A stretch of DNA of 64,000 nucleotides from Thermoplasmata archaeon (GTDB lineage Archaea > Thermoplasmatota > E2 > UBA202 > JdFR-43): positions 15,081 through 79,080 of the forward strand of contig JAGGXW010000006.1 of NCBI GenBank assembly GCA_021162815.1, in the 5' to 3' direction. Shown here piece after piece: positions 1 through 64,000 of the stretch. Position 1 is the stretch's first letter, and every line of letters starts with the position of its first letter. The translations under genes and the position numbers were made by a program. The notes under the pieces are model-generated. The model saw only the letters and a list, made by a program, of their open reading frames with translations. It was not told where the DNA came from and did no database searches.

Positions 1-217
1 TATAAATTCATATGGAATAAAGATGGGTAAACAAATAATGAAAAAACATCGCCTCATTGAATGCTTTATGGCGGATGTTTTTTCTCTGCCTCCAGAGAAA
101 GCATGCAGAGAGGCAGATAAAATAGATTATCTGATAGGAGAGGAAGTCATAGAGATAATCGAAAGAAAATATGAGAGGGTGGAAAAATGTCCATGTGGAA
201 AAAGAATACCCAGATAA
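1..217 (+). CDS. DtxR/MntR-family metal-dependent repressor, C-terminal part (5' end lies outside the window)
   Basis: The frame is open to the window edge. The translation ...IMKKHRLIECFMADVFSLPPEKACREADKIDYLIGEEV... matches the DtxR dimerisation/metal-binding domain consensus (RKHRLAERLL...VLGL...E.AC..EH). It sits directly upstream of a metal ABC transporter. Confidence 0.55.
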   Translation, partial: INSYGIKMGKQIMKKHRLIECFMADVFSLPPEKACREADKIDYLIGEEVIEIIERKYERVEKCPCGKRIPR

Positions 218-1197
218 TGATTTCCATTTCAGTAATAATTTTAATTTCCCTTCAATCAGTTAATGCATCATCGAATGAAGAAAAAATGAATATAGCGGCA
301 TCCCTTCCTGATTTCATTTCAATAGTGAGAAGTATTGGAGGAAAATATGTGAATGCATACTATATCATGCCTCCTGGAATGGATCCTCATTCCTTTTCCC
401 TTGATTCTGCCACAATCAGCAGGATAGAAAAGGCTGATTTGATAGTATTTGCAAATTCTGAACTGCTATCCTACGAGGCAAAGATTAAAGCAAATTACAA
501 TAAACCATATCTTGATTTTTCCGATTACGCCAAAAGAGGTGCCACTCTGGACAATTTTACTGATTTCAATGAAAACCCTCACGGGTACTGGTTAAAGGTG
601 GAGAATGCAATAGCAATAGCAGAGGCGGTTAGAGACAAACTGGACTGCATGATGCCATACCATAAGCAATACTTTGATTTATCCTTTGAAATTTTCAGGA
701 GTAATCTTATAAAAGCAAAAGAATCTGCAGTCAGCTCAATAAAAGGGAATGGACTGTACGGCAGGAAGGCGGTGGCAGCTGTCCCTGGAGTATGCTATAT
801 TGCGGAGAATTTAGGGGTTGAAATAGGTGCCATACTTCTAACAGAAGGAAATGCAGGTGTGAGTGAGAAGAGGATTTCTTACATTGAAAAAATGATGAGA
901 AATGACAGTTTCTGCTGCATTATCGTGCCAGAAATTATGAAATATGCAAAGGCTGGAGAGATAGCAAGAAATATTGCCCAGGATACGGGAGGTAGTGTGG
1001 TATATGTAAAATTTCTGTCTGGGGAAAACTCAACATGGTTGAACAATTTTTATTATAACATGGCTGCCTTTCTATCATTTTCATCAACAAAAACAAAAAA
1101 AATATACAGTTACGAGCTAATAATTATATGTGTGGCAATTTCGATACTTGCCGCATTTGAGAGCGTGATAATATATGAACTCTATAGAAGAAGATAA
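187..1197 (+). CDS. metal (Zn/Mn) ABC transporter substrate-binding protein, ZnuA/TroA-like
   Basis: N-terminal signal/anchor; the length and composition fit a TroA-family solute-binding protein. It is first in a three-gene operon with an ABC ATPase and a permease. Confidence 0.6.
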   Translation: MSMWKKNTQIMISISVIILISLQSVNASSNEEKMNIAASLPDFISIVRSIGGKYVNAYYIMPPGMDPHSFSLDSATISRIEKADLIVFANSELLSYEAKIKANYNKPYLDFSDYAKRGATLDNFTDFNENPHGYWLKVENAIAIAEAVRDKLDCMMPYHKQYFDLSFEIFRSNLIKAKESAVSSIKGNGLYGRKAVAAVPGVCYIAENLGVEIGAILLTEGNAGVSEKRISYIEKMMRNDSFCCIIVPEIMKYAKAGEIARNIAQDTGGSVVYVKFLSGENSTWLNNFYYNMAAFLSFSSTKTKKIYSYELIIICVAISILAAFESVIIYELYRRR

Positions 1198-1942
1198 GGC
1201 AGTTGTGGCAAGAAATGTTTACTTTTCATATGGCAAGAATGAAGCAGTAAAGAATGTCAGTTTTGAATGTGGAAATGAATTCATGGTTATCATGGGACCA
1301 AATGGCTCGGGAAAAACAACCATGATTAAACTTATAATGGGACTGCTCGAGCCAGATAAAGGAGAGATAAAAATATTTGGAAAAGAGCCTCAGAAAATGA
1401 GAAAGCTGATAGGATATATGCCTCAGAAAGAGAGTATAGCAAGACATTTCCCTGTTCTTGTAAAAGATGTGGTTCTACTCGGAATAAATAAAAAAATTTA
1501 TGGAAGAAGAGAGATAGAAAGGGCGAAAAGAGCTCTCGATAAGGTTGGTCTGCTCCATCTGTGGAATGAGAAATTTTCGAATTTATCAGGAGGGCAGCAG
1601 CAGCGTGTTATGTTTGCCAGGGCAATAGTAAATGAGCCAAGAATAATAATAATGGATGAGCCCTTCAATGGAGTTGATATACCCAGCAGGGAGCGAATCA
1701 TGAATGTTGTGAGAGAAGAAAAGAAGAAGGGGAATACGATAATAGCTGTTCTGCATAACATAAATCCTGTGCTTCATGACATTGATAAACTCCTCCTCCT
1801 GAATAGGGAAATGATAGCATTTGGGCATCCTAATGACATTCTAACAGAATACAATCTTGAAAGAGCATATGGAGGAACTGTGACAACCATAACATGCAGA
1901 GAAGGTTATTGCCATCCTCTCATAGGTGATTCACATGGTTGA
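1175..1942 (+). CDS. metal ABC transporter ATP-binding protein (ZnuC-like)
   Basis: Walker A GPNGSGKTT, ABC signature LSGGQQQRV and Walker B IIIMDEP. It overlaps the upstream SBP gene. Confidence 0.85.
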   Translation: MNSIEEDKAVVARNVYFSYGKNEAVKNVSFECGNEFMVIMGPNGSGKTTMIKLIMGLLEPDKGEIKIFGKEPQKMRKLIGYMPQKESIARHFPVLVKDVVLLGINKKIYGRREIERAKRALDKVGLLHLWNEKFSNLSGGQQQRVMFARAIVNEPRIIIMDEPFNGVDIPSRERIMNVVREEKKKGNTIIAVLHNINPVLHDIDKLLLLNREMIAFGHPNDILTEYNLERAYGGTVTTITCREGYCHPLIGDSHG

Positions 1943-2717
1943 TGCATATATTGTAAGAGCGATAATAGCCATAATATTACTTGCCATAAACGCATCAATA
2001 GCTGGCTCCTTTACAATCTTCAGAAATGTTACCTTCCTTGTTGTGGGTTCAGCCCATGCTGCCCTTGCCGGAGCTGCCCTTGCCATACTCCTGTCAATAA
2101 ATGGGTTCAACATGGACCCAATGGTGGGAGCGATACTATTTGCCATTATTGTTTCTCTGGCAGCCTCAAAAGCAAAGGAAAAAACAAACATAGCAATAGG
2201 AATAGTATTTGCTCTTTCCATGTCACTGGCTGTAATATTTATCTCCGCCATAAAGGAGCAGGCCGCCCGCGTGTGGGGTCTTTTATTCGGAGATTTGCTT
2301 CTTTTGACAGATCAGGATATAGCGGTCATGGTGGTTGTGACAGTGTTAGTAATAATACTCTCATTCTATTTCAGCAGGGAATTTCTATTTATCTCATTTG
2401 ATAAGGAAGGAGCTAGGGCAAATGGAATAAATGTTGACCTTCTTGATTATCTTCTTCTTTCCATAATAGCCATCTCAACGGTTGTGATAATGAAGGGTGT
2501 TGGAGCCATTCTTGTATATGCAATGCTCGTTGCTCCTGCAGCGGCTGCCAATGAAACTGCACGAAGCATAATCCAGGTATTTTTCATCTCTGGCATAATT
2601 GCATTATTTTCAGGACTTTCAGGAATTGCCATAACCATATATTTTCCAATTGCAGCAGGAGCTGTTGCGTCTCTCATTGCCTCTCTCTTCTACATCATAT
2701 TTGCATTAAAGAAGTAA
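1926..2717 (+). CDS. metal ABC transporter permease (ZnuB-like)
   Basis: 263-aa polytopic hydrophobic protein overlapping the ATPase gene; typical ABC-3 permease size. Confidence 0.75.
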   Translation: MIHMVDAYIVRAIIAIILLAINASIAGSFTIFRNVTFLVVGSAHAALAGAALAILLSINGFNMDPMVGAILFAIIVSLAASKAKEKTNIAIGIVFALSMSLAVIFISAIKEQAARVWGLLFGDLLLLTDQDIAVMVVVTVLVIILSFYFSREFLFISFDKEGARANGINVDLLDYLLLSIIAISTVVIMKGVGAILVYAMLVAPAAAANETARSIIQVFFISGIIALFSGLSGIAITIYFPIAAGAVASLIASLFYIIFALKK

Positions 2718-2749
2718 AATTTATTTAATGGATTATCATTCACATTTAA

Positions 2750-2865
2750 GCCCCGGTGGTGTAGCGGTCATCATGCGGGCCTGTCGGAGCCCTTTTGGAA
2801 AAGGTGCTTCACCCCCAAAGAGCTGCGGTAAGCCCGCGACCCGAGTTCAAATCTCGGCCGGGGCG
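2750..2865 (+). tRNA. tRNA-Asp (anticodon GUC) with a ~44-nt intron at position 37/38
   Basis: Acceptor GCCCCGG pairs with CCGGGGC; GTGGTGTAG D-arm start; anticodon stem CGGGC/GCCCG; loop CTGTCG|A; T-arm CCGAG-TTCAAAT-CTCGG; discriminator G. The intron spans 2787..2830. Confidence 0.8.
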
Positions 2866-2868
2866 CTA

Positions 2869-5058
2869 TTACTTCCATTTTTCAATGATTTTTCCATTCT
2901 TCAAAGAATATATAGATGCCAGAACAAGAATTGAGCCAATGCAGGATACTGTAAGCATGAAAAGCGCCAATGTTATGAACTGGGTTATCATTTCGTATTC
3001 CATTAAAACAATGGGTATACCACCTCCTATTAAAGCTATTGTTGCCTCTGCTAAGGATGGTGTTTTTCTTGTGAGTGCTATCTTAATTGCCTGCAATCCA
3101 CTTTTATTCTCTATTTCTTCTCTAACTCTTTCTGTAATATGAACTGCAAAATCTATTCCAACTCCTATCGCTATGGAAACAACAGTTATTGTAGATATAT
3201 TCAGAGGAACATTAAGGAGTACAAGCAGAGCAGGTTCCCATATTAAAAGCAGAATTATTGGAGTCATTGTGAGGGTCGCATATCTAAATGATCTGAATAC
3301 AAGGAGAAGACACAGGTAAACGAGGAATAAAGATATGAAAGTAAAATTCATTTGCTGGCTCATGAGCATCTGATTTAATTCAACAGTGAGAGCAGCGATA
3401 CCTGTTATATTATATATTTTCCCGTATCCATTTAACTCCCTATTATATTGAGCTATAACCTGATTAATTGAATTAACACTTCTTTTAGTTTCTTTAAGAG
3501 GCATTATTGGAGAGTCAACATATAGTAGCGTCTTACTGTTATTATTTCCATCTATCATCATCCTTCGATATTTTTCAGGTATTTTTTCAAAAAGGGTAGC
3601 AGCCTCCTCCTTTGTTTGAGGTAGTCTTCCAAAATTCATTTTTTTGAGGATATCTGTGATGGAATATACTGTTGTATTTTCTACCCCAACATTTATTATC
3701 TTTTCAAGTTCATCTATTTTTTCAAGCAGAGTTGGTTCAAGTAAGCCGTCTTTCTTTCCGCTGTCCACATATATAACTCCTGATTGACCGGCATGAAATT
3801 TGGTTGAGTACTCGTGCATTAGAACATTACTCTCCATTTTCTGGGGCATCATCTTCCACACAGATGATTCGATGGAAATCTTCGGAATAGTGGATACAGA
3901 TGCTATGGAAACTATGACAATAAGCAATATTATATGCTTTCTGTACTTGGTGAGATTAGCCAGAGATTTCCATTCAAGCACATATTTTTTACTAGGCTTC
4001 ATCACAAGAAGCATGGCGGGAACAAGTATCATGGTCGCTATAAATGAGTAAAGAACTCCAATAAGGAACGCTATACCCATGCTGGATATAGGAGGCATGC
4101 TTGAGGAGAGTAAAGAGACGAAGCCGACGAGAGTTGTGATGGTGGACAGAAAAACCGCCTTTCCAGTATTATTTATCGTTTTCTTTATTGCCTCCATTGG
4201 AGGCATTTTCAATTCCATAAAATAATTCACCATATGCAATGCATAGGCAACACCGAGAGAGGCAAGAAGTGGCAAGACAGCAACAACAGTCGGAGGAAAT
4301 TTTGTATCCATCATGCCAAGAGTGCCGAAAGTTAAAACCACTGCATATATGACGGGAGAGATGGCAATAAACACAGTTTTTATATCCCTGTGGAAAGCGA
4401 AAAGTACGAGTACTATTAAAAGCAGTGATAACATCCCAACCCCATATATCCTATCCATTATCCAGTGAACTGTTTCTGTGTACATGGTTACTAGGCCAGT
4501 GGGAACAGCCTTAAACCCTTCTGCAGATTCCGATAGAGGATATATTTTTTCATTTAAAAGTTCATCTGCATTAACATCCTTTTTTGTTGTTACAATTATG
4601 ACAGCGTTTTTATCATCATGACTGATGAGCTTGTATTTTATTTCATCCGGTATGAGTTTCATAAGAAAATCCGCATATTTTTGATTATCCGGTATCTTAT
4701 CCTTTCCAAAGGGGAGGTTGGCGTTTGTATCCCTTACCAAAGAAGCTATGCTTGTGGTATAGATAACATTATCTGAGTCATCTCTGGTGGGATTTATGGC
4801 TTCCTCCATTGCATTCATTTCTTTGAGATGAGATACAGATGAAAGATTTTCTCCGCTTAAATAAATCATAAGTGTATCTACTGGCCACTGGTGCCTTATC
4901 TCATTCAATACAATTACGCTCGGCTGGTCTGATGGCATATATAATTCAACATCTGAGGTTATCTCAATATGTATGGCGTTTACTGCTATAACCAGAGTTA
5001 TTAATGTAAAAACAATTATTGTAAGCTTGGGCTTCCTCATCAACAAATCGTAATGCAT
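2869..5058 (-). CDS. RND-superfamily exporter, MMPL/SSD family (12 TM with two large extracytoplasmic loops)
   Basis: 729 aa. Two blocks of about 6 TM helices each follow large hydrophilic loops, which is the MMPL/HpnN-like architecture. The start may be the internal Met at 5040. Confidence 0.65.
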   Translation of the reverse strand: MHYDLLMRKPKLTIIVFTLITLVIAVNAIHIEITSDVELYMPSDQPSVIVLNEIRHQWPVDTLMIYLSGENLSSVSHLKEMNAMEEAINPTRDDSDNVIYTTSIASLVRDTNANLPFGKDKIPDNQKYADFLMKLIPDEIKYKLISHDDKNAVIIVTTKKDVNADELLNEKIYPLSESAEGFKAVPTGLVTMYTETVHWIMDRIYGVGMLSLLLIVLVLFAFHRDIKTVFIAISPVIYAVVLTFGTLGMMDTKFPPTVVAVLPLLASLGVAYALHMVNYFMELKMPPMEAIKKTINNTGKAVFLSTITTLVGFVSLLSSSMPPISSMGIAFLIGVLYSFIATMILVPAMLLVMKPSKKYVLEWKSLANLTKYRKHIILLIVIVSIASVSTIPKISIESSVWKMMPQKMESNVLMHEYSTKFHAGQSGVIYVDSGKKDGLLEPTLLEKIDELEKIINVGVENTTVYSITDILKKMNFGRLPQTKEEAATLFEKIPEKYRRMMIDGNNNSKTLLYVDSPIMPLKETKRSVNSINQVIAQYNRELNGYGKIYNITGIAALTVELNQMLMSQQMNFTFISLFLVYLCLLLVFRSFRYATLTMTPIILLLIWEPALLVLLNVPLNISTITVVSIAIGVGIDFAVHITERVREEIENKSGLQAIKIALTRKTPSLAEATIALIGGGIPIVLMEYEMITQFITLALFMLTVSCIGSILVLASIYSLKNGKIIEKWK

Positions 5059-5095
5059 GCCTCAGACCCCTTTTCCTTTTAATTTAATAATATAT

Positions 5096-6238
5096 TTAAA
5101 CATGCCTATTCTTTTTCAGGAATATAAGAACTGCAAGTACTATCACAACAAATACGAATTCAAAGCCCGGCGTGCTGCCGCCCCCGCCGTTGCCTCCCTC
5201 AACATTTACCGTGATTGTGGCTGTTGTTGATGCTCCAAAGTTATCCATAACAGTGAGAGTAACTGTATATGTGCCTGCTTCAGTGTAAACATGGCTTGGA
5301 TTTGGTTGAGTGGAGTTGCTTCCATCTCCGAATTGCCAGAAATATGATACAACATTTCCATCCTTGTCATCCACATTGCTTTTGAAAAGAATATTGGTAC
5401 CTGCTTTTGGCTGAGGTGGTTCAAAGGAGATAGTAACAGTTGGAGGAGTATTTGTGAAATTTGAATATTTGTAATCTTTGAGCTGAAAGTCAAGATCCTG
5501 ACTGCCCCCTATGTCTTTTATGCTCTTTATCATTCCCACACTGCCATCCCAGAATACAAGAGTGTTGTTAAAGGGTATCATCTCCCCAAATGGATTATAA
5601 TCTGATTTTATTATGTAGATATCCCCCTGCCTGCTGACGCACTCAAATGAGAATGTAACAGGAGATGTCTGCTTCATGTCACCAAAATAAACTGTCGCAT
5701 TACTTCTGGCAGTCCATTTTTCTTTAACATCAACTGGGAAATTCATGAAGTCAAGAGGAGGATAATATTCTATGGTTACACTCATCTCCCCGCTTGGCAT
5801 ATTTGGTATTGGCAAGTTAGTGCTTGCATTCATGGTGATATCATTTTTAACAACTTTAATACCATCCACAGAGAAGTAAATATAACCATGTGCTGTCATA
5901 TTGTATGTGCCACTGAAACTCTGCTTCTTTCCACCAATCTGTCCTTCAATCAGAATTGTACCTGATGATGATGCTGTGAGTTTTGTTTTGTATGACGGTA
6001 TGTTTCCACCATTAACAACCACCATTTCAACATTCACAACATCAAGCCTTATATTCATGTCGTCTGTATCAATTTTAACATTTGCACTCATGTTTCCATA
6101 TGTTATGTCCTCATTGACAGAATAGCTTCCGCTATAATTCCAGTAATCCCCAATACCCCAGTTTGGCTGCTGAAGAGATGCATTGGCAACCGGCATAATA
6201 AAGGCAAAGACAACCAGCAAGGCTATTTTGATTTTCAT
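5096..6238 (-). CDS. secreted cell-surface protein with PKD domain and C-terminal TM anchor
   Basis: Signal peptide. PKD-like motif FGDGSNSTQPNPSHVYTEAGTYTVTLTVMDNFG. Gly-rich linker, then a hydrophobic C-terminal anchor. Many N-x-S/T sequons. Adjacent and co-oriented with the RND exporter. Confidence 0.6.
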   Translation of the reverse strand: MKIKIALLVVFAFIMPVANASLQQPNWGIGDYWNYSGSYSVNEDITYGNMSANVKIDTDDMNIRLDVVNVEMVVVNGGNIPSYKTKLTASSSGTILIEGQIGGKKQSFSGTYNMTAHGYIYFSVDGIKVVKNDITMNASTNLPIPNMPSGEMSVTIEYYPPLDFMNFPVDVKEKWTARSNATVYFGDMKQTSPVTFSFECVSRQGDIYIIKSDYNPFGEMIPFNNTLVFWDGSVGMIKSIKDIGGSQDLDFQLKDYKYSNFTNTPPTVTISFEPPQPKAGTNILFKSNVDDKDGNVVSYFWQFGDGSNSTQPNPSHVYTEAGTYTVTLTVMDNFGASTTATITVNVEGGNGGGGSTPGFEFVFVVIVLAVLIFLKKNRHV

Positions 6239-6279
6239 TAGCCATTATTAACCTGCTAATATAAAATTTTTTGGCTCAT

Positions 6280-7521
6280 TCATGAAATTTTATGCCTTTC
6301 ATTTATCTCCCCTGCAACATTTGTTTCCATTATTTTTCTTATGTTTTCCATCTCGCTTTCATGTCCAAGCACCCACATCAGCTTTACCATTGCAACCTCG
6401 GGAAGCATATCCTTACCATTTATCACCCCTGCCTTGATTAACTTTCTTCCTGTAGAATATACATTCATGTTCACGCTTCCATTAAGGCATTGGGTGGTCA
6501 TAACAACCGGTATGCCATCTTTAATGAGTTTCCTCACACTCCCAACTAAATTTTCTCTTATATGCCCGAGTCCAGTTCCTGCTATAATTACGCCATCCTT
6601 ATCCTCTGTAAGCCTCTCGAAATCTTCCTTTGATAATGCTGGTGTGTAATAAACCAAAGCAACATTTTCATTGATTGATGTGTCTGCAACTGTTTTTTTA
6701 TCGCCAATTTTCCTATAATTTCCATAGAATATCACCTTCTCTCCAACCTCCCCTATGGGCTCATCATTTATTGAAACAAAAGCATCTCTCCTGGATGAAT
6801 GCATTTTCCTGACTTTAGTTGCCCTGTGTATATAGCATCTATCCGATGAAATGCTGGAATGCATGACAACAGAAACCTCCCCAAGGTCTGTGAGAGCAAC
6901 TCTTGCAGCAGAGATGAGATTAAAGAAGGCATCACTGCTTGGCCTATCGGATGAACGCTGGCTACCAACCATCACTACAGGACCATTTAAATTTTTAAGC
7001 ATGAACGCCAGAGCAGAGGCAGTATATGCCATTGTATCAGTTCCATGAGAAATGATGACTCCTTTCTTCCCTCCATTCAATTCTTTTGCCACCTCTCTTG
7101 CCAGTTTTTTCCAGTTTGATGGTGTTATGTTCTCGCTCAATTTCTGAAATACTATTCTTGCATCAACATCACATACATCAAAAAGTTCAGGAATTGAAAA
7201 CGCCAGTTCCTCTGCCGTGGCGGCAGGATGCACCGCCCCTGTTCTGTAATCAACATAGCTGGCTATTGTTCCACCCGTGCCAAGTAAAGCTATTTTTTCT
7301 CCAGCTCTTTTTCTTATCTCTCTTTCACTTTTTCTACTTCCCTTCTCTCCCTTTCTTATTAATTTTATTCTCGCATTTTTTATGGATATGCCAACATTAT
7401 AGCCATTATCAAGTTTTATTACAAGGATATCTCTCCCACTAAAAGCATGATGGGGCATGACCATGCCATGCCATTTTTTACCATCCTTTTCTATCTCCAC
7501 ATAATCGCCAGGTTCAATCAT
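6280..7521 (-). CDS. gatD: Glu-tRNA(Gln) amidotransferase subunit D
   Basis: Archaeal GatD N-terminal domain (MIEPGDYVEIE...GMVMP) and asparaginase-type motif GTGGTIAS; 413 aa. Confidence 0.8.
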   Translation of the reverse strand: MIEPGDYVEIEKDGKKWHGMVMPHHAFSGRDILVIKLDNGYNVGISIKNARIKLIRKGEKGSRKSEREIRKRAGEKIALLGTGGTIASYVDYRTGAVHPAATAEELAFSIPELFDVCDVDARIVFQKLSENITPSNWKKLAREVAKELNGGKKGVIISHGTDTMAYTASALAFMLKNLNGPVVMVGSQRSSDRPSSDAFFNLISAARVALTDLGEVSVVMHSSISSDRCYIHRATKVRKMHSSRRDAFVSINDEPIGEVGEKVIFYGNYRKIGDKKTVADTSINENVALVYYTPALSKEDFERLTEDKDGVIIAGTGLGHIRENLVGSVRKLIKDGIPVVMTTQCLNGSVNMNVYSTGRKLIKAGVINGKDMLPEVAMVKLMWVLGHESEMENIRKIMETNVAGEINERHKIS

Positions 7522-7527
7522 TAAAAG

Positions 7528-7536
7528 TTATATACA
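7528..7536 (+). promoter_or_regulatory. candidate TATA box for the tRNA-Gln/tRNA-Glu transcript
   Basis: TTATATACA lies about 26-34 nt upstream of the tRNA-Gln 5' end, in the divergent gatD/tRNA intergenic region. Confidence 0.3.
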
Positions 7537-7561
7537 AGTAAATATATAAGCAATGCCTAAA

Positions 7562-7659
7562 AGCCCCGTGGTGTAGTGGCCAAGCATGCGGGACTTTGGA
7601 GGCTTGTAAAGAAAGAGCTGGAGTAATCCCGCGACGGCAGTTCGAATCTGCCCGGGGCT
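7562..7659 (+). tRNA. tRNA-Gln (anticodon UUG) with a 26-nt intron at 37/38
   Basis: A1-U72 acceptor (AGCCCCG/CGGGGCT), typical of archaeal tRNA-Gln. Anticodon stem CGGGA/TCCCG, loop CTTTGG|A. T-arm GGCAG-TTCGAAT-CTGCC. Intron 7600..7625. Confidence 0.8.
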
Positions 7660-7663
7660 ATGT

Positions 7664-7794
7664 GCTCCCGTGGTGTAGCCCGGCCAATCATTTCGGCCTT
7701 TCGGGAACCCCTTCTTTGGGGATGAAACACCTTTCTTCCCAAGAAAGGGGTTCGGAGAGAGCCGAAGACTCGGGTTCGAATCCCGACGGGAGCA
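7664..7794 (+). tRNA. tRNA-Glu (anticodon UUC) with a 56-nt structured intron at 37/38
   Basis: Acceptor GCTCCCG/CGGGAGC. Anticodon stem TCGGC/GCCGA, loop CTTTCG|A. T-arm TCGGG-TTCGAAT-CCCGA, discriminator A. Intron 7704..7759 contains two internal hairpins. It lies 4 nt downstream of tRNA-Gln. Confidence 0.75.
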
Positions 7795-7810
7795 CTTTTC
7801 CTTTTAAAAA

Positions 7811-8401
7811 TCAGAGGTATTTGCTCACAGATTCCTCTCCCATTTCAAATGCTTTTATGTTCATTTCCACATATTTTTCTTTTAGCATTTCCTTAATTGC
7901 CTTCAGTATATTCTCCTTCTCTATCCCAAGAACTCCTGCAGCATTGGCAGCTCCAATCATAACAACATTTTTTGTGAGTATATTACCCGCCTTTCTGGCA
8001 ATAGAATCAGCATCTATTGCCATAACCCTGCACTTCTTCTCCATTCTTGATATGATATCCTCAACAGGAGGATATTCTCCAATGCCTATTGAAACGAGAG
8101 GAGGAATTATTGGATTTATGTCTGTTATTATTACACCATCTTCACTTACCACATTGAGATTTCTCAATGCTTCCATTGGTTCAAATGATATTATTGCATC
8201 CGCAGTTCCTGGAGGAATTATGGAAGAATACACATCTCCAATTCTCACTGCACATTTAACATCCCCACCCCTCTGAGCCATTCCATGAAGTTCTGATGTT
8301 ATAACATTTTCACCTTGCTTGAGGGCAGCATTGGCAACTATGTTCGCAGCAGTTATAACTCCCTGTCCTCCAACCCCTGCAAATAATATGCTTTTCTTCA
8401 T
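7811..8401 (-). CDS. iorB: indolepyruvate:ferredoxin oxidoreductase subunit beta
   Basis: 2-oxoacid:ferredoxin oxidoreductase gamma-type domain (GVGGQGV...). Its start overlaps the upstream iorA stop by 4 nt. Confidence 0.8.
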   Translation of the reverse strand: MKKSILFAGVGGQGVITAANIVANAALKQGENVITSELHGMAQRGGDVKCAVRIGDVYSSIIPPGTADAIISFEPMEALRNLNVVSEDGVIITDINPIIPPLVSIGIGEYPPVEDIISRMEKKCRVMAIDADSIARKAGNILTKNVVMIGAANAAGVLGIEKENILKAIKEMLKEKYVEMNIKAFEMGEESVSKYL

Positions 8402-10230
8402 TTTTTCCTCCTTATTGCCTTTTCAGGACATACCTGCACACAATATCCACAGCCTGTGCAGAGAGATTCATTTATCTTTATCTTATCTCCCTCCCTGTAA
8501 AATGCAGGACATGCAAATTCATTTATGCATACATCACACCCAGTGCATTTATCCTGATCAACTTCAAAAACTATTTTTCTCTTTCTCCTCCTCAAATCCA
8601 GCAGTATGCATGGTGCCTTAAGTATAACAACAGCAAGTCCATCAAATTCTATAGCTCTACGGAAAGCTTCGATGGTCTTCTTCATATTGTATGGATTGAC
8701 AACTTCAACATGCTTTACTCCTATACCCCTCACAACTCTCTCTATGTCTATTTTCACAGCTTCATTCCCCATACCATCTATGCTATTTCCGGGATGGGGC
8801 TGATGGCCTGTCATTGCTGTCGTGCTGTTGTCAAGTATTGCAATAACGAAATTATGATTATGATGGACAGCATTTACAAGAGCTGGCAAACCTGCATGGA
8901 AGAAGGTGGAATCCCCTATGAAGGATATGATTTTTTTCTTTTCATTTGTAAGTGCAAAACCTCCTCCGCTTCCAACACTTGAACCCATGCATAAAAGAAA
9001 ATCAGCTGTTTTGTATGGAGGAAGTAAACCAAGGGTGTAACATCCGATATCAGTAGGATAGATCGCATCATCTCCAGCAACCTTCTTGACTGCATAGTAT
9101 GTAGCCCTATGAGGACAGCCAGGACAGAGTACAGGTGGGCGTGGAGTGGCTTCAACTGCATCTTCCTTCAATTCATATTCAATCTCAAAGAACTGAGCAA
9201 GTGTGGGATAAACAACCTGAGGAGAGTATTCATAAAGGGGGGTAAACCTTCCAAAACCCTTCCCATATATTGGTGTGGTAATTCCATTCTTCTGAGCCAT
9301 CACTCTTATCTCTTCCTCCATAAATGGTTCAAGTTCCTCAACAACAATCACCTTTTCAACATTATTTAGAAAATCCATTATCAATTTCTCTGGAACGGGA
9401 TAACTGAAACCCAGTTTGAGTATTTTTGCCTTTATTCCAAGATCATCAATTGCTTCCCTAACATAATTGTACGATGCACCTGATGTTATTATTCCATAAC
9501 TCCCTCCAAAATCCTCTATGAAATTGAATTTGCTTTTCTCCGCCATCTCCATAGCTCTTTCCATTTTTTCAAGCAAAACAGGATGCAGCTTTCTCGCAAC
9601 TTCAGGAACAGTAACATAGTCTCCAGGCTTAAAATCCCCCTTTCTTTTCTCCATTGGATATTCATTGAGTTCAACAACTCCCCTCATGTGAGAAACTCTT
9701 GTGGTGGTACGCAACAAAACAGGTAGTTTTAATTCCTCAGATATATTGAATGCCTCAATTGTCATCTCCTTTGCCTCTGCAGGATTGGATGGTTCAAGCA
9801 ACGGAAGGTTAGCAAATTTGGCAAATCTTCTGTTATCCTGCTCGTTCTGGCTTGAATGGGCACTGGGGTCATCTGCTGTAACAATCACATGCCCCCCATT
9901 GCAACCAACATATGCATAGGTCATGATGGCATCACTTGCCACATTAACCCCAACATGCTTCATGCATGTTAGAGTCCTCAGCCCCGATATTGCGGCTGCG
10001 GCTGCCATCTCTATGGCAACCTTCTCATTTGTTGAATACTCAAAATAGAATGGGGGCTCAATACCATTATTTTTCATGTATCTTGCCATGGCAGAGATGG
10101 AGTCTGCTATCTCAGATGATGGAGTTCCCGGATAAGTTGTTCCAAAATCCATTCCAGCCTCCAGCGCCCCTCTCGCTATGGCTTCATTGCCCAGCAATAC
10201 GGCTTTCCTATTTTTTTCCAGCAATATCAT
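8398..10230 (-). CDS. iorA: indolepyruvate:ferredoxin oxidoreductase subunit alpha
   Basis: 610 aa with a TPP-binding region and a C-terminal double [4Fe-4S] motif CTGCDVC...CPA / CTGCGYCVQVCP, as in IorA. Confidence 0.8.
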   Translation of the reverse strand: MILLEKNRKAVLLGNEAIARGALEAGMDFGTTYPGTPSSEIADSISAMARYMKNNGIEPPFYFEYSTNEKVAIEMAAAAAISGLRTLTCMKHVGVNVASDAIMTYAYVGCNGGHVIVTADDPSAHSSQNEQDNRRFAKFANLPLLEPSNPAEAKEMTIEAFNISEELKLPVLLRTTTRVSHMRGVVELNEYPMEKRKGDFKPGDYVTVPEVARKLHPVLLEKMERAMEMAEKSKFNFIEDFGGSYGIITSGASYNYVREAIDDLGIKAKILKLGFSYPVPEKLIMDFLNNVEKVIVVEELEPFMEEEIRVMAQKNGITTPIYGKGFGRFTPLYEYSPQVVYPTLAQFFEIEYELKEDAVEATPRPPVLCPGCPHRATYYAVKKVAGDDAIYPTDIGCYTLGLLPPYKTADFLLCMGSSVGSGGGFALTNEKKKIISFIGDSTFFHAGLPALVNAVHHNHNFVIAILDNSTTAMTGHQPHPGNSIDGMGNEAVKIDIERVVRGIGVKHVEVVNPYNMKKTIEAFRRAIEFDGLAVVILKAPCILLDLRRRKRKIVFEVDQDKCTGCDVCINEFACPAFYREGDKIKINESLCTGCGYCVQVCPEKAIRRKK

Positions 10231-10835
10231 TCTGCAATCACCTTTGCATCAACAACTTTTATACCATTCTCATAAACAAATACTGGATTTAAATCCATCT
10301 GTAATATCTTTTCTTTTAAAGCCATATCAGATATTTTCATTAAAAGGTCGATGAAAGCTTCTTTATCGAGTTTTATTCTGAATTTTTCAAAGATTTTACC
10401 CCCTTTAAGCTCGAATATCATCTCCTCTGCATCTTCTCTTGTTATTGGAATTTTTCTGAAGGATATGTCCTCATATACTTCTGTGAATATACCCCCCATT
10501 CCCGCCATCACAACATGGCCAAAGAAATCGTCTTTTATGACTCCTGCAATCATCTCTACTCCATGCTCCTCCATTTTTTCCACAAGAATTCTTTCATTGG
10601 GAAACTTTTTCTTCATCCTATTTAAGGCGTTGTTCAGTTCTTTTTCGTTTCCTATGTGGAGTATAACTCCCCCCACATCTGTCTTATGGGTTATGTGTGG
10701 AGAACACACCTTAACAGCTACAGGATATTCAATATTCTTTATGGACTCCACATTATCAACAACTACAAACTCCGGAACGGGTATTCCGTATTTTTTTAGC
10801 AATTCTTTGGATTGAGCCTCATCAAGTTCTCTCAT
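10227..10835 (-). CDS. acetyl-CoA synthetase (ADP-forming) beta subunit, ATP-grasp domain
   Basis: Near-colinear similarity to Pyrococcus ACD beta (LKKYGIPVPEF..., ...GGIFTEV...DLNPVFVYENG...VDAKVI). Overlaps the iorA start by 4 nt. Confidence 0.8.
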   Translation of the reverse strand: MRELDEAQSKELLKKYGIPVPEFVVVDNVESIKNIEYPVAVKVCSPHITHKTDVGGVILHIGNEKELNNALNRMKKKFPNERILVEKMEEHGVEMIAGVIKDDFFGHVVMAGMGGIFTEVYEDISFRKIPITREDAEEMIFELKGGKIFEKFRIKLDKEAFIDLLMKISDMALKEKILQMDLNPVFVYENGIKVVDAKVIAE

Positions 10836-10921
10836 TTTAATGATGTATGCAACCCTGCTTTTTTAACTTTGCTAACAAAAAAAGTGCAAAAAATGAAATA
10901 TTAAAAAGCATTAAACAAGAG

Positions 10922-11461
10922 ATGAGGGCATTTATAGCCATAGATGTTGAAAGTGAGGAAATGAAAAAACTGCTTCATGATTTGAGAGGAATAAAGGCGA
11001 GAATAAAAACTGTTGAAGATAAAAATATTCATCTCACATTAAAATTTCTTGGAGAAATAGATGAGAATATGGTGGAGAATGTAAAAAATGCAATGAAAAA
11101 ATCTGTTGAGGGTGAGAAACCTTTCATTGCTGAATTAAATGGAGTGGGAGTATTTCCGAATATCAATTACATGAGGGTTATATGGGTAGGTTTCAAAGAC
11201 GATGGAACAATCAAAAGAATTCAGCAGAGACTTGATGAGGAATTGCAGAAATATTCTTTCAAAAAAGAGAAGGACTTTGTGCCCCATGTAACAATTGCTA
11301 GGGTAAAAGGAAGAGAGGGAAAGGAAAATTTAAAGAAGTTTGTGGAGTATAATATGAGTAAAAGTTTTGGCACGATTAACTGCGATTCAATAAAGTTGAA
11401 GAAAAGTACATTGACAAGAGAAGGACCAATATATGAAGACATATATGAGATAAAACTATGA
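10922..11461 (+). CDS. thpR: RNA 2',3'-cyclic phosphodiesterase / 2'-5' RNA ligase family (2H phosphoesterase)
   Basis: Two H-x-T/S-x motifs (HLTLKF, HVTIARV). The ORF opens at 10847, but the likely start is the MRAF Met at 10922. Confidence 0.7.
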   Translation: MRAFIAIDVESEEMKKLLHDLRGIKARIKTVEDKNIHLTLKFLGEIDENMVENVKNAMKKSVEGEKPFIAELNGVGVFPNINYMRVIWVGFKDDGTIKRIQQRLDEELQKYSFKKEKDFVPHVTIARVKGREGKENLKKFVEYNMSKSFGTINCDSIKLKKSTLTREGPIYEDIYEIKL

Positions 11462-12771
11462 AGGAGATACTGAATGAGGTAATGGAAAGGATAGTTCCAT
11501 CAGCCGAAGAGGAGAATAGATTAAATAAAGTTGTCAAGGAACTGGAAGGAAAGATAAAAAAATATGTACCCAAGGATGCAGAAATAATGCTTGTTGGCTC
11601 CGTTGCAAAGGGAACATGGCTCAAAAATTCTCTGGACATTGATTTCTTTATCCTCTTTCCACTAAGATGGAATAAAAGGGAGATGGAGAAAGTTGTTCTG
11701 GATACAGGAAAAAAAGTTCTTGATAAAATATGGATCCAATACGCAGAGCATCCATATGTGAGGGGATACTACAAAAATTACAGGGTTGACATAGTGCCGA
11801 GTTATAAAATAAAGAGTATAACAGAAATGAAAAGCTCTGTTGACAGAACACCATTCCATACTGAATTTATAAGGAAGAATATGGATGACAAACTAAAAAA
11901 TGATGCAAGACTTCTCAAGCAATTCATGAAGGGAATAGGATGTTATGGGGCGGAGGCAAAAGTGGAGGGTTTTTCTGGCTATCTTGTTGAACTTCTGATA
12001 ATAAAATATGGTGGCTTCTTAAATGTTCTCAAAGCGGCGATTAAATGGGGAAAAAAGGTATATCTGACAATAAATGGAGATGGAAAAAAATTCAGTGATA
12101 GATTTGTATTCATTGATCCCGTCGACCTGTCCCGCAATGTGGCCGCCGCCCTGTCGGAGGAGAAACTGGAGTTATTTATCTCAGCAGCAAGGGATTTTTT
12201 GAATGAACCAAGCATTAAATTTTTCTTTCCTCCTCCCCCTCCAAAGATAGATGATGACATACTTGAAAAAAAGCTTGGGAATTTCATAGGAATATGCTTT
12301 AAAAAGCCGGATATCGTTGATGATGTGCTCTATCCCCAGTTAAAAAAGGCTGCATCAAATATCTCATCCTTGTTTTTCAGTCATGATTTTAAGGTTGTAA
12401 GGAAAGCATTTCATGCTGATGGAAGTGCATTTATTGCGGTGGAACTTGAAAGCAAGAATATAGAAGATAAAAAACTGCATATGGGACCACCTCTTAAATC
12501 CAAAAAACACGTGGAATCATTCATTAAAAGATGGGAGAATGATGAACATGCAATAGGAAAACCATTTGAAAAAGATGGAAGAATGTGGATATGGGTGAGA
12601 AGAGAATACACAGATGCCAGGAAATTGTTAAAAGATAAAATAAAGGATGTTCGTCTCGGAAAGCATATTGATAAAATAAAGAGTGAGATAAAGATATGTG
12701 AAAAGGGATTAAAAAGATATAAAAAGTACTGGTACGAGTTTTTCTGTCCTCTTCCTCCATGGAAAAGATGA
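11458..12771 (+). CDS. cca: CCA-adding tRNA nucleotidyltransferase (archaeal class I)
   Basis: Archaeal CCA-enzyme N-terminal nucleotidyltransferase fold (GSVAKGTWLKNSLDIDFFILF); 437 aa. Its start overlaps the thpR stop (ATGA). Confidence 0.8.
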   Translation: MKEILNEVMERIVPSAEEENRLNKVVKELEGKIKKYVPKDAEIMLVGSVAKGTWLKNSLDIDFFILFPLRWNKREMEKVVLDTGKKVLDKIWIQYAEHPYVRGYYKNYRVDIVPSYKIKSITEMKSSVDRTPFHTEFIRKNMDDKLKNDARLLKQFMKGIGCYGAEAKVEGFSGYLVELLIIKYGGFLNVLKAAIKWGKKVYLTINGDGKKFSDRFVFIDPVDLSRNVAAALSEEKLELFISAARDFLNEPSIKFFFPPPPPKIDDDILEKKLGNFIGICFKKPDIVDDVLYPQLKKAASNISSLFFSHDFKVVRKAFHADGSAFIAVELESKNIEDKKLHMGPPLKSKKHVESFIKRWENDEHAIGKPFEKDGRMWIWVRREYTDARKLLKDKIKDVRLGKHIDKIKSEIKICEKGLKRYKKYWYEFFCPLPPWKR

Positions 12772-13638
12772 TCAGAGCAGTCCTGCTTTCTGAAGGAGCA
12801 TCAAATCTTCAGTTGAAAGCTTCTCTCCCCTCTTAAATCTTTCATATATCTCATCTGCCTTTTTCTGGAGGGCACTCCTTTCTTTGCTTATTTTGTCTAT
12901 CTTTTCTTTATCCTTAATTTCCTTTATCTGGCTCTCTATTTCTCTTATTTTCTGTATGTATGTTACAAAATCCTTATGGGCTTTATCGGCACTTATCTTG
13001 CTAACTATATAATCCTTCTCAACCTTTCTGTACCCCCTTCTGAGTTCTTTAAGTTTTTTTAGGCATTCAAGCATTTCAAGATGTTCTTTCTGCGCTCTTT
13101 CCGCAAGTTCTCTAACTTTCTCATGCTCTTTATCACTTTTTTGTTTAAGTTCTCTCTCCTTTGCTATAAGTTCCTGTAAATGCTCATCCTGGGCAAGTAT
13201 CTTTTCCTTCTCTCTTATCTCTCTATTCAATTTTGCAAGCTGCTCTATAAGTTCTTCCTCTTCTCTTTTACTGAGTTGCTGTGTCATTTGCTTGAATTCA
13301 AGAGCATCTCTTTTCTGTTTCAATATGTCAATTGGTGTATCATTGGGGAAATAACTCCTTTTTATTTCTCTTATTTTCTTTCTCAGCTCATCCCATTCCT
13401 TGTTGAGAGTTCGTCTCTTCTCCTTGGATTTTGATACCTGCTTATTTATCTCATCTCTCCTTTCCTTATGAAGCAACCTTTCCTTATTATATTTCTCAAT
13501 TTCTTGGCTTAACTCCCTTTTTTTTGTTCTCAGTTCTTTGGTTTTCTCGTTAAGCCTCTCTCTCAGCTCCTTTGCCTTGTACAATTTCTTTTTCAGTTCT
13601 TCTTTTTGTGCTTCTAGTTCCCTTATAATTTCATCCAT
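12772..13638 (-). CDS. archaeal coiled-coil protein (COG1340-like)
   Basis: 288 aa made almost entirely of charged E/K/R-rich heptad-type sequence. No catalytic motifs. Confidence 0.55.
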   Translation of the reverse strand: MDEIIRELEAQKEELKKKLYKAKELRERLNEKTKELRTKKRELSQEIEKYNKERLLHKERRDEINKQVSKSKEKRRTLNKEWDELRKKIREIKRSYFPNDTPIDILKQKRDALEFKQMTQQLSKREEEELIEQLAKLNREIREKEKILAQDEHLQELIAKERELKQKSDKEHEKVRELAERAQKEHLEMLECLKKLKELRRGYRKVEKDYIVSKISADKAHKDFVTYIQKIREIESQIKEIKDKEKIDKISKERSALQKKADEIYERFKRGEKLSTEDLMLLQKAGLL

Positions 13639-13668
13639 TATAATTCCTAAATGCGGTATTTATTAAAA

Positions 13669-13699
13669 AATTTCGCTAAAGTTTGTGATAAGCGAAATT
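13669..13699. promoter_or_regulatory. perfect 9-bp inverted repeat (AATTTCGCT-N13-AGCGAAATT) in a divergent promoter region
   Basis: Seen directly in the sequence between the divergently transcribed coiled-coil gene and the first C25 peptidase gene. Candidate operator site. Confidence 0.3.
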
Positions 13700-13739
13700 A
13701 TTATAGGCAATAAAATAATAACAAGTAAGAGGGATTAAC

Positions 13740-16439
13740 ATGAACAGGAAAAAAATTGCTTTATTACTGGCTGTTATTATGGCGCTTCCTGTATTTACAG
13801 GTTGTGTCGAAAAATTTCAAGAGGTAAATGGATTCAGCATGGCTACTGTTGATGACATTCATTCAGAAAGAAATCAGGATGCAACTCCTGTATTGGCAAG
13901 TAAGAATAATCCATTTTATGCCCTCATAGCTACCCCTGTTTCGCTTTATTATGATGAAGAACATAAAATACATGTAGAGCCCCTTCTCGTGACGAACTTC
14001 TCAAATCCTTCCAGGCCTGTTGAGAGACTGGAAAACATGATTCCAATGTCCTATTATGAGATAAGAAGTGGAAGTGCAGAGAATGTTTCAAAAGCTCTGA
14101 GTAGTGTGTGGAAGAAAAGCGATGCAGCGATGATAATAGAAGACAGCATGAAGGGATATAAGCTGGGAGTAGCCGCCGTTCCTCTTGCAAGTTATCTCGA
14201 TATACCCGTTTTTGTCACAAAAAGCACGAAAAATGTGGAGAGTATATTGAAAAAATTGGGGGTTAAATACACATTTGTGTGCGGAGATGTGGATGGATAC
14301 GCCACAACTTGGAGATTCAGGAATGTAAGAGATATAGAAAATTTCACAATAGATTATCTTAAACACAATTTTGGAGGAGTGAAATACATAACAATAACAA
14401 ATCCTCTCGATATAACAAGGGTTAAAGTTCTGAATGAAACAGAATATGAATGGGAGAATGAAACAAGCTCAATTGACATACTTCCAGCTCAGACAATACA
14501 TGCAATAACCCATGGAATGTTCAGCATTCATGAGTTCAATGTCCCGGATGATTACAAATATGCTAGAATAAAGATAGACCTGATAAATGAAAATTCTGAA
14601 AAGGTGGATGAGCTCGGAGATGATTTGATTCTCCTTGTATATGGACCTGATAACGAAACATATGTATATACCTCCACCTCAGCAGGAATACCTGAACTGG
14701 AAAACGGAGAGATAGTGAAGGACAAGATACATTATGAAACCATTGTATATGGAAAGCCAGGAACATACACGGCTCAGGTGGTTGGAAGATGGGTGGAGAG
14801 AGTATCAGGAAAGTATAAGCTGAAGATAACAATTGAGGAAATAAATGATACAAAACAGCCTCTCATGAAGAATCTGTCCAGCCTTGCCCCATATCTGGCA
14901 GCATATCATCAGGGAATGGTGTTTGCAAGACCAGAGCTTGCATTTGCGAGTAATGAAAGCGTGGGAGTCAAAGGAGTTGTTTACCCATCCACAAATGAGG
15001 AGCTTGTTAAACCATGCGATGAGCATTTGTTTAAAATGCATGAAGAGTTGAATTCCATTCTTGCAAAAATAGCAAATATTTCTGCAGATAATTTAAAAGA
15101 ATTGCGGGACCACTACGCCAGCAATCCACTTTACATTGCCATAATGGCGGACCCAACAATGGTTCCTATGTTCTATTATCATAACCCAGATAGTGATAAT
15201 ATCATAGGTGTTCAGTTGCCAAGTGATTTCTTCTATGGAGATATTGATCCAAATGAAAATGACTGGGAAAATGATACATATACATATTATCCATTCATGG
15301 AGAATGCCGTTGGAAGAGTAACTGGTTACGATGCGGAAGACTGCTCTGCCCTGATTGCAAGAACTGTCCTCTACAATGACATAATAGATAAACTTGGAGA
15401 ATGGAAAAATAATGCAACTGTACAGACCGGAGCTGGTCTGGAATTCCAGTGGATTCCAGTGCTGAGCTATCTGGCAGGTTTAATTACCGGAAGTGAAGAA
15501 CCAACAAAATGGCCAAGTGGTGAAAGCTTATTTGCCAACATGCACATATCAAGTGATATAAAGGAAGGAGGATTCAATGTGAGAAGCACAATACTCACCG
15601 CTTCCCAGAGAGAAGGATTTGAGAATTTGAGGAAAGAGACAAGCAGATTGAATATCCCGTTCCCCGGAGTGATTCAGCTCATAAGCGGTAAACAGATTGT
15701 TAAGGGCGGCGAGCTGCAGCGCAACAGCAATCTCATATTTGCGTTCAATCACGGAATATATTACATGTATGAGTCCGGAGATATACTCCTCGATGCCAGA
15801 GGATTCCCACCTGTAACATGGCTTGCAAGATTTTTCGAACCTCTTGGCATAATGAGTGGTCTTTCAAGCAAAGGAGGTTATGCGGTAAGATATGTTTACA
15901 AGGATGATTATGGACCCAGTGTCATATTTGTTGAGAGCTGTATTGTGGGCAGGACAGATGGTCTGCTTCCTCAGAATTGTCTAACACAGGCATACATACA
16001 TGCGGGAGTGAATTCAATAATAGCATCAACAAGAGTTACTGCAGATCCTGGATATCTTGAACCTGGTTTGATATTCAAGGGATTTGGTGCAAAAGGATTT
16101 ATCCATGCATGGCTGAGACTCGCACTGAAGGGAGAGTATCCACCTCTTCACTTTGGTGGTGTGGTAGCTCAGGAATTTATAAATGACCTGATAAAGAACG
16201 ACAGCACGGTAGGAATGGCACTCAGAGATGCAAAGAATAAATATCTTCCAATAGATGCCAACTCAACATTCCTGTGGACTCCTCCGCTGAGTGGAATAGC
16301 AGACTATGATTACAATGGCTACACAAAAATGAAATTTGAATATGGAAGATATCTGGATAAGAAATATGTGTGCCTGCATGAATTCAATCTGTATGGAGAC
16401 CCTGCATTCAACCCATATCAGCCTGTAAATAACGGCTGA
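13740..16439 (+). CDS. secreted peptidase C25 (gingipain-like, clan CD) family protein, paralog 1; lipobox-like signal
   Basis: Signal peptide ending ...VFTGC. Candidate clan-CD His-Cys dyad (FAFNHG ... VIFVESCIVG). Shares the C25-type blocks with the two paralogs below. 899 aa. Confidence 0.5.
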   Translation: MNRKKIALLLAVIMALPVFTGCVEKFQEVNGFSMATVDDIHSERNQDATPVLASKNNPFYALIATPVSLYYDEEHKIHVEPLLVTNFSNPSRPVERLENMIPMSYYEIRSGSAENVSKALSSVWKKSDAAMIIEDSMKGYKLGVAAVPLASYLDIPVFVTKSTKNVESILKKLGVKYTFVCGDVDGYATTWRFRNVRDIENFTIDYLKHNFGGVKYITITNPLDITRVKVLNETEYEWENETSSIDILPAQTIHAITHGMFSIHEFNVPDDYKYARIKIDLINENSEKVDELGDDLILLVYGPDNETYVYTSTSAGIPELENGEIVKDKIHYETIVYGKPGTYTAQVVGRWVERVSGKYKLKITIEEINDTKQPLMKNLSSLAPYLAAYHQGMVFARPELAFASNESVGVKGVVYPSTNEELVKPCDEHLFKMHEELNSILAKIANISADNLKELRDHYASNPLYIAIMADPTMVPMFYYHNPDSDNIIGVQLPSDFFYGDIDPNENDWENDTYTYYPFMENAVGRVTGYDAEDCSALIARTVLYNDIIDKLGEWKNNATVQTGAGLEFQWIPVLSYLAGLITGSEEPTKWPSGESLFANMHISSDIKEGGFNVRSTILTASQREGFENLRKETSRLNIPFPGVIQLISGKQIVKGGELQRNSNLIFAFNHGIYYMYESGDILLDARGFPPVTWLARFFEPLGIMSGLSSKGGYAVRYVYKDDYGPSVIFVESCIVGRTDGLLPQNCLTQAYIHAGVNSIIASTRVTADPGYLEPGLIFKGFGAKGFIHAWLRLALKGEYPPLHFGGVVAQEFINDLIKNDSTVGMALRDAKNKYLPIDANSTFLWTPPLSGIADYDYNGYTKMKFEYGRYLDKKYVCLHEFNLYGDPAFNPYQPVNNG

Positions 16440-16470
16440 TTTTTTCCCTTTTTATTCTTTGTTTTAATTT
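16440..16470. terminator. T-rich intergenic tract between convergent genes (archaeal terminator-like)
   Basis: TTTTTTCCCTTTTTATTCTTTGTTTT lies immediately after the C25 gene stop and before the convergent TFS gene. Confidence 0.35.
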
Positions 16471-16473
16471 AGT

Positions 16474-16770
16474 TTAATATTCTCTCCATCTGTGCCCGCA
16501 TTTTGTACATATATATATCCTTGTTTCCGGCTCATCTGCTGCCCTGGTCTGGCGAAGTATCCAGTAAGCTTCTTCATTGCCGCATTTGGGACATCTAACC
16601 TTCGTTTTTGGAAGAAGCTCTATGTTCTCCTCAACAATTATCGTTTCTCTTTCCTCTGCCTTTTTAACAACAATATGCTCTTCATCCTTTTTCTTTCTGT
16701 ACCCACACTTTCTGCATACAAGTTCATCTCCCTCAGGATAGAGCAAGCTACCGCATTTTGGACAGAACAT
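16474..16770 (-). CDS. tfs: transcription factor S (TFIIS-type zinc ribbon; RNAP subunit M paralog)
   Basis: N-terminal Zn ribbon CPKCGS...CRKCG and C-terminal TFIIS-type ribbon CPKCGNEEAYW..QTRAADEP.T..Y.C..CGHRWRE. Confidence 0.85.
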   Translation of the reverse strand: MFCPKCGSLLYPEGDELVCRKCGYRKKKDEEHIVVKKAEERETIIVEENIELLPKTKVRCPKCGNEEAYWILRQTRAADEPETRIYICTKCGHRWREY

Positions 16771-16981
16771 AATGGACTTAAAAGAGTAGTCTATAAATAA
16801 ATTTGGTTTGAAAAAGAATCAGGCAACAAATCTGTCCTACATTATCAGATTCATGTTTCCCAGTTGCTTCATCTTGGTACAGGATTATTTTCAGGTGTTT
16901 CCAAAATTCCTCCCTGTATTTGCCCCATCATTTATGCAATACAAAACTTTTTTAAAAAATCTTGCTATGTATTTGAATAAT

Positions 16982-18573
16982 ATGAATAAAATTTTGTTAT
17001 CCATACTCCTTTTTGCAATTGTCTTTTCACTGCCGTTTTTCCATACAATGGGCAAAGAGGAGGAAAATTTTATTGAAACTGGAGATGGAAAAGTATTATA
17101 CGTCGGCGGCTCCGGCCCAGGCAACTACTCAACAATACAGGAAGCATTGAACCATGCGGAAGATGGTGATACCATTTTTGTTTATTCTGGTTACTATAAA
17201 ACGAAGGGATATATGATATTCATATTCAAAAGTATCAGATTGCTCGGAGAGGACAGGCACACAACAATAATAGATAATGATAATACACCCCTCTCATAGA
17301 AGCAGTGGCGTAAGAGTAGAAAATTTTACAATAAAGAATGGTGGTGTATATAATGATGGACTGCAAATTAATTACGGCAAAAATATTTTTATTCATAATT
17401 GCACAGTTTCCAACAGCTATACCGGAATAAAGGTTGAGGGTTCATCCAATGTTGAAATATCCCATTGCCATCTTTTTCATAACAACGAAAGCATTTTCAT
17501 TTCAGATTCTTCTAATATTGGGGTAAAAAATTGCATTTCTTATTCCAATAAGAGAGGGCTTCAAATAAGTACGTCTGTAGATTCCAGCATATCCAACTGT
17601 ACTTTTAATGGAGAGGGTGTTCTAATAACAGGAGATGTGGAGAAGATAAATCAATTCATTGTTAACATGAATGATAATTATGTTAACGAGAAACCACTGC
17701 TATATTATCATGGAAAGGAACGATGTTGTTTTAAATGGAACAGATGCAGGAGAGATTATAATAGTGGATTGCAAAAATTTTGAGATTAAAAACATGGACA
17801 TATCCGATACGGATGTGGGGATAGAAATCATAAGAGGAGATGGGATGATAATTCAAAATTGCAGTTTTCATAACAACAATTATAAAGGAATGGAAATGGG
17901 AGAAGTCTTTAACAGTCATATATCAAACTGTAAGGTTTATAACAATGGTTATAATGGTATTCAATTATCATATGGCAGGGGTAACATAATAAGTGAATGT
18001 GATATTTATCTCAATAGTGATACAGGAATAGCTTTATCATCCTCTTACGATACCCTGATACCTCGTTGCAATATATATGAAAATACCATGCACGGCATTT
18101 CCATTGTTTCCCTCTCCTCTTCCAATGAGAGAAATAACATTTCATATTGCAACATTTATGACAATGAAAAAGGGGTTTCCGTTTTTTATTCATCTGGTAA
18201 CGTGATTTACAATGATAATATTTCCTCCAATAACATTGGCATATCCCTGTGGGGAGGAAGTAAATATAATCTTATACAAATATGCAATATCCATTCCAAT
18301 CATGAGGGTGTGGAGATAAGAATGTATATTATTGAGATATTTTTGATACATGCCCACATGGCCATGGGAGACATGATATACCAAAACAACTTTATCAACA
18401 ATGATATACACGCCTATTTCTTTAATGCCCGTCAAATTACATGGGATTCCAATTACTGGGATGACTGGAAGGGATATGGAAGGAAAATTATAAGAGGAAA
18501 TATTTTAACATTGTACATGCCAGTCTTTCCATTAATAAACTTCGATAAAAATCCAGCAAAAGAGCCGTGGTAA
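16982..18573 (+). pseudogene. right-handed parallel beta-helix (pectin-lyase-fold/NosD-like) surface protein gene disrupted by two +1 frameshifts
   Basis: Three overlapping ORFs in three frames (16808..17299, 17277..17783, 17671..18573) together encode a signal peptide plus continuous beta-helix repeats (NxxGIxxxxSxNxxIxxC). The frame switches lie near 17280 and 17715. Confidence 0.5.
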
Positions 18574-18687
18574 TTCCATGCCTCGCATTATATTTGCTTG
18601 AGGGGGAAATCTCCATATAGTTACCTACAATTATTCAACATCCCTGATATCATTTTATTATATATAACTAAAATAGAGGAAAGAGGG

Positions 18688-20619
18688 TTAAGAATAGCCC
18701 CCTATGAGCAGACTGGGGTCGCCAAAGAGAACCCATTCCTCAACTGTTTTGCAGTTTACCAGATCAGCTGTATGAGGGTTATCTACCCAGTTCATATCCC
18801 AGTTTATGGAGAAATTGTTTAGATAGTCTGTCAGAGCTGTACCCCACACTGCTCCAAGGTTATGTATGCCTCCATGATTGTATACTTCAAAGAAGTGTGG
18901 TTCAAGCCATCCATCCAGATACTGTATGCAATCCGGTATTCCATCTGGCACGCTGTCGGGTATTTCATCCACGGGTCCATCACCTATGGTGCCATATCCC
19001 AGTCCTGTATTTCCTATGGCAGATATTGAGCCACCATTGGCATTGCTTACAAATCTCCAGCCCCAGCACTCAGGTGTCATTTCTCCAAGGTAATATGCCC
19101 ATATCCCTTCCTTGAATATTCTGAAGATACTCACATTGAACTGGCAATTATGACAGCCTCCAACAACCATCACAGGCAATTTCTCTCCATTGCTCAGGCT
19201 TTTTATATTTTCAAGGCTGAAATCTATCCATGTATTGAAGTCATTATGAGGATGAGTGGCCCATGAGGCAGGATTTCCATGACCACTGAAATATAGAAAG
19301 CCGCAGCCCTGTGATATTATCTCAGCCGCAGCATCTCCAGTGAAATTAATATCTCCTCCCTCCACCCATATTCGTGTGGCATCAAACCCATCCATGAAGT
19401 TCACTGCCTGCTCGTTCTCCACCTGTCCCTCTATGTAATCTGTTCCCACATCCTCATCAGGGAAGGAATCTCCTCCAATTACAATGAATTTTTTGAACCA
19501 TGGCTGATTGTGGGTGTTGTCCTCATAATTTATTATTTTATTAACCACTGTCTGCATTTCCCTTACATTTCTGCATGCAAGTCTGCCAACATACACATCC
19601 GGATACAGATCAAGCTTATCCTTATTTTTAATATTCCATTCCGCATATATTCCATTTCCATTGCTATCCCAGTTATCAAAAACTATGTTGCCATTATCAT
19701 ATTTGTAAATATCAGCGTAGTACAGATCGCTTATATAACTTGCCTCAAAACTGGAATTATCATCTAGGTGGCTATATCTCACAGGAATCCACCATGAATT
19801 GAGGAATTGATACTTCATTCCCCCAGCAAGCAATACATACTTTATTCCATATTTTTCAATTGCATCCTTTATGGCATACTTTATTTTCTCAGGCTCATCT
19901 CTTCCACTATAGCTGGAGTATATTTCTTCAGTTGTCATGAGTATTGTTTTTATTCCATGCCTCTCCTTATGTTCTATTAGAGGTTGCAATACATCCTTGA
20001 ATTTTGATGGTGCAACTATGAGCAAATCATAGCCATCACCTGCAATATTTGTATTCCCGCCTTCATATTCTATGATGATGTTCATATTTTTTGCATATTC
20101 AATTTCATTTGCTGAAGGAATATATCTAACAGGATAAATTTTTATGGTGAGGTATAAAACATGTCTGTAGCCATCAAGCCCAACTCCAACATTATACACA
20201 AACCACCTGTCAGGGTATATACTTCTGGTATAGTCTGCCCTTACCTGCATATTCCCATTCATTCCATATATTAACGCACCGATAGATGGAGCAATCTTTT
20301 TATCAATTATCATTTTATTGGACAGCACATCAGCATGAATGCTCGTTATTTTACTTCCAAGAGGCAGTATGATTGTTTTTGTCAGGTATGGAAGCACTGG
20401 TTCGTTTCTGTTTAATGTATAGCCAGTTATATTATCCATGGTCAAATAGGCGTATCTATCTCCATAATGGATAGTTGGAGTTGAAAAGCTGAAGTGAATT
20501 TTCATTTCGTTTTCTCCATTTTTTCCAAATCCTCGAATGTCGTTGCCAACCATTCCAGACATCATAGAAGCAGATATCATGATTGCTATCCCCACAAATG
20601 CAAATACAATTCTCCTCAT
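18688..20619 (-). CDS. secreted peptidase C25 (gingipain-like) family protein, paralog 2
   Basis: Matches the PF01364-like blocks (DLLIVAPSKF..LQPLIEHKE..G, IKYVLLAGG, SDLYYADIY, PDVYVGRLAC...KIINYE). Candidate catalytic SGHG and GGCHN. Signal peptide. Confidence 0.65.
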   Translation of the reverse strand: MRRIVFAFVGIAIMISASMMSGMVGNDIRGFGKNGENEMKIHFSFSTPTIHYGDRYAYLTMDNITGYTLNRNEPVLPYLTKTIILPLGSKITSIHADVLSNKMIIDKKIAPSIGALIYGMNGNMQVRADYTRSIYPDRWFVYNVGVGLDGYRHVLYLTIKIYPVRYIPSANEIEYAKNMNIIIEYEGGNTNIAGDGYDLLIVAPSKFKDVLQPLIEHKERHGIKTILMTTEEIYSSYSGRDEPEKIKYAIKDAIEKYGIKYVLLAGGMKYQFLNSWWIPVRYSHLDDNSSFEASYISDLYYADIYKYDNGNIVFDNWDSNGNGIYAEWNIKNKDKLDLYPDVYVGRLACRNVREMQTVVNKIINYEDNTHNQPWFKKFIVIGGDSFPDEDVGTDYIEGQVENEQAVNFMDGFDATRIWVEGGDINFTGDAAAEIISQGCGFLYFSGHGNPASWATHPHNDFNTWIDFSLENIKSLSNGEKLPVMVVGGCHNCQFNVSIFRIFKEGIWAYYLGEMTPECWGWRFVSNANGGSISAIGNTGLGYGTIGDGPVDEIPDSVPDGIPDCIQYLDGWLEPHFFEVYNHGGIHNLGAVWGTALTDYLNNFSINWDMNWVDNPHTADLVNCKTVEEWVLFGDPSLLIGGYS

Positions 20620-20660
20620 TTTCTCACCCCTAAGTAATCAAAAAAATATTTAAATAATTA

Positions 20661-23225
20661 TCAATCCCAGAATCGACGGGTGCGTGCATAAATAATCTCC
20701 GCCTCCAGTATCTCCCGATAAAAATCCATGCCCTTTTTCTGCGCCGCCAGAATCCTTGCCGCCGTATCGGGGCCAATGCCATGGGCGGCCATTGCTTCTA
20801 TTGCCCTTTTTCCGTGCCATGCTACAAGGGAAGCACTTTTCATTTTCCTATCCTTTGACATATTTCTCTTAACTACTGCCATCATTCTGCTGCCGCATTT
20901 CGGGCATTTGATGGGGGCCCTGTAAACTCTTGTGATGGTTTTATAACCGCAGTTCATGCACTCCATTCTTATCATGGTCTCCTCAATTCTTTTCTTAACA
21001 GCCTCCAGCATTTTTTTATCAATTCCAAAAGTGAATATCTCGCTCCTTTTCTTCTCCCGGCTCTTGGACATTGGAGAAAGGGGCTGCATAATCAGCTTTA
21101 TCTGGCCTTTCTTCAATTTTTCGATAACTTTCTTGGCATGTTCCATATCCATTCTGTCCCATATTGTTTTATCTATTGCTTCCTCAATTACAGGCGTTCT
21201 TTCAAATATTGCAACAAATCTTTTTACTGATATGCTCCTGTAATCAGCATCCTTTGAAATTACACCAAATTTTCTGGCAACCTTCACAAGTTCCCATTTA
21301 ATGGAATTGCTTCTCTTCAGTATTATGCGAAGTAAGGCATCAAGTGTTTCCTCACTGATGGAGTAAAAAATATCCTTTATAACATCAAGAGCTATTGATA
21401 GTGGCATGTTAAGATAAATTCTGTATGCGTCGCTTGTGACATCAACGCTTCCATATCTCTGGCTTACAAGAGCACCTATTAACTTTGAAAAAGTCTCATT
21501 CGTTTTTGAACCGAAATGTGTTGTAATAACAACATTTGTCCCCTCCCTCTCCAGCGTTATTACTCTGTCGGATGGAACAGCAAAGCCCTTCTCAATCTGC
21601 TTCTCTATTTCATTATATATAATCTCATCCTTTATCTTACCCTCAGCCACAAATCTGCGCAGCCTTCCAACTTCCTGAGCTATTTCGAATGGCACCGGTA
21701 TTTCCTCACCCACCCAGTCCGGTATTATGCTTGTGTTAGAAGAAGGAGAAACTTTAATTATATCATCCATCTCAACAATTTCCCATGCTCTTCCCTTCAT
21801 TATAAACCTCGTTCCAATATCACATGTTGATACAAAGCATTCATCAAGTTTTCCTATTCTTTTATTTGTTGAAATATCCACAACATTCATGCTTTTTTCA
21901 TCAGGTATCATTGAGATGTTGTCCATGAAATAAAGCCTTGTTGTCTTTCTGCTTTTTATTTTATCATCAATCCATATTACTCTGGAATGGGAAAGCTGCT
22001 TTACCACATCCATAAAAAGTTCCTTGCTTAAGTTGGAAAAGGGATACGCCCTTCTTATTATTGTATAAACTCTCTCAACTTCAATTGAACCATATTCATT
22101 TGCAATTGCAACAATCTGATTTGCCAGAACAGAAAGGGGATTTTTTCTTATTCTTATATTTTCAACATCATTTTTTGCTGCCTTTTCAGCTATAACGCAT
22201 GCTTCTGCATATTCCTCCTCATCAGATGCTATCACCATTCCTCTGGCTACTCTTCCAACCTTATGACCACTCCTCCCTATTCTCTGCACCATCCTGGCAA
22301 CCTGATGAGGAGAGTTATAATGAAGGATGAAATCAGCCCTCCCGATGTCTATACCAAGTTCGAGGCTGGAGGTGCATATGAGCGCCTTTATCTCTCCCCT
22401 CTTAAATCTCTCCTCTGCATCAATTCTTGCTTCTTTAGAGAGGGAGCCATGATGTATTTCCACTCCATCTTTTAGCATTTTTGATGCAATTATTTCAGCA
22501 GTATCCCTCGTATTGACAAAAAAGAGTGTTGATTCATGCTTTTTTATCTCCTCTCTGGCTCTTTTTATGGCATTCTCCATGGAATTCTCATAAACAACAT
22601 CTATCTTCATTTTCTTCTCTTCCATGGCATCTATTATCTCCACCTCTCTTCCTCCTCCAAGAAATTTTGCTATCTCGATAGGATTTCCAATGGTGGCAGA
22701 TAATCCTATTCTCTGGTAATCTCCTGCAATTTCATTCAATCTTTCCATGGCAACAGCAAGCTGTGCTCCTCTTTCATTGGATGCAAGTTCATGTATTTCA
22801 TCCACTATAACCCATCTGACATGCATTAGATTGCTCCTCAATTTTTTGCCGGATAACATTATCTGGAGTGTTTCAGGCGTGGTTATAAGCATATCAGGAG
22901 GATGCACAGCCTGTCTTCTTCTTTCCCCTCTGCTGGTATCCCCATGACGAACTGCTATTTTTATTCCCAGATGTCTGCCCCATTCCGACATTCTCTGCAG
23001 CATATCTCTGTTCAATGCTCTAAGGGGGGTTATATACAGTATCTTTACACCGTCTTCTCGCTTCTCAGAAAGAAAGAGATGAAATACTGGCATCATAGCT
23101 GCCTCCGTCTTTCCCATGCCTGTTGGAGCTATTATGAGACAGTTCTTCCTCTGCAATATAACAGGTATTGCCTTTTTCTGGGGCAACGTGAATTCCTTTA
23201 TATTACTGTTTTTCAGGAATTCCAT
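20661..23225 (-). CDS. Lhr-like large DEAD/DEAH-box helicase with C-terminal zinc ribbon and HhH-like tail
   Basis: Walker A APTGMGKT, DEIH box, helicase C-terminal motifs. Long C-terminal region ending in CMNCG...CPKCGS and GIGPDTAARIL. The ORF extends to 23291, but the start is probably the internal Met at 23225. Confidence 0.7.
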   Translation of the reverse strand: MEFLKNSNIKEFTLPQKKAIPVILQRKNCLIIAPTGMGKTEAAMMPVFHLFLSEKREDGVKILYITPLRALNRDMLQRMSEWGRHLGIKIAVRHGDTSRGERRRQAVHPPDMLITTPETLQIMLSGKKLRSNLMHVRWVIVDEIHELASNERGAQLAVAMERLNEIAGDYQRIGLSATIGNPIEIAKFLGGGREVEIIDAMEEKKMKIDVVYENSMENAIKRAREEIKKHESTLFFVNTRDTAEIIASKMLKDGVEIHHGSLSKEARIDAEERFKRGEIKALICTSSLELGIDIGRADFILHYNSPHQVARMVQRIGRSGHKVGRVARGMVIASDEEEYAEACVIAEKAAKNDVENIRIRKNPLSVLANQIVAIANEYGSIEVERVYTIIRRAYPFSNLSKELFMDVVKQLSHSRVIWIDDKIKSRKTTRLYFMDNISMIPDEKSMNVVDISTNKRIGKLDECFVSTCDIGTRFIMKGRAWEIVEMDDIIKVSPSSNTSIIPDWVGEEIPVPFEIAQEVGRLRRFVAEGKIKDEIIYNEIEKQIEKGFAVPSDRVITLEREGTNVVITTHFGSKTNETFSKLIGALVSQRYGSVDVTSDAYRIYLNMPLSIALDVIKDIFYSISEETLDALLRIILKRSNSIKWELVKVARKFGVISKDADYRSISVKRFVAIFERTPVIEEAIDKTIWDRMDMEHAKKVIEKLKKGQIKLIMQPLSPMSKSREKKRSEIFTFGIDKKMLEAVKKRIEETMIRMECMNCGYKTITRVYRAPIKCPKCGSRMMAVVKRNMSKDRKMKSASLVAWHGKRAIEAMAAHGIGPDTAARILAAQKKGMDFYREILEAEIIYARTRRFWD

Positions 23226-23272
23226 TATTTTTTCATGCAGCACATTTAAAAGAGCAGGTATCAAATTTAAAT

Positions 23273-24040
23273 CTATTCTTCTCCTCTGCAATTCCTTTCT
23301 TTAACTGTATTGATTAAATGGGCAGCAACACCCGCTCCAAATCCATTATCAATGTTCACAACAACTATGCCAGAAGAGCATGAATTCAACATTCCCATCA
23401 ATGCCGCAACCCCTCCCAAGCCAGTGCCATATCCAATGCTTGTAGGAACGGCAATCACGGGAGATGAAACAAAGTTTGAAACCACCGTTGGAAGCGCTCC
23501 CTCCATTCCTGCAACAACAACCACAACATTTGCATTTTCAAGTATTTCGATGTAGTCAAGTAGGCGATGCATGGATGCTATCCCAACATCATAAACTCTC
23601 TCCACATCATTTCCAAGCTCATACGCAGTCACCGCTGCCTCCTCCGCCACCCGCCTGTCGGATAGACCAGCGGCGACAATGGCTATGTAACCCTCATTTT
23701 TCTTTTGCCTTTCTCCCGATACAATCATTTCTGCATCCTCGTAATATCTGAAATCATCCATATCTCTCATATACTCATATATTTCCCTGCCAGCCCTCGT
23801 TATGAAAACCTTTCCATGCTTTTTCATAGCCTCTGCTATAGCCCTCACATCCTCCTTCTTTTTACCAGCAGCATATATCGCTTCAGGAATGTGCCTGAAT
23901 GTCATTCTGTAAATATCTATTTTGGCATCCTTTAATTTGAGATATGGAAAATGTTTCAGCTCCTTCATCGCTTCCTCAATGCCTATTTCATGATTCCACA
24001 GCTTTCTCAGAATTTCCTCCATTGTAATAAATTGGAACAT
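23273..24040 (-). CDS. PurE-like / LarB-family protein (AIR-carboxylase-related)
   Basis: C-terminal PurE-like motif VVVAGMEGALPTVV...PVIAVPTSIGYG with an N-terminal ~100-aa extension, as in LarB. Confidence 0.55.
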   Translation of the reverse strand: MFQFITMEEILRKLWNHEIGIEEAMKELKHFPYLKLKDAKIDIYRMTFRHIPEAIYAAGKKKEDVRAIAEAMKKHGKVFITRAGREIYEYMRDMDDFRYYEDAEMIVSGERQKKNEGYIAIVAAGLSDRRVAEEAAVTAYELGNDVERVYDVGIASMHRLLDYIEILENANVVVVVAGMEGALPTVVSNFVSSPVIAVPTSIGYGTGLGGVAALMGMLNSCSSGIVVVNIDNGFGAGVAAHLINTVKERNCRGEE

Positions 24041-24068
24041 TTAAATTTATAATTTTGTTTAGAAAGCA

Positions 24069-25160
24069 ATGAAAAAATATGTTGTGATTGCTCTCACACT
24101 AATAGCAGCCTTTTCCATCTCCGTTGCGTTGTTTCCCCACGAACTGTATGATGAATTCCTCTGGAAGTACATAATAGGCCCTGTAATTGCAGATGCCACA
24201 GGCCATCCTGTGAGCTATCATGGAATAACTGCCCATGAGGGATATTCCTTTGTGTCAGAGATAATATATGCAGTTTTTCTTTTGGCTGCCGTCTATATAT
24301 TATATCTATTTTTTGAAAGAATTGGAAAGACGATTGATGCAAAATTTTTCGCAGCTTCTTTGCCATTCATTCTTCTTGGCTCATTTGGAAGGATTCTTGA
24401 GGATGCAGGACTGTTTAAAGAACCTGTTTCCTTCTTTTTCATTTCTCCTCTCATCTACATTCAGATTGGTTTCTATTTTTCCTTTTCTATCGCTTTTGGC
24501 CTGTATATCAAAAAATTGAAATATTTTGTGTGCGCAGCAACGATAATTGAGGTGATTTACATAATCATCTACTCTCTTTTCAGTGGTTTTTTTGCATATC
24601 TCATTCATCCTGTAATATTCCTTCTGTTCATAATGATAGCCATATACCTGTATGCCATATCTGATAGAGATTACATCTCCTCCATGTATTCCTTTGGGTT
24701 GATATTTCTCATTATGCCTCTCCTCTCCTCCATAGCGCTGGCTGCAGGAGCATGGGGAAACGCACATATTCACATGGAGATATTCATATCCATCATAATA
24801 GCTGGGGGTGTAACTGCGTTAATATACATCATATCAAAAATTCTCAAATCAATATATCACAATGCAATAAACAGCAGCCTGATTTTCTCCCATGGATTAG
24901 ATGCCTTCACAACATACATTGCGGTATCCAATCCCTTTGGTTTCAGCATCAGTTATGGAGAAAAACATCCTCTCCCTTCATTGTTGCTATCCTTCAATGG
25001 AATATCCTATCCTACTGTAAAAATGATTGTAATACTCCTCATAATATATGGAATAGAAGAGCTAAAAAAGAATTTGAAGAATGCAATAAAATTCATGATT
25101 CTGTTTATTGGCCTCGCTCCTGGATTGAGGGATTTTCTTAGAATACTTCTCGGCATATGA
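24069..25160 (+). CDS. polytopic integral membrane protein of unknown function
   Basis: 363 aa, at least 9 hydrophobic helices, no recognisable motifs. Confidence 0.5.
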   Translation: MKKYVVIALTLIAAFSISVALFPHELYDEFLWKYIIGPVIADATGHPVSYHGITAHEGYSFVSEIIYAVFLLAAVYILYLFFERIGKTIDAKFFAASLPFILLGSFGRILEDAGLFKEPVSFFFISPLIYIQIGFYFSFSIAFGLYIKKLKYFVCAATIIEVIYIIIYSLFSGFFAYLIHPVIFLLFIMIAIYLYAISDRDYISSMYSFGLIFLIMPLLSSIALAAGAWGNAHIHMEIFISIIIAGGVTALIYIISKILKSIYHNAINSSLIFSHGLDAFTTYIAVSNPFGFSISYGEKHPLPSLLLSFNGISYPTVKMIVILLIIYGIEELKKNLKNAIKFMILFIGLAPGLRDFLRILLGI

Positions 25161-25193
25161 AAAAAATTAATTATAAAAAGATGTTTCATTCTC

Positions 25194-26993
25194 ATGAAGA
25201 TATTGTTTCTGCATGTTGATTACATTGAATACGAGGCAAAAGAGAAGGCAATAAAAGATGCCGAGGAAATAGAGGAAAAGAAAGTAAGGATGGATGATGC
25301 CCTTGTGGCATTCATTTCAGTTGAAAACAATGATTCCTACCTCCCAGGAGTTAAAGAAATAAAAGATGTCGCAGAAAAACTGTCTGTGAAAAGAATAATG
25401 TTATATCCCTATGCTCATCTTTCATCGGATCTCGCTCCTCCAGATGAAGCAATCAATATTCTGAAAAAAATGGAGGAAGAAGTGGCAGAGGAATATGAAG
25501 TTAAGAGAGCTCCTTTTGGATGGTACAAAGCATTTAAATTGAGCTGCAAGGGACATCCTCTGGCAGAACTTTCAAGAGAGGTTAAAGCAGGGGAGGAAGA
25601 AGAAAAGGAAAAGGAGGAAGTGGTATCAAAATGGTATATTCTCACTCCAGAGGGGAAGCTAATTGAGGCTGAAAAATTTGATTTTAAAGGACATGAGGAA
25701 TTGAAAAAATTTTATGAGTACGAAGCCTTCGGTAGCAGGAAAGCTGATAAAGAGCCAGCCCACATAAAATTAATGCAGGAACTGGAACTTGTAGATTATG
25801 AACCTGGTTCAGATTATGGCAATATGAGATGGTACCCCAAAGGATATCTCATAAAAAGATTGCTTGAAGATAAAGTGGAGAAGATGTGCCTTGATGCAGG
25901 CGCAATGCAGGTGGAGACGCCAATAATGTATGATGTGGCTCATCCGGCTCTTAGCAAATATCTGAAAAAATTTCCAGCAAGACAGTACAGGGTCAAAGGA
26001 GATAAGGGAAGAGAATTTTTCTTGCGATTTGCGGCATGCTTTGGCCAGTATTTGATGGCAAAGGACATGGTTATTTCATACAAAAATCTCCCGATAAGAC
26101 TTTTTGAGGTGGCAAAAGCATTCAGGAGAGAGCAACACGGAGAGGTGAGTGGAATAAAAAGGCTCAGAGCATTTACCATGCCCGATATGCATACAATATG
26201 CATGGATGAAAAGCAGGCAATGGAAGAATTCAAAAAACAGTTTGAACTTGCATTGAAATGGAAGGATATAATAAACATAGATGGAGAGGTTGCCATAAGA
26301 TTTGTTAGAGAATTTTTTGAAAGAAACAGAGAATTTGCTGTTGAATTAGCAAAACTTGTTGGAAAACCCGTACTGATAGAAATGTGGGATAAAAGATATT
26401 TCTACTTCATAATGAAATTTGAAATAAACATGAACGATTCTGTGGGAAAGGCATTTGCTTTATCGACGGTGCAGATTGATATCGAAAATCCAAAGTCCTT
26501 TGACATAACCTATGTTGATGAGGAAGGCAATAAAAAGTATCCATATCTACTTCATGCATCAATTTCAGGGGGGATAGACAGGTGTGTATGCGCACTGCTG
26601 GAGAATGAAGCAAAGAAAATGAAAAAGGGCATAAAACCAATGCTTCCATTCTGGCTATCTCCCACCCAAGTAAGATTGATACCGGTAAAGAAAGAGTATG
26701 TGAATGAGTGCATTGAACTATCTGAGAAGATAAATGCGAGAGTGGACATAGATGATAGAGATGAGAGTGTGGCAAGAAGAATAAGAGATGCTGAGAAGGA
26801 ATGGGTACCTATTATAATAGTCTATGGAGAAAAGGAGAGAGAGGGAAAAATAACTCCAAGATGCAGATTTGATTGTGGAGAGATAAAAACTATAGAGGAA
26901 CTAAACAATAAAATAGATGAATTGGCAGCAGGCTTTCCTACACGGAAGCTACCGCTTCCCAAACTCCTCAGCATGAGGGCAAGATTCAAGTGA
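25194..26993 (+). CDS. thrS: threonyl-tRNA synthetase, archaeal type with N-terminal Dtd-like editing domain
   Basis: N-terminal MKILFLHVDYIEYEAK... is the archaeal ThrRS editing-domain start, followed by a class II aaRS core and an anticodon-binding domain. 599 aa. Confidence 0.85.
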   Translation: MKILFLHVDYIEYEAKEKAIKDAEEIEEKKVRMDDALVAFISVENNDSYLPGVKEIKDVAEKLSVKRIMLYPYAHLSSDLAPPDEAINILKKMEEEVAEEYEVKRAPFGWYKAFKLSCKGHPLAELSREVKAGEEEEKEKEEVVSKWYILTPEGKLIEAEKFDFKGHEELKKFYEYEAFGSRKADKEPAHIKLMQELELVDYEPGSDYGNMRWYPKGYLIKRLLEDKVEKMCLDAGAMQVETPIMYDVAHPALSKYLKKFPARQYRVKGDKGREFFLRFAACFGQYLMAKDMVISYKNLPIRLFEVAKAFRREQHGEVSGIKRLRAFTMPDMHTICMDEKQAMEEFKKQFELALKWKDIINIDGEVAIRFVREFFERNREFAVELAKLVGKPVLIEMWDKRYFYFIMKFEINMNDSVGKAFALSTVQIDIENPKSFDITYVDEEGNKKYPYLLHASISGGIDRCVCALLENEAKKMKKGIKPMLPFWLSPTQVRLIPVKKEYVNECIELSEKINARVDIDDRDESVARRIRDAEKEWVPIIIVYGEKEREGKITPRCRFDCGEIKTIEELNNKIDELAAGFPTRKLPLPKLLSMRARFK

Positions 26994-29213
26994 TTATTTT
27001 CTGATATACACTGCAATAAGCATTATCGCCACAAGGATAAGGAATAATGGTATTATAACCTGGAGCATGAGCAGAAGGAAAGAACTCTGTTTGGCTTTAT
27101 CAGCCATCTCCTCTATTGACTCATCTGACATGTGATATGAAAGATCAGCAACAGTGACACGATTTCCAGATAATTTTTCTATCATTGCCTTGGTATGTTT
27201 TGCCTCCTCAATACTCTTATCAATATTTTCCGTCTTAATGCTTATATTCAACGCTTCAACTGAAGAATTGGATAGCTTTACGAGATTTATTTTATTTTCA
27301 AGAGAGGATTTTATGCTGTTTATTGTGTCCTGAGAAAACGATACATTTAGTTTATAGACATCAATCCAGAGCCACCCCCTTATACCCAGCAGCATTTCAA
27401 GAGGATTTATTTTCTTTACAGATTGCTTGTGCATATCAACAACCATTCCAGTATTGGGTTCAACCCAGTACTTTGTATCGGTTATATACATAATATTCTG
27501 CTCTATTCCTGGTGTGGAATCATACAAAATGCGTTTCTCGCTTGTTTCAAAGAGATAGGTATGTACTCCATCATGCTCCTCCTCTCTCACAAAATATGCA
27601 GGGGAGACAGCATTTATTTCTGTATTCCATATATTGTATGTTCTCTTTTCCACTCCGACAGGAAATGAAAAGTATCCATCCCTATCCATATCTCCGTAAT
27701 TTTTCACTTCCATTGCTGTGTCTGCATCAACACCATGATATTCCACCTTGCATCCTTCCTCTATTTTTTCCATTTTCTTGGCATCATATGTTGTGGTATT
27801 GTCTTCAAGAAGAAGTATCTTCCTTCCTTTCTCAAAATAAACATTTTTAACCTTTATTTCTCTGTTCATCACAATATTTTTCTTTGGCTGTGATATTATC
27901 CACAAACTCCCTTCCATTTTGAGAGATGTGTTGAAATCCTCTGGTATTGTATGAAGGTTTGGAAAATGAGATATGACCCTTCCATTTTTCTCAATATACA
28001 CAATGCTTCCCGATACAGGCTCCACATAATAGATTGTCGAACCATTATAATAGAGTTCAACAAATCTATCACTCAAGCCAGGAAGAGATTGTTTTTCAAT
28101 GTAAACATCTCTGGCATTCTGGATGAATTTATAGGTATCAATTCCTCCTATATTCTCCTCTCCACTATATACAGCAACAGACACATTGTTTATCTCCCCA
28201 TTCCAAAGTTCATAGTTCTTTCTCTCCACTCCTATCGGGAATGTCATCAATCCACGCTTATTGCTGAGAAATTTCATATACTCCATGGTCACAGGATTTA
28301 CAGCGTCTTTGGAAGAGGATGAAATCTCCTTTATCACTTTGCCATCTTCATCCTCTGCCACAATATCATTCTCAACAATATAATAGGATGAAGAGGCATT
28401 CAGCACCTTTATATGATTGCTCACGGTAATGTTGTATTCCTCTGGCAAACCAGTAGTGGTATTCAGTATTTTGACCTTCCCACACAGCAATACCGTCTTA
28501 TTGAGATTTGAAGGTAATTTATGCAAATCAGGAAACTGCGCATCCTGCTTGACATGCTTTGCGAGATTTATTATGGCTCCTGTCACAACATCCACCCAAG
28601 CCTGCTGCTCCCCGCTGTAATACATTTTTGCCTCGGGTAAATCGGGAAGAGGGCCAATATAAACATCATGCTGGCCTCCATAATACTTGTAACATTTGAT
28701 TCCATGTACATATTCCACACCGTCATAATAGGCGGTAGCCACAGCTTCCTGAGGAGAGATATATCCCTTTTTGCATGCCTCATCAAGGTCACTATTCCAT
28801 ATGGCATAATTCTTCTTCTCTATACCCACGGGGAAGAGCCAGTACCCGAGTCTATCCAGATCCCCATATCCCTTGATATTCTCAGCTGTTCTCTCATTTA
28901 TACCGTAAATTTTTACCGTATGAAATTCGGGCAGCTCTTTTCCATTGTCTGCATTAAAAACATTTATATCCTCTCTTATGATAAGTACATTTCCCTCATG
29001 CTGCAAAGCCTTTACATGCCTCTGTATTTCTATATTCCTGTAATTCATTGTCAGGGTGCTCATATTTAGCATGCCAAGTTTACCATCATAGTATATCACC
29101 ATATCAAGGTCAGATGGATATTTTTTCATCGATGGAACGACATAAAATGAAAGTGAAGGTGATATGATTATGAGAACGATTGCGATTATGAGTAATGCAC
29201 TTTTTCCCCCCAT
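26994..29213 (-). CDS. large surface protein with N-terminal signal anchor, three ~200-aa internal repeats and a C-terminal TM anchor
   Basis: Repeat motif FP(V/I)G(V/I)E(K/R)(K/R)(N/T)Y.(I/L)WN.(D/E)(I/L) occurs three times, each preceded by GY/GD...D..GY. The ORF is open to 29480, but the extension is antisense to the Taw3 gene, so the MGGK Met (29213) is the preferred start. Confidence 0.5.
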   Translation of the reverse strand: MGGKSALLIIAIVLIIISPSLSFYVVPSMKKYPSDLDMVIYYDGKLGMLNMSTLTMNYRNIEIQRHVKALQHEGNVLIIREDINVFNADNGKELPEFHTVKIYGINERTAENIKGYGDLDRLGYWLFPVGIEKKNYAIWNSDLDEACKKGYISPQEAVATAYYDGVEYVHGIKCYKYYGGQHDVYIGPLPDLPEAKMYYSGEQQAWVDVVTGAIINLAKHVKQDAQFPDLHKLPSNLNKTVLLCGKVKILNTTTGLPEEYNITVSNHIKVLNASSSYYIVENDIVAEDEDGKVIKEISSSSKDAVNPVTMEYMKFLSNKRGLMTFPIGVERKNYELWNGEINNVSVAVYSGEENIGGIDTYKFIQNARDVYIEKQSLPGLSDRFVELYYNGSTIYYVEPVSGSIVYIEKNGRVISHFPNLHTIPEDFNTSLKMEGSLWIISQPKKNIVMNREIKVKNVYFEKGRKILLLEDNTTTYDAKKMEKIEEGCKVEYHGVDADTAMEVKNYGDMDRDGYFSFPVGVEKRTYNIWNTEINAVSPAYFVREEEHDGVHTYLFETSEKRILYDSTPGIEQNIMYITDTKYWVEPNTGMVVDMHKQSVKKINPLEMLLGIRGWLWIDVYKLNVSFSQDTINSIKSSLENKINLVKLSNSSVEALNISIKTENIDKSIEEAKHTKAMIEKLSGNRVTVADLSYHMSDESIEEMADKAKQSSFLLLMLQVIIPLFLILVAIMLIAVYIRK

Positions 29214-29262
29214 GAAAGAATTTATCGCAAACCTATTTAAGAAAGTTTCGAATGAATTTCTG

Positions 29263-29853
29263 ATGGGAAAGGAAAGCGTTTTTATAGAAAAAAAGAGAAT
29301 TGCAATGGAAAAATTGAGGGATGCTGTCAAGAACAAAAAGGTGGATTCAAAAATTATGGGAATACTGGAAAAAATAAACAAGATGAATGAATACTTTACC
29401 ACAAGCAGTTGTGCTGGAAGGATAATTCTGCTCAAACTTCCAGAGGCTGGAGATAAAAAAAATGCTGTTTTTATTGGCAAATGGCATGAAAAAGTTGTGG
29501 CTGAGGAAATAATGAGATTAATCGAATGTTTGGATGATGAAATATGGTTTATGGTTAATCCACCTATAATACATGTCGGCTGTAAAACAATGAAGGATGT
29601 AAAGGCTTTATTAACTGTTGCAAATCAGAGTGGTTTCAAACATTCGTCAATAAAATCTGTCGGGAAAATTGTATTTGTTGAAATACTCAGCACAGAAAGA
29701 ATGGATGTTCCAATATGTTTTAAAGGCAGAATGCCAGTAGATGAGGAGTATATCAGAATACTTGTTGAAATAGCAAATAAAATGATGGATAGAATTGATA
29801 AGAAGCTGGCAAAACTGGATGAAGAACTAAGCAAGATGTCTCAGCGTTTGTAG
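29263..29853 (+). CDS. taw3: tRNA wybutosine-pathway methyltransferase Taw3 (TYW3 homolog)
   Basis: Conserved [11 protein letters not shown] motif (TYW3 signature S-S-C-x-G-R-I). About 200 aa counting from the MGKESVF Met. Confidence 0.65.
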
Positions 29854-30332
29854 CCAATATTTCTGAGAAATTCCCTCCTTTTCTTAATAGCCTCTTCACC
29901 CTCTATTCCCTTGCTTTTGAAACCATCCGCAACGCCTATTATGGCTCTTCCTTTCTCACCTGCAATATCGGTTTCATAAACAAGTACCTTGGCAGGATTT
30001 GCTGTAGCAGCATATATGCTGCACACCTCCTGCACATTCTTTATTGCATTTAAGACATTTATTGGAAAACAGTCTTTCAAAAACACTATAAAACAGTGTC
30101 CTGCGGCAATTTTTTCCGCATTTTTTACTGCAAGAGCTTTCATTTCCTCATCATTACCATCATATCTTATAAGACATGGACCAGATGCCTCACAGAATGC
30201 AATTCCGAATTTGCATGATGGAGAGGTTGTAACAATTGCCTCATATATGTCCTCAACACTTTTTATGAAATGGCTCTGCCCGAGAATGAAATTAATCTCC
30301 TCTGGCTTTTCAATTTCCACTTCCTCAATCAT
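29841..30332 (-). CDS. conserved archaeal protein, possibly adenosine-specific-kinase family (PF04008/DUF355-like)
   Basis: 163 aa. N-terminal ...[22 protein letters not shown] pattern recalled for this family. Weak assignment. Confidence 0.3.
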
Positions 30333-30355
30333 GGTTATAATATGCTGAAATGAAT

Positions 30356-30856
30356 TTAAATGTAATCTTTCATCATCTCCACCACTTCCTGACTGCTCCT
30401 TGCTTTCCTGTAATCATTCAACGGCAATCTGTTGAGTTCAATGAAATGCTCACCCCATTTGAATTTCTTCATCAATGCCATAGCTCCTTCCTCATCCCCC
30501 AGAATGTAGAGGGATGCTGCCAGCGCCTCGGCGGTACTAAGCTTCGATGGCTTTCCATAGTTGACGGGATTTGCAGCAAGCAGAAAAGGCAAAGCTCTGG
30601 AATTTTTTTTGCTTACCCTGGAAAATATCCTCTCTGCATTTTTCCATGAACAGTCTATGGCAGCTATGTTCCTATATTTTTTATCCTCTGGTGAGAGAGC
30701 TTTTTTTGAGTATGGATTCAGAATGAGGGAATTTTTGGGTAACTCACTCAACCTTCCTACAAGCTTCACCAGTCCAAATCTGGCAAGTTTTTTTGCGGTG
30801 CATTTTTTTGGATCATCCTCATTGGCATGATAAACATACAACCTATACATTTTCAT
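30356..30856 (-). CDS. tsr3: 16S rRNA aminocarboxypropyltransferase Tsr3 (DUF367)
   Basis: N-terminal [19 protein letters not shown] motif characteristic of Tsr3; 166 aa. Confidence 0.7.
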
Positions 30857-31214
30857 TCAGTATTTCCTCATCCTCAGCCTTCCATGGAGGGGAAACAATG
30901 CATAAAAAGATGAGAGGTTTGCTTCCAGTATTTTTAATCTGCTGAACAGAATTGGGCGGAATGTAAATCACATTCCCCTCATGCACTTCCTCATGTTCAT
31001 CATCTATACGCATTTCTCCCTTCCCCTCAAGAATATAATACACCTCACTGCTTTTCAATCTATGAGGCAATGTTATATCTCCGGGCAACACCTTGGCAAG
31101 AGCCATACTGTATCCTATTTTCACATCATCCTTTAAAGGACTCAGAATCTCTCTCAGAATTGCTTTATCTCCCGATACTATTTCCTCACAATTCTTTACA
31201 TCCTTTACGAGCAT
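30843..31214 (-). CDS. cupin-domain protein
   Basis: 123 aa with cupin motifs G(x)5HxH-like (...LPHRLKSSEVYYILEGKG... EVHEGNVIYIP). Confidence 0.55.
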   Translation of the reverse strand: MLVKDVKNCEEIVSGDKAILREILSPLKDDVKIGYSMALAKVLPGDITLPHRLKSSEVYYILEGKGEMRIDDEHEEVHEGNVIYIPPNSVQQIKNTGSKPLIFLCIVSPPWKAEDEEILNENV

Positions 31215-31267
31215 TCTTAAAAAATTCTTTTCCTGCTATTTAATGGATTCGGTAATAAATTTTATAA

Positions 31268-33742
31268 ATGAGGCAGATATTGAAAATGGGGGCAAAGATG
31301 AAGAAAATATTTGTTTCGTTACTGGTGATTGTGCTTCTTGTAGGGGGAATGAATATAGCAGGAATAAATGGAGTAAACAGAGTACTCAATTACAATCAAA
31401 GCTCTGGTAAACTATCAATAAATCAAAAGATAGAATTTTCATCTCCTGTAATCGGAAAGGATGGAGAATATCAGTATGTTTCATTAAAAAATTGCAATTC
31501 CTATATTGTAAAACCGGGCTATCCAATGCTTCCAAAAATGGTGAAGGATATCGAATTGCCATTCAATGCAAGGGACATTCGGGTCAATGTAGATGTGAGA
31601 GGAGAAAGAGAATATAGCATGGAAAGGTACATTATCCCGGCTCCAGCCAGAGTGAGATTATCAGATGGCAAGCTTGTGGAGGGAGGGATAAATGAAAAGG
31701 CTTACAGAAGCAATTCTCTCTTTCCAAATGTGAGTTATTCATATCACTTCGGTGTGGGGCTTAATGGACATGGAAAAAGAGTGATACATCTGGTTATTGA
31801 TATATATCCGGTAAAATACATAGCAGGAGAGAGAAAAATAATTGTTGCAGATAGAGCAGATATTGAGATAAAATACAGGTTAGCAGATGAGCAGGAGGTG
31901 GAAACATATGATTTGCTCATAATTGCCCCATCATCATTCAAGGATGCATTGCAGCCATTGATAGAGCATAAAGAAAGCATTGGAATTCCAACCCTGCTAT
32001 TGACAACTGAAGAAATATACTCCAGCTATAGTGGAAGAGATGAGCCTGAGAAAATAAAGTATGCCATAAAGGATGCAATTGAAAAATATGGAATAAAGTA
32101 TGTATTGCTTGTAGGAGGACTTAAATCAAAAATATATGCAAAGCCAAAGGATAATGTGAATGCAGGAGTAACTGGATGGTATTTGCCTGTAAGATACTCC
32201 AACTGCCGATACTGGGAAGGAGATGATCCTGGAGTTATAACAGATCTGTACTACGCTGATATTTACAAATATGAAGATGGAAAAGCTGTTTTTGATAACT
32301 GGGACAGCAATGGAAATGGAATATATGCAGAATTCACTCCATCAAGTCAGGATAAACTTGATCTGTATCCGGATGTGTATGTTGGCAGACTTGCATGTAG
32401 AAGCGTTAAGGAAGTGCAGGATATTGTAGAGAAGATAATAGGATATGAAAATGATGAAAAATCATGGTTTTATAGAATGATAGGAATAACAGGAGATGGA
32501 TTTCTTGATCAGCAGGATTTGAACATAACATGGGATGTTAGAAATGTGCCCGATGGAAAATATACCCTATATGCTCAGAGTATGAATGATGAAGGCAAAA
32601 CAGGACCAATAGATGTGACAAATTTCACAGTTGATCATGATGCGGAAACAAAGCTAACATTCAATCATGATGATTATCTCATACCTGCCCTTAAAAACGG
32701 ATATCCTGCGCCCCCAATAGCCAAAATTGTCTCCATATCTGAGGGAGATGTTATAGGCAGCAACGACTACACATATTCTCCATCTGAAAGGGAGGCGTAT
32801 TTAAATTCATATTCTCACTGGGCAGATGTGGAGTATGTGAATGGTATACTACACATAAGAGGAAAAAGCTATGACCCCCAGCTGTATGGAGATTACACCA
32901 ACATTCACGTATGGATTCAGAATGAAAATGGGGAAACAATATTTTCAGCATGGAGAAATAACACCCTTCAGATAGCAGAGGGAGACTGGACTGTTGGAGA
33001 AAGGGTCCTCCATGGAAGAGGTGGAGCATTCTATTACATGCCGGATAATTTTGAAAAGATATTTTTGTCCACCTCAAATGGCAATTTCACCGGCAAACAG
33101 GATGTGGTGGATGCACTTAGCGAGGGAGCAGGATTTGTTTTCTTTTCCGGGCATGGAAGCCCTGGAGTGTGGGCAAATCATTATCCCGGCATACCCGGGA
33201 ACAGGCAACATGCAGAAATTATAGGATTATCTGTAAGCGATTTGGATGGCTCTCCTCATTTCCCCATGGATGCAATCTCAAATAATGGCAAACCCTTCAT
33301 ATGCATTGTAGGAGGATGCCACAACAGCCAGTTCAATATTTCTCTGGCATTGACAGCTATAGACTGGTTTAACAGGCATTCCATGAATACATATGGTTAT
33401 CCTGTTCCGGAAACATGGAGCTGGTACATTGTTAAGCAAACAGATAAGGGAGCGATAGCAAGTATAGGGAACACGGGATATGGTTACGGGAATCTTGGAG
33501 AGTGGTGCGTTGTGGGAGGCGTTGATAACTGGATAACAACAGAATTTTTCAGAGTCTATGCCGAGAATGAAGCAGAGGCTGTTCTGGGAAACATATATGA
33601 AAAGACCATAAGCAATTACATAACACACTTCCATGACTTTGTTCTGCCCGATGTCCATGAAGGCTGGGATGCTGGAGATTTAAAAACAGTGCAGCAGTGG
33701 GTTCTGCTTGGAGACCCAAGCTTACAGCTCCTCCCTCCATGA
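31268..33742 (+). CDS. secreted peptidase C25 (gingipain-like) family protein, paralog 3 (with ~180-aa insertion)
   Basis: Same C25 blocks as paralog 2 (YDLLIIAPSSF..LQPLIEHKE, IKYVLLVGG, TDLYYADIY, PDVYVGRLAC...KIIGYE). Candidate catalytic SGHGSP and GGCHNSQF. Signal peptide. Confidence 0.65.
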   Translation: MRQILKMGAKMKKIFVSLLVIVLLVGGMNIAGINGVNRVLNYNQSSGKLSINQKIEFSSPVIGKDGEYQYVSLKNCNSYIVKPGYPMLPKMVKDIELPFNARDIRVNVDVRGEREYSMERYIIPAPARVRLSDGKLVEGGINEKAYRSNSLFPNVSYSYHFGVGLNGHGKRVIHLVIDIYPVKYIAGERKIIVADRADIEIKYRLADEQEVETYDLLIIAPSSFKDALQPLIEHKESIGIPTLLLTTEEIYSSYSGRDEPEKIKYAIKDAIEKYGIKYVLLVGGLKSKIYAKPKDNVNAGVTGWYLPVRYSNCRYWEGDDPGVITDLYYADIYKYEDGKAVFDNWDSNGNGIYAEFTPSSQDKLDLYPDVYVGRLACRSVKEVQDIVEKIIGYENDEKSWFYRMIGITGDGFLDQQDLNITWDVRNVPDGKYTLYAQSMNDEGKTGPIDVTNFTVDHDAETKLTFNHDDYLIPALKNGYPAPPIAKIVSISEGDVIGSNDYTYSPSEREAYLNSYSHWADVEYVNGILHIRGKSYDPQLYGDYTNIHVWIQNENGETIFSAWRNNTLQIAEGDWTVGERVLHGRGGAFYYMPDNFEKIFLSTSNGNFTGKQDVVDALSEGAGFVFFSGHGSPGVWANHYPGIPGNRQHAEIIGLSVSDLDGSPHFPMDAISNNGKPFICIVGGCHNSQFNISLALTAIDWFNRHSMNTYGYPVPETWSWYIVKQTDKGAIASIGNTGYGYGNLGEWCVVGGVDNWITTEFFRVYAENEAEAVLGNIYEKTISNYITHFHDFVLPDVHEGWDAGDLKTVQQWVLLGDPSLQLLPP

Positions 33743-33789
33743 TTTTTTTATAATTTATTTTGATACTAATCCTTCACACCTAAATGAAT

Positions 33790-34701
33790 TTAAGTTGCAT
33801 GTTTTTTGTAAGCTTGTTTAATCAAAGTCATTATATAATCTATATCTGAATCTGGTGTTATTATTATCTCCGTTCCCCAGCCCTTATATGATTTTGAAAC
33901 ATTTTTATAATCATCTAATTCATCTCTTTTTATCCATAGACGGGCCCGTATGTACTTTTTACTCTTAAGGAAATAAAACCACACAAACAATATTCTTTTT
34001 CCTGGGGAAAAACCTATGTAATTTTTAGTAGGACGAATTTCAATGTTTTCTCCCAGATTTAAAATTCTTTCTTTCAACTCTTCATAAATAGCAACTATGT
34101 CCTCAGGCATTTTTTGAAGATGCCTCTCCTCAGTATAAACCTTTATTTCCTTATTGACTTTTCTGATAACACTATTTTTTGAGCTAATTTTGGTTATGGA
34201 TTCACTTGTTTCAAGCGATTTTAATTGATTAAAAAGTACCGTATTATTTTCATATTTTTTCACTTCCCAGAGTTCAATTGGTAAATCTTTGAAATCAATA
34301 GCTTTTCTTTGATATTTTGTAAATTGTGGCGAAATGAATATAACCCTTGATTGAGACCAGTCAACATCACCTCTCCTTAAACTTTTTCCTTTACATTCGT
34401 TATATTCCAGAATAAAATCCGCTTTGTTATTCAACAAGAGGGAAAGATACGCATAACCCTGATCGATTACACTGAAACTTCTGTCTTTTTTGTATTCAAT
34501 AACCACAAAAGATTTTGTCTCATTATCAAAGGCAAGCGTATCCATTCTCAGGTCTCCTTTTGCAACTTCTGTTTTTACAAATTCCAAGCCAAATATTTCT
34601 TCCAGATTCTGTTCCGTCATTCTCTGTATTTCTTTCTCATTTTTAAAAGGCACTTCTCTTATTTGTTTCAATTTATCTTTCTCAATTTTAAATATTGGCA
34701 T
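33790..34701 (-). CDS. NucS/RecB-like PD-(D/E)xK nuclease-domain protein with C-terminal domain of unknown function
   Basis: N-terminal order GDLRMDTLAFD (motif I, Asp) - FVVIEYKKD (motif II, E-x-K) - VIDQGYAYL (Q...Y) with NucS-like spacing. The C-terminal ~110 aa (…YIGFSPGKRILFVWFYF…RARLWIK…) is a distinct conserved-looking domain. No homolog function known. Confidence 0.45.
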   Translation of the reverse strand: MPIFKIEKDKLKQIREVPFKNEKEIQRMTEQNLEEIFGLEFVKTEVAKGDLRMDTLAFDNETKSFVVIEYKKDRSFSVIDQGYAYLSLLLNNKADFILEYNECKGKSLRRGDVDWSQSRVIFISPQFTKYQRKAIDFKDLPIELWEVKKYENNTVLFNQLKSLETSESITKISSKNSVIRKVNKEIKVYTEERHLQKMPEDIVAIYEELKERILNLGENIEIRPTKNYIGFSPGKRILFVWFYFLKSKKYIRARLWIKRDELDDYKNVSKSYKGWGTEIIITPDSDIDYIMTLIKQAYKKHAT

Positions 34702-34756
34702 AATTAATCATCTTAATTTCGATATTTTTAAATAATTTTCTTTTTAGATGTTCTTC

Positions 34757-35833
34757 TCACACCTCATATCCCATCTCGGCCATCTTCTCCGGAAGATAAA
34801 CATCTGTGACATAATCCAGGCCATACTTTGCCAGTGCCTGCTGCTCCGCCTTTTTCTTTATCTCAAGTTGCAAATTTATTTCATTCTTCCAGAACTCATC
34901 CTGAAATCTTGGATCGCTGAGTTCCGATTTCAGAGCGTTTATATCCTCTGTGGTGAGGTCATCTGAAGGGAGTTCATATGAAAGGATATCAGAAGGAGTA
35001 ACACCGAGAAATTCTGCTGAGGGAGTTGCGAGATATTCTGAAATATGGGCTGTTTTTATGGCACCATATGCAATGGATGCAAATATGCGATAGCTCCATG
35101 GATCGCCATCCGTGAAAACTATTACTGGCAGATTGAGCTCCTCATTCAATCTCTTAATGAATCTCCTTGTACTTCTTGCAGGCTGCCCCTTTATGTGTAT
35201 TAATATTGAATTGCTCTTTTCATCAAACTCATTTTCAACAAGCCTGTCAAACATACCGCCTGTTTCTATTGCTATAACTTTATTGGCATTTGTTTCAATG
35301 AATTTTATTTTATCCTTCTCCACATTGTATGGGATGCTGTAGCCGCTATCTCCCACATCATCCTGGCAGTGTATTCTTCTCTTTTCTCCCTTCCTTGTTG
35401 TTTCCTCTATGACGATATCACCTATCACACTTGCCCCATCCTCCTCAGGCCTTAATTTAAGGTCCTCTCTCAATTTTTTTGTCAAAATTTCAAGGTCCTC
35501 TGCAAGCTTATCAGATTCATCCTGACTGTGAAACTTTGCATCTCCCCAGCCTTCAGATATGTAATAAAGTTCTCTCAATGTTGATGTTTTCCTGTTTTCA
35601 ATCATCTCAAGAATGAAATCAAGGGTGTAGATGGTTCTTAAAAGCATATACGCACCAGAAAGGGATACAGCTGATCTGGTTATTTTCTGCTCACCATACT
35701 TCCATACTCTGTATCTCTCATCAAATATTATATTGCTCTTTGTTCTGGCAGGCAGCCGTATGGAAGGAATCCTTGAATTTGAAAGGTCATCATAAATCTT
35801 TTCAGCTATTCTTTTTAAATCCTCCTTAACCAT
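34757..35833 (-). CDS. top6A: DNA topoisomerase VI subunit A (Spo11-like)
   Basis: 358 aa with Spo11/Top6A winged-helix and Toprim regions; lies immediately downstream of top6B with no gap. Confidence 0.8.
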
Positions 35834-37690
35834 TTAATCACCCTCCCACTTTTCCGCACCAATAACATATACCGGATTGATACCCTTAATATACAATTCC
35901 ACATCATCCATTTCTTCCCTCACTTTAAACTTTATTTCCATATTTTCAGATGGCTCAATTTTATCAATGTCCCACTTAACATACTTCTCACCAATTTCCG
36001 CAGGCGATGGAGTTGCCTCAACAAACACATCCTTTGAAGAAATTTCCGCATACAAAGAGAATTTCTGCTTTCTGGAGGTGTAGTTTGTTACGTTTATTTT
36101 TATTTCACTCTCTCCACTACCTTTCCTCACCTCATCCTCTATCCAGATAATATTCATAATCTGGGTTATAACCTCGTCTATTGATGGAACCGGTTTTCCA
36201 AGAATTTCCGCCACCTTTCTCGCCATATCCGGCAATAGCTTTGTTATGAGCAAAAATTTGCTCTCTGCCTTTGCCCTCTTGCTCTTTTTGGATATGTGGG
36301 CCTTCAATTTCCTGCCGCACTGCTGCAATGAAAGCCTTATCTCCTTTTCTATCTCCTCAATGTGGGCTATTGCCTCCTTGCTTTCAGATGTAAATGGTAT
36401 ATTAACAGATGCAACATGAACAAGTATTATGGCTGGCCCATATGGTATGCCTCTTCCTCCCTTCTGCTCCAGTCCATAGCGGCGCCAGTCAATGTTTTTT
36501 ATAGCCTCTGTTATAACACATGCCCCTTCCTGATAGAGCAATGGAACTTTATTTGCGAAACGGAGTATCTCAACCCTCTCCTCCTTTGGAAGATTTCCCC
36601 CATAAACAATTCCAGTTTCAACCATGAATGGTGTTCCTGAAAAAACATTTGGAGGGCGTTTATCTGTTGCTATGAATTCAGGAGAAAGAGAACTTGTTTC
36701 CTTCCTCAATCCTCTTCTTATCAGATTCTCCCCAATGGGTGAGAGGCAATCTGTGGGAGGAGAGACGAACTTAACCTTTTTAAATGTCTCAATCAGCCTC
36801 TTTGCCTCATCAATTTCAATATCAATTGGAGCCTTATTACCATCTATTCCCGAAATGGACACTATTTCCTTGGCCTTTGATGAACTTATTGAAGAAAATT
36901 CGGTGGAGAGAAAGCTTGTTATCTTCCTTGCCTTTGTTTCCTTCATCATTGCCATTAGCCGGCCAAGCTCAATTCCGTATGGATGTGGTTTTATTTCCTT
37001 CGGCTGGGGGGGCATTGTTTCGGTTGCTCTTTCAAATACATTCTCCGTGCCATCTGGTTCAACAAAAATTATTCTGGCATGAGGATTCACTATGGCCGTA
37101 TTTCTTATATACTCATACACTGATTGCTTTCTATTCTTAACATATTTCCCTTTTATAAAAAACTCTATTTTTGTGCCCGATTTTTTATCCCAGTGAAGCA
37201 TTTCCTCATCTATAATCCTGGGGAGATTTTTCTTGGTATCAATCATAAGAGAATATTTATGAGCTGGAAAACCCTCTCCTATTTTGGATGTCACCACAGC
37301 AGGTTTTCCAGTTGTCATCTGGGAATAAAGCACCACAGCAGAAATGCCTATTCCCTGTTGCCCCCTTGACTGTTTCAGGGTATGAAAACGGGAGCCGTAA
37401 AGAAGGCGGGCAAAAACATTTGGTATCTGACTTTTCACTATTCCGGGACCATTATCCTCTATAGTAATTCTGTACTCACCTCCCCTTACATTCTCTATCT
37501 TAACAATTATTTCAGGCAGTATTCCTGCCTCCTCGCATGCATCGAGGGCATTGTCAACCGCCTCCTTCACACTTGTTATCATCGCTTTATGGGGGTTATC
37601 GAAGCCAAGTATCTGCCTGTTTCTTTCAAAAAACTCTGCTATTGAAATCTCTTTCTGTCTTTTTGCAAGTTCCTCTGCAATTGGCATCAT
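35834..37690 (-). CDS. top6B: DNA topoisomerase VI subunit B (GHKL ATPase)
   Basis: Bergerat-fold motifs (…EAVDNALDA…, …DNGPGI…, GxxGxG) and transducer domain; 618 aa. Confidence 0.8.
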
Positions 37691-37720
37691 ATTTTATTCA
37701 TGCCATAAATAAAGATTTTT

Positions 37721-39202
37721 CTAATCAATAATCAGGCTTTTACCACTCATCTCCTCTGGCTTATCTATTTCAAGTAATTGAAGCATTGTTGGGGCTATAT
37801 CCCCTAAATTTCCTCTCCTGAGCTTCATATCGCCTGCTCCTGCAATTATGAATGGTACTGGATTTGTCGTATGTGCTGTCTTTGGATTGCCCTCCTTATC
37901 TACCATCTCCTCTGCATTTCCATGATCCGCTGTGATTATCGCCACTCCATTTCCAGATAACACCTTCTCAACAACCTTCCCTATGCATTCATCCACGGTC
38001 TCAACAGCTTTTATTGCAGCATTCCACACCCCGGTATGCCCCACCATATCAGGGTTCGCATAATTCACAATGATAACATCATAATCCATCTCAATTCTTC
38101 TGAGTAATTCCTCTGTCAGCTCATAAGCAGACATCTCTGGTTTTAAATCATATGTGGAAACTTTGGGAGAGGGTATCAAGCACCTATCCTCATTTGCAAA
38201 TGGCTCCTCTCTCCCTCCATTAAAAAAATATGTTACATGAGCGTATTTCTCTGTCTCAGCTATTCTCAACTGTTTTAATCCATGCTTTGATATAACCTCA
38301 CCAAAGGTGTTCTTTATTATTTCTTTCCTAAAAGCAGCGTTTATGCCATCATAATATTCTGTCAGAGCCACAGCATGAATGCTCATATTCTTCCTTTCAA
38401 AGTATTTAAAATCATCTTCAGCAAATGCCATATAAAGCTGCCTCATTCTGTCTGGACGGAAATTGAAGAATATTATAACATCTCCATCCTCAACCTTCAC
38501 ATCCCCCACAATGCTGGGAGAGATGAATTCATCTGTCTCTCCTCTGCCATAAGCCATTTCTATTGCCTTCTCGGCACTCTCTGCTTTTACACCCTTTCCA
38601 TAAACCATCATATCATAGGCTTTTTTTGTTCTATTCCATCTCTTATCTCTATCCATTGCATAATATCTTCCAACCACACTCACTATCTTTCCTGTCCCAA
38701 TTCTCCTCAGCTCATCCTCCAGTTCCTTTACATGCGTTATAGCACTTTTGGGCGGCGTATCTCTGCCATCTGTGAAACAGTGAAGGTAAACATTTTTTAC
38801 ATCATTCATTTTTGCCATTCTGAGAAGAGCGTAAAGATGAGGCATCATTGAATGAACCCCTCCATTACCTATCAGGCCTGCTAAATGAAGATTCGTGGAT
38901 TTAGCTTTATTCATTGCTTCCTTCAGCACCTCATTCTCAAAAAATGTCCCATCCTCTATTGCCTTCAGTATTCTCATGGAATCCTGATACACTATTCTTC
39001 CTGCCCCAATATTCAGATGACCAACCTCAGAATTTCCCATTTGCCCTGGAGGGAGGCCAACCGCAAGCCCGCTTGTGTTGAGAAGCGTAAAGGGATATTG
39101 TTTCATGAATTTATCCATATTTGGTGTTTTCGCGTGAAATATGGCATTTCCTTCTTTCTCCTCTCTGTATCCCCATCCATCCAGAATGGCAAGCAATAGC
39201 AT
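37721..39202 (-). CDS. gpmI: 2,3-bisphosphoglycerate-independent phosphoglycerate mutase, bacterial GpmI type
   Basis: N-terminal LLLAILDGWGY...GNSEVGHLNIGAGRIVYQD is the GpmI signature region; 493 aa. Confidence 0.8.
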   Translation of the reverse strand: MLLLAILDGWGYREEKEGNAIFHAKTPNMDKFMKQYPFTLLNTSGLAVGLPPGQMGNSEVGHLNIGAGRIVYQDSMRILKAIEDGTFFENEVLKEAMNKAKSTNLHLAGLIGNGGVHSMMPHLYALLRMAKMNDVKNVYLHCFTDGRDTPPKSAITHVKELEDELRRIGTGKIVSVVGRYYAMDRDKRWNRTKKAYDMMVYGKGVKAESAEKAIEMAYGRGETDEFISPSIVGDVKVEDGDVIIFFNFRPDRMRQLYMAFAEDDFKYFERKNMSIHAVALTEYYDGINAAFRKEIIKNTFGEVISKHGLKQLRIAETEKYAHVTYFFNGGREEPFANEDRCLIPSPKVSTYDLKPEMSAYELTEELLRRIEMDYDVIIVNYANPDMVGHTGVWNAAIKAVETVDECIGKVVEKVLSGNGVAIITADHGNAEEMVDKEGNPKTAHTTNPVPFIIAGAGDMKLRRGNLGDIAPTMLQLLEIDKPEEMSGKSLIID

Positions 39203-39248
39203 TACTTTTTATTATGCACATACCATTAAATATTTATTGTATTGACGG

Positions 39249-40460
39249 ATGCAAATTTCTATGATAACGCCATCCCGCAAATCTGCTGGAATATCATATG
39301 CCATTAGAGAGGTGATGATTCCAGCCAGAGAGCTTGAAAAAAAGGGTATTGAAATAATAAAATTGAATATAGGTGATCCGATTGCCTATGATTTTGATAC
39401 GCCCCAGCACATAAAGGATGCTCTCTACAAGGGAGCAATGGAGGGATACAACGGTTATGCACCTTCTGAAGGATATGCTGAGCTGAGAGAGGAGATTGCA
39501 AAAAGAGAGAAAAGAAGAAATGATATGGATTATGATATTGATGATATAATAATAACAAGCGGAGTCACTGAGGCACTTCAGCTGTTTCTTGCATCAACCC
39601 TGAATGAGGGAGATGAGTTGCTTGTACCGGGTCCAACATATGCTCCATACAACCTGATAACATCATTTTACGGTGCAAACCCCATACCATATGCAACACT
39701 GGAAGAAGAGGACTGGCAGCCTGATGTGGATGATATAAGAAAAAAGATAACAGATAAAACAAAGGGAATTGTAATAATAAATCCAAATAATCCAACAGGT
39801 GCGCTGTATCCTGCAAAGGTTATTAAAGAAATTATTGATGTTGCAGCTGAGCACGAGATAGTGATAATTTCAGATGAGATATATGATGATATTGTATTTG
39901 AGGGAAAACATTATGCAACTGCCACACTTGCGAAGGATGTTCCAATGATAACATTCAATGGTTTTTCAAAAGTTTATCTTGTGCCCGGATGGAGAATGGG
40001 ATATGCCATATTTAACAATCCCAACGGAGAGCTTGATGGTATAAAAGATGCATTTTTAAGAATTGCAAGATCAAGGTTGTGTGCAAATTCTGTTGCTCAG
40101 AGAGCCATGATTGCAGCATTAAAAGGAAGTCAGGAGCATATCAAAGAGATGGTATCAAGATTGAAGAAGAGAAGAGATTTTGCATATAGAAGAATAAATG
40201 AAATTGCTGGGCTATCCACATCCAAGCCACAGGGTGCATTCTACATATTTCCAAAAATAGAGGAGATGGTATGGAAGGATGATAAAGAATTTGTGCTTGA
40301 TTTGCTGAAGAATGCCCATGTACTGGTTGTTCATGGTTCCGGTTTCTGTCCCGTATACGGCCCCGGACATTTCAGAGCTGTTATACTCCCTCCTCTGAAT
40401 ATGATGGAGGAAGCTTTTAATAGGATTGAAACTTTTATGAAACAGAGGTTGGGAAAATGA
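39249..40460 (+). CDS. class I/II PLP-dependent aminotransferase (alanine/aspartate aminotransferase-like)
   Basis: Fold-type I aminotransferase pattern (...NIGDP...GY....G..ELREEIA..., SFSK lysine region FNGFSKVY). About 400 aa. Confidence 0.7.
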   Translation: MQISMITPSRKSAGISYAIREVMIPARELEKKGIEIIKLNIGDPIAYDFDTPQHIKDALYKGAMEGYNGYAPSEGYAELREEIAKREKRRNDMDYDIDDIIITSGVTEALQLFLASTLNEGDELLVPGPTYAPYNLITSFYGANPIPYATLEEEDWQPDVDDIRKKITDKTKGIVIINPNNPTGALYPAKVIKEIIDVAAEHEIVIISDEIYDDIVFEGKHYATATLAKDVPMITFNGFSKVYLVPGWRMGYAIFNNPNGELDGIKDAFLRIARSRLCANSVAQRAMIAALKGSQEHIKEMVSRLKKRRDFAYRRINEIAGLSTSKPQGAFYIFPKIEEMVWKDDKEFVLDLLKNAHVLVVHGSGFCPVYGPGHFRAVILPPLNMMEEAFNRIETFMKQRLGK

Positions 40461-41497
40461 AGGAGATGACAAAAGGCATAATAGCACTTTTTATTATGCT
40501 GGCGGTAGCTGGCAGCATATATGGATATGATGTCTGGAAGAGCAGTCAGCCTCTTGTACTTAAGGATGGAGATTTTGCTGAAATAGATTATATCCTGTAT
40601 GATGAGAATCATACCGTAATTTCGTCAACATTTATTCAGAACGTTAGCTACAATGTTTCCTTTGATGATTCCAACTACACCTCCATACCGATTAAAATAT
40701 ACTTTGGAAAGGATTATCCTGTTGTCTATCCAGAAGGATGGAGTTATTCTGATCTGGCAAGAATTGAAGGTGTGAAAATATCAGATATACCTGGCCTGTA
40801 TAACGAAATGAAGGGAATGAAGGAAGGAGAGGAAAAAACCATTTTGCTAACACCCGAAAATGGATTTGGTAAGAAGGTTCACACTGGAATGAAGGTAAAT
40901 ACATCCATGATTCTGGGATTCAACACAACATTTGAAATAATGGAATTGAAGAATACTTCAGCCATTCTTAAATGGATGCCAAGCATTGGAGATGTAATAT
41001 CAATACCACAGTACTGGTATGATAAACCAATCCATCAACCATACTGGCTATGGGAAAATGCTACGGAGGTTATTGGAATGAATGATACAAATGTCACACT
41101 CAAAACCACGCCAAATGTTCTGGATAATTTAACTCTATATCCCTGGTGGGAAAATCTCAGTACAGCCGGATACAATGACAGCAAGATATGGATAACAACC
41201 ACCCCTGAAAACGGAAGCAATTTCACAATTACAACACCCTATGGAAGTGTTTACGGAGAGGTTAAGAATGTTACAAAGGATAAGATAAATGTTGTTGTTT
41301 ATTACAATGGCAATGCCAGCAATTATGAGCTGAATAGAACAGAGGTATTTGATAGGATTATTTCTCTACCAAGAACTTTCAGCATAGGAAACATGTATCT
41401 TGAAGAGATGCTGGAAAAAGGATATTCATTCCATAAGCTTGCAGGAAAGAATTTATATATAAGAGTGAAACTGGTGAAAATTTACAGAGTGGATTGA
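40457..41497 (+). CDS. membrane-anchored FKBP-type peptidyl-prolyl cis-trans isomerase domain protein with large extracytoplasmic glycosylation-sequon-rich domain
   Basis: N-terminal TM anchor. FKBP blocks GDFAEIDYILYDENHTVISST and GLYNEMKGMKEGEEKTILLTPENGFG with a long insert between them. C-terminal half is rich in N-x-S/T. Confidence 0.45.
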   Translation: MKEMTKGIIALFIMLAVAGSIYGYDVWKSSQPLVLKDGDFAEIDYILYDENHTVISSTFIQNVSYNVSFDDSNYTSIPIKIYFGKDYPVVYPEGWSYSDLARIEGVKISDIPGLYNEMKGMKEGEEKTILLTPENGFGKKVHTGMKVNTSMILGFNTTFEIMELKNTSAILKWMPSIGDVISIPQYWYDKPIHQPYWLWENATEVIGMNDTNVTLKTTPNVLDNLTLYPWWENLSTAGYNDSKIWITTTPENGSNFTITTPYGSVYGEVKNVTKDKINVVVYYNGNASNYELNRTEVFDRIISLPRTFSIGNMYLEEMLEKGYSFHKLAGKNLYIRVKLVKIYRVD

Positions 41498-42750
41498 TTA
41501 CTGAGTTCCCCATTAAACATTCTCAGAAAAATATCTTCATTCCCCGGCGGGATTATTGCTCCTGCCGCCGCTCTATGGCCGCCGCCATATCCCCCGATGG
41601 CTGTAGCAATTTTGCGCATGGTTATGCTTAAATTTATGTTTGAGGAATATGCATAGGGCAAGCGGGCGGAAACCTTTATTCCCTCTTCATTTTCAGCAAA
41701 ACCAATGGTGAGACGCCTTATCTCATTGGAAAGCATACCCGTTATTGTACCGAGTATGGTATCCTTTATTATTCTCTCTCCATGAAAATATGAAAGAGAA
41801 CCGTAATCAATCATTCTCTTCCTCGCGAATTTGAGTCCCTCTCTTATGTTCTTTCTATGGCGAGAGATTGCCTCCTTTATATCATCTATTTTTTTATGTC
41901 TGCATATTCTCATGGCTGCCCTGTAATCTCCGTATTTGGCAACAGAATTGACTGTGGCAGCAATTTCTCTTGCATCAATGCCATTTATTTCATATATTTC
42001 TCCATACAAACGATGAATATCCTCATATGTATAACCTTTCATCAGCATTGTTTTAACGATTAGGGAAAAAAGTCTCTTTTTCTCATTGAATGACATTTCA
42101 TTCCAAGCCGTGTTTTCGTTAAATCCATTTTTTCTTAAAAAGGATATGGTGTAACCCACCCTTCGGAAAAAAGGAGGCAGGATATTTGAAAAAGAAAGCA
42201 TCTTATAAATGGGCATATTTCTTCCGTACACTCTGAAATCTCTTTTTATCGCAACACCATCAAGCATATTTCTGTTCATTCCAACAAGTCTGCCATATTT
42301 TATATCCTGTAAATCACCTATAGCTCCTATTATAGCGGTGGATGGATTACCTCCTCCCATATTTCTGGCAATCATATGGCTAAGCCCAGATGCTGATATC
42401 TCCACCTCTCCATCCAGACCGTATTCAAAGGGATTAAGGGAATATGGATTTCTTCTGTCAGTAAAATGATGGTCTGCTATTATGTATTCCCCCATTTTCT
42501 TTTCAATATCTGCAACATTTCCGTTTCCAACATCTATGAAAAAAACAAAATTTCCCCTGTATTCATCGATGATTTCCTCATTGAGATAGTTAACGAATCT
42601 TATATCATACTCCATATCATTCTCAGCCATTGCATCTGCAGCAATAACCGCACCAGCCACACCATCAGCATCTCCATGCGCGATTATGACTGCATTCTTC
42701 TGCCTTTTCAGATACAATGCCAGCTCCTTTGCCTTTTTCTCTATTCCCAT
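41482..42750 (-). CDS. DHH/DHHA1 phosphoesterase (archaeal RecJ/GAN-like or nanoRNase-like)
   Basis: DHH motifs I (IIAHGDADGV), III (IADHHF) and DHHA1 GGGH (GGYGGGHRAAAGA). 422 aa. Confidence 0.65.
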   Translation of the reverse strand: MGIEKKAKELALYLKRQKNAVIIAHGDADGVAGAVIAADAMAENDMEYDIRFVNYLNEEIIDEYRGNFVFFIDVGNGNVADIEKKMGEYIIADHHFTDRRNPYSLNPFEYGLDGEVEISASGLSHMIARNMGGGNPSTAIIGAIGDLQDIKYGRLVGMNRNMLDGVAIKRDFRVYGRNMPIYKMLSFSNILPPFFRRVGYTISFLRKNGFNENTAWNEMSFNEKKRLFSLIVKTMLMKGYTYEDIHRLYGEIYEINGIDAREIAATVNSVAKYGDYRAAMRICRHKKIDDIKEAISRHRKNIREGLKFARKRMIDYGSLSYFHGERIIKDTILGTITGMLSNEIRRLTIGFAENEEGIKVSARLPYAYSSNINLSITMRKIATAIGGYGGGHRAAAGAIIPPGNEDIFLRMFNGELSNQSTL

Positions 42751-42805
42751 CCCCTCAATGACTCAATAGAATATCATTTAATAAAATTTTTGTATTCTGA
42801 TGGCT

Positions 42806-43627
42806 TCAGTTCAAAAATAGAATGGAATGAGAAGAATTTTCCACTATCTTTTTCCTTATTTCTTTTGAAAAAATCTTTCTTTTCTTGATTTCTCTTCCAA
42901 TGACAATAACAAAGGCATCACTATCTTTTGCCACCTTTTCTATTTCATTCTCCATTATACCCTCTCTTATTTCAGAGATGGAAGAATGATGGGTAACAAA
43001 TTCTTCAGCAATTTTTCTTATTTCATCAATGCTTCTTTCAATTTTGTTTCCCGCCTCATCCACGACAGCTAGCTCTTCCCTGTCAATTATATAAACAAGC
43101 CTTGATTCCTTTGAAATCGCGGATGCAAATTCTTTCACAAATGCTGGTACCTTAACATTGGGAGCAAGATTTGAACACACCCCGACCACACCATCAGAGC
43201 CATTAAAAATTGCTATAAGCAATGGAATTTTTATTCTTTCAATAACTCTGTAGTGTATAACAGCATCTCTTTTAAACCCTATTACGACAAGGTCTATTCC
43301 CTTCTCCTCAACCATTTTTTCAATTTCGTCAGAATATTCTCCTACCACTATCTTACTTTCTTTAATGTCCAGCATGCTTCCTACCCTCTCCATCATATCA
43401 TTGGCTATTTTTCTCTGTTCTTTCAGTATATCGTTCTCAAATTCCATTTTCTGTTCGTATGTAAGGAATGGTTGCGATGTTTTCTCAAATTTATCAAGTG
43501 TTTTCTTTTCTATGACATACAGCAGATAAACACTGCTTGAAAAATTTTCCTGGATAAATTTAGCTTCCTTTACAGCCTGTTCGGGATAGAATTCAGATGA
43601 TATCGATAAAAGCACCTTTTTGAACAT
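42806..43627 (-). CDS. tandem universal stress protein (UspA) domain protein
   Basis: 273 aa containing two ~135-aa Usp-like halves (…VLLSISS…YLLYV…; …KIPLLIAIFNGSDG…VVGVCS…). Confidence 0.5.
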   Translation of the reverse strand: MFKKVLLSISSEFYPEQAVKEAKFIQENFSSSVYLLYVIEKKTLDKFEKTSQPFLTYEQKMEFENDILKEQRKIANDMMERVGSMLDIKESKIVVGEYSDEIEKMVEEKGIDLVVIGFKRDAVIHYRVIERIKIPLLIAIFNGSDGVVGVCSNLAPNVKVPAFVKEFASAISKESRLVYIIDREELAVVDEAGNKIERSIDEIRKIAEEFVTHHSSISEIREGIMENEIEKVAKDSDAFVIVIGREIKKRKIFSKEIRKKIVENSSHSILFLN

Positions 43628-43656
43628 TATGTTAAATTAATGCATAATATAAAATT

Positions 43657-44244
43657 TTATCTCATCTTCAGGAAAAATTCATGTATTCTTGTATCGTCTG
43701 TAAGCTCGGGATGAAAGGTTAGAGCAAGAATATTATTCTCTCTCACTGCAACTATGTTATCATCCAAAGTAGCAAGAATTTCAACATTCTCTCCAGTCTT
43801 TACTATTGCAGGAGCCCTTATAAAAACCGCTTCAAAACTTCCAACATATTTCATCTCTATGGTTGCCTGAAAGCTCTCTCTCTGCCTTCCAAATGCATTT
43901 CTCTTAACCCATATATCAAGCAATCCAAGCAATTTTGTTTTTGTCTTGCTGATCTGCTCATCTCCATGCCTTGCGAGAAGTATTGTCCCCGCACATGTTC
44001 CCATTATGGGCTTTCCATTTGCTGCCGCTTTCACTATTTCTTCAGCCACAGAGCTTGCATGAATGAGTTTACTTATTGTTGTACTCTCTCCCCCAGGCAA
44101 AATTATGGCGTCACTCTCTGCAACATCTTCCTCAGAATTTGTCGCTTTAACATATCCATCTATTCCAAGTTTATTCATTGCTTTCTCTGTTATTTCAACA
44201 TGTTCACTGACATCTCCCTGAGCAGAGATAACAGCAACCTTCAT
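43657..44244 (-). CDS. pdxT: pyridoxal 5'-phosphate synthase glutaminase subunit
   Basis: Class I glutamine amidotransferase with catalytic GTCAG. 195 aa. Located directly downstream of pdxS. Confidence 0.85.
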   Translation of the reverse strand: MKVAVISAQGDVSEHVEITEKAMNKLGIDGYVKATNSEEDVAESDAIILPGGESTTISKLIHASSVAEEIVKAAANGKPIMGTCAGTILLARHGDEQISKTKTKLLGLLDIWVKRNAFGRQRESFQATIEMKYVGSFEAVFIRAPAIVKTGENVEILATLDDNIVAVRENNILALTFHPELTDDTRIHEFFLKMR

Positions 44245-44247
44245 GAT

Positions 44248-45243
44248 TTATAAGCCCCTCTGCTGAAGCATTTCCCCAAGTTTCTCTATTTCATCCCCCT
44301 TCATCGCATCTCCAAGACCCTTTGAAACCCCTGCAACAACAGATGCATCCTTCCAGTTCTCAACTGCTTCAACAATTGCCTTCGCATATCCTTCAGGGTT
44401 GGTGGATTTGAATATTCCTGAACCAACAAAAACTCCATCTGCTCCCATGGCCATCATAAATGCAGCATCTGCAGGCGTTGCTATTCCTCCGGCGGCAAAA
44501 TTTACCACAGGCAGGCGGTGCATCTTCTTTATTTCAAGCAATACCTTATGCAATCCCTCGGTTATTTCAATTATACTGTATTCTCCAAAAATCTCATCAT
44601 CTTCCTTAATTTCTATTCCCATATCCTCCGAAATATTCACAGCAAGTTTTTTGTAAGGAAGGGCATATTTTTCCGCAACAACATAAAGCTCATTTTCATC
44701 CATCTCAGCCACCTTATCAATGGCATAGTTTATGATTCTCATATGTCTCACAGCCTCAACAACATTTCCCGTGCCAGCCTCACCCTTAGTTCTTATCATT
44801 GCAGCCCCTTCCCATATCCTTCTCACAGCCTCACCCAAACTTCTTGCTCCGCATACAAAAGGCACAACGAAGTTCCTCTTATCGATATGGAAGAACACAT
44901 CCGCTGGAGTTAGAACCTCGCTTTCATCTATCATATCCACTCCCAGGCTTTCAAGGGCTCTGGCTTCCATGATGTGTCCTATTCTGCATTTCGCCATTAC
45001 AGGTATTGTAACCGTCTCCATTATCTCCTCTATTTTCTTGGGATCTGCCATTCTGGCGACTCCGCCCTCCTTTCTTATATCTGCGGGAACACGATGAAGC
45101 GCCATGACGGCAACAGCTCCGGCATTTTCCGCAATTCTTGCCTGCTCTGAATTGGTTACATCCATGATTACTCCGCCTTTCTGCATTTTGGCGAATCCTC
45201 TCTTTATGAGTTCTGTTCCAAACTTGAGCTTCTCAAGTTCCAT
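44248..45243 (-). CDS. pdxS: pyridoxal 5'-phosphate synthase lyase subunit
   Basis: Highly conserved PdxS/SNZ sequence (…GVIMDV…AVMALERVPADIR…GGVARM…); 331 aa. Confidence 0.9.
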
Positions 45244-45294
45244 GTTGCTCTATATCTTTCCAACTATTTAAATTATTGCCATAATGAAAGATTC

Positions 45295-46473
45295 CTATCT
45301 CACATAAAACAGATAGATTTCCATTTTATCCGATGCTACATTCCCCGAGTCATCATAACCAATAACCTCTATTCTATGATATCCTCTATATTCCAGAGGA
45401 AATATGTATGGATAGCTGTCTTTTTCATAAATCAAATTTCCGTCTTCATAAAATTCCAGTTTTTTAATTCCTTCATTATCACTGGCATTGACCGCCACCT
45501 CTCTCGGATATCCGATTATGATGGTGGTCCCAGTATAATGCATCACCGCTTTTCCAAATATGTAAATGCAGTTTTTCTCGGGCAACAATATGGAAACATT
45601 GGGTGGAATGGTATCCAAAAATGGGTTGTATTCATCAATAATATCATATTGCCATCTGGCCACAGGGTATCTGAATAAACTTATTCCATCTGAACCATTA
45701 TTCAACGCATCCTCCACACACTCTTTTATTTCCTCATCGTCCATAAAATTTCCATTTTCATCCAGTGTTTCTATTATTGCATCAACTTTACAGGCTGTTC
45801 TCTCCTTTATATATGAAACAACTTCTCCAACCCATGAAGGAGGCATTTTATAGGCATGAGTGTATGTCATGGGTAGCAGAATATCAACATATTTCCCCAT
45901 CTGGGAATAATCCTGGCCGTAATAATATGCATTGGCTTCCATCTCAGGCATAACAGCAGCCGATAGAGTGCAATGAGGATTCATGCTCTTTACAACATTT
46001 CTAACATCCCTGCAAAATGTGGTTATTGGATATGTGTTTCCTCCAGCATTTCCAGGATATCTAATATAATCAAGGCATATCCCATCAGCTCCTCTCTCAA
46101 CTGCAGGCACTATTATATCGTTTATCAGGTAATTTCTGTAATAGCTGGAGTTAACATCAACCCATCCGCCAGCACTCTCATCATAGAAGCATATAATCCA
46201 GGCATTTATTCTGATTTTTCCTGACGATGCTTTCAGGAGTTCATCAAGCAACGTGAATGTATAATACCCGGATGTATCCTTAATCAGAAGATACACATCA
46301 GAAAAATTATGCGATATCATTTCATTAACAAATGAATCCGCTCCCACATCATAGAGTGTTGCACCCCATATCCATATACTTTTCCTTTCCACTTTTTTCT
46401 GAATGTTATTGCCAGATGCCGCAGCAAGAAGATATATAATTAATATCATGACCAGCCATCTTTTTATTTTCAT
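45295..46473 (-). CDS. secreted TIM-barrel glycoside-hydrolase-like protein (GHL/DUF4015-type) with C-terminal Ig-like domain
   Basis: Signal anchor from the MKIKRW Met. Central region with a (beta/alpha) alternation and a conserved DYIRYPG motif. Weak family assignment. Confidence 0.35.
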   Translation of the reverse strand: MKIKRWLVMILIIYLLAAASGNNIQKKVERKSIWIWGATLYDVGADSFVNEMISHNFSDVYLLIKDTSGYYTFTLLDELLKASSGKIRINAWIICFYDESAGGWVDVNSSYYRNYLINDIIVPAVERGADGICLDYIRYPGNAGGNTYPITTFCRDVRNVVKSMNPHCTLSAAVMPEMEANAYYYGQDYSQMGKYVDILLPMTYTHAYKMPPSWVGEVVSYIKERTACKVDAIIETLDENGNFMDDEEIKECVEDALNNGSDGISLFRYPVARWQYDIIDEYNPFLDTIPPNVSILLPEKNCIYIFGKAVMHYTGTTIIIGYPREVAVNASDNEGIKKLEFYEDGNLIYEKDSYPYIFPLEYRGYHRIEVIGYDDSGNVASDKMEIYLFYVR

Positions 46474-46773
46474 CAAATAGATATGAATAAACTCAAGAAA
46501 ATTTTTTTCTGCAAAACGAGAATGGCAATCTATTACCTCCGGATTATAAAGATGACTCAAGTTATCATACCGCCTAACATTTTTCGAGAATGGTTAAATG
46601 GGAATGCTTACAGAATCTTTTAACTCTTGCCTTGAATAAACTATACCACCCTTCTATAGCATTTCTTTCTATGCTGCCCTATGTTCGTATTGTAGATTTA
46701 ACCTATTTTTCTTAAGTAGATAACGCCAGAGCATCAAAAGCACAAATTTAAAAAGGGCGAGATATTTTCATTA

Positions 46774-47022
46774 ATGATTAAAATGAAAATGATGGAGAAT
46801 GAATTGAGAGGGAAGAAAGTAATGAGCAGTGAGGGACTTTATCTTGGGATAATAAAAAATATGACCGTTGACACAAAAACAGGAAAACTTATTGATTTAA
46901 TAGTGGAGCCATCAGATAAAATAGACCCACGCCTCTATCACCAGAACGAGGAAGGATACCTTGTTTTCCCGTTTGACTCAGTAAAATCTGTGAAGGATGT
47001 AGTTGTTTTGGGCGAAGAATAG
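46774..47022 (+). CDS. PRC-barrel domain protein
   Basis: 82 aa. G-x-x-V...G..lG.V.D...D..TG.I..L pattern typical of archaeal PRC-barrel proteins. Confidence 0.55.
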   Translation: MIKMKMMENELRGKKVMSSEGLYLGIIKNMTVDTKTGKLIDLIVEPSDKIDPRLYHQNEEGYLVFPFDSVKSVKDVVVLGEE

Positions 47023-47026
47023 AAAT

Positions 47027-48283
47027 ATGGACAAATTTTTCAACCCCAGAAGCGTGGCTGTAGTTGGTGCTTCGTCGAAAAAAGGGAAGATAGGTTATGA
47101 AATACTCAATAATGTTATCAAATCAGATGTAAAGGTTTATCCTGTAAATCCATTCTATGACAATATAAATGGTATGAAATGCTATGGCAGCATAGAAGAT
47201 ATTGATGATGAAGTGGATATGGCTGTCATAGCAATAAATGCTGAAAATGTCATAAATGCCATTAAGGAATGCGGAAAAAAGGGAATAAAACATGTTGTTA
47301 TAATCTCGGGAGGATTCAAAGAAACAGGAAATGAAGAGATAGAAAGAAAATTGATTGAGATAGCCAGAAAATATGGCATAAGAATAATAGGGCCCAACTG
47401 TATAGGAGTGTTTAATGGCGAGAATAAATTCAATACATTCTTTCAGCAGAACATGCAGTTGCCCGATGGAGGAAAGGTTGCAATATTAACTCAATCAGGA
47501 ACATTTGGGATTGCCCTTCTTGAAAAGTTAGCAGCCGAATCAATAGGCGTATCAAAATTCGTTTCCTATGGAAATAAAAGCGATGTAAATGAGGTTGATT
47601 TAATAAGATATCTGGAGAACGATGAAAAAACGGAACTTATAGGCATATACGCCGAGAGTTTTGAAAAGGATTTCTTCAACATGCATTTTAAAAAGCCTGT
47701 AATAGTTCTAAAGGGGGGAAGGAGCGAGGAAGGCAAAAAGGCGGCATCTCTACACACGGGAGCAATGGCTACAAATTACAGAATATTTTATGGAGTTTCA
47801 ATGCAGAGAAATATAATGGTTGCAGATGATTTTACAGAATTTTTCTCAATAATAAAGATATTGAGTATGAATGACGTTCCGAAGGAAGGGAAGATAAAAA
47901 TTATCACAAATGGCGCTGGTCCTGCTGTGATGATATGTGATTTTATTGAGGATGCAAAATATCTGAAACTTGTTTCTCCTCCAGTTGATTTAACAGGAAG
48001 TGCAACATCAGGCGATTATCTGGAGGCAATAGAAAAGGAGGGTGATGCAGATATAATAATTCTGATATTTGTATTCCAGGATGCGCCTCTTGCCGCAACC
48101 ATTGATGAGTTTTATAAGAAATTTAAAAAGGATGGTAGAGCATACATTGCTCTCGCCACTGGGGGAAAATTTGTTGAGGAACAGATTAAAAAACTTGCTT
48201 CAATTGGAATACCAACAATTGAAGAGCCTCGCCATATTATAACAGCTCTGGATAAAATTGTCAGATACGGGAGGAAAAGATGA
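47027..48283 (+). CDS. acetyl-CoA synthetase (ADP-forming) alpha subunit (CoA-binding + succinyl-CoA-synthetase-like domains)
   Basis: Colinear with Pyrococcus ACD alpha (FNPRSVAVVGASSKKGKIGYEI..., IISGGFKETG, RIIGPNCIGV, catalytic His region AASLHTGAMA). Confidence 0.8.
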   Translation: MDKFFNPRSVAVVGASSKKGKIGYEILNNVIKSDVKVYPVNPFYDNINGMKCYGSIEDIDDEVDMAVIAINAENVINAIKECGKKGIKHVVIISGGFKETGNEEIERKLIEIARKYGIRIIGPNCIGVFNGENKFNTFFQQNMQLPDGGKVAILTQSGTFGIALLEKLAAESIGVSKFVSYGNKSDVNEVDLIRYLENDEKTELIGIYAESFEKDFFNMHFKKPVIVLKGGRSEEGKKAASLHTGAMATNYRIFYGVSMQRNIMVADDFTEFFSIIKILSMNDVPKEGKIKIITNGAGPAVMICDFIEDAKYLKLVSPPVDLTGSATSGDYLEAIEKEGDADIIILIFVFQDAPLAATIDEFYKKFKKDGRAYIALATGGKFVEEQIKKLASIGIPTIEEPRHIITALDKIVRYGRKR

Positions 48284-50007
48284 GAGTAGCTGTAATAGAC
48301 AGGGACAGATGCCAGCCTAAAAAGTGCGCTCAGGAATGCATAAAGTATTGCCCACTGGTCAGAAATGGCGTGGAAGCAATAAAGATGGTGGATGACAAGC
48401 CATGGATTTCTGAAGAGTTATGTGTTGGATGTGGCATATGCGTTCATAAATGCCCTTTCAAAGCAATCCACATTGAAAATCTGGCAGATGAACTTGAAAA
48501 GGATGTTGTACATCAGTATGGGGAAAATGGCTTCCGCCTTTTCAGGCTTCCTCTACCTGCGAAGGGGAAGGTTGTGGGAATACTCGGAGAGAATGGAATA
48601 GGAAAGACCACTGCTTTAAATATTCTCTCAGGAAGAATAATACCAAATTTTGGAGTAGTTGATAAAAAAATCGACTGGGATTATGTTATAGATAAATGGA
48701 GAGGAACTCAATTCGCAAATTATTTCAGGGAAATAGCAGACAAAAAAATTAAAATAAGTTACAAGCCCCAGTATGTTGATAGGCTCTCCCATTACAATGG
48801 TACTGTAAAGGAATTTATTGAAGAGATGGGAGTACATGGCAAGGGCTTGGAAAACATTTTTGATAGAAAGATGTCCCAGGTGGCTGGAGGGGAATTGCAG
48901 AAAATAGCAATAACTGTAGCTGCAGAAAAGGATGCGGATATATATTTCTTTGATGAACCCTCATCATATCTGGATATAAAAAACAGGCTTGAAATGGCAA
49001 AAATAATAAGAGGACTTGCAGAAAATAAAATGGTTGTTGTTGTGGAACATGATCTTGCGGTTCTCGATTTTCTTGCAGACATTATTCACATACTGTATGG
49101 TAAAAAAGGTGTTTATGGAGTTGTAACAGGAGCAAAGAGTGTGAGGCATGGCATAAATCTATATCTATCCGGCTATCTGAAAGAAGAGAATGTAAGATTT
49201 GGGGAAGAAATAAAATTTGAAAAACATCCTCCAAGAGAGACAAAGGATGCTGAGATAGTGGTTCAGTTTGGATGGCTGAAAAAAAGTTTTGGTGATTTCA
49301 CACTGGAGATTGAGGGAGGAGAGATTTATAGAGGAGAGGTTGTGGGCATTGTAGGACCAAATGGAATAGGAAAAACAACATTTGTTAAGATGCTAGCTGG
49401 AGTGATAGAGCCCGATGAAGGGGAGATAGAAAAAGAGGTCAAGGTGAGTTATAAGCCACAATACATCAGGCCTATGGAAGGAGTTGTGAGAGATGTATTT
49501 GAAAAAAACAAAGATAATTTCCATATCCTATATGATAAGGAGGTGCTCCATCCTCTCGGCATACATGAACTATATGAAAAAAGGCTCAAGGAATTATCTG
49601 GAGGCGAGTTGCAGACAGTAGCCATAGCGTTATGCCTCTCGATGGAAGCAGACATATATCTCATTGATGAGCCATCTGCATATCTCGATGCAAAGCAAAG
49701 AATGAGGGTTGCGAAGGTAATAAGAAGAATAATGGAAAAGGAGGGAAAAGCGGCAATGGTGGTTGAGCATGATGTGTATTTTATAGACATGGTGAGTCAA
49801 TCCCTCATGGTGTTCACAGGCGAGCCAGGAAAACATGGCACAGGAAAGGGCCCCTATAGTTTGAGAGATGGAATGAACTTATTTTTGAAAGAGCTGGGAA
49901 TAACTTTCAGAAGAGATGAAGAAAGCAACAGGCCAAGAGTTAACAAATTAAATTCCACTCTGGACAGACAGCAGAAGGAAATAGGAGAATATTATTACGA
50001 GATATAG
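48280..50007 (+). CDS. abcE1: ABCE1 / RNase L inhibitor (ribosome recycling factor)
   Basis: N-terminal FeS domain (RCQPKKCAQECIKYCPL..., CVGCGICVHKCP) followed by twin ABC cassettes. 575 aa. Its start overlaps the acdA stop. Confidence 0.9.
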   Translation: MRVAVIDRDRCQPKKCAQECIKYCPLVRNGVEAIKMVDDKPWISEELCVGCGICVHKCPFKAIHIENLADELEKDVVHQYGENGFRLFRLPLPAKGKVVGILGENGIGKTTALNILSGRIIPNFGVVDKKIDWDYVIDKWRGTQFANYFREIADKKIKISYKPQYVDRLSHYNGTVKEFIEEMGVHGKGLENIFDRKMSQVAGGELQKIAITVAAEKDADIYFFDEPSSYLDIKNRLEMAKIIRGLAENKMVVVVEHDLAVLDFLADIIHILYGKKGVYGVVTGAKSVRHGINLYLSGYLKEENVRFGEEIKFEKHPPRETKDAEIVVQFGWLKKSFGDFTLEIEGGEIYRGEVVGIVGPNGIGKTTFVKMLAGVIEPDEGEIEKEVKVSYKPQYIRPMEGVVRDVFEKNKDNFHILYDKEVLHPLGIHELYEKRLKELSGGELQTVAIALCLSMEADIYLIDEPSAYLDAKQRMRVAKVIRRIMEKEGKAAMVVEHDVYFIDMVSQSLMVFTGEPGKHGTGKGPYSLRDGMNLFLKELGITFRRDEESNRPRVNKLNSTLDRQQKEIGEYYYEI

Positions 50008-52209
50008 TTACATTACCTCTATTCCCTTGCTTATCTCCTTTTTGGATATTCCCTTCCCTATTTTTGATGAAATCTCCTTGTAGTAATCCATCATTTCATC
50101 ATCAACTGATGGGTGCATGTTCTTTATTGCCTCCATGAAATGCTTTCTCTTCACCTGGTTGGCTTTTATGCTTTCCCGCAGTGCAATCATGGCTGCCTCC
50201 CTGCATATTGCCTCTATGTCAGCACCTACAAAACCATTTGTCAGCTCGGCAAGTTCATCAATGCTTACATCTTTGGCAAGAGGCATGCTCTTGGTATGTA
50301 TTTTGAATATCTCCTTTCTCGCCTCTTTATCCGGCACACCAACAAGAATCAATTCATCAAATCTTCCAGGCCTAAGTAAAGATGGGTCAATTATATCAGG
50401 CCTGTTTGTTGCCCCTATTACCACAACATCATTCATCTTCTCAAGACCATCTATTGAAGTAAGAAGCTGGTTAACAACAGTCTCAGTAACTCTTGTTCCA
50501 TCATAGGCACCTCTCCTCGGAGCTATGGCATCTATCTCATCGAGAAATATAACGGATGGAGCCACCTGTTTGGCTTTCTTGAATATTTCCCTTACAGCCT
50601 TCTCACTCTCTCCCACCCATTTGCTGAATATCTCTGGCCCCTTGATGGATAAAAAGTTTGCCTGGCTTTCGGTGGCCACAGCCTTTGCAAGCAATGTTTT
50701 TCCCGTGCCTGGAGGACCATAAAGCAGTATTCCTTTTGGAGGTCTTATGCCCATTCTTTTGAAAACCTCAGGCTTCTTGAGAGGCCATTCTACCGCTTCC
50801 TTCAGTTTCTTTTTAACATCCTCAAGCCCTCCAACATCATCCCATCTTACCTTTGGTATTTCCACCAGCACCTCTCTTAAGGCAGATGGCTCAATCATTC
50901 TGAGAGCGTTGGTAAAGTCCTTCATTGTCACTTCCATTTTCTCCAGCACTTCAGTCGGTATGGGCTTATCAAGATCTATTTCAGGAAGATATCTCCTCAA
51001 CGCATTCATGGCAGCCTCTCTGGCCAGAGCAGCAAGATCAGCGCCAACAAAGCCATATGTCACATCTGCAAGATGCTCGATATTTACATCCTTTGCCAGG
51101 GGCATCCCACGAGTGTGTATCTCCAGTATCTCCTTTCTACCCTTTCTATCTGGAACGCCTATCTCTATCTCCCTGTCAAATCTTCCGGGGCGGCGCAAAG
51201 CAGGGTCTATTGAATCAGGCCTGTTTGTTGCCCCTATGACAATAACCTTCCCCCTCCCTTTCAAACCATCCATGAGGGTTAGTAATTGAGAAACAACCCT
51301 TCTCTCAACCTCTCCATGAACCTCCTCTCTTTTAGGCGCTATGGCATCTATCTCATCTATAAATATTATGGATGGAGCGCTCTTCTCCCCCTCCTCAAAT
51401 GTTTTTCTTAAGTTCTCCTCACTCTGCCCATAAAATTTGCTCATTATCTCTGGCCCGTTTATGGTGAAGAAGCTTGCTCCGCTTTCATTTGCCACAGCTC
51501 TTGCAATCAGCGTTTTTCCAGTGCCAGGTGGACCATAAAGTAAAACACCCTTTGGAGGATCTATGCCCAGTCTTTCAAACAACTCCGGATGCTTCAATGG
51601 GAGTTCAATCATCTCCCTTATTTTCATTATTTCCTCATGCAGCCCCCCAATGTCTTCGTAACTCACCTGAGGAAGTACAAGCATTTCCTCCTTCACTGGC
51701 TCTTCCCTCACAATTATATCTGTTTCCTCCCCTATGAGAACTATTCCTTTTGGCTCGGTTTTTATAACTCCAAAGGGAAGGGAGTTTCCAAAAAGAGCTA
51801 TGCCCGGTATAACAATGGTATCTCCAGCAGTAACAGGGCGCTTGAGCAATCCCCTCTTAACAAGGCTTTCTATACCCCTTCCAAACTGTATTTTCTGGCT
51901 TTGAGGAATGGCAGGCGCAATTATCACCCTTGATGCAATAAGAGGCTGTGCCTTCCTCACCACAACTTTATCTCCTATCCCAACTCTTGCATTCTTTCTT
52001 GTGAGATTATCAATTCTTATTATTCCAAGCCCCTCATCTGTTGGACGAGCTCTCCATACTATGGCTCCTGTCTTCCTGCCTCCTTCAATTTCTATTACAT
52101 CTCCGGGTGAGACATCAAGCTCTATCCTGGTTTTTGCATCCAGCCTGGCCCTGCCTGCGCCAACATCCTGGCTCAATCCTTCCGCCACTCTAAGTACAAC
52201 CTCTCTCAT
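50008..52209 (-). CDS. cdc48: CDC48/VCP-type AAA+ ATPase (N-domain + D1 + D2)
   Basis: Two AAA modules, each with Walker A GPPGTGKT, Walker B DEID and an SRH; 733 aa. Confidence 0.9.
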
Positions 52210-52245
52210 ATTCTCACAATATCATATTTTGCTGCTATTAATCTT

Positions 52246-55200
52246 TTGCTGCTCAATTATATAACTCAAAATAAATTTATAGCACGGCCTCTTTTCATCA
52301 ATGTGGAAGAGTATTTTAAAGAGATAGAACAACGTATCCAGAAAGTTTACAGCATTGCGGAGAAAGCAAGAAGGAAAGGAGTTGACCCCAAAACAGAGAT
52401 AGAAACATCATTTGCAAAGGACCTGGCAGAGAGGGTGGAGGAACTTGTTGGGCCAAAAGGAATTGCAAAAAAGATAAGGAAGTATTTGAAGAAGTATGGA
52501 AGGGAGGAGACAGCAATACAGATTGCCCTTGAAATTGCAGAGAGTATGGAAGGTGATTTTGCCTCCGTTATAGAGCAGGCTGTGAGGACGGGGCTGGCAA
52601 TATTGACGGAAGGTGTGCTTGTTGCTCCCATAGAGGGTATATCGAGGGTGGAAATAGGCAAAAACGATGATGGAACAAGATATGTGGATTTGTATTTTGC
52701 AGGCCCTATAAGGAGTGCGGGAGGAACCGGAGAGGCAATGAGTGTGCTGATTGCTGATGTTGTGAGAAGGAGACTTGGCATAGACAGATACAAGCCAACT
52801 GATGATGAAGTGGAAAGATACAAGGAGGAAATACCTCTCTATGATAGAGTATCTCATCTTCAATATCTTCCATCTCCAGAGGAAATAGAAACCATTGTGA
52901 GAAATTGCCCGATATGCATAAATGGAGAGGCAACAGAGGATAGAGAGGTGATGGGAAAAAGGGACCTGCCAAGAGTAAAAACCAATAAGCTGAGGGGAGG
53001 GGCATGTCTGGTAATAGCAGAAGGACTGAGCCAGAAGGCTCCAAAAATACTGAAACATGTATCCAATCTTGGCTTAAAAGGCTGGGAATTTCTGAATACA
53101 TTTGTAAAGGAAAGCGGCACCTCTTCAGGAATAGCTCCATCGGAGAAATACATAAAGGATTTAATTGCGGGAAGACCTGTTTTCAGCCATCCATCCCGTA
53201 AGGGAGGGTTCAGACTGAGATATGGAAGATGCAGGACCTGTGGTTTGGCAGCGACGGCAATCCACCCAGCCACAATGTATCTGGTAAAGGAATTCATAGC
53301 AATAGGGACGCAGCTGAAGACAGAAAGGCCGGGCAAGGGAACGGTGGCAACACCATGCGACTCCATAGAAGGGCCAATGGTCCTTCTTGATAATGGAGAT
53401 TTCATACAGCTTAACAGCATCGAAGATGCCAAAAAATATTCATCAAGAGTTAAGCAAATAATTGACCTGGGAGAGATACTTGTTCCATTTGGAGAATTTG
53501 CAGAGAATAATGCAATACTTCCCCCCGCCAGTTATTGCCATGAATGGTGGGAGCAGGAGCTGAAAGAGGCTGGAGGAAAATATGAAGGAGTGCCAGATGC
53601 ATTTGAGGCATTCAGATTATCTGAAGAATACGGCATCCCTCTCCATCCGGCCCACACCTTTTTCTGGCATGATGTGGGTGTTGAGGATATTCTATACTTA
53701 AGGCAACAGCTAAAAAAAGCCAGCTGGGATGGAAAAAATCTTGTGATGGAAAAGGATGAAAAATGCAAAAAAATACTTCTCGAGCTTGGTGTCCTGCATC
53801 TGGAGAGAGATGGTTACATCATAACCAATCCATACCCTCTCATAAGATGCCTTGGATATGACATTGAGGATAACAAACTCATTGAAAAAAGAGACGGAAC
53901 AGCCAGTGATTCCATCGAACTTGTATCTCAGCTGGCAGGCGTTAAAATAATGCCCAAAGCTCCGCATCGCATAGGAGCCAGGATGGGGCGCCCCGAAAAG
54001 GCGGCAGCAAGAATAATGAAGGCAAGCCCCCATGTTCTCTATCCTGTAGGTGAGGCGGGAGGAAGGGAGAGACTCATCACATCTGCCTCCTGGGTGGAGG
54101 TGGAGATGGGGGAGAGGAGATGTGAAAAATGTGGCAACATAACATACAAGGCAAGATGTGAAAAATGTGGAGGACATACATATTTTACTGGAAGAATAAG
54201 CAAGTTCAGAATAAATCCAAGGCTGGAGATAGAGAATGCCGCTTCTAAGCTAAATGTTGAGATTCCTCCAAAAGTTAAGGGAGTTATAGGACTTTCATCA
54301 AAAAGCAAAACACCGGAGAGTATTGAAAAAGGATTGCTCAGGGCGAAGCATGGAGTATATGTTTTCAAGGACGGAACAGCAAGATTTGATATGACAAACA
54401 TGCCAATAACTCATTTCAAGCCATATGAGATTGGAACAAGTGTTGAGAAGTTGAGAGAACTTGGCTACGAATATGACTGGCAGGGAAATAGGCTTGAAAG
54501 AGATGACCAGATATGTGAGCTGAAACCCCAGGACATAATACCATCAATAAAGGCGGGGGAATACATGCTGAGAGTGACGAAATTCATAGATGAAATGCTT
54601 ACCAAAGTGTATGGAATGGGTGCTTTCTATAAAGCAGAGAGCGTTCATGATTTAGTTGGCCATCTTGTGGTTGGTCTATCCCCCCATACTTCAGCAGGCA
54701 TAGTGGGAAGAATAATAGGGTTTATAGATGCAAATGTTGGCGGTGCCCACCCATTTTTCCATGCAGCAAAAAGGAGGAACTGTGATGGAGATGAGGATGC
54801 AATAATGATGCTTCTTGATGTGCTTATTAACTTTTCATATGAATATATCCCTGAGAAGAGAGGAGGAAAGATGGATTTGCCTGTCGTCATTGCAACAAGA
54901 ATAATAGTGACAGAAATAGATAAAGAGGGCCTGAATATTGACCTGCTATCAAAATATCCTCTCCAGTTTTTCAGGAAAACAATGGAGTACCCGCATCCAA
55001 AGGAGCTTGAGAAGATGATGGAGCTGGTGTCATCAAGGATTGGCAGTGGGAGAGAATATGAGGGGTTTGGATTCACCCATGATACTACCAATATAAATGA
55101 TGGACCAAAAACATCTGCATATAAATTGCTTAATAAAATGGAGGATAAGTTAAATGCTCAGATGGAACTTGCTGTGAAAATAAGGGCTGTTGACGAGGGA

Positions 55201-55533
55201 GATGTGGCAAGCAGGATAATACAGACTCATTTTCTTCCTGATCTCATGGGAAATATGAGGGCATTTACAAGGCAGCAGTTCAGATGCTCCAAATGCAATA
55301 AAAAGTTCAGGCGGGTTCCTTTAACAGGAAAATGTCCATATTGTGGAGGGAATATAATAATGACAGTGCATGAAAAATCCATAAAGAAGTATCTTGAGCC
55401 TGCAAAAAATCTTGTTGAGAATTTTGATGTACCTGAGTACACAAGACAGAGGATATTACTTTTTGAGAAATTCGTTGATTCTTTATTTAAAAATGATAGG
55501 GTTAAGAATACCACCCTGAAAGATTTTTTCTAA
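52246..55533 (+). CDS. polC: DNA polymerase II (PolD) large subunit DP2
   Basis: 1095 aa. Conserved DP2 blocks and C-terminal Zn clusters (CSKCNKKF...CPYCGG). No intein-sized insertion. Confidence 0.85.
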   Translation: MLLNYITQNKFIARPLFINVEEYFKEIEQRIQKVYSIAEKARRKGVDPKTEIETSFAKDLAERVEELVGPKGIAKKIRKYLKKYGREETAIQIALEIAESMEGDFASVIEQAVRTGLAILTEGVLVAPIEGISRVEIGKNDDGTRYVDLYFAGPIRSAGGTGEAMSVLIADVVRRRLGIDRYKPTDDEVERYKEEIPLYDRVSHLQYLPSPEEIETIVRNCPICINGEATEDREVMGKRDLPRVKTNKLRGGACLVIAEGLSQKAPKILKHVSNLGLKGWEFLNTFVKESGTSSGIAPSEKYIKDLIAGRPVFSHPSRKGGFRLRYGRCRTCGLAATAIHPATMYLVKEFIAIGTQLKTERPGKGTVATPCDSIEGPMVLLDNGDFIQLNSIEDAKKYSSRVKQIIDLGEILVPFGEFAENNAILPPASYCHEWWEQELKEAGGKYEGVPDAFEAFRLSEEYGIPLHPAHTFFWHDVGVEDILYLRQQLKKASWDGKNLVMEKDEKCKKILLELGVLHLERDGYIITNPYPLIRCLGYDIEDNKLIEKRDGTASDSIELVSQLAGVKIMPKAPHRIGARMGRPEKAAARIMKASPHVLYPVGEAGGRERLITSASWVEVEMGERRCEKCGNITYKARCEKCGGHTYFTGRISKFRINPRLEIENAASKLNVEIPPKVKGVIGLSSKSKTPESIEKGLLRAKHGVYVFKDGTARFDMTNMPITHFKPYEIGTSVEKLRELGYEYDWQGNRLERDDQICELKPQDIIPSIKAGEYMLRVTKFIDEMLTKVYGMGAFYKAESVHDLVGHLVVGLSPHTSAGIVGRIIGFIDANVGGAHPFFHAAKRRNCDGDEDAIMMLLDVLINFSYEYIPEKRGGKMDLPVVIATRIIVTEIDKEGLNIDLLSKYPLQFFRKTMEYPHPKELEKMMELVSSRIGSGREYEGFGFTHDTTNINDGPKTSAYKLLNKMEDKLNAQMELAVKIRAVDEGDVASRIIQTHFLPDLMGNMRAFTRQQFRCSKCNKKFRRVPLTGKCPYCGGNIIMTVHEKSIKKYLEPAKNLVENFDVPEYTRQRILLFEKFVDSLFKNDRVKNTTLKDFF

Positions 55534-56363
55534 ATCAGTTTTATCTTTCCAAGCTCTGGCTCATATATCAATCCCTTATCCATCAATGAGGAAATGGCAT
55601 CCTCTGCATCCTCTTTTGAAATGCCTTCCTCCATGGCTTTGCTCACCACTTCATCCCATTCAATAGCATCATCCACATTCATATTCTTTATAATCTGGAC
55701 TATTTTGTCCTCCACCTCTTTCAAATCTTTTCTCGTTTCCATCTTTCCTTCCACAAGATAATTCAAAGCCTCCCTGAGCAATATTTCATAGTGGTCTATA
55801 TCAATATCTCCATAAAACTTGACTGCCTCCACAACCCCCTCAGCAACTCTTGATGGATAACCAAGTTCTATAAGCTGTCTCACAGATGGAATTGACATGG
55901 ACATTGCCTCTCTCATTGCATCTATTCTCATTTTCATACCCCTTGCCGCCTCCAGAACCCATAGATCTCTCAGATGAGCGTCAGCATTCTTAACCGTCTC
56001 AGCCCTTATGGATAGATAGACAGCCCCTTCCTCTGGCTCATAAATTCTGGCTTTTCCTGCCACAGCAACATAGCTCGGCACCTCCATGTCAGCAAGTAAA
56101 CTTGCTGCTTCAGGATTGAATGGCTCCGCATAAACATTATGTATTCCCGTTGGATCTGCTATTCTCGCCCTCCATCTTATGCCTTCTTTGGCAATGTTTT
56201 CCACATCTGTAAGAACGCCAACAATGTATATTCTGTTTATTTTCGCCCCTAAAGGAGTTATTACAAATTTTGGTGCCTTCTCACCCATACCCTGCACAAC
56301 ATGTGTGGCATCATTATACTCTGCAGCAAAAATTCTCCATGATGACTCTCTCATATTGCTCAC
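55530..56363 (-). CDS. replication protein A 32-kDa-like subunit / RPA-associated protein (OB fold + C-terminal winged helix)
   Basis: 277 aa with a single OB-fold region and an acidic C-terminal wH-like tail. Its start overlaps the stop of the upstream RPA gene. Confidence 0.55.
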   Translation of the reverse strand: MSNMRESSWRIFAAEYNDATHVVQGMGEKAPKFVITPLGAKINRIYIVGVLTDVENIAKEGIRWRARIADPTGIHNVYAEPFNPEAASLLADMEVPSYVAVAGKARIYEPEEGAVYLSIRAETVKNADAHLRDLWVLEAARGMKMRIDAMREAMSMSIPSVRQLIELGYPSRVAEGVVEAVKFYGDIDIDHYEILLREALNYLVEGKMETRKDLKEVEDKIVQIIKNMNVDDAIEWDEVVSKAMEEGISKEDAEDAISSLMDKGLIYEPELGKIKLI

Positions 56364-57604
56364 CCCATCTCCATGAGCAGCTGTTCAGCCTCCTCTTTAA
56401 CATCTATCTCAACAATATCAGCCTCTCTTGCAATTATGGAAACAATGAACTCGCTCTGAATTGAATCTCCTTTAACCCTGATTGTTTTGAACAGCAACTT
56501 ATCCACAATTTCCTCATGAACTATTCCATAGTCCATAGCCTCTTCAGCCACTTTAAGATAATCATCCATGCTCTTTCCGAGTAATTTTTCAGCTATATCC
56601 CTGTTAAATATAACATCAACAGCTCCTGTGGAATCATCAATTATGGCCCTTATCCTCAAATCTGCCACACCTTCAACCTGTCCATGTTCCTCACATACCC
56701 CTTCCCTTATTTTTCTTCCACACTGAGGACATCTGAATATGATTCCGGAATCTTTTCTTATTTCAAGAACGTCTCCCTCCATAACAAGTCTTATGCCCCC
56801 TCCTCTTTCAACCACCTTATATATGGGAATAACATGCTCCATGTACTCTATATCCTCATCTATCTTCTCCACTTCCGCATTTTCATCGAATATGAGCTGC
56901 GGCGCCCCCCGCCATGCACGGATATAAGCCCCTTTTATCCTTATTGCATCACCTTCAGCAAGTTCAAAATCCTTCCAGGCTGTGAAAGGCACAACTGCTG
57001 TTTCGTCCTTAATAATTCCAGAGAAGACGGTCTTTGTTTCATCCCCTATGCTAACTTCCCTCTTCTCTATACTCTCGATTTTGCCCCTCACCTCAACATT
57101 TGAAAGGCCAGGGCGAATGTCGATGAGATTGTATTTTCTTGGTTGCCTTTTCACAAGTTCTATATCCTCATCTATTTTCTCCACAACAGTCCATTCTGAA
57201 AGGCTTAATCTCGGCTGAGATAGCCACTCACTGGAAGAAGCATTTCTTATCCTGATAACATCTCCTTTTGATATGCCAAAATCCTTCCATGCTGTGAATG
57301 GTATGACCGCAGTATCATCTCCCAACAACCCCCTGTAAATTTTTCTTCTGCTTCCTCTCACCTCAACCTCTCTTTCCTCTATTGTCAGTACCTTGCCCTT
57401 CGTAATAATATTTCTTTCATTTACTCCAATATCCTTTATCTTTTTCTCCTTTGCAGGAGTTCCGTATTTCTTTATGAGAGCATTTTTAGCCTGCTCAACT
57501 GGAACGCCATATTCTATGAATTCCTTCAATTTCTTTTCTATCTCCTCTCTATCAGCATCAACATTTGCAAGAATTTCCTCAACTGCCTCCTCAAATTCCA
57601 TCAT
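56360..57604 (-). CDS. rpa: replication protein A (multi-OB-fold ssDNA-binding protein with zinc ribbon)
   Basis: Repeated OB-fold blocks (…TAVIPFTAWKDF…GDVIRI…; …TAVVPFTAWKDF…GDAIRI…) and Zn ribbon CPQCGRK...C.EHG. Confidence 0.75.
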   Translation of the reverse strand: MMEFEEAVEEILANVDADREEIEKKLKEFIEYGVPVEQAKNALIKKYGTPAKEKKIKDIGVNERNIITKGKVLTIEEREVEVRGSRRKIYRGLLGDDTAVIPFTAWKDFGISKGDVIRIRNASSSEWLSQPRLSLSEWTVVEKIDEDIELVKRQPRKYNLIDIRPGLSNVEVRGKIESIEKREVSIGDETKTVFSGIIKDETAVVPFTAWKDFELAEGDAIRIKGAYIRAWRGAPQLIFDENAEVEKIDEDIEYMEHVIPIYKVVERGGGIRLVMEGDVLEIRKDSGIIFRCPQCGRKIREGVCEEHGQVEGVADLRIRAIIDDSTGAVDVIFNRDIAEKLLGKSMDDYLKVAEEAMDYGIVHEEIVDKLLFKTIRVKGDSIQSEFIVSIIAREADIVEIDVKEEAEQLLMEMG

Positions 57605-57656
57605 TGAATAATGATGAGATGCTATAAAATTTTATTGCAGGTTTGGTTACATACTC

Positions 57657-58064
57657 ATGAAAAAGCCAAGCATAACGGTTGATGGGGTGATATTCAGGAA
57701 CGGAAAAATTCTGCTCATCAAAAGAAAAAATGAGCCATTTAAAGGAAAATGGGCACTGCCGGGGGGATTTGTTGAATATGGAGAGAGATGCGAGGATGCC
57801 GCCATAAGAGAGGTGAGGGAAGAAACTGGCTTGAATGCAAGGATAAAAAAGCTTGTGGGAGTATATTCTGACCCAGAAAGGGATCCAAGAGGGCATACAA
57901 TATCAGTTGTTTATATAATGGAGGGCGAGGGCAATGAAATGGCTGGTGATGATGCATCGGATGCAAAATTTTTTGATATCTCTTCTCTTCCGGAACTCGC
58001 ATTTGACCATGCCAAAATAATAAAGGATGCTGTAAAATTAGCAAAAAAAGAAGGGATTTTATAG
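57657..58064 (+). CDS. Nudix hydrolase
   Basis: Nudix box GGFVEYGERCEDAAIREVREETGL; 135 aa. Confidence 0.8.
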   Translation: MKKPSITVDGVIFRNGKILLIKRKNEPFKGKWALPGGFVEYGERCEDAAIREVREETGLNARIKKLVGVYSDPERDPRGHTISVVYIMEGEGNEMAGDDASDAKFFDISSLPELAFDHAKIIKDAVKLAKKEGIL

Positions 58065-58084
58065 CCTTTTTTAATTTATGAGTA

Positions 58085-58618
58085 ATGGATGAAACGAAGG
58101 ATGTTGTTTATCGGATTCTGAGGTTGCTTAAGGAAAACGTAATAAAAATCCTCATGGCAATAAGGGAGAATGATGGAATAAGATGGAAAGATTTGCAGAA
58201 TGAAACCGGCCTGCCAACAGCCACATTTAACAGGGCATTATCCGCACTTCAGGAAATAAACTTCATAAAAAAGGATGATGAAGGTTATCATCTCACCTGG
58301 ACTGGTAAACTGGTGACGGATGGCCTGATAATGCTCGGATGGCGCATGGCAGACCATGGAGATGTGGTGGATAAAAATGCGGAGGAATTGCTGGCGAAAG
58401 ATGTGGCAATGGCAATAATAGTGCTGATATTCATAAGCATAAAGAGGAGAGGAAGATTGGATTTTGATTTATTTGAGAAGGAGCTAATGAATGAAATGGA
58501 AGTGGCAAGGGAGATATTTAAGGAGTATGAAGAGGATGGCTTCATAGAGTTTAAGGACGGAGAACTGGTGGCAAAGGAAAAGATGAAACTGTTTGATATA
58601 AGCAGCATATTCAAGTGA
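58085..58618 (+). CDS. winged-helix DNA-binding domain protein with central hydrophobic segment
   Basis: N-terminal wHTH-like region (…ILRLLKENVIKILMAIRENDGIRWKDLQNETGLPTATFNRALSALQE…), a hydrophobic stretch AMAIIVLIFISI, and an acidic C-terminus. Confidence 0.4.
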   Translation: MDETKDVVYRILRLLKENVIKILMAIRENDGIRWKDLQNETGLPTATFNRALSALQEINFIKKDDEGYHLTWTGKLVTDGLIMLGWRMADHGDVVDKNAEELLAKDVAMAIIVLIFISIKRRGRLDFDLFEKELMNEMEVAREIFKEYEEDGFIEFKDGELVAKEKMKLFDISSIFK

Positions 58619-58648
58619 AAATATTTATTTGATGAAGGGATTCATATC

Positions 58649-59803
58649 ATGCTCCCCACAATGGATGAGTTTGATTTTGAAAATAAAAGTGTTATTGTGA
58701 GAGTTGACATAAACTCTCCTTTAAATCCGGATACACTTGAAATAATGGATACATGGAGGATAGAAAGATGTCTTCCCACAATAAAGGAATTGATATCCAA
58801 AAATGCAAGAGTAATAATTATGGCTCATCAGGGTAGGCCTGGAAAGTGGGATTTTACCGGGCTGGATAAACATGCAGAGATGATGAGCAGAATCGGAGGT
58901 ATAGACATAAAATTTGTCCCGGATATTTATGGCGAGGAGGCAATAAAATCAATTTCTGAAATGAGAGGGGGAGAAGCGATAATGCTGGATAATGTGAGGA
59001 AGTATAAGGAGGAGATGGAAAAGAAAGAGCCAGAAGAGCATGCAAAAACAGAAATGGTTCAAACATTATCAAAATATGCTGATGCGTTTGTAAATGATGC
59101 GTTTGCAGCAGCCCACAGAAAACAGTGCTCTCTCGTTGGTTTTATTCCGGTGCTCCCCTCATTTGCAGGAAGATTGTTACAGAAGGAAGTGGAAATGCTG
59201 GATCATCTTCTCAGCAATGCGTCAAGGCCAAGAGTGTTCATTTTTGGAGGAAGTAAATATGAAAATGCCATTGATGTGATAAAAAATCTTCTGGAAAGAG
59301 ATGTGGCTGATAAAATATTGCTTGGAGGGGTGCCTGCCAACGCCTTCCTTGCTTCCATTGGGAAAATAGATATGGAAGTTGAGGGAGAAATGAAGGAGAT
59401 AGCGGATAAATTTGGGGAAAGGCTGCTTTTGCCGGTGGACATGGTATATGAAGATGGAGAATGGGATGTTGAAGAGAAAAGATTGCCGGGATATGATATA
59501 GGGAGTAAAAGCATCGAGCTTTTCAGAGAGGAGATTGAAAATGCAGGCAGCATACTTATATCTGGCCCAATGGGAATGTTTGAAAAAGAGGAGTATAGCA
59601 AGGGAACAAAGGAGATAATAAAGGCAATTGCCTCAAGCAGGGCATTTTCAATAGCTGGAGGTGGCCACACCATAGCTGCGATAAATATGCTTGGTCTTGC
59701 CAGCAAATTCTCTTACATTTCCACAGGAGGAGGGGCTCTGGAAAGATACATAATGGGTAAAAAACTTCCCGTTATAGATGCACTAATAAAGTTTAAAAAA
59801 TAG
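58649..59803 (+). CDS. pgk: phosphoglycerate kinase
   Basis: Archaeal PGK pattern (…VRVDINSP…, …AHQGRPG…, hinge and C-terminal GGGA motifs); 384 aa. Confidence 0.85.
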   Translation: MLPTMDEFDFENKSVIVRVDINSPLNPDTLEIMDTWRIERCLPTIKELISKNARVIIMAHQGRPGKWDFTGLDKHAEMMSRIGGIDIKFVPDIYGEEAIKSISEMRGGEAIMLDNVRKYKEEMEKKEPEEHAKTEMVQTLSKYADAFVNDAFAAAHRKQCSLVGFIPVLPSFAGRLLQKEVEMLDHLLSNASRPRVFIFGGSKYENAIDVIKNLLERDVADKILLGGVPANAFLASIGKIDMEVEGEMKEIADKFGERLLLPVDMVYEDGEWDVEEKRLPGYDIGSKSIELFREEIENAGSILISGPMGMFEKEEYSKGTKEIIKAIASSRAFSIAGGGHTIAAINMLGLASKFSYISTGGGALERYIMGKKLPVIDALIKFKK

Positions 59804-59819
59804 CAAGTAATTTCATAGC

Positions 59820-60890
59820 ATGGGAAATATAGTTCATGTTGTTGGTACCGGTACAATTGGGGAACCTCTTATAGGGCTGTTATGTGATATGAAGAAAGAG
59901 CTTGGTATAGACGAGGTAACATTTTACAAACACAGCCCTGTGCTAACTGATAGAGCGAAGATAAAGGGGTTGATTGCAAGAGGAGGAAATCTGGTTGTGA
60001 GTAAGGATAAAATAAACGAATTCAGGGAGCTAGGGGTAGAGCCAATGTATGGGGCAGAGGAAGCAATAGAGAGAGCAGATGTTGTGATAGACTGTACTCC
60101 CAAAGGTATAGGACTCAAAAACAAGGAGATGTACTATAAGAAGTATGAGGATAAAGTAAAAAGATTTCTTGCTCAGGGCTCAGAATTTGGTTTTGGAAAA
60201 CCATATGCTCTTGGAATAAATGATGAGGCAATAGATGAGAATGATAAATACGTGCATATAATGAGTTGTAACACTCACAACATAGCGGTGGCAATAAAGA
60301 GTATTGGATTTGATAATGGAAGAATGGATGACTTTGAATATGGAAGATTTGTATGCATAAGAAGAGCCACAGATATTTCACAGGAAACTGGCTATATACC
60401 TGCTCCATATGTGGATACTCACAAGGATAAGGAATTCGGCACTCACCATGCCAGAGATGTATGGCATCTTTACAATACCCTTGGATATAATCTGGATGTC
60501 TTTTCATCCTCTCTAAAAATAAATACTCAGTATATGCACTCAATATGGTTTGATATAAAGGTTAAAAGAAAAATAGATGAGGAAGAGGTAATGAGAAGAT
60601 TTACAGATAATCCCAGAGTGGCAATAACATACAAACACCTGTCAAGCCTTGTCTTTTCATTTGGCAGAGACCATGGCCATTATGGAAGAATACTAAATCA
60701 GACTGTTGTTGTTGCACCAACAATAAGGGTGAGGAATGACAATGAAGTTTTTGGTTACTGCTTCACCCCTCAGGACGGAAACAGCCTTCTCAGCAGTGTT
60801 GCCATGACTCTCCGTACACTGTTCCCAGATGAGAAGGAATATGAGGAAAGATTGTCCACACTATCCCGCTTTCTGTTTGATGAGGTTTAA
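59820..60890 (+). CDS. gap: glyceraldehyde-3-phosphate dehydrogenase, archaeal type II
   Basis: N-terminal GTGTIG Rossmann motif, catalytic SCNTH, THHARDV and other blocks colinear with archaeal GAPDH. Located immediately downstream of pgk. Confidence 0.7.
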   Translation: MGNIVHVVGTGTIGEPLIGLLCDMKKELGIDEVTFYKHSPVLTDRAKIKGLIARGGNLVVSKDKINEFRELGVEPMYGAEEAIERADVVIDCTPKGIGLKNKEMYYKKYEDKVKRFLAQGSEFGFGKPYALGINDEAIDENDKYVHIMSCNTHNIAVAIKSIGFDNGRMDDFEYGRFVCIRRATDISQETGYIPAPYVDTHKDKEFGTHHARDVWHLYNTLGYNLDVFSSSLKINTQYMHSIWFDIKVKRKIDEEEVMRRFTDNPRVAITYKHLSSLVFSFGRDHGHYGRILNQTVVVAPTIRVRNDNEVFGYCFTPQDGNSLLSSVAMTLRTLFPDEKEYEERLSTLSRFLFDEV

Positions 60891-61183
60891 CCAAAAATAA
60901 ATCCCATGCCCTCGTTTGCTGCCTCCTCATCCTCAACTATTTTTTTATTTATTTTTTCTGTCTCCTCACCTTCAAGCAATTTTGCCTTTCCCTCCAGCAT
61001 CTTTTTTGCCCTTTCTATAGCTTCCTTGCTTCCCTCTATCTTGAGATAAATAACATTTCCATCCATCTCAAGCGATTTTGCATCTCTTGTAACTATGCTC
61101 TGCCTTCCAACAACATCATCCTTTTTGATTTCTTCAATAACTGCTTCATTTTCCCTCTTCACTTCAAATATTGAATATGCCAT
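60887..61183 (-). CDS. small acidic hypothetical protein
   Basis: 98 aa, Glu/Lys-rich, no recognisable motif. Confidence 0.35.
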   Translation of the reverse strand: MAYSIFEVKRENEAVIEEIKKDDVVGRQSIVTRDAKSLEMDGNVIYLKIEGSKEAIERAKKMLEGKAKLLEGEETEKINKKIVEDEEAANEGMGFIFG

Positions 61184-61223
61184 GGGAAAAGAAAGAGACG
61201 AAACTATAAGAATTTTCTTGTTT

Positions 61224-62138
61224 TCACTTCTTCAATTTCACCTCTATTTTCATGAAATCATTTGCCACATATGTTTCGGGAAAAATCTCCCTTGCCTCAT
61301 TTTCCAGCAATTTAGCATCTCCATATCTCGGGCTTATGTGGGTAAGATAAAGTCTTTCCACACCTGCCTCCCTTGCTATCATGGCTGCCTGGCTGGCTGT
61401 GGAATGGCCATATTCTGCCGCCTTTTCTTCCATATCGGATGCAAATGTTGCCTCATGAATGAGTATATCACTTCCCTCTGCCAGCCCCCTCACACTCTCA
61501 CATGGCATGGTATCTCCAGAATATGTTATTTTTCTTCCAGGCCTTTTTGGACCAAGAACCATGCTGCTTTCTATTACCCTTCCATTTACAATAACACTCT
61601 CTCCCATCTGCAATTTTCTGAATAGTGGCCCTTCAGGAACACCAAGCTCCAGAGCTTTTTTCTTATTGAATTTACCCGGTCTTTCATCCTCCTCAAGAGA
61701 GTATGCAAGGGCTGGAACATTGTGGCATGCTTTGGCTGCCCTTACAGAATAACCATCAAATTTAACCACATCTCCATCACCCAACTCATGAGCATATATT
61801 TTGTATGATGGCTTGAAATAGCCAAGATGAAGAATGGAGTTAACCACTCTCTCCGTATACTTCGGTCCATATATGTGAAGTTCATTTTCCCTGTCATTTA
61901 ACTGGAGTGTCTGTATTAACCCTGCAAGCCCCAGAAAATGGTCTCCATGAAAATGGGTGATGAAAATCTTGCTTATCTGCATGTAGCTTAGCTCTGATTT
62001 CTGAAATTGCCTCTGTGTCCCCTCTCCGCAATCGAAGAGTATTATTTCCCCTCCCCTCTTAATCGCTATCGCCGCCACGTTTCTGTAAACAGTGGGCCAC
62101 GAACCCCCCGTTCCAAGGAAGTGAATGTAAAGCTGCAT
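61224..62138 (-). CDS. rnz: ribonuclease Z (tRNA 3' endonuclease), short form
   Basis: Metallo-beta-lactamase motif HFHGDH and characteristic N-terminal LGTGGSWPT; 304 aa. Confidence 0.85.
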   Translation of the reverse strand: MQLYIHFLGTGGSWPTVYRNVAAIAIKRGGEIILFDCGEGTQRQFQKSELSYMQISKIFITHFHGDHFLGLAGLIQTLQLNDRENELHIYGPKYTERVVNSILHLGYFKPSYKIYAHELGDGDVVKFDGYSVRAAKACHNVPALAYSLEEDERPGKFNKKKALELGVPEGPLFRKLQMGESVIVNGRVIESSMVLGPKRPGRKITYSGDTMPCESVRGLAEGSDILIHEATFASDMEEKAAEYGHSTASQAAMIAREAGVERLYLTHISPRYGDAKLLENEAREIFPETYVANDFMKIEVKLKK

Positions 62139-62166
62139 GAATTTTAAGTGCGGCCTTTATTAAAAT

Positions 62167-62502
62167 TTAACCGAATTCTTCCAGCGCCTTTATCACTTCC
62201 GTGGTATATGCCAGGGCAGGGCCGCCTGCCATAAGTACCGCCACCATGGATGCCTCCATTATTTCCTCCTTTGTCGCTCCTGCCTCAAGTGCATTTTTTA
62301 CATGAAGGGCAATGCAGTACTTGCAGCATCTTGCCACCCCAATTGCGAGGCTTATGAGTTCCTTCGTCTTCGTATCCAGTTTATTTTCCTTCAGCACTGC
62401 TTCCATGAAGCGATGAAAGGCTGCCATCTCCTCCTTATTTGATGAACCAGCATACTTTATGGTCTTCATAAAATCTTCCAGCAACTCCTTCATTTCTGAC
62501 AT
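62167..62502 (-). CDS. carboxymuconolactone decarboxylase / AhpD-like family protein
   Basis: CxxC-containing AhpD-like core (ARCCKYCIALH). The probable start is the MSEMKELL Met. Confidence 0.6.
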   Translation of the reverse strand: MSEMKELLEDFMKTIKYAGSSNKEEMAAFHRFMEAVLKENKLDTKTKELISLAIGVARCCKYCIALHVKNALEAGATKEEIMEASMVAVLMAGGPALAYTTEVIKALEEFG

Positions 62503-62545
62503 GATGGTGAATTGCTTTATCACTAATAAACATTTATAATGTAGT

Positions 62546-62905
62546 TCACTGTTTCTGCACAATCGTTATTTCCTTGCCTATATAAATAACAAAATTTTCA
62601 TGCCCTTTATAGAATATAACCTTCTTCTTAACACTCTCATTTCCCACAACAATCTGAAAATAGTAATTGGCAGCAAGATTTGTCACATTTGTAAAAGTTA
62701 TGGTTTCATTCTTTTGAAGTGTAAAATTCCTGTTAAAATAAATTTTCCCATCTGGAGTGTATATCTTCAGAGATGCATTTATGATTTCATTTCTTTCATT
62801 TATAACAGTAACTTTCATAGGATTATAGGACATCCAGTAGGCAAGCAATAAAGCAATTATTATCACAGTGAAAACAATTACCACAACCTTCTGCCACCAT
62901 CTCAT
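62546..62905 (-). CDS. small signal-anchored extracytoplasmic protein of unknown function
   Basis: N-terminal TM (VVVIVFTVIIIALLLAYW) followed by a beta-rich ~90-aa domain with several N-x-T sequons. Confidence 0.4.
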   Translation of the reverse strand: MRWWQKVVVIVFTVIIIALLLAYWMSYNPMKVTVINERNEIINASLKIYTPDGKIYFNRNFTLQKNETITFTNVTNLAANYYFQIVVGNESVKKKVIFYKGHENFVIYIGKEITIVQKQ

Positions 62906-62975
62906 TGTAGCTTAATGCCTACTCCCTATATTACTCCATCGCTATATTTTTAAACATTAAAACATTATTTGAAAG

Positions 62976-63716
62976 ATGTTTCAGGGAAAAATTAGGTCAG
63001 ATTTTATGAAGGCTGTCATAGATGCCACCTCAATACTTGTTGATGAGGCTAAATTTAAATTTGATTCTGATGGGCTTTATGGAAGGATGGTGGATCCGGC
63101 CCATGTGGGAATGATTGATTTTAGAGTAAGGAAGGAAGCGTTTGATGAATATGAATGTGAGAAGGAGACGGAAATAGGAATAGATCTGGAAAAACTTAGG
63201 GGAATACTGAAAATAGCTTCTGCAGGCGATATAATAGGATTGAAATATGATAAGAAAGAAGGAAGGCTTGAAGTAGAGGTCGGGAATCTCAAAAGAAAAA
63301 TGGGCTTGCTGGATACATCTGAAATGCCCGATACAAAGATTCCTTCACTTGAGCTTCCTGCAGAGATAGTCGTTTCCACAGCAGAGGTTCACCAGGCAAT
63401 AAGAGCGGCTGAAGCCATATCTGACCATGTAACCCTTATGGCAGATAAAGAATCCTTTAAAATAAAGGCTGAAGGAGATACAGATGTTGTTGAGCTTATA
63501 CTTTCCAAAGAACAGCTTTACTCCATAAAATGCGATGAACCTGTAAAAAGCATGTTCCCTCTTGATTACCTCAGCGATATGGTAAAGTTGGCAAAATCGA
63601 ATAGTGAGGAGTTAACAATAAATCTTGGAAACGACTATCCTCTCAAGATGGCATTTGGATTTGCAGGAGATTATATAAAGATGATGTACTTGCTTGCTCC
63701 AAGGATAGAGAGTTAA
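62976..63716 (+). CDS. pcn: DNA polymerase sliding clamp PCNA
   Basis: About 245 aa with PCNA fold signatures (…FKAVIDATSILVDEAKFKF…GL….MD..HV…, C-terminal LAPRIE). Confidence 0.8.
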   Translation: MFQGKIRSDFMKAVIDATSILVDEAKFKFDSDGLYGRMVDPAHVGMIDFRVRKEAFDEYECEKETEIGIDLEKLRGILKIASAGDIIGLKYDKKEGRLEVEVGNLKRKMGLLDTSEMPDTKIPSLELPAEIVVSTAEVHQAIRAAEAISDHVTLMADKESFKIKAEGDTDVVELILSKEQLYSIKCDEPVKSMFPLDYLSDMVKLAKSNSEELTINLGNDYPLKMAFGFAGDYIKMMYLLAPRIES

Positions 63717-64000
63717 GCTAATTTAATTCTCAGCTCATCATTGCTGTTTACATCCGCTTTGACATACAACTTCAGCATATCCCCTTTTAATCTTTTCATC
63801 ATCACCTCTCCATTTTTGATGGTATATGCCCCATAAGGAAGATAAAAACCCACATGCACCGTGATTGGAATATCAAGAGTATTTGTTATCATCACATAAT
63901 TTTCTCCTCTTTCAATATTTATTTTGTAGGATGGAATCGAAAATTTCGGCTCCTTGTAATTATAAGAGACTATCTTCCAGTCTCTCACCTCTATTTTTCT
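63713..64000 (-). CDS. hypothetical protein, 3' part only (gene continues beyond the window edge)
   Basis: Open frame running to the end of the window. Beta-rich sequence with no motif. Confidence 0.25.
   Translation of the reverse strand, partial: RKIEVRDWKIVSYNYKEPKFSIPSYKINIERGENYVMITNTLDIPITVHVGFYLPYGAYTIKNGEVMMKRLKGDMLKLYVKADVNSNDELRIKLA

Follow-up and report, generated by a model that had tools for sequence, protein, structure and literature searches.

Two genes for C25 (gingipain-family) cysteine peptidases in a Thermoplasmata archaeon share an exact, in-frame segment of 111 nt in inverted orientation, which is very probably (about 90%) the mark left by ectopic gene conversion between these paralogs. 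The genes, referred to here as A and B, lie in a 64,000-nucleotide stretch of contig JAGGXW010000006.1, which was analyzed as a whole and is called the window below. The process is an ordinary, known one, of which the pair is a new example, and related genomes show it again at the same place.

The paired peptidase genes and their shared core

Both genes belong to the C25 family: A scores 188 bits and B 163 bits with PF01364, whose cut-off is 23. The product of gene A carries a hydrophobic segment at its N terminus and is identical to a public protein annotated as “peptidase C25 [Thermoplasmata archaeon]” (P0001). Gene B, whose public call (P0121) starts at 31298 and comprises 814 aa, has an extra insertion of ∼180 aa compared to A. 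His447 and Cys489 of A align with His211 and Cys244 of RgpB (PDB entries 1CVR and 4IEF), so the catalytic dyad is conserved; it is invariant among the 8 sequences aligned. The two proteins are about 45 to 47% identical, and the aligned DNA is 55% identical over a codon alignment of 1,857 nt; in BLASTP comparisons, the identity is 47% in the N-terminal half and 32% in the C-terminal half. These old paralogs are arranged head-to-head and separated by 10.6 kb (the repeat arms are 12 kb apart), and no recombinase or mobile-element gene was found in the interval between them (Table 1). There is only one other C25 gene in the window.

Direct comparison bore out the claim of an earlier note that these paralogs contain a perfectly identical inverted segment: one arm is the reverse complement of the other at 111 of 111 positions, and the match is maximal, with a mismatch directly past either end. 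Both arms lie in-frame within the Peptidase_C25 genes. The most conserved segment of the two genes encodes a strand-helix-strand portion of the catalytic domain's N-terminal subdomain and is distinct from the catalytic His/Cys region. The shorter identical block mentioned in the same note is 32 nt long (gatctgtactacgctgatatttacaaatatga) and is found at 32243..32274, with its reverse complement at 19697..19728. A repeat search of the window placed these blocks within two longer inverted matches, 19814-20031/31907-32124 (218 nt, 87% identity) and 19523-19735/32236-32448 (213 nt, 81% identity). The flanks, said to be ∼70 to 80% identical, are so on one side only: the 96 nt upstream are 76% identical, whereas the 96 nt downstream are 48% identical and include an 11-codon indel. 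Comparison of the window with itself thus revealed paralogs that are unevenly diverged and an identical block that is genuine, not mis-transcribed.

The 111-nt segment is part of a patchy converted core of ∼460 nt (20031..19574 in A and 31907..32397 in B). In the upstream part of its first tract (YDLLI...HKE), A is 76% identical to B. The spacer that follows, 48% identical between the genes and with 11 additional codons in B, bounds the conversion tracts, and its family-specific signatures are retained by every orthologue. Beyond this poorly matching flank, three short patches of the second tract show 96 to 97% A/B identity, and the exact runs there encode DLYYADIYKY, FDNWDSNGNGIYAE, and DKLDLYPDVYVGRLAC. 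Position 32398, just past this tract, is T in the window and C in two other assemblies, which changes codon 377 of B from TGT to TGC, the A state. The 111-nt block is the youngest patch, free of mutations so far.

Table 1. Positions in the window of the C25 genes, repeat arms, and converted tracts
Feature	Position	Strand	Description	Match or partner
Gene A	18688..20619	-	C25 (gingipain-family) cysteine peptidase, 643 aa	Pfam PF01364, 3.1e-55
Gene B	31268..33742	+	C25 cysteine peptidase paralog, 824-aa ORF	PF01364, 2e-47; Propeptide_C25
Third C25 gene	13740..16439
Interval between A and B	20620..31267		Lhr helicase, AIR-carboxylase-domain gene, AliA/AliB, thrS, 828-aa PorA-domain protein; further genes: TYW3, adenosine-specific kinase, Tsr3-like gene, cupin
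Repeat arm 1 (in A)	19827..19937	-	Last 2 nt of codon 228, codons 229-264, first nt of codon 265	Peptide TTEEIYSSYSGRDEPEKIKYAIKDAIEKYGIKYVLL
Repeat arm 2 (in B)	32001..32111	+	Frame and peptide equal to arm 1
Converted tract I, A	19814..20031	-	Partly eroded older upstream part and fresh 111-nt block	B 31907..32124
Converted tract I, B	31907..32124	+		A 19814..20031
Unconverted spacer, A	19736..19826	-	Family-specific AGGMKYQF-LNSWW...SHLDDNSSFEAS	B 32112..32235
Converted tract II, A	19574..19728	-	Exact runs of 32, 17, 23, and 41 nt	B 32243..32397
Converted tract II, B	32243..32397	+		A 19574..19728

Codon identity, orthologues, and polarity

Chance is ruled out by permutation. When the discordant sites of the 55%-identical A/B alignment were shuffled, the longest exact run in 10,000 trials was 27 nt; when the shuffling was confined to the conserved central 519 nt (77% identity), it was 48 nt in 20,000 trials. 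The observed tract of 111 nt is longer than the background divergence predicts, which is the signal sought by GENECONV/Sawyer-type tests. The codons tell the same tale: where A and B have the same amino acid, the codon is identical at 36 of 36 positions in the block, at 91 of 111 in the region of A residues 197 to 350, and at only 58 of 148 (39%) outside the core, a rate at which 36 identical codons would be expected with a probability of 0.39^36, or ∼2e-15. Synonymous sites are therefore homogenized within the tract and saturated outside it.

Orthologues from sister genomes lack the block sequence. The orthologue of A (A2, locus L014) and that of B (B2, locus L015) are 82% and 87% identical to them, respectively, at the protein level. 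In the block, the nucleotide identity is 100% between A and B, about 81 to 82% between A and A2, and about 78 to 79% between B and B2. Outside the core, the sequences group by orthology, with 78% identity for A and A2, 80% for B and B2, and 52% for A and B, so the grouping is by genome in the tract and by orthology elsewhere. Among the contigs of species-representative genomes, taken without the window's own species, the best match is 62% identical to A. The earlier attribution of the mosaic to gene conversion is thereby upheld, given that synonymous homogenization is confined to the core patches, that the orthologues are without the block, and that the repeat is reproduced across assemblies (see below).

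The direction of transfer was read from family-wide diagnostic residues, the outgroups themselves having been converted; polarity from synonymous sites relative to B2 alone was dropped as unreliable, since this AUK202 gene has at least 127 nt in common with another paralog. B has A-family residues where the B orthologues differ (HKE versus HKN, TTEEIYS versus TTDEIYA, IEKYG versus IEEYG, FDNW..IY versus FDDW..IF, and also DKLD), and A has the B-family residues DEPE in the patch GRDEPEK. These residues tentatively suggest that conversion went both ways, mostly from A to B and in the GRDEPEK patch from B to A; non-reciprocity, the formal mark of conversion, is at most suggested by a single end state of this kind. 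A cluster of single-nucleotide polymorphisms in A (19618, 19630, and 19642) was considered as a further conversion from B and rejected, since B has just one of the three alternative alleles. The divergent strain L007 shares the haplotype, and strain mixing or recombination explains the cluster better.

Alternative explanations

The block was found in both genes in all three assemblies that span both of them (L006, L007, and L008), one of which (L007) represents a strain diverged by 0.44% from the window, and on single-gene contigs of two more, which makes at least five independent assemblies. The block-bearing sources (two each from ENA, NCBI, and JGI) come from different samples and pipelines. 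All are short-read metagenome assemblies, in which simplification of the De Bruijn graph may erase a few differences, so that false identity could arise from collapsed or bubble-popped reads of similar paralogs. Merging of near-identical copies could slightly overstate the perfect identity, which is seen in assembled contigs only. However, a similarity of ∼75 to 80% cannot become 100% over 111 nt while the flanks stay paralog-specific, and the same block appears in both genes across samples, pipelines, and two strains. Contigs of lower-k assemblies stop 30, 91, and 99 nt inside the block, distances that fit the assembler k-mer sizes and are to be expected of a true exact repeat. An assembly artefact is accordingly a very improbable source of the block. 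Even less credible is constraint at the nucleotide level, by an embedded RNA or DNA element or by extreme codon bias, acting without recombination. The block peptide is indeed among the most conserved in the family, and different genomes resemble one another fairly closely there at the nucleotide level (70 to 87% identity), but the orthologues depart from the block at 18 to 22% of the bases, and GC3-matched between-genome pairs show no excess of identical codons. A natural control is provided by P0139, from an unrelated sample, which encodes 35 of the 36 block residues and yet matches only 95 of the 111 nt (16 base differences). Taken together, the homogenized codons, the divergence of the orthologues, and P0139 indicate that homologous recombination, and neither sequence constraint nor codon bias, accounts for the identity. 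The embedded-RNA version was rejected because an Rfam search returned no match in the block, in gene A, or in gene B.

Recombination between the same sequences could take other forms. Like the repeats of shufflon-type and other inverted-repeat switches, the arms are identical, inverted, and in-frame in two related genes, and a crossover between them would flip the 12-kb segment and join the N-terminal half of each peptidase to the C-terminal half of the other, giving two intact hybrids of ∼808 and 649 aa. Discordant nearest relatives of N- and C-terminal parts across the family (see below) would also fit such exchanges. Unlike in those switches, the repeat is short, and no recombinase gene or alternative orientation was found: only housekeeping genes, such as thrS within the segment, are present between the repeats and for ∼10 kb on each side, and neither an invertase nor an integrase gene is among them. 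Both genes have the same orientation in all three spanning assemblies, and neither an inverted 12-kb segment nor a hybrid gene was found in any assembly's contigs spanning a repeat copy. A 52-nt seed from the block gave 0 matches in a metagenome-contig collection that evidently lacks a JGI contig known to carry it. Six contigs that span the whole of B show the 814-aa form of the gene, flanked by the cupin gene and DUF5655, with no hybrid, and relatives retain the synteny of the window, with Lhr adjoining A and the Tsr3-like gene adjoining B. The earlier suggestion that the repeat could invert the intervening segment thus stands only as a possibility: the inverted arrangement is absent from the assembled contigs, in which low-frequency isoforms might not show. 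Programmed or frequent inversion is as improbable as an artefact. An invertase switch was rejected: a recombinase gene is lacking, and it is the most conserved segment that the repeat encodes. A diversity-generating retroelement was likewise rejected: there is no reverse transcriptase gene nearby, the repeats are 100% identical, and the segment is the most conserved one, not a variable one. Contig L010, considered as a rearrangement involving A, was set aside too; its fold-back junction joins thrS to the 5' end of A at imperfect microhomology and has nothing to do with the 111-nt repeat, and the contig is most likely an amplification or an assembly chimera. The most serious competitor, although still unlikely, is that A and B were both overwritten by a third C25 paralog elsewhere in the genome, which would still be gene conversion, in a multi-member network. 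In the loci fetched from related genomes, as many as 8 C25 genes were counted per genome, and several of these share exact runs pairwise. Logan (k = 31) contigs from three samples end at window position 31955, 46 nt before the block, and another ends at 33688, in the conserved C-terminal motif of B; these breaks hint that a further 31 nt or more are shared exactly with sequences beyond the window. Against a third donor, the block mixes A-family and B-family characters, as direct exchange between A and B would give, the other C25 gene of the window is too diverged to participate, and none of the 240 retrieved family members besides A and B contains the exact block peptide. A protein search with a 101-aa fragment around the block, which did not recover even B, yielded nothing but short unrelated fragments and says little on this point.

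Mechanism, recurrence, and significance

Conversion between A and B could have proceeded as follows. The conserved segment would be similar enough at the nucleotide level for the homologous-recombination machinery to bring the genes into pairing. Either a heteroduplex or repair synthesis over the segment, with non-crossover resolution, would then copy the sequence of one gene onto the other. Tracts end where the similarity collapses, at the family-specific indel region, and repeated events would produce the patchy core. RadA-type homologous recombination, with heteroduplexes processed in short patches as in Sulfolobus, may be the molecular route. How many events there were, and in which direction, is likewise inferred, and the conversion was presumably a largely neutral by-product of repair and not selected.

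The same part of the gene is affected in related genomes. Two contigs of the metagenome-assembled genome AUK202, one starting in the B orthologue and the other in an A-like paralog, open with the same 127 nt of the same gene segment. Exact runs between paralogs reach 169 nt in AUK033, 221 nt in CAZGOD, and at least 127 nt in AUK202. For pairs of C25 genes, the longest exact match has a median of 21.5 nt and a 90th percentile of 54 nt within genomes versus 14 and 22 nt between genomes. At least 80% of the block codons are identical in 12% of the within-genome pairs of old paralogs versus 1.5% of the GC3-matched between-genome pairs, and such a pair is present in 10 of the 23 multi-copy related genomes, as counted in metagenomic bins. 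Homogenization has thus occurred independently in several lineages, which is the hallmark of recurrent concerted evolution. In 23 of 55 family genes, the N- and C-terminal parts have discordant nearest relatives, suggesting that crossovers have probably also taken place in the core over evolutionary time. It is conceivable, although doubtful at present, that the conserved core of this expanded secreted family in sediment and vent Thermoplasmata serves as a recurrent recombination joint that is homogenized within genomes and maybe reassorts N-terminal (pro-domain) and C-terminal (catalytic/accessory) modules.

A close archaeal parallel is found in methanogens, where gene conversion between mtrA-1 and mtrA-2 is restricted to one domain (Wang et al. 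2015, PMC4632066). There, too, ancient paralogs of unlike architectures are homogenized only in their common conserved domain, repeatedly and in several lineages. In contrast to the mtrA genes, which are adjacent in one operon and converted over the whole MtrA domain, the C25 genes are inverted, 12 kb apart, and members of a large family, and they are converted only in short core patches (about 30 to 220 nt) with the family-specific segments between them staying distinct. Recurrent concerted evolution has been surveyed in prokaryotes, with examples such as tuf, amo, and mtm/mtb (Wang and Chen 2018, PMC6053082); the survey includes only 7 archaeal genes, all from methanogens and mostly coding for subunits of complexes or homopolymers. 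As in those cases, within-genome paralogs are closer than between-genome orthologues in multiple lineages. However, C25 peptidases and Thermoplasmata are absent from that list, and the partial-gene, patchy signal would probably be missed by whole-gene tree methods. Short, discontinuous recombination tracts have been demonstrated experimentally in Sulfolobus acidocaldarius (Mao and Grogan 2012, PMC3367456). The tracts described here resemble them in being short (exact runs of 15 to 111 nt), interrupted by unconverted markers, and apparently uncoordinated in direction, with mixed polarity, but they are an evolutionary footprint in an uncultured member of the Thermoplasmata and not the outcome of an experiment with exogenous DNA in a crenarchaeon.

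Taken alone, the locus shows gene conversion between paralogs of an uncultured archaeon in clean, textbook form; its wider importance is modest. Its practical consequence is that exact repeats of this kind break short-read assemblies and confound orthology and phylogeny of the C25 family. As a patchy, core-restricted case in a peptidase family, it lengthens the list of 7 archaeal genes (PMC6053082); if the core is indeed a recurrent joint, it would be the first archaeal instance of recurrent concerted evolution to come from a non-methanogen. In sediment Thermoplasmata (Thermoprofundales/MBG-D), the extracellular peptidases that are expressed include members of C25 (PMC6461988). How this strongly expanded family evolves is relevant to the degradation of detrital protein by these archaea, whose extracellular protein-degrading repertoire may, if the joint is real, be diversified by the reassortment of modules between paralogs.

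C25 paralogs and the anatomy of the shared core

Both gene A and its paralog B encode Peptidase_C25 proteins, with weak propeptide matches in each (Pfam); public gene calls place the start of B at 31298, which gives 814 aa. In an alignment to gingipain R, His447 and Cys489 of A fall on the catalytic His211 and Cys244 of RgpB, and the exact 111-nt repeat (the block), which covers A residues 229 to 264, aligns to approximately residues 42 to 76 of mature RgpB, a part of the N-terminal subdomain distant from the catalytic dyad. Judging from their low BLASTP identity (47% in the N-terminal half and 32% in the C-terminal half), an insertion of ∼180 residues in B relative to A, and separate series of orthologues in other Thermoplasmata MAGs (82%, 64%, 62% identity and on for A; 87%, 76%, 75% and on for B), these are old paralogs. 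GCA_053938725.1 encodes proteins identical to those of the window, as do several assemblies from ENA, JGI, and Logan; the source is an uncultured Thermoplasmata archaeon.

The two genes lie head-to-head with 10.6 kb between them, an interval that encodes the Lhr helicase, an AIR-carboxylase-domain protein, AliA/AliB, ThrS, and a PorA-domain protein, followed by TYW3, an adenosine-specific kinase, a Tsr3-like protein, and a cupin. Neither this interval nor its flanks contain a recombinase or mobile-element gene. The PorA-domain protein, encoded between thrS and TYW3 at 26994..29480 (−) by an 828-aa ORF (739 aa in the public call), has four PorA matches (PF11271, 2.1e-59), a family whose namesake is a corynebacterial porin, here in an archaeal genome. 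Another C25-domain gene, at 13740..16439 (+; 899 aa, partial Pfam match of 6.8e-13) and 2.2 kb from A, is far more divergent and has no exact runs in common with A or B. Elsewhere in the window, in which ARAGORN reported no tRNAs, a 99-nt Rfam tRNA match at 7562..7660 (+; 49.8 bits, full model) is probably an intron-containing archaeal tRNA.

The earlier note had claimed a 111-nt identity between the two genes and a second identical block of 32 nt. Both are exact, and the former is bounded by a mismatch on each side. A repeat search of the whole window returned just two inverted pairs, both at the A/B locus.

Features of the A/B locus (window coordinates; exact runs, 14 nt or longer; A reads as the reverse complement)
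Feature	In A	In B	Description
Gene A	18688..20619 (−)		643-aa ORF containing arm 1; PF01364, 3.1e-55
Gene B		31268..33742 (+)	824-aa ORF containing arm 2; PF01364, 2e-47
Inverted pair I1 (tract I)	19814-20031	31907-32124	218 nt, 87% identical
Inverted pair I2	19523-19735	32236-32448	213 nt, 81% identical
Tract II	19574-19728	32243-32397	
Exact run	20031-20017	31907-31921	15 nt
Exact run (block)	19937-19827	32001-32111	111 nt
Exact run (second block)	19728-19697	32243-32274	32 nt
Exact run	19683-19667	32288-32304	17 nt
Exact run	19665-19643	32306-32328	23 nt
Exact run	19614-19574	32357-32397	41 nt
Spacer between tracts I and II	19736-19826	32112-32235	48% identical, 11-codon indel

In the spacer, every A orthologue keeps the motif AGGMK.Q...SHLDDNSS and every B orthologue keeps VGGLKSKIYAKP.DN.NAG...SNCRYWEGDDPG. 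Given these family-specific motifs and the low identity of the spacer, conversion is limited to stretches of DNA kept similar by conservation of the protein and ends where that similarity collapses. The 96 nt upstream of the block, 76% identical between A and B, look like an older, eroded tract.

Evidence of copying between the paralogs and its tentative direction

The protein-guided codon alignment of A and B contains 1857 aligned nt, of which 55% are identical. Against the observed run of 111 nt, the longest exact run was 27 nt in 10,000 shuffles of the whole alignment and 48 nt in 20,000 shuffles of its conserved central 519 nt (77% identity). For degenerate amino acids that A and B have in common, identical codons are used in 58 of 148 cases (39%) outside the core, in 91 of 111 (82%) at A residues 197 to 350, and in all 36 within the block. 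Selection on the block sequence or codon bias was rejected as the source of this identity, as the codon excess is confined and the block nucleotides are not conserved among orthologues in sister genomes, with 82% identity between A and its 82%-identical orthologue A2 (L014) and 78% between B and its 87%-identical orthologue B2 (L015). A natural control from an unrelated sample, P0139, agrees with the block in 35 of 36 residues but in only 95 of 111 nt; no Rfam families were found in genes A and B. Taken together, the shuffle tests, codon identity, orthologue comparisons, P0139, and the Rfam result argue for recent copying between A and B, so that the gene conversion proposed in the earlier note is supported, with a probability of about 90%.

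Polarity was assessed from residues diagnostic of each orthologue family and a nucleotide matrix. The B protein carries the A-type states HKE (HKN in the B family), TTEEIYS (TTDEIYA), IEKYG (IEEYG or IEQYG), FDNW...IY (FDDW...IF), and DKLD, and A carries the B-family state GRDEPE where its own family has DQQE, DDAE, or DEQE. The simplest history would include at least one short B-to-A patch, then conversion of B by A across the block, with further A-to-B events in tract II; this polarity is tentative, given that B2, the outgroup, is a converted gene as well. In Sulfolobus, short-patch heteroduplex processing yields patchy, discontinuous tracts of mixed direction (PMC3367456), and the same route may be used in this Thermoplasmata lineage.

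Two assemblies carry C rather than T at position 32398, which changes codon 377 of B from TGT to TGC, the A state, and lengthens the 41-nt run; this polymorphism is suggestive of continuing exchange. Assembly L006 differs from the window at just 4 positions in 21 kb, all 4 in the converted core: three SNPs in A (19618, 19630, and 19642), at third codon positions spaced exactly 12 nt apart and common to the divergent strain L007, and the T>C change at 32398 in B that creates the A state. Logan contigs (k=31) from three samples and both strains, among L100, L101, L105, and L107, have precisely the same end point, 31955, which lies 46 nt before the block at a site where no 31-mer is common to A and B, and one further Logan contig ends at 33688, within the conserved C-terminal motif of B. 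These breaks suggest that further C25 genes outside the window, in the same genome or community, contain stretches of 31 nt or more identical to those at the contig ends.

Reality of the repeat and orientation of the interval

The block is present in both genes in the three assemblies that span A and B, namely L006 and L008 (both ENA) and L007 (NCBI GCA_053938725.1), the last from a strain that differs from the window by 0.44%, and also in contigs of GCA_053989895.1 and JGI 3300017593 that carry one of the genes. Lower-k contigs break inside it, the behaviour that a genuine exact repeat should cause: L009 (Logan, k=31) stops 30 nt into arm 1, and the JGI contigs L099 and L102 stop 91 and 99 nt into arm 2.

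The possible inversion of the intervening 12-kb segment, also raised in the earlier note, found no support, since orientation is identical in 3/3 spanning assemblies, six contigs covering the whole of B have the 814-aa gene flanked by the cupin gene and DUF5655, hybrid genes of ∼649 or ∼808 aa were not seen in the contigs examined, and synteny in relatives matches the window, with Lhr adjoining A (L014) and B flanked upstream by the Tsr3-like gene (L095) and downstream by Top6A/B (L015). Rare inversion isoforms may nevertheless occur at this locus.

Two assemblies show other irregularities here. The fold-back contig L010 (JGI 3300017593, Ga0187538_158322) runs through window positions 20504..26034 and then 20614..14132 in reverse, joining 26034 (thrS) to the reverse complement of 20614 (the 5' end of A) at an imperfect 24-nt microhomology and yielding an in-frame 914-aa thrS::C25 fusion ORF. 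The same sample contains the normal contig L103, and L010 most likely arose as a chimera during amplification or assembly, unconnected to the 111-nt repeat. In L008/L003 (ENA ERZ23499535 scaffold_982), thrS and the AIR-carboxylase-domain gene (window ∼23300-26400) are each split into two ORFs, with an insertion of ∼49 nt at 26375-26384, probably an assembly error rather than biology.

Known cases and recurrence in Thermoplasmata

Prokaryotic paralogs are well known to undergo gene conversion and, as C25 peptidases of Thermoplasmata lie outside the reported archaeal list, the A/B locus is a further example of this known process, its particular features being inverted paralogs, patchy core-restricted conversion, a many-member family, and recurrence across genomes. 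These peptidases are absent from the seven archaeal genes, all in methanogens, that show recurrent concerted evolution (PMC6053082), among which mtrA is a domain-restricted case (PMC4632066). In Thermoprofundales/MBG-D, C25 proteins are expressed, predicted extracellular peptidases (PMC6461988).

A scan of species-representative genomes (MAG bins) retained the best 80 loci from related Thermoplasmata, among which many genomes have several C25 genes. In MAG AUK202 (GCA_021162065.1), the contigs with the B orthologue (L015:1-127) and an A-like paralog (L018:1-127) open with the same 127 nt, exactly the gene segment converted between A and B, and then diverge at the same 3' boundary into B-type and A-type genes. 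This sequence is only 79% identical to the block of the window, so the conversion event is an independent one, and the repeat itself broke the assembly at both contig starts. Two C25 genes lie in tandem on L018. Other within-genome pairs with long exact runs, with roughly 50 to 56% protein identity, include one in AUK033 (169 nt, tract I region) and one in CAZGOD (221 nt, tract II region), and many runs of 50 to 70 nt are centred on GRD.AEKIKY.IKDAIE.WGIKYVLL.

Among these 80 loci, the longest exact match had a median of 21.5 nt and a 90th percentile of 54 nt in 144 within-genome pairs, versus 14 and 22 nt (99th percentile, 34 nt) in 4609 between-genome pairs. For the 36 block codons in old paralog pairs, the pooled identical-codon rate was 0.65 in the block and 0.52 in the rest of the gene within genomes (n=100), versus 0.54 and 0.48 in GC3-matched pairs between genomes (n=728); at least 80% of block codons were identical in 12% and 1.5% of these pairs, respectively, and at least 90% in 6% and 0%. 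A pair at the 80% level was present in 10 of 23 multi-copy genomes (MAG bins, best 80 loci).

For 23 of the 55 full-length C25 genes compared (loci L016-L095), the gene nearest to the N-terminal part is not the one nearest to the C-terminal part, sometimes with a wide gap in identity. For example, L050 is nearest to L024 in its N-terminal part (63% identity, versus 44% in the C-terminal part) and to L072 in its C-terminal part (78%, versus 27% in the N-terminal part). Such discordance is suggestive of modules exchanged at breakpoints within the conserved core, a hint that this core may serve the C25 family as a recombination joint for both concerted evolution and module shuffling.

Follow-up and report, generated by a model that had tools for sequence, protein, structure and literature searches.

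The gene analysed here lies on the minus strand at positions 33790..34701 of the window, a term used for the whole 64-kb stretch of DNA under study. It is a complete open reading frame, entered in the ORF list as 303 amino acids and a stop codon, which encodes a PD-(D/E)xK nuclease domain fused to a DUF5655 domain; PADLOC and the homologue search make the product a member of the family PDC-S18. The genes for the B and A subunits of topo VI are located upstream on the same strand, and a convergent gene for a C25 peptidase is located downstream. Reading of the sequence places an A/T-rich spacer of 55 bp (34702..34756, minus strand) between the topo VI A stop codon and the ATG of the nuclease gene, and this spacer possibly carries an archaeal promoter of the gene's own, suggested by an element resembling TTTAAAAATA that precedes the ATG by about 30 nt. 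At the other end, the C25 peptidase gene and the nuclease gene converge, and their stop codons are 47 bp apart (33743..33789, unstranded). A scan for promoters and terminators of the bacterial type, which is unsuited to an archaeon, produced nothing above chance at the nuclease gene.

All of the called genes within ±10 kb belong to Pfam families of the housekeeping type, in agreement with the preliminary description of a solitary gene, set between the C25 peptidase and topo VI genes with its own spacers. The 64-kb window contains no hsd genes and no second copy of the gene, and no methyltransferase adjoins the nuclease gene there.

The nuclease and DUF5655 domains

The N-terminal domain, residues 1-160 (34222..34701, minus strand), is a PD-(D/E)xK domain of the RecB/NucS type with an intact catalytic set, and is therefore predicted to be a nuclease. 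The first catalytic acid, D54, lies in the segment RMDTL (codon 34540..34542, minus strand); the (D/E)xK motif is formed by E69-Y70-K71 in VVIEYKK (34489..34497, minus strand); and the QxxxY motif of the RecB-type helix is Q81-G-Y-A-Y85 in IDQGYAY (34447..34461, minus strand). Alignment of the window protein with 74 homologues of 55-76% identity shows D54, E69, K71, Q81 and Y85 to be invariant, together with G82, and Y70 to be nearly so. The three RecB-family motifs reported in the preliminary description are consequently conserved features rather than chance matches.

The AlphaFold2 model of the protein, which was built on the same 74-sequence alignment and is of good confidence (pLDDT 87.6, pTM 0.81), has two globular domains joined by a linker of residues 161-185 (34147..34221, minus strand) that is disordered, with pLDDT below 50, at residues 164-173. 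The N-terminal domain of the model has the alpha-beta-beta-beta-alpha-beta core of the PD-(D/E)xK fold, with the D...(D/E)xK residues on strands 2 and 3 and a QxxxY helix, Q81, G82 and Y85 being located at the start of the helix that spans residues 78-91. A Foldseek search with the model aligns it with EndoMS (5gke_A, E 1.8e-4), the NucS/EndoMS proteins being the closest fold to the nuclease domain, and also returns YdhG (2oc6, probability 0.99) and MotA (1kaf, probability 0.95). The superposition on a RecB/NucS core and the complete catalytic set thus bear out the earlier call of a probable nuclease, as well as the two-domain architecture that had been read from the letters. Sequence searches against PDB chains gave nothing meaningful, the best E-values being 0.29 with the single protein and 0.94 with the 74-sequence profile, and NCBIfam and PHROGs contained no match to the window protein. 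A weak Pfam match to HSDR_N_2 covers the catalytic core (E 0.042). Residues 1-75 also match three PADLOC models of another candidate family, PDC-S11, weakly (E 2.7e-4 to 3e-3), a similarity of sequence which suggests that the nuclease N-terminus may be reused there.

The C-terminal domain, residues 186-303 (33793..34146, minus strand), had been left unassigned, with DUF5655-type entries named among the families to be tried, and it is to this very family that it can be assigned: residues 192-299 match positions 2-107 of the 109-position Pfam model DUF5655 (PF18899) with 58.8 bits and E 6.6e-16, the gathering threshold being 24 bits. The model shows an alpha+beta fold like those of YdhG/DUF1801, YjbR/MmcQ (DUF419) and the "double-wing" C-terminal domain of phage T4 MotA; this likeness is at the level of the fold only, with sequence identities of 8-16%. 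YjbR-type domains, which share the fold, have been proposed to bind DNA and occur in nuclease fusions (PMC7641849), and DNA binding is the leading guess for DUF5655. The acidity of the domain does not favour simple DNA binding, since in most family members it is mildly acidic, with a median net charge of -2.5 and a pI of 5.9. The best structural match, a YdhG-like protein, is moreover annotated as frataxin-like, so that the fold does not fix the ligand.

A profile search with the C-terminal domain finds 2589 clusters at 50% identity (E<=1e-3), and Pfam scans of those matches that differ in length from the window protein reveal the partners to which the domain is fused. It occurs at the C-terminus of GmrSD_N proteins that carry GmrSD_C, HNH or a HEPN domain; of AAA_21/AAA_15 (OLD/AbiEii-like) ATPases, AIPR and T5orf172 proteins; and of HSDR_N and HSDR_N_2 nuclease domains and a HAD hydrolase. 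In one further protein (P0185) it follows a sub-threshold match to NucS_C (21.2 bits against a cut-off of 24, E 3.1e-4). This recurrence at the C-termini of many architectures marks DUF5655 as a portable module, carried for the most part by nucleases and other effectors of defence. The window protein shares with the GmrSD, AIPR and T5orf172 fusions the placement of DUF5655 C-terminal to an effector, usually a nuclease, but its effector is a small PD-(D/E)xK domain of the RecB/NucS type, and not GmrSD/HNH, HEPN, a GIY-YIG-like domain or an ATPase. As for type IV (modification-dependent) restriction enzymes and other solitary nucleases of defence, neither PADLOC nor Pfam matches the window protein to Mrr, GmrSD or Shedu (SduA).

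Two other kinds of architecture were seen among the C-domain matches. One 368-aa protein (P0148) combines DUF5655 with a Cap15-type receptor domain for cyclic dinucleotides (Cap15_CD_rec), which links the module to signalling effectors like those of CBASS, and several proteins (P0121, of 628 aa, P0124, P0139 and P0129) contain two or three DUF5655 domains in tandem, some of them with no other Pfam domain toward the N-terminus.

The PDC-S18 family and its genomic contexts

The window protein matches the PADLOC model PDLC04945 of PDC-S18 with E 1.4e-114 and 380.5 bits, residues 1-298 being aligned with positions 1-301 of the 302 in the model, and two other PDC-S18 models match it at 1.8e-51 and 6e-11. 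PDC-S18 is a single-gene system in PADLOC, for which a match to the HMM is the sole requirement. The gene is accordingly a member of a catalogued family of defence candidates and is not a new kind of gene. The "phage defence candidates" (PDCs), 145 in number, were defined from genes that lie inside BREX, DISARM or type I restriction-modification (R-M) systems (Payne et al. 2024, bioRxiv 10.1101/2024.01.29.577857). The name "PDC-S18" appears in no paper of the literature searched, where DUF5655 is mentioned by a single, unrelated genome note, and neither term appears in the portion of the supplement text of Payne et al. 2024 that was available. The view that the gene is undescribed consequently holds for its biochemical function but not for its family, which is catalogued as PDC-S18 and whose plasmid-borne members are named "DUF5655 domain-containing protein" in RefSeq.

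The family is large. At least 6200 homologues of the window protein were found at E<=1e-3, nearly all of them about 305 aa long and of the same architecture, and at least 581 loci (a lower bound) are present in species-representative genomes. The hosts include Bathyarchaeia, Thermoplasmata, Methanobacteria, Archaeoglobales, Patescibacteria, Bacteroidota, Clostridia and others, and the distribution is patchy in both domains of life and extends to plasmids. Archaeal and bacterial copies are 50-76% identical, a conservation that is unusually high for a defence gene and counts against a role in defence.

Many members of the family are called "predicted transport protein" by JGI/IMG. This name is rejected here, because the model is that of a soluble alpha/beta protein of two domains and the Pfam matches include no transporter family; it has the appearance of a misannotation that has been propagated. 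Two copies in a hot-spring Leptospiraceae MAG, KatS3mg129 (L002:10001-10918 and L003:1861-2781), are interrupted in frame by 1 and 3 stop codons; at three of these positions the sister copy has Gln, and at the other the family has Arg. Both copies follow a gene for a 466-aa protein like an N6-adenine methylase, and they may be pseudogenised, perhaps toxic, nucleases or may reflect assembly errors.

The genomic context of the family was surveyed by calling ORFs in 80 of its loci and clustering the neighbours. No neighbour families recur other than HsdM (13 loci), HsdR (12) and HsdS (9), all counted within ±6 kb, and a YgjP-like peptidase (6). The hsd genes often adjoin the family gene on the same strand, either beside it or around it, as in the order hsdS-[gene]-hsdR at one locus (L049). 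Components of type I R-M systems lie within ±5 kb of 14 of the 80 family loci, against 0 of 80 for a control in which topo VI A served as the anchor (Fisher p 6.6e-5). This control is imperfect, because it relies on archaeal housekeeping genes for its anchors and because the test set itself supplied the Hsd queries. R-M families also have the highest PADLOC and Pfam counts among 142 immediate neighbours. The curated annotation of two Acinetobacter plasmids gives the orders hsdS-[gene]-hsdR and hsdM-hsdS-HNH-[gene]-PD-(D/E)xK-hsdR. On the Acinetobacter towneri plasmid pNDM_SCLZS30 (L095, 1399-9970), hsdS and hsdR of a type I R-M operon are separated by three consecutive nuclease genes, namely those for an HNH endonuclease, for the DUF5655 protein and for a further PD-(D/E)xK protein.

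A fixed partner gene was considered and rejected: the 142 immediate neighbours match 186 different Pfam families, which implies that no partner gene is obligatory. Over 80% of the loci in the survey, that of the window among them, adjoin no recognisable defence gene, which weighs against the defence reading. The type I R-M embedding on which the PDC call is based is a property of the family, and is not seen for the window copy.

Acquisition and divergence of the window copy

The GC content of the gene is 30.9%, against 39.2% for the window, and none of the 93 other family loci shares the topo VI or C25 peptidase neighbours, so that a conserved link to either of these genes is rejected. L096 and L119, two relatives from metagenomes, have a topo VI A with 86% identity to that of the window. 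In both, top6B, top6A and the C25 peptidase gene follow in the same order with a gap of about 0.5 kb between top6A and the peptidase gene, and neither topo VI locus contains a homologue of the nuclease gene; in L096 the gap (4731-5198) is occupied by a flavodoxin-like ORF of 155 aa. The genes that follow top6A in a third relative (L097) are unrelated ones. Together these results point to a lineage-specific lateral acquisition of the gene into the junction between the topo VI and C25 peptidase genes. With a flavodoxin-like ORF in one genome and the nuclease in the other, the junction itself appears to be a variable spot. No convincing direct or inverted repeats of the kind that would mark a mobile element flank the nuclease gene.

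The window protein has the length and two-domain architecture of PDC-S18, but it differs from the family in that it lies in no defence system and has a rebuilt, basic C-terminal domain. Two changes are apparent in the alignment. Residues 232-258 (33928..34008, minus strand) read SPGKRILFVWFYFLKSKKYIRARLWIK where the family has IANTNFVDIHPQKSQIKIWIN, a replacement specific to a subclade, and the near-invariant motif G-H-W-G-N-G-D-Y, present in at least 90% of the close family, has given way to K-S-Y-K-G-W-G-T-E (33868..33894, minus strand), so that KGWGTE stands at its site. Both changes are shared only by P0002 and by a copy in an Archaeoglobales MAG (L006), which with the window protein make up the subclade. 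About half of the conserved polar residues of the family's C-terminal domain are missing from the window copy, and the domain of the window type is basic, with a net charge of +5 and a pI of 9.3.

An artefactual frameshift was rejected as the source of residues 232-258, because no alternative reading frame restores the family consensus there. In the +1 frame the GHWGNGDY site can still be read as G-L-G-N-G-D, a possible trace of an old frameshift that was later compensated. Comparison of the window gene with the copy in L006 gives dN/dS of about 0.06 for residues 1-211 and about 0.10 for residues 211-303, and these low values indicate that the rebuilt domain is being kept by selection and is not decaying. 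The L006 copy (8768-9674), which at 76% identity is the closest genomic relative, can be read through only if a frameshift is assumed at about residue 211, and is either a pseudogene or affected by a sequencing error.

Proposed function and alternatives

The protein is most likely, with a probability of about 0.6, a soluble, two-domain, stand-alone nuclease that provides single-gene innate defence against invading DNA. The suggestion of a single-gene defence module made from the letters gains support in this way from the match to PDC-S18 and from the excess of R-M embedding over the controls. DUF5655 would act as the recognition or sensing module, binding DNA (possibly modified or foreign), a ligand or a protein signal, and would license or direct the nuclease domain to cut the invader. 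Since there is no cognate methyltransferase at the window locus, the host's own DNA would have to be spared either by target specificity, as in type IV systems, or by gating of the activity.

The strongest of the alternatives, although an unlikely one, is that the protein is a housekeeping or repair endonuclease which acts like NucS/EndoMS on mismatched, branched or damaged DNA, and that it lies beside topo VI because it takes part in DNA metabolism. NucS/EndoMS is the nearest fold to the nuclease domain, the sister architecture of P0185 joins DUF5655 to a possible NucS_C domain, the gene follows top6B-top6A by 55 bp on the same strand, the family is very highly conserved, and purifying selection is strong. 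The term "NucS/RecB-like" is appropriate for the fold of the nuclease domain, but membership in the NucS family must be rejected: the window protein has no Pfam match to NucS at E<=1, and the order of domains is reversed, the nuclease being C-terminal in NucS (PDB 2vld, 5gke) and N-terminal here. The N-terminal DNA-binding domain of NucS is absent, as is its clamp-binding tail, since the C-terminus KQAYKKHAT contains no PIP-box-like clamp motif. The linkage to topo VI is unique to the window, the host's closest relatives do not have the gene at that site, and its GC content is atypical. The patchy distribution of the family, its plasmid copies and its embedding in R-M operons are also difficult to reconcile with a repair role.

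Somewhat less probable is a selfish or addictive mobile gene, either a homing-type endonuclease or a plasmid-stabilising toxin, that spreads for its own benefit. Against this, the gene has no flanking repeats and no integrase, intron or intein context, it leaves the genes at its site uninterrupted, and no antitoxin-like partner recurs beside the family. The insertion of a single low-GC gene, the variable contexts of the family and the close similarity of copies in distant phyla would agree with selfish spread, as would the nonsense mutations in the Leptospiraceae copies if the nuclease is toxic. The family is present on 33 plasmid records, but 27 of the 33 plasmids are predicted to be non-mobilizable and the plasmid copies that were examined lie inside hsd operons; copies in phages are rare, with a count of 2 among 50,697 phage records and of 11 contigs in IMG/VR.

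The least probable alternative is that the protein serves type I R-M systems as an accessory subunit, for example as an added nuclease or a regulator, and needs the Hsd complex to act; the window copy would then be an orphan whose function is slight or absent. This is suggested by the repeated finding of the gene in the same orientation as hsdS and hsdR and between the two, and by the weak HSDR_N_2 match. Against it, 66 of the 80 loci have no hsd genes within ±5 kb and the window has none at all, the solitary copy of the subclade is under strong purifying selection, and the same C-terminal domain is found on many autonomous effectors.

Beyond the reading of a stand-alone defence nuclease, a broader proposal can be put forward tentatively, and it is rather doubtful in its full extent. 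DUF5655 might be a previously unrecognised sensor of infection or of the state of DNA that is common to GmrSD, AIPR, OLD-like ATPase, HEPN, GIY-YIG-like and PD-(D/E)xK effectors. The protein of about 305 aa would then be its minimal form, and would represent a new class of type IV-like stand-alone restriction enzymes that extends across Bacteria and Archaea, while the basic C-terminal domain of the window subclade would be a natural retargeting of the sensor.

By itself the result for the window is a modest one, that of a laterally acquired and somewhat divergent member of a catalogued candidate family. If the defence reading is true, the family would be among the smallest self-contained nuclease defences, with a range that runs from resistance plasmids of Acinetobacter to uncultured archaea. 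The analysis has as its most useful by-product the recognition of DUF5655 as a recurrent module of many defence effectors that are otherwise unrelated. Knowledge of its target would explain the whole set of these proteins at once, and the naturally rebuilt C-terminal domain of the archaeal subclade offers a ready-made comparison of specificity.
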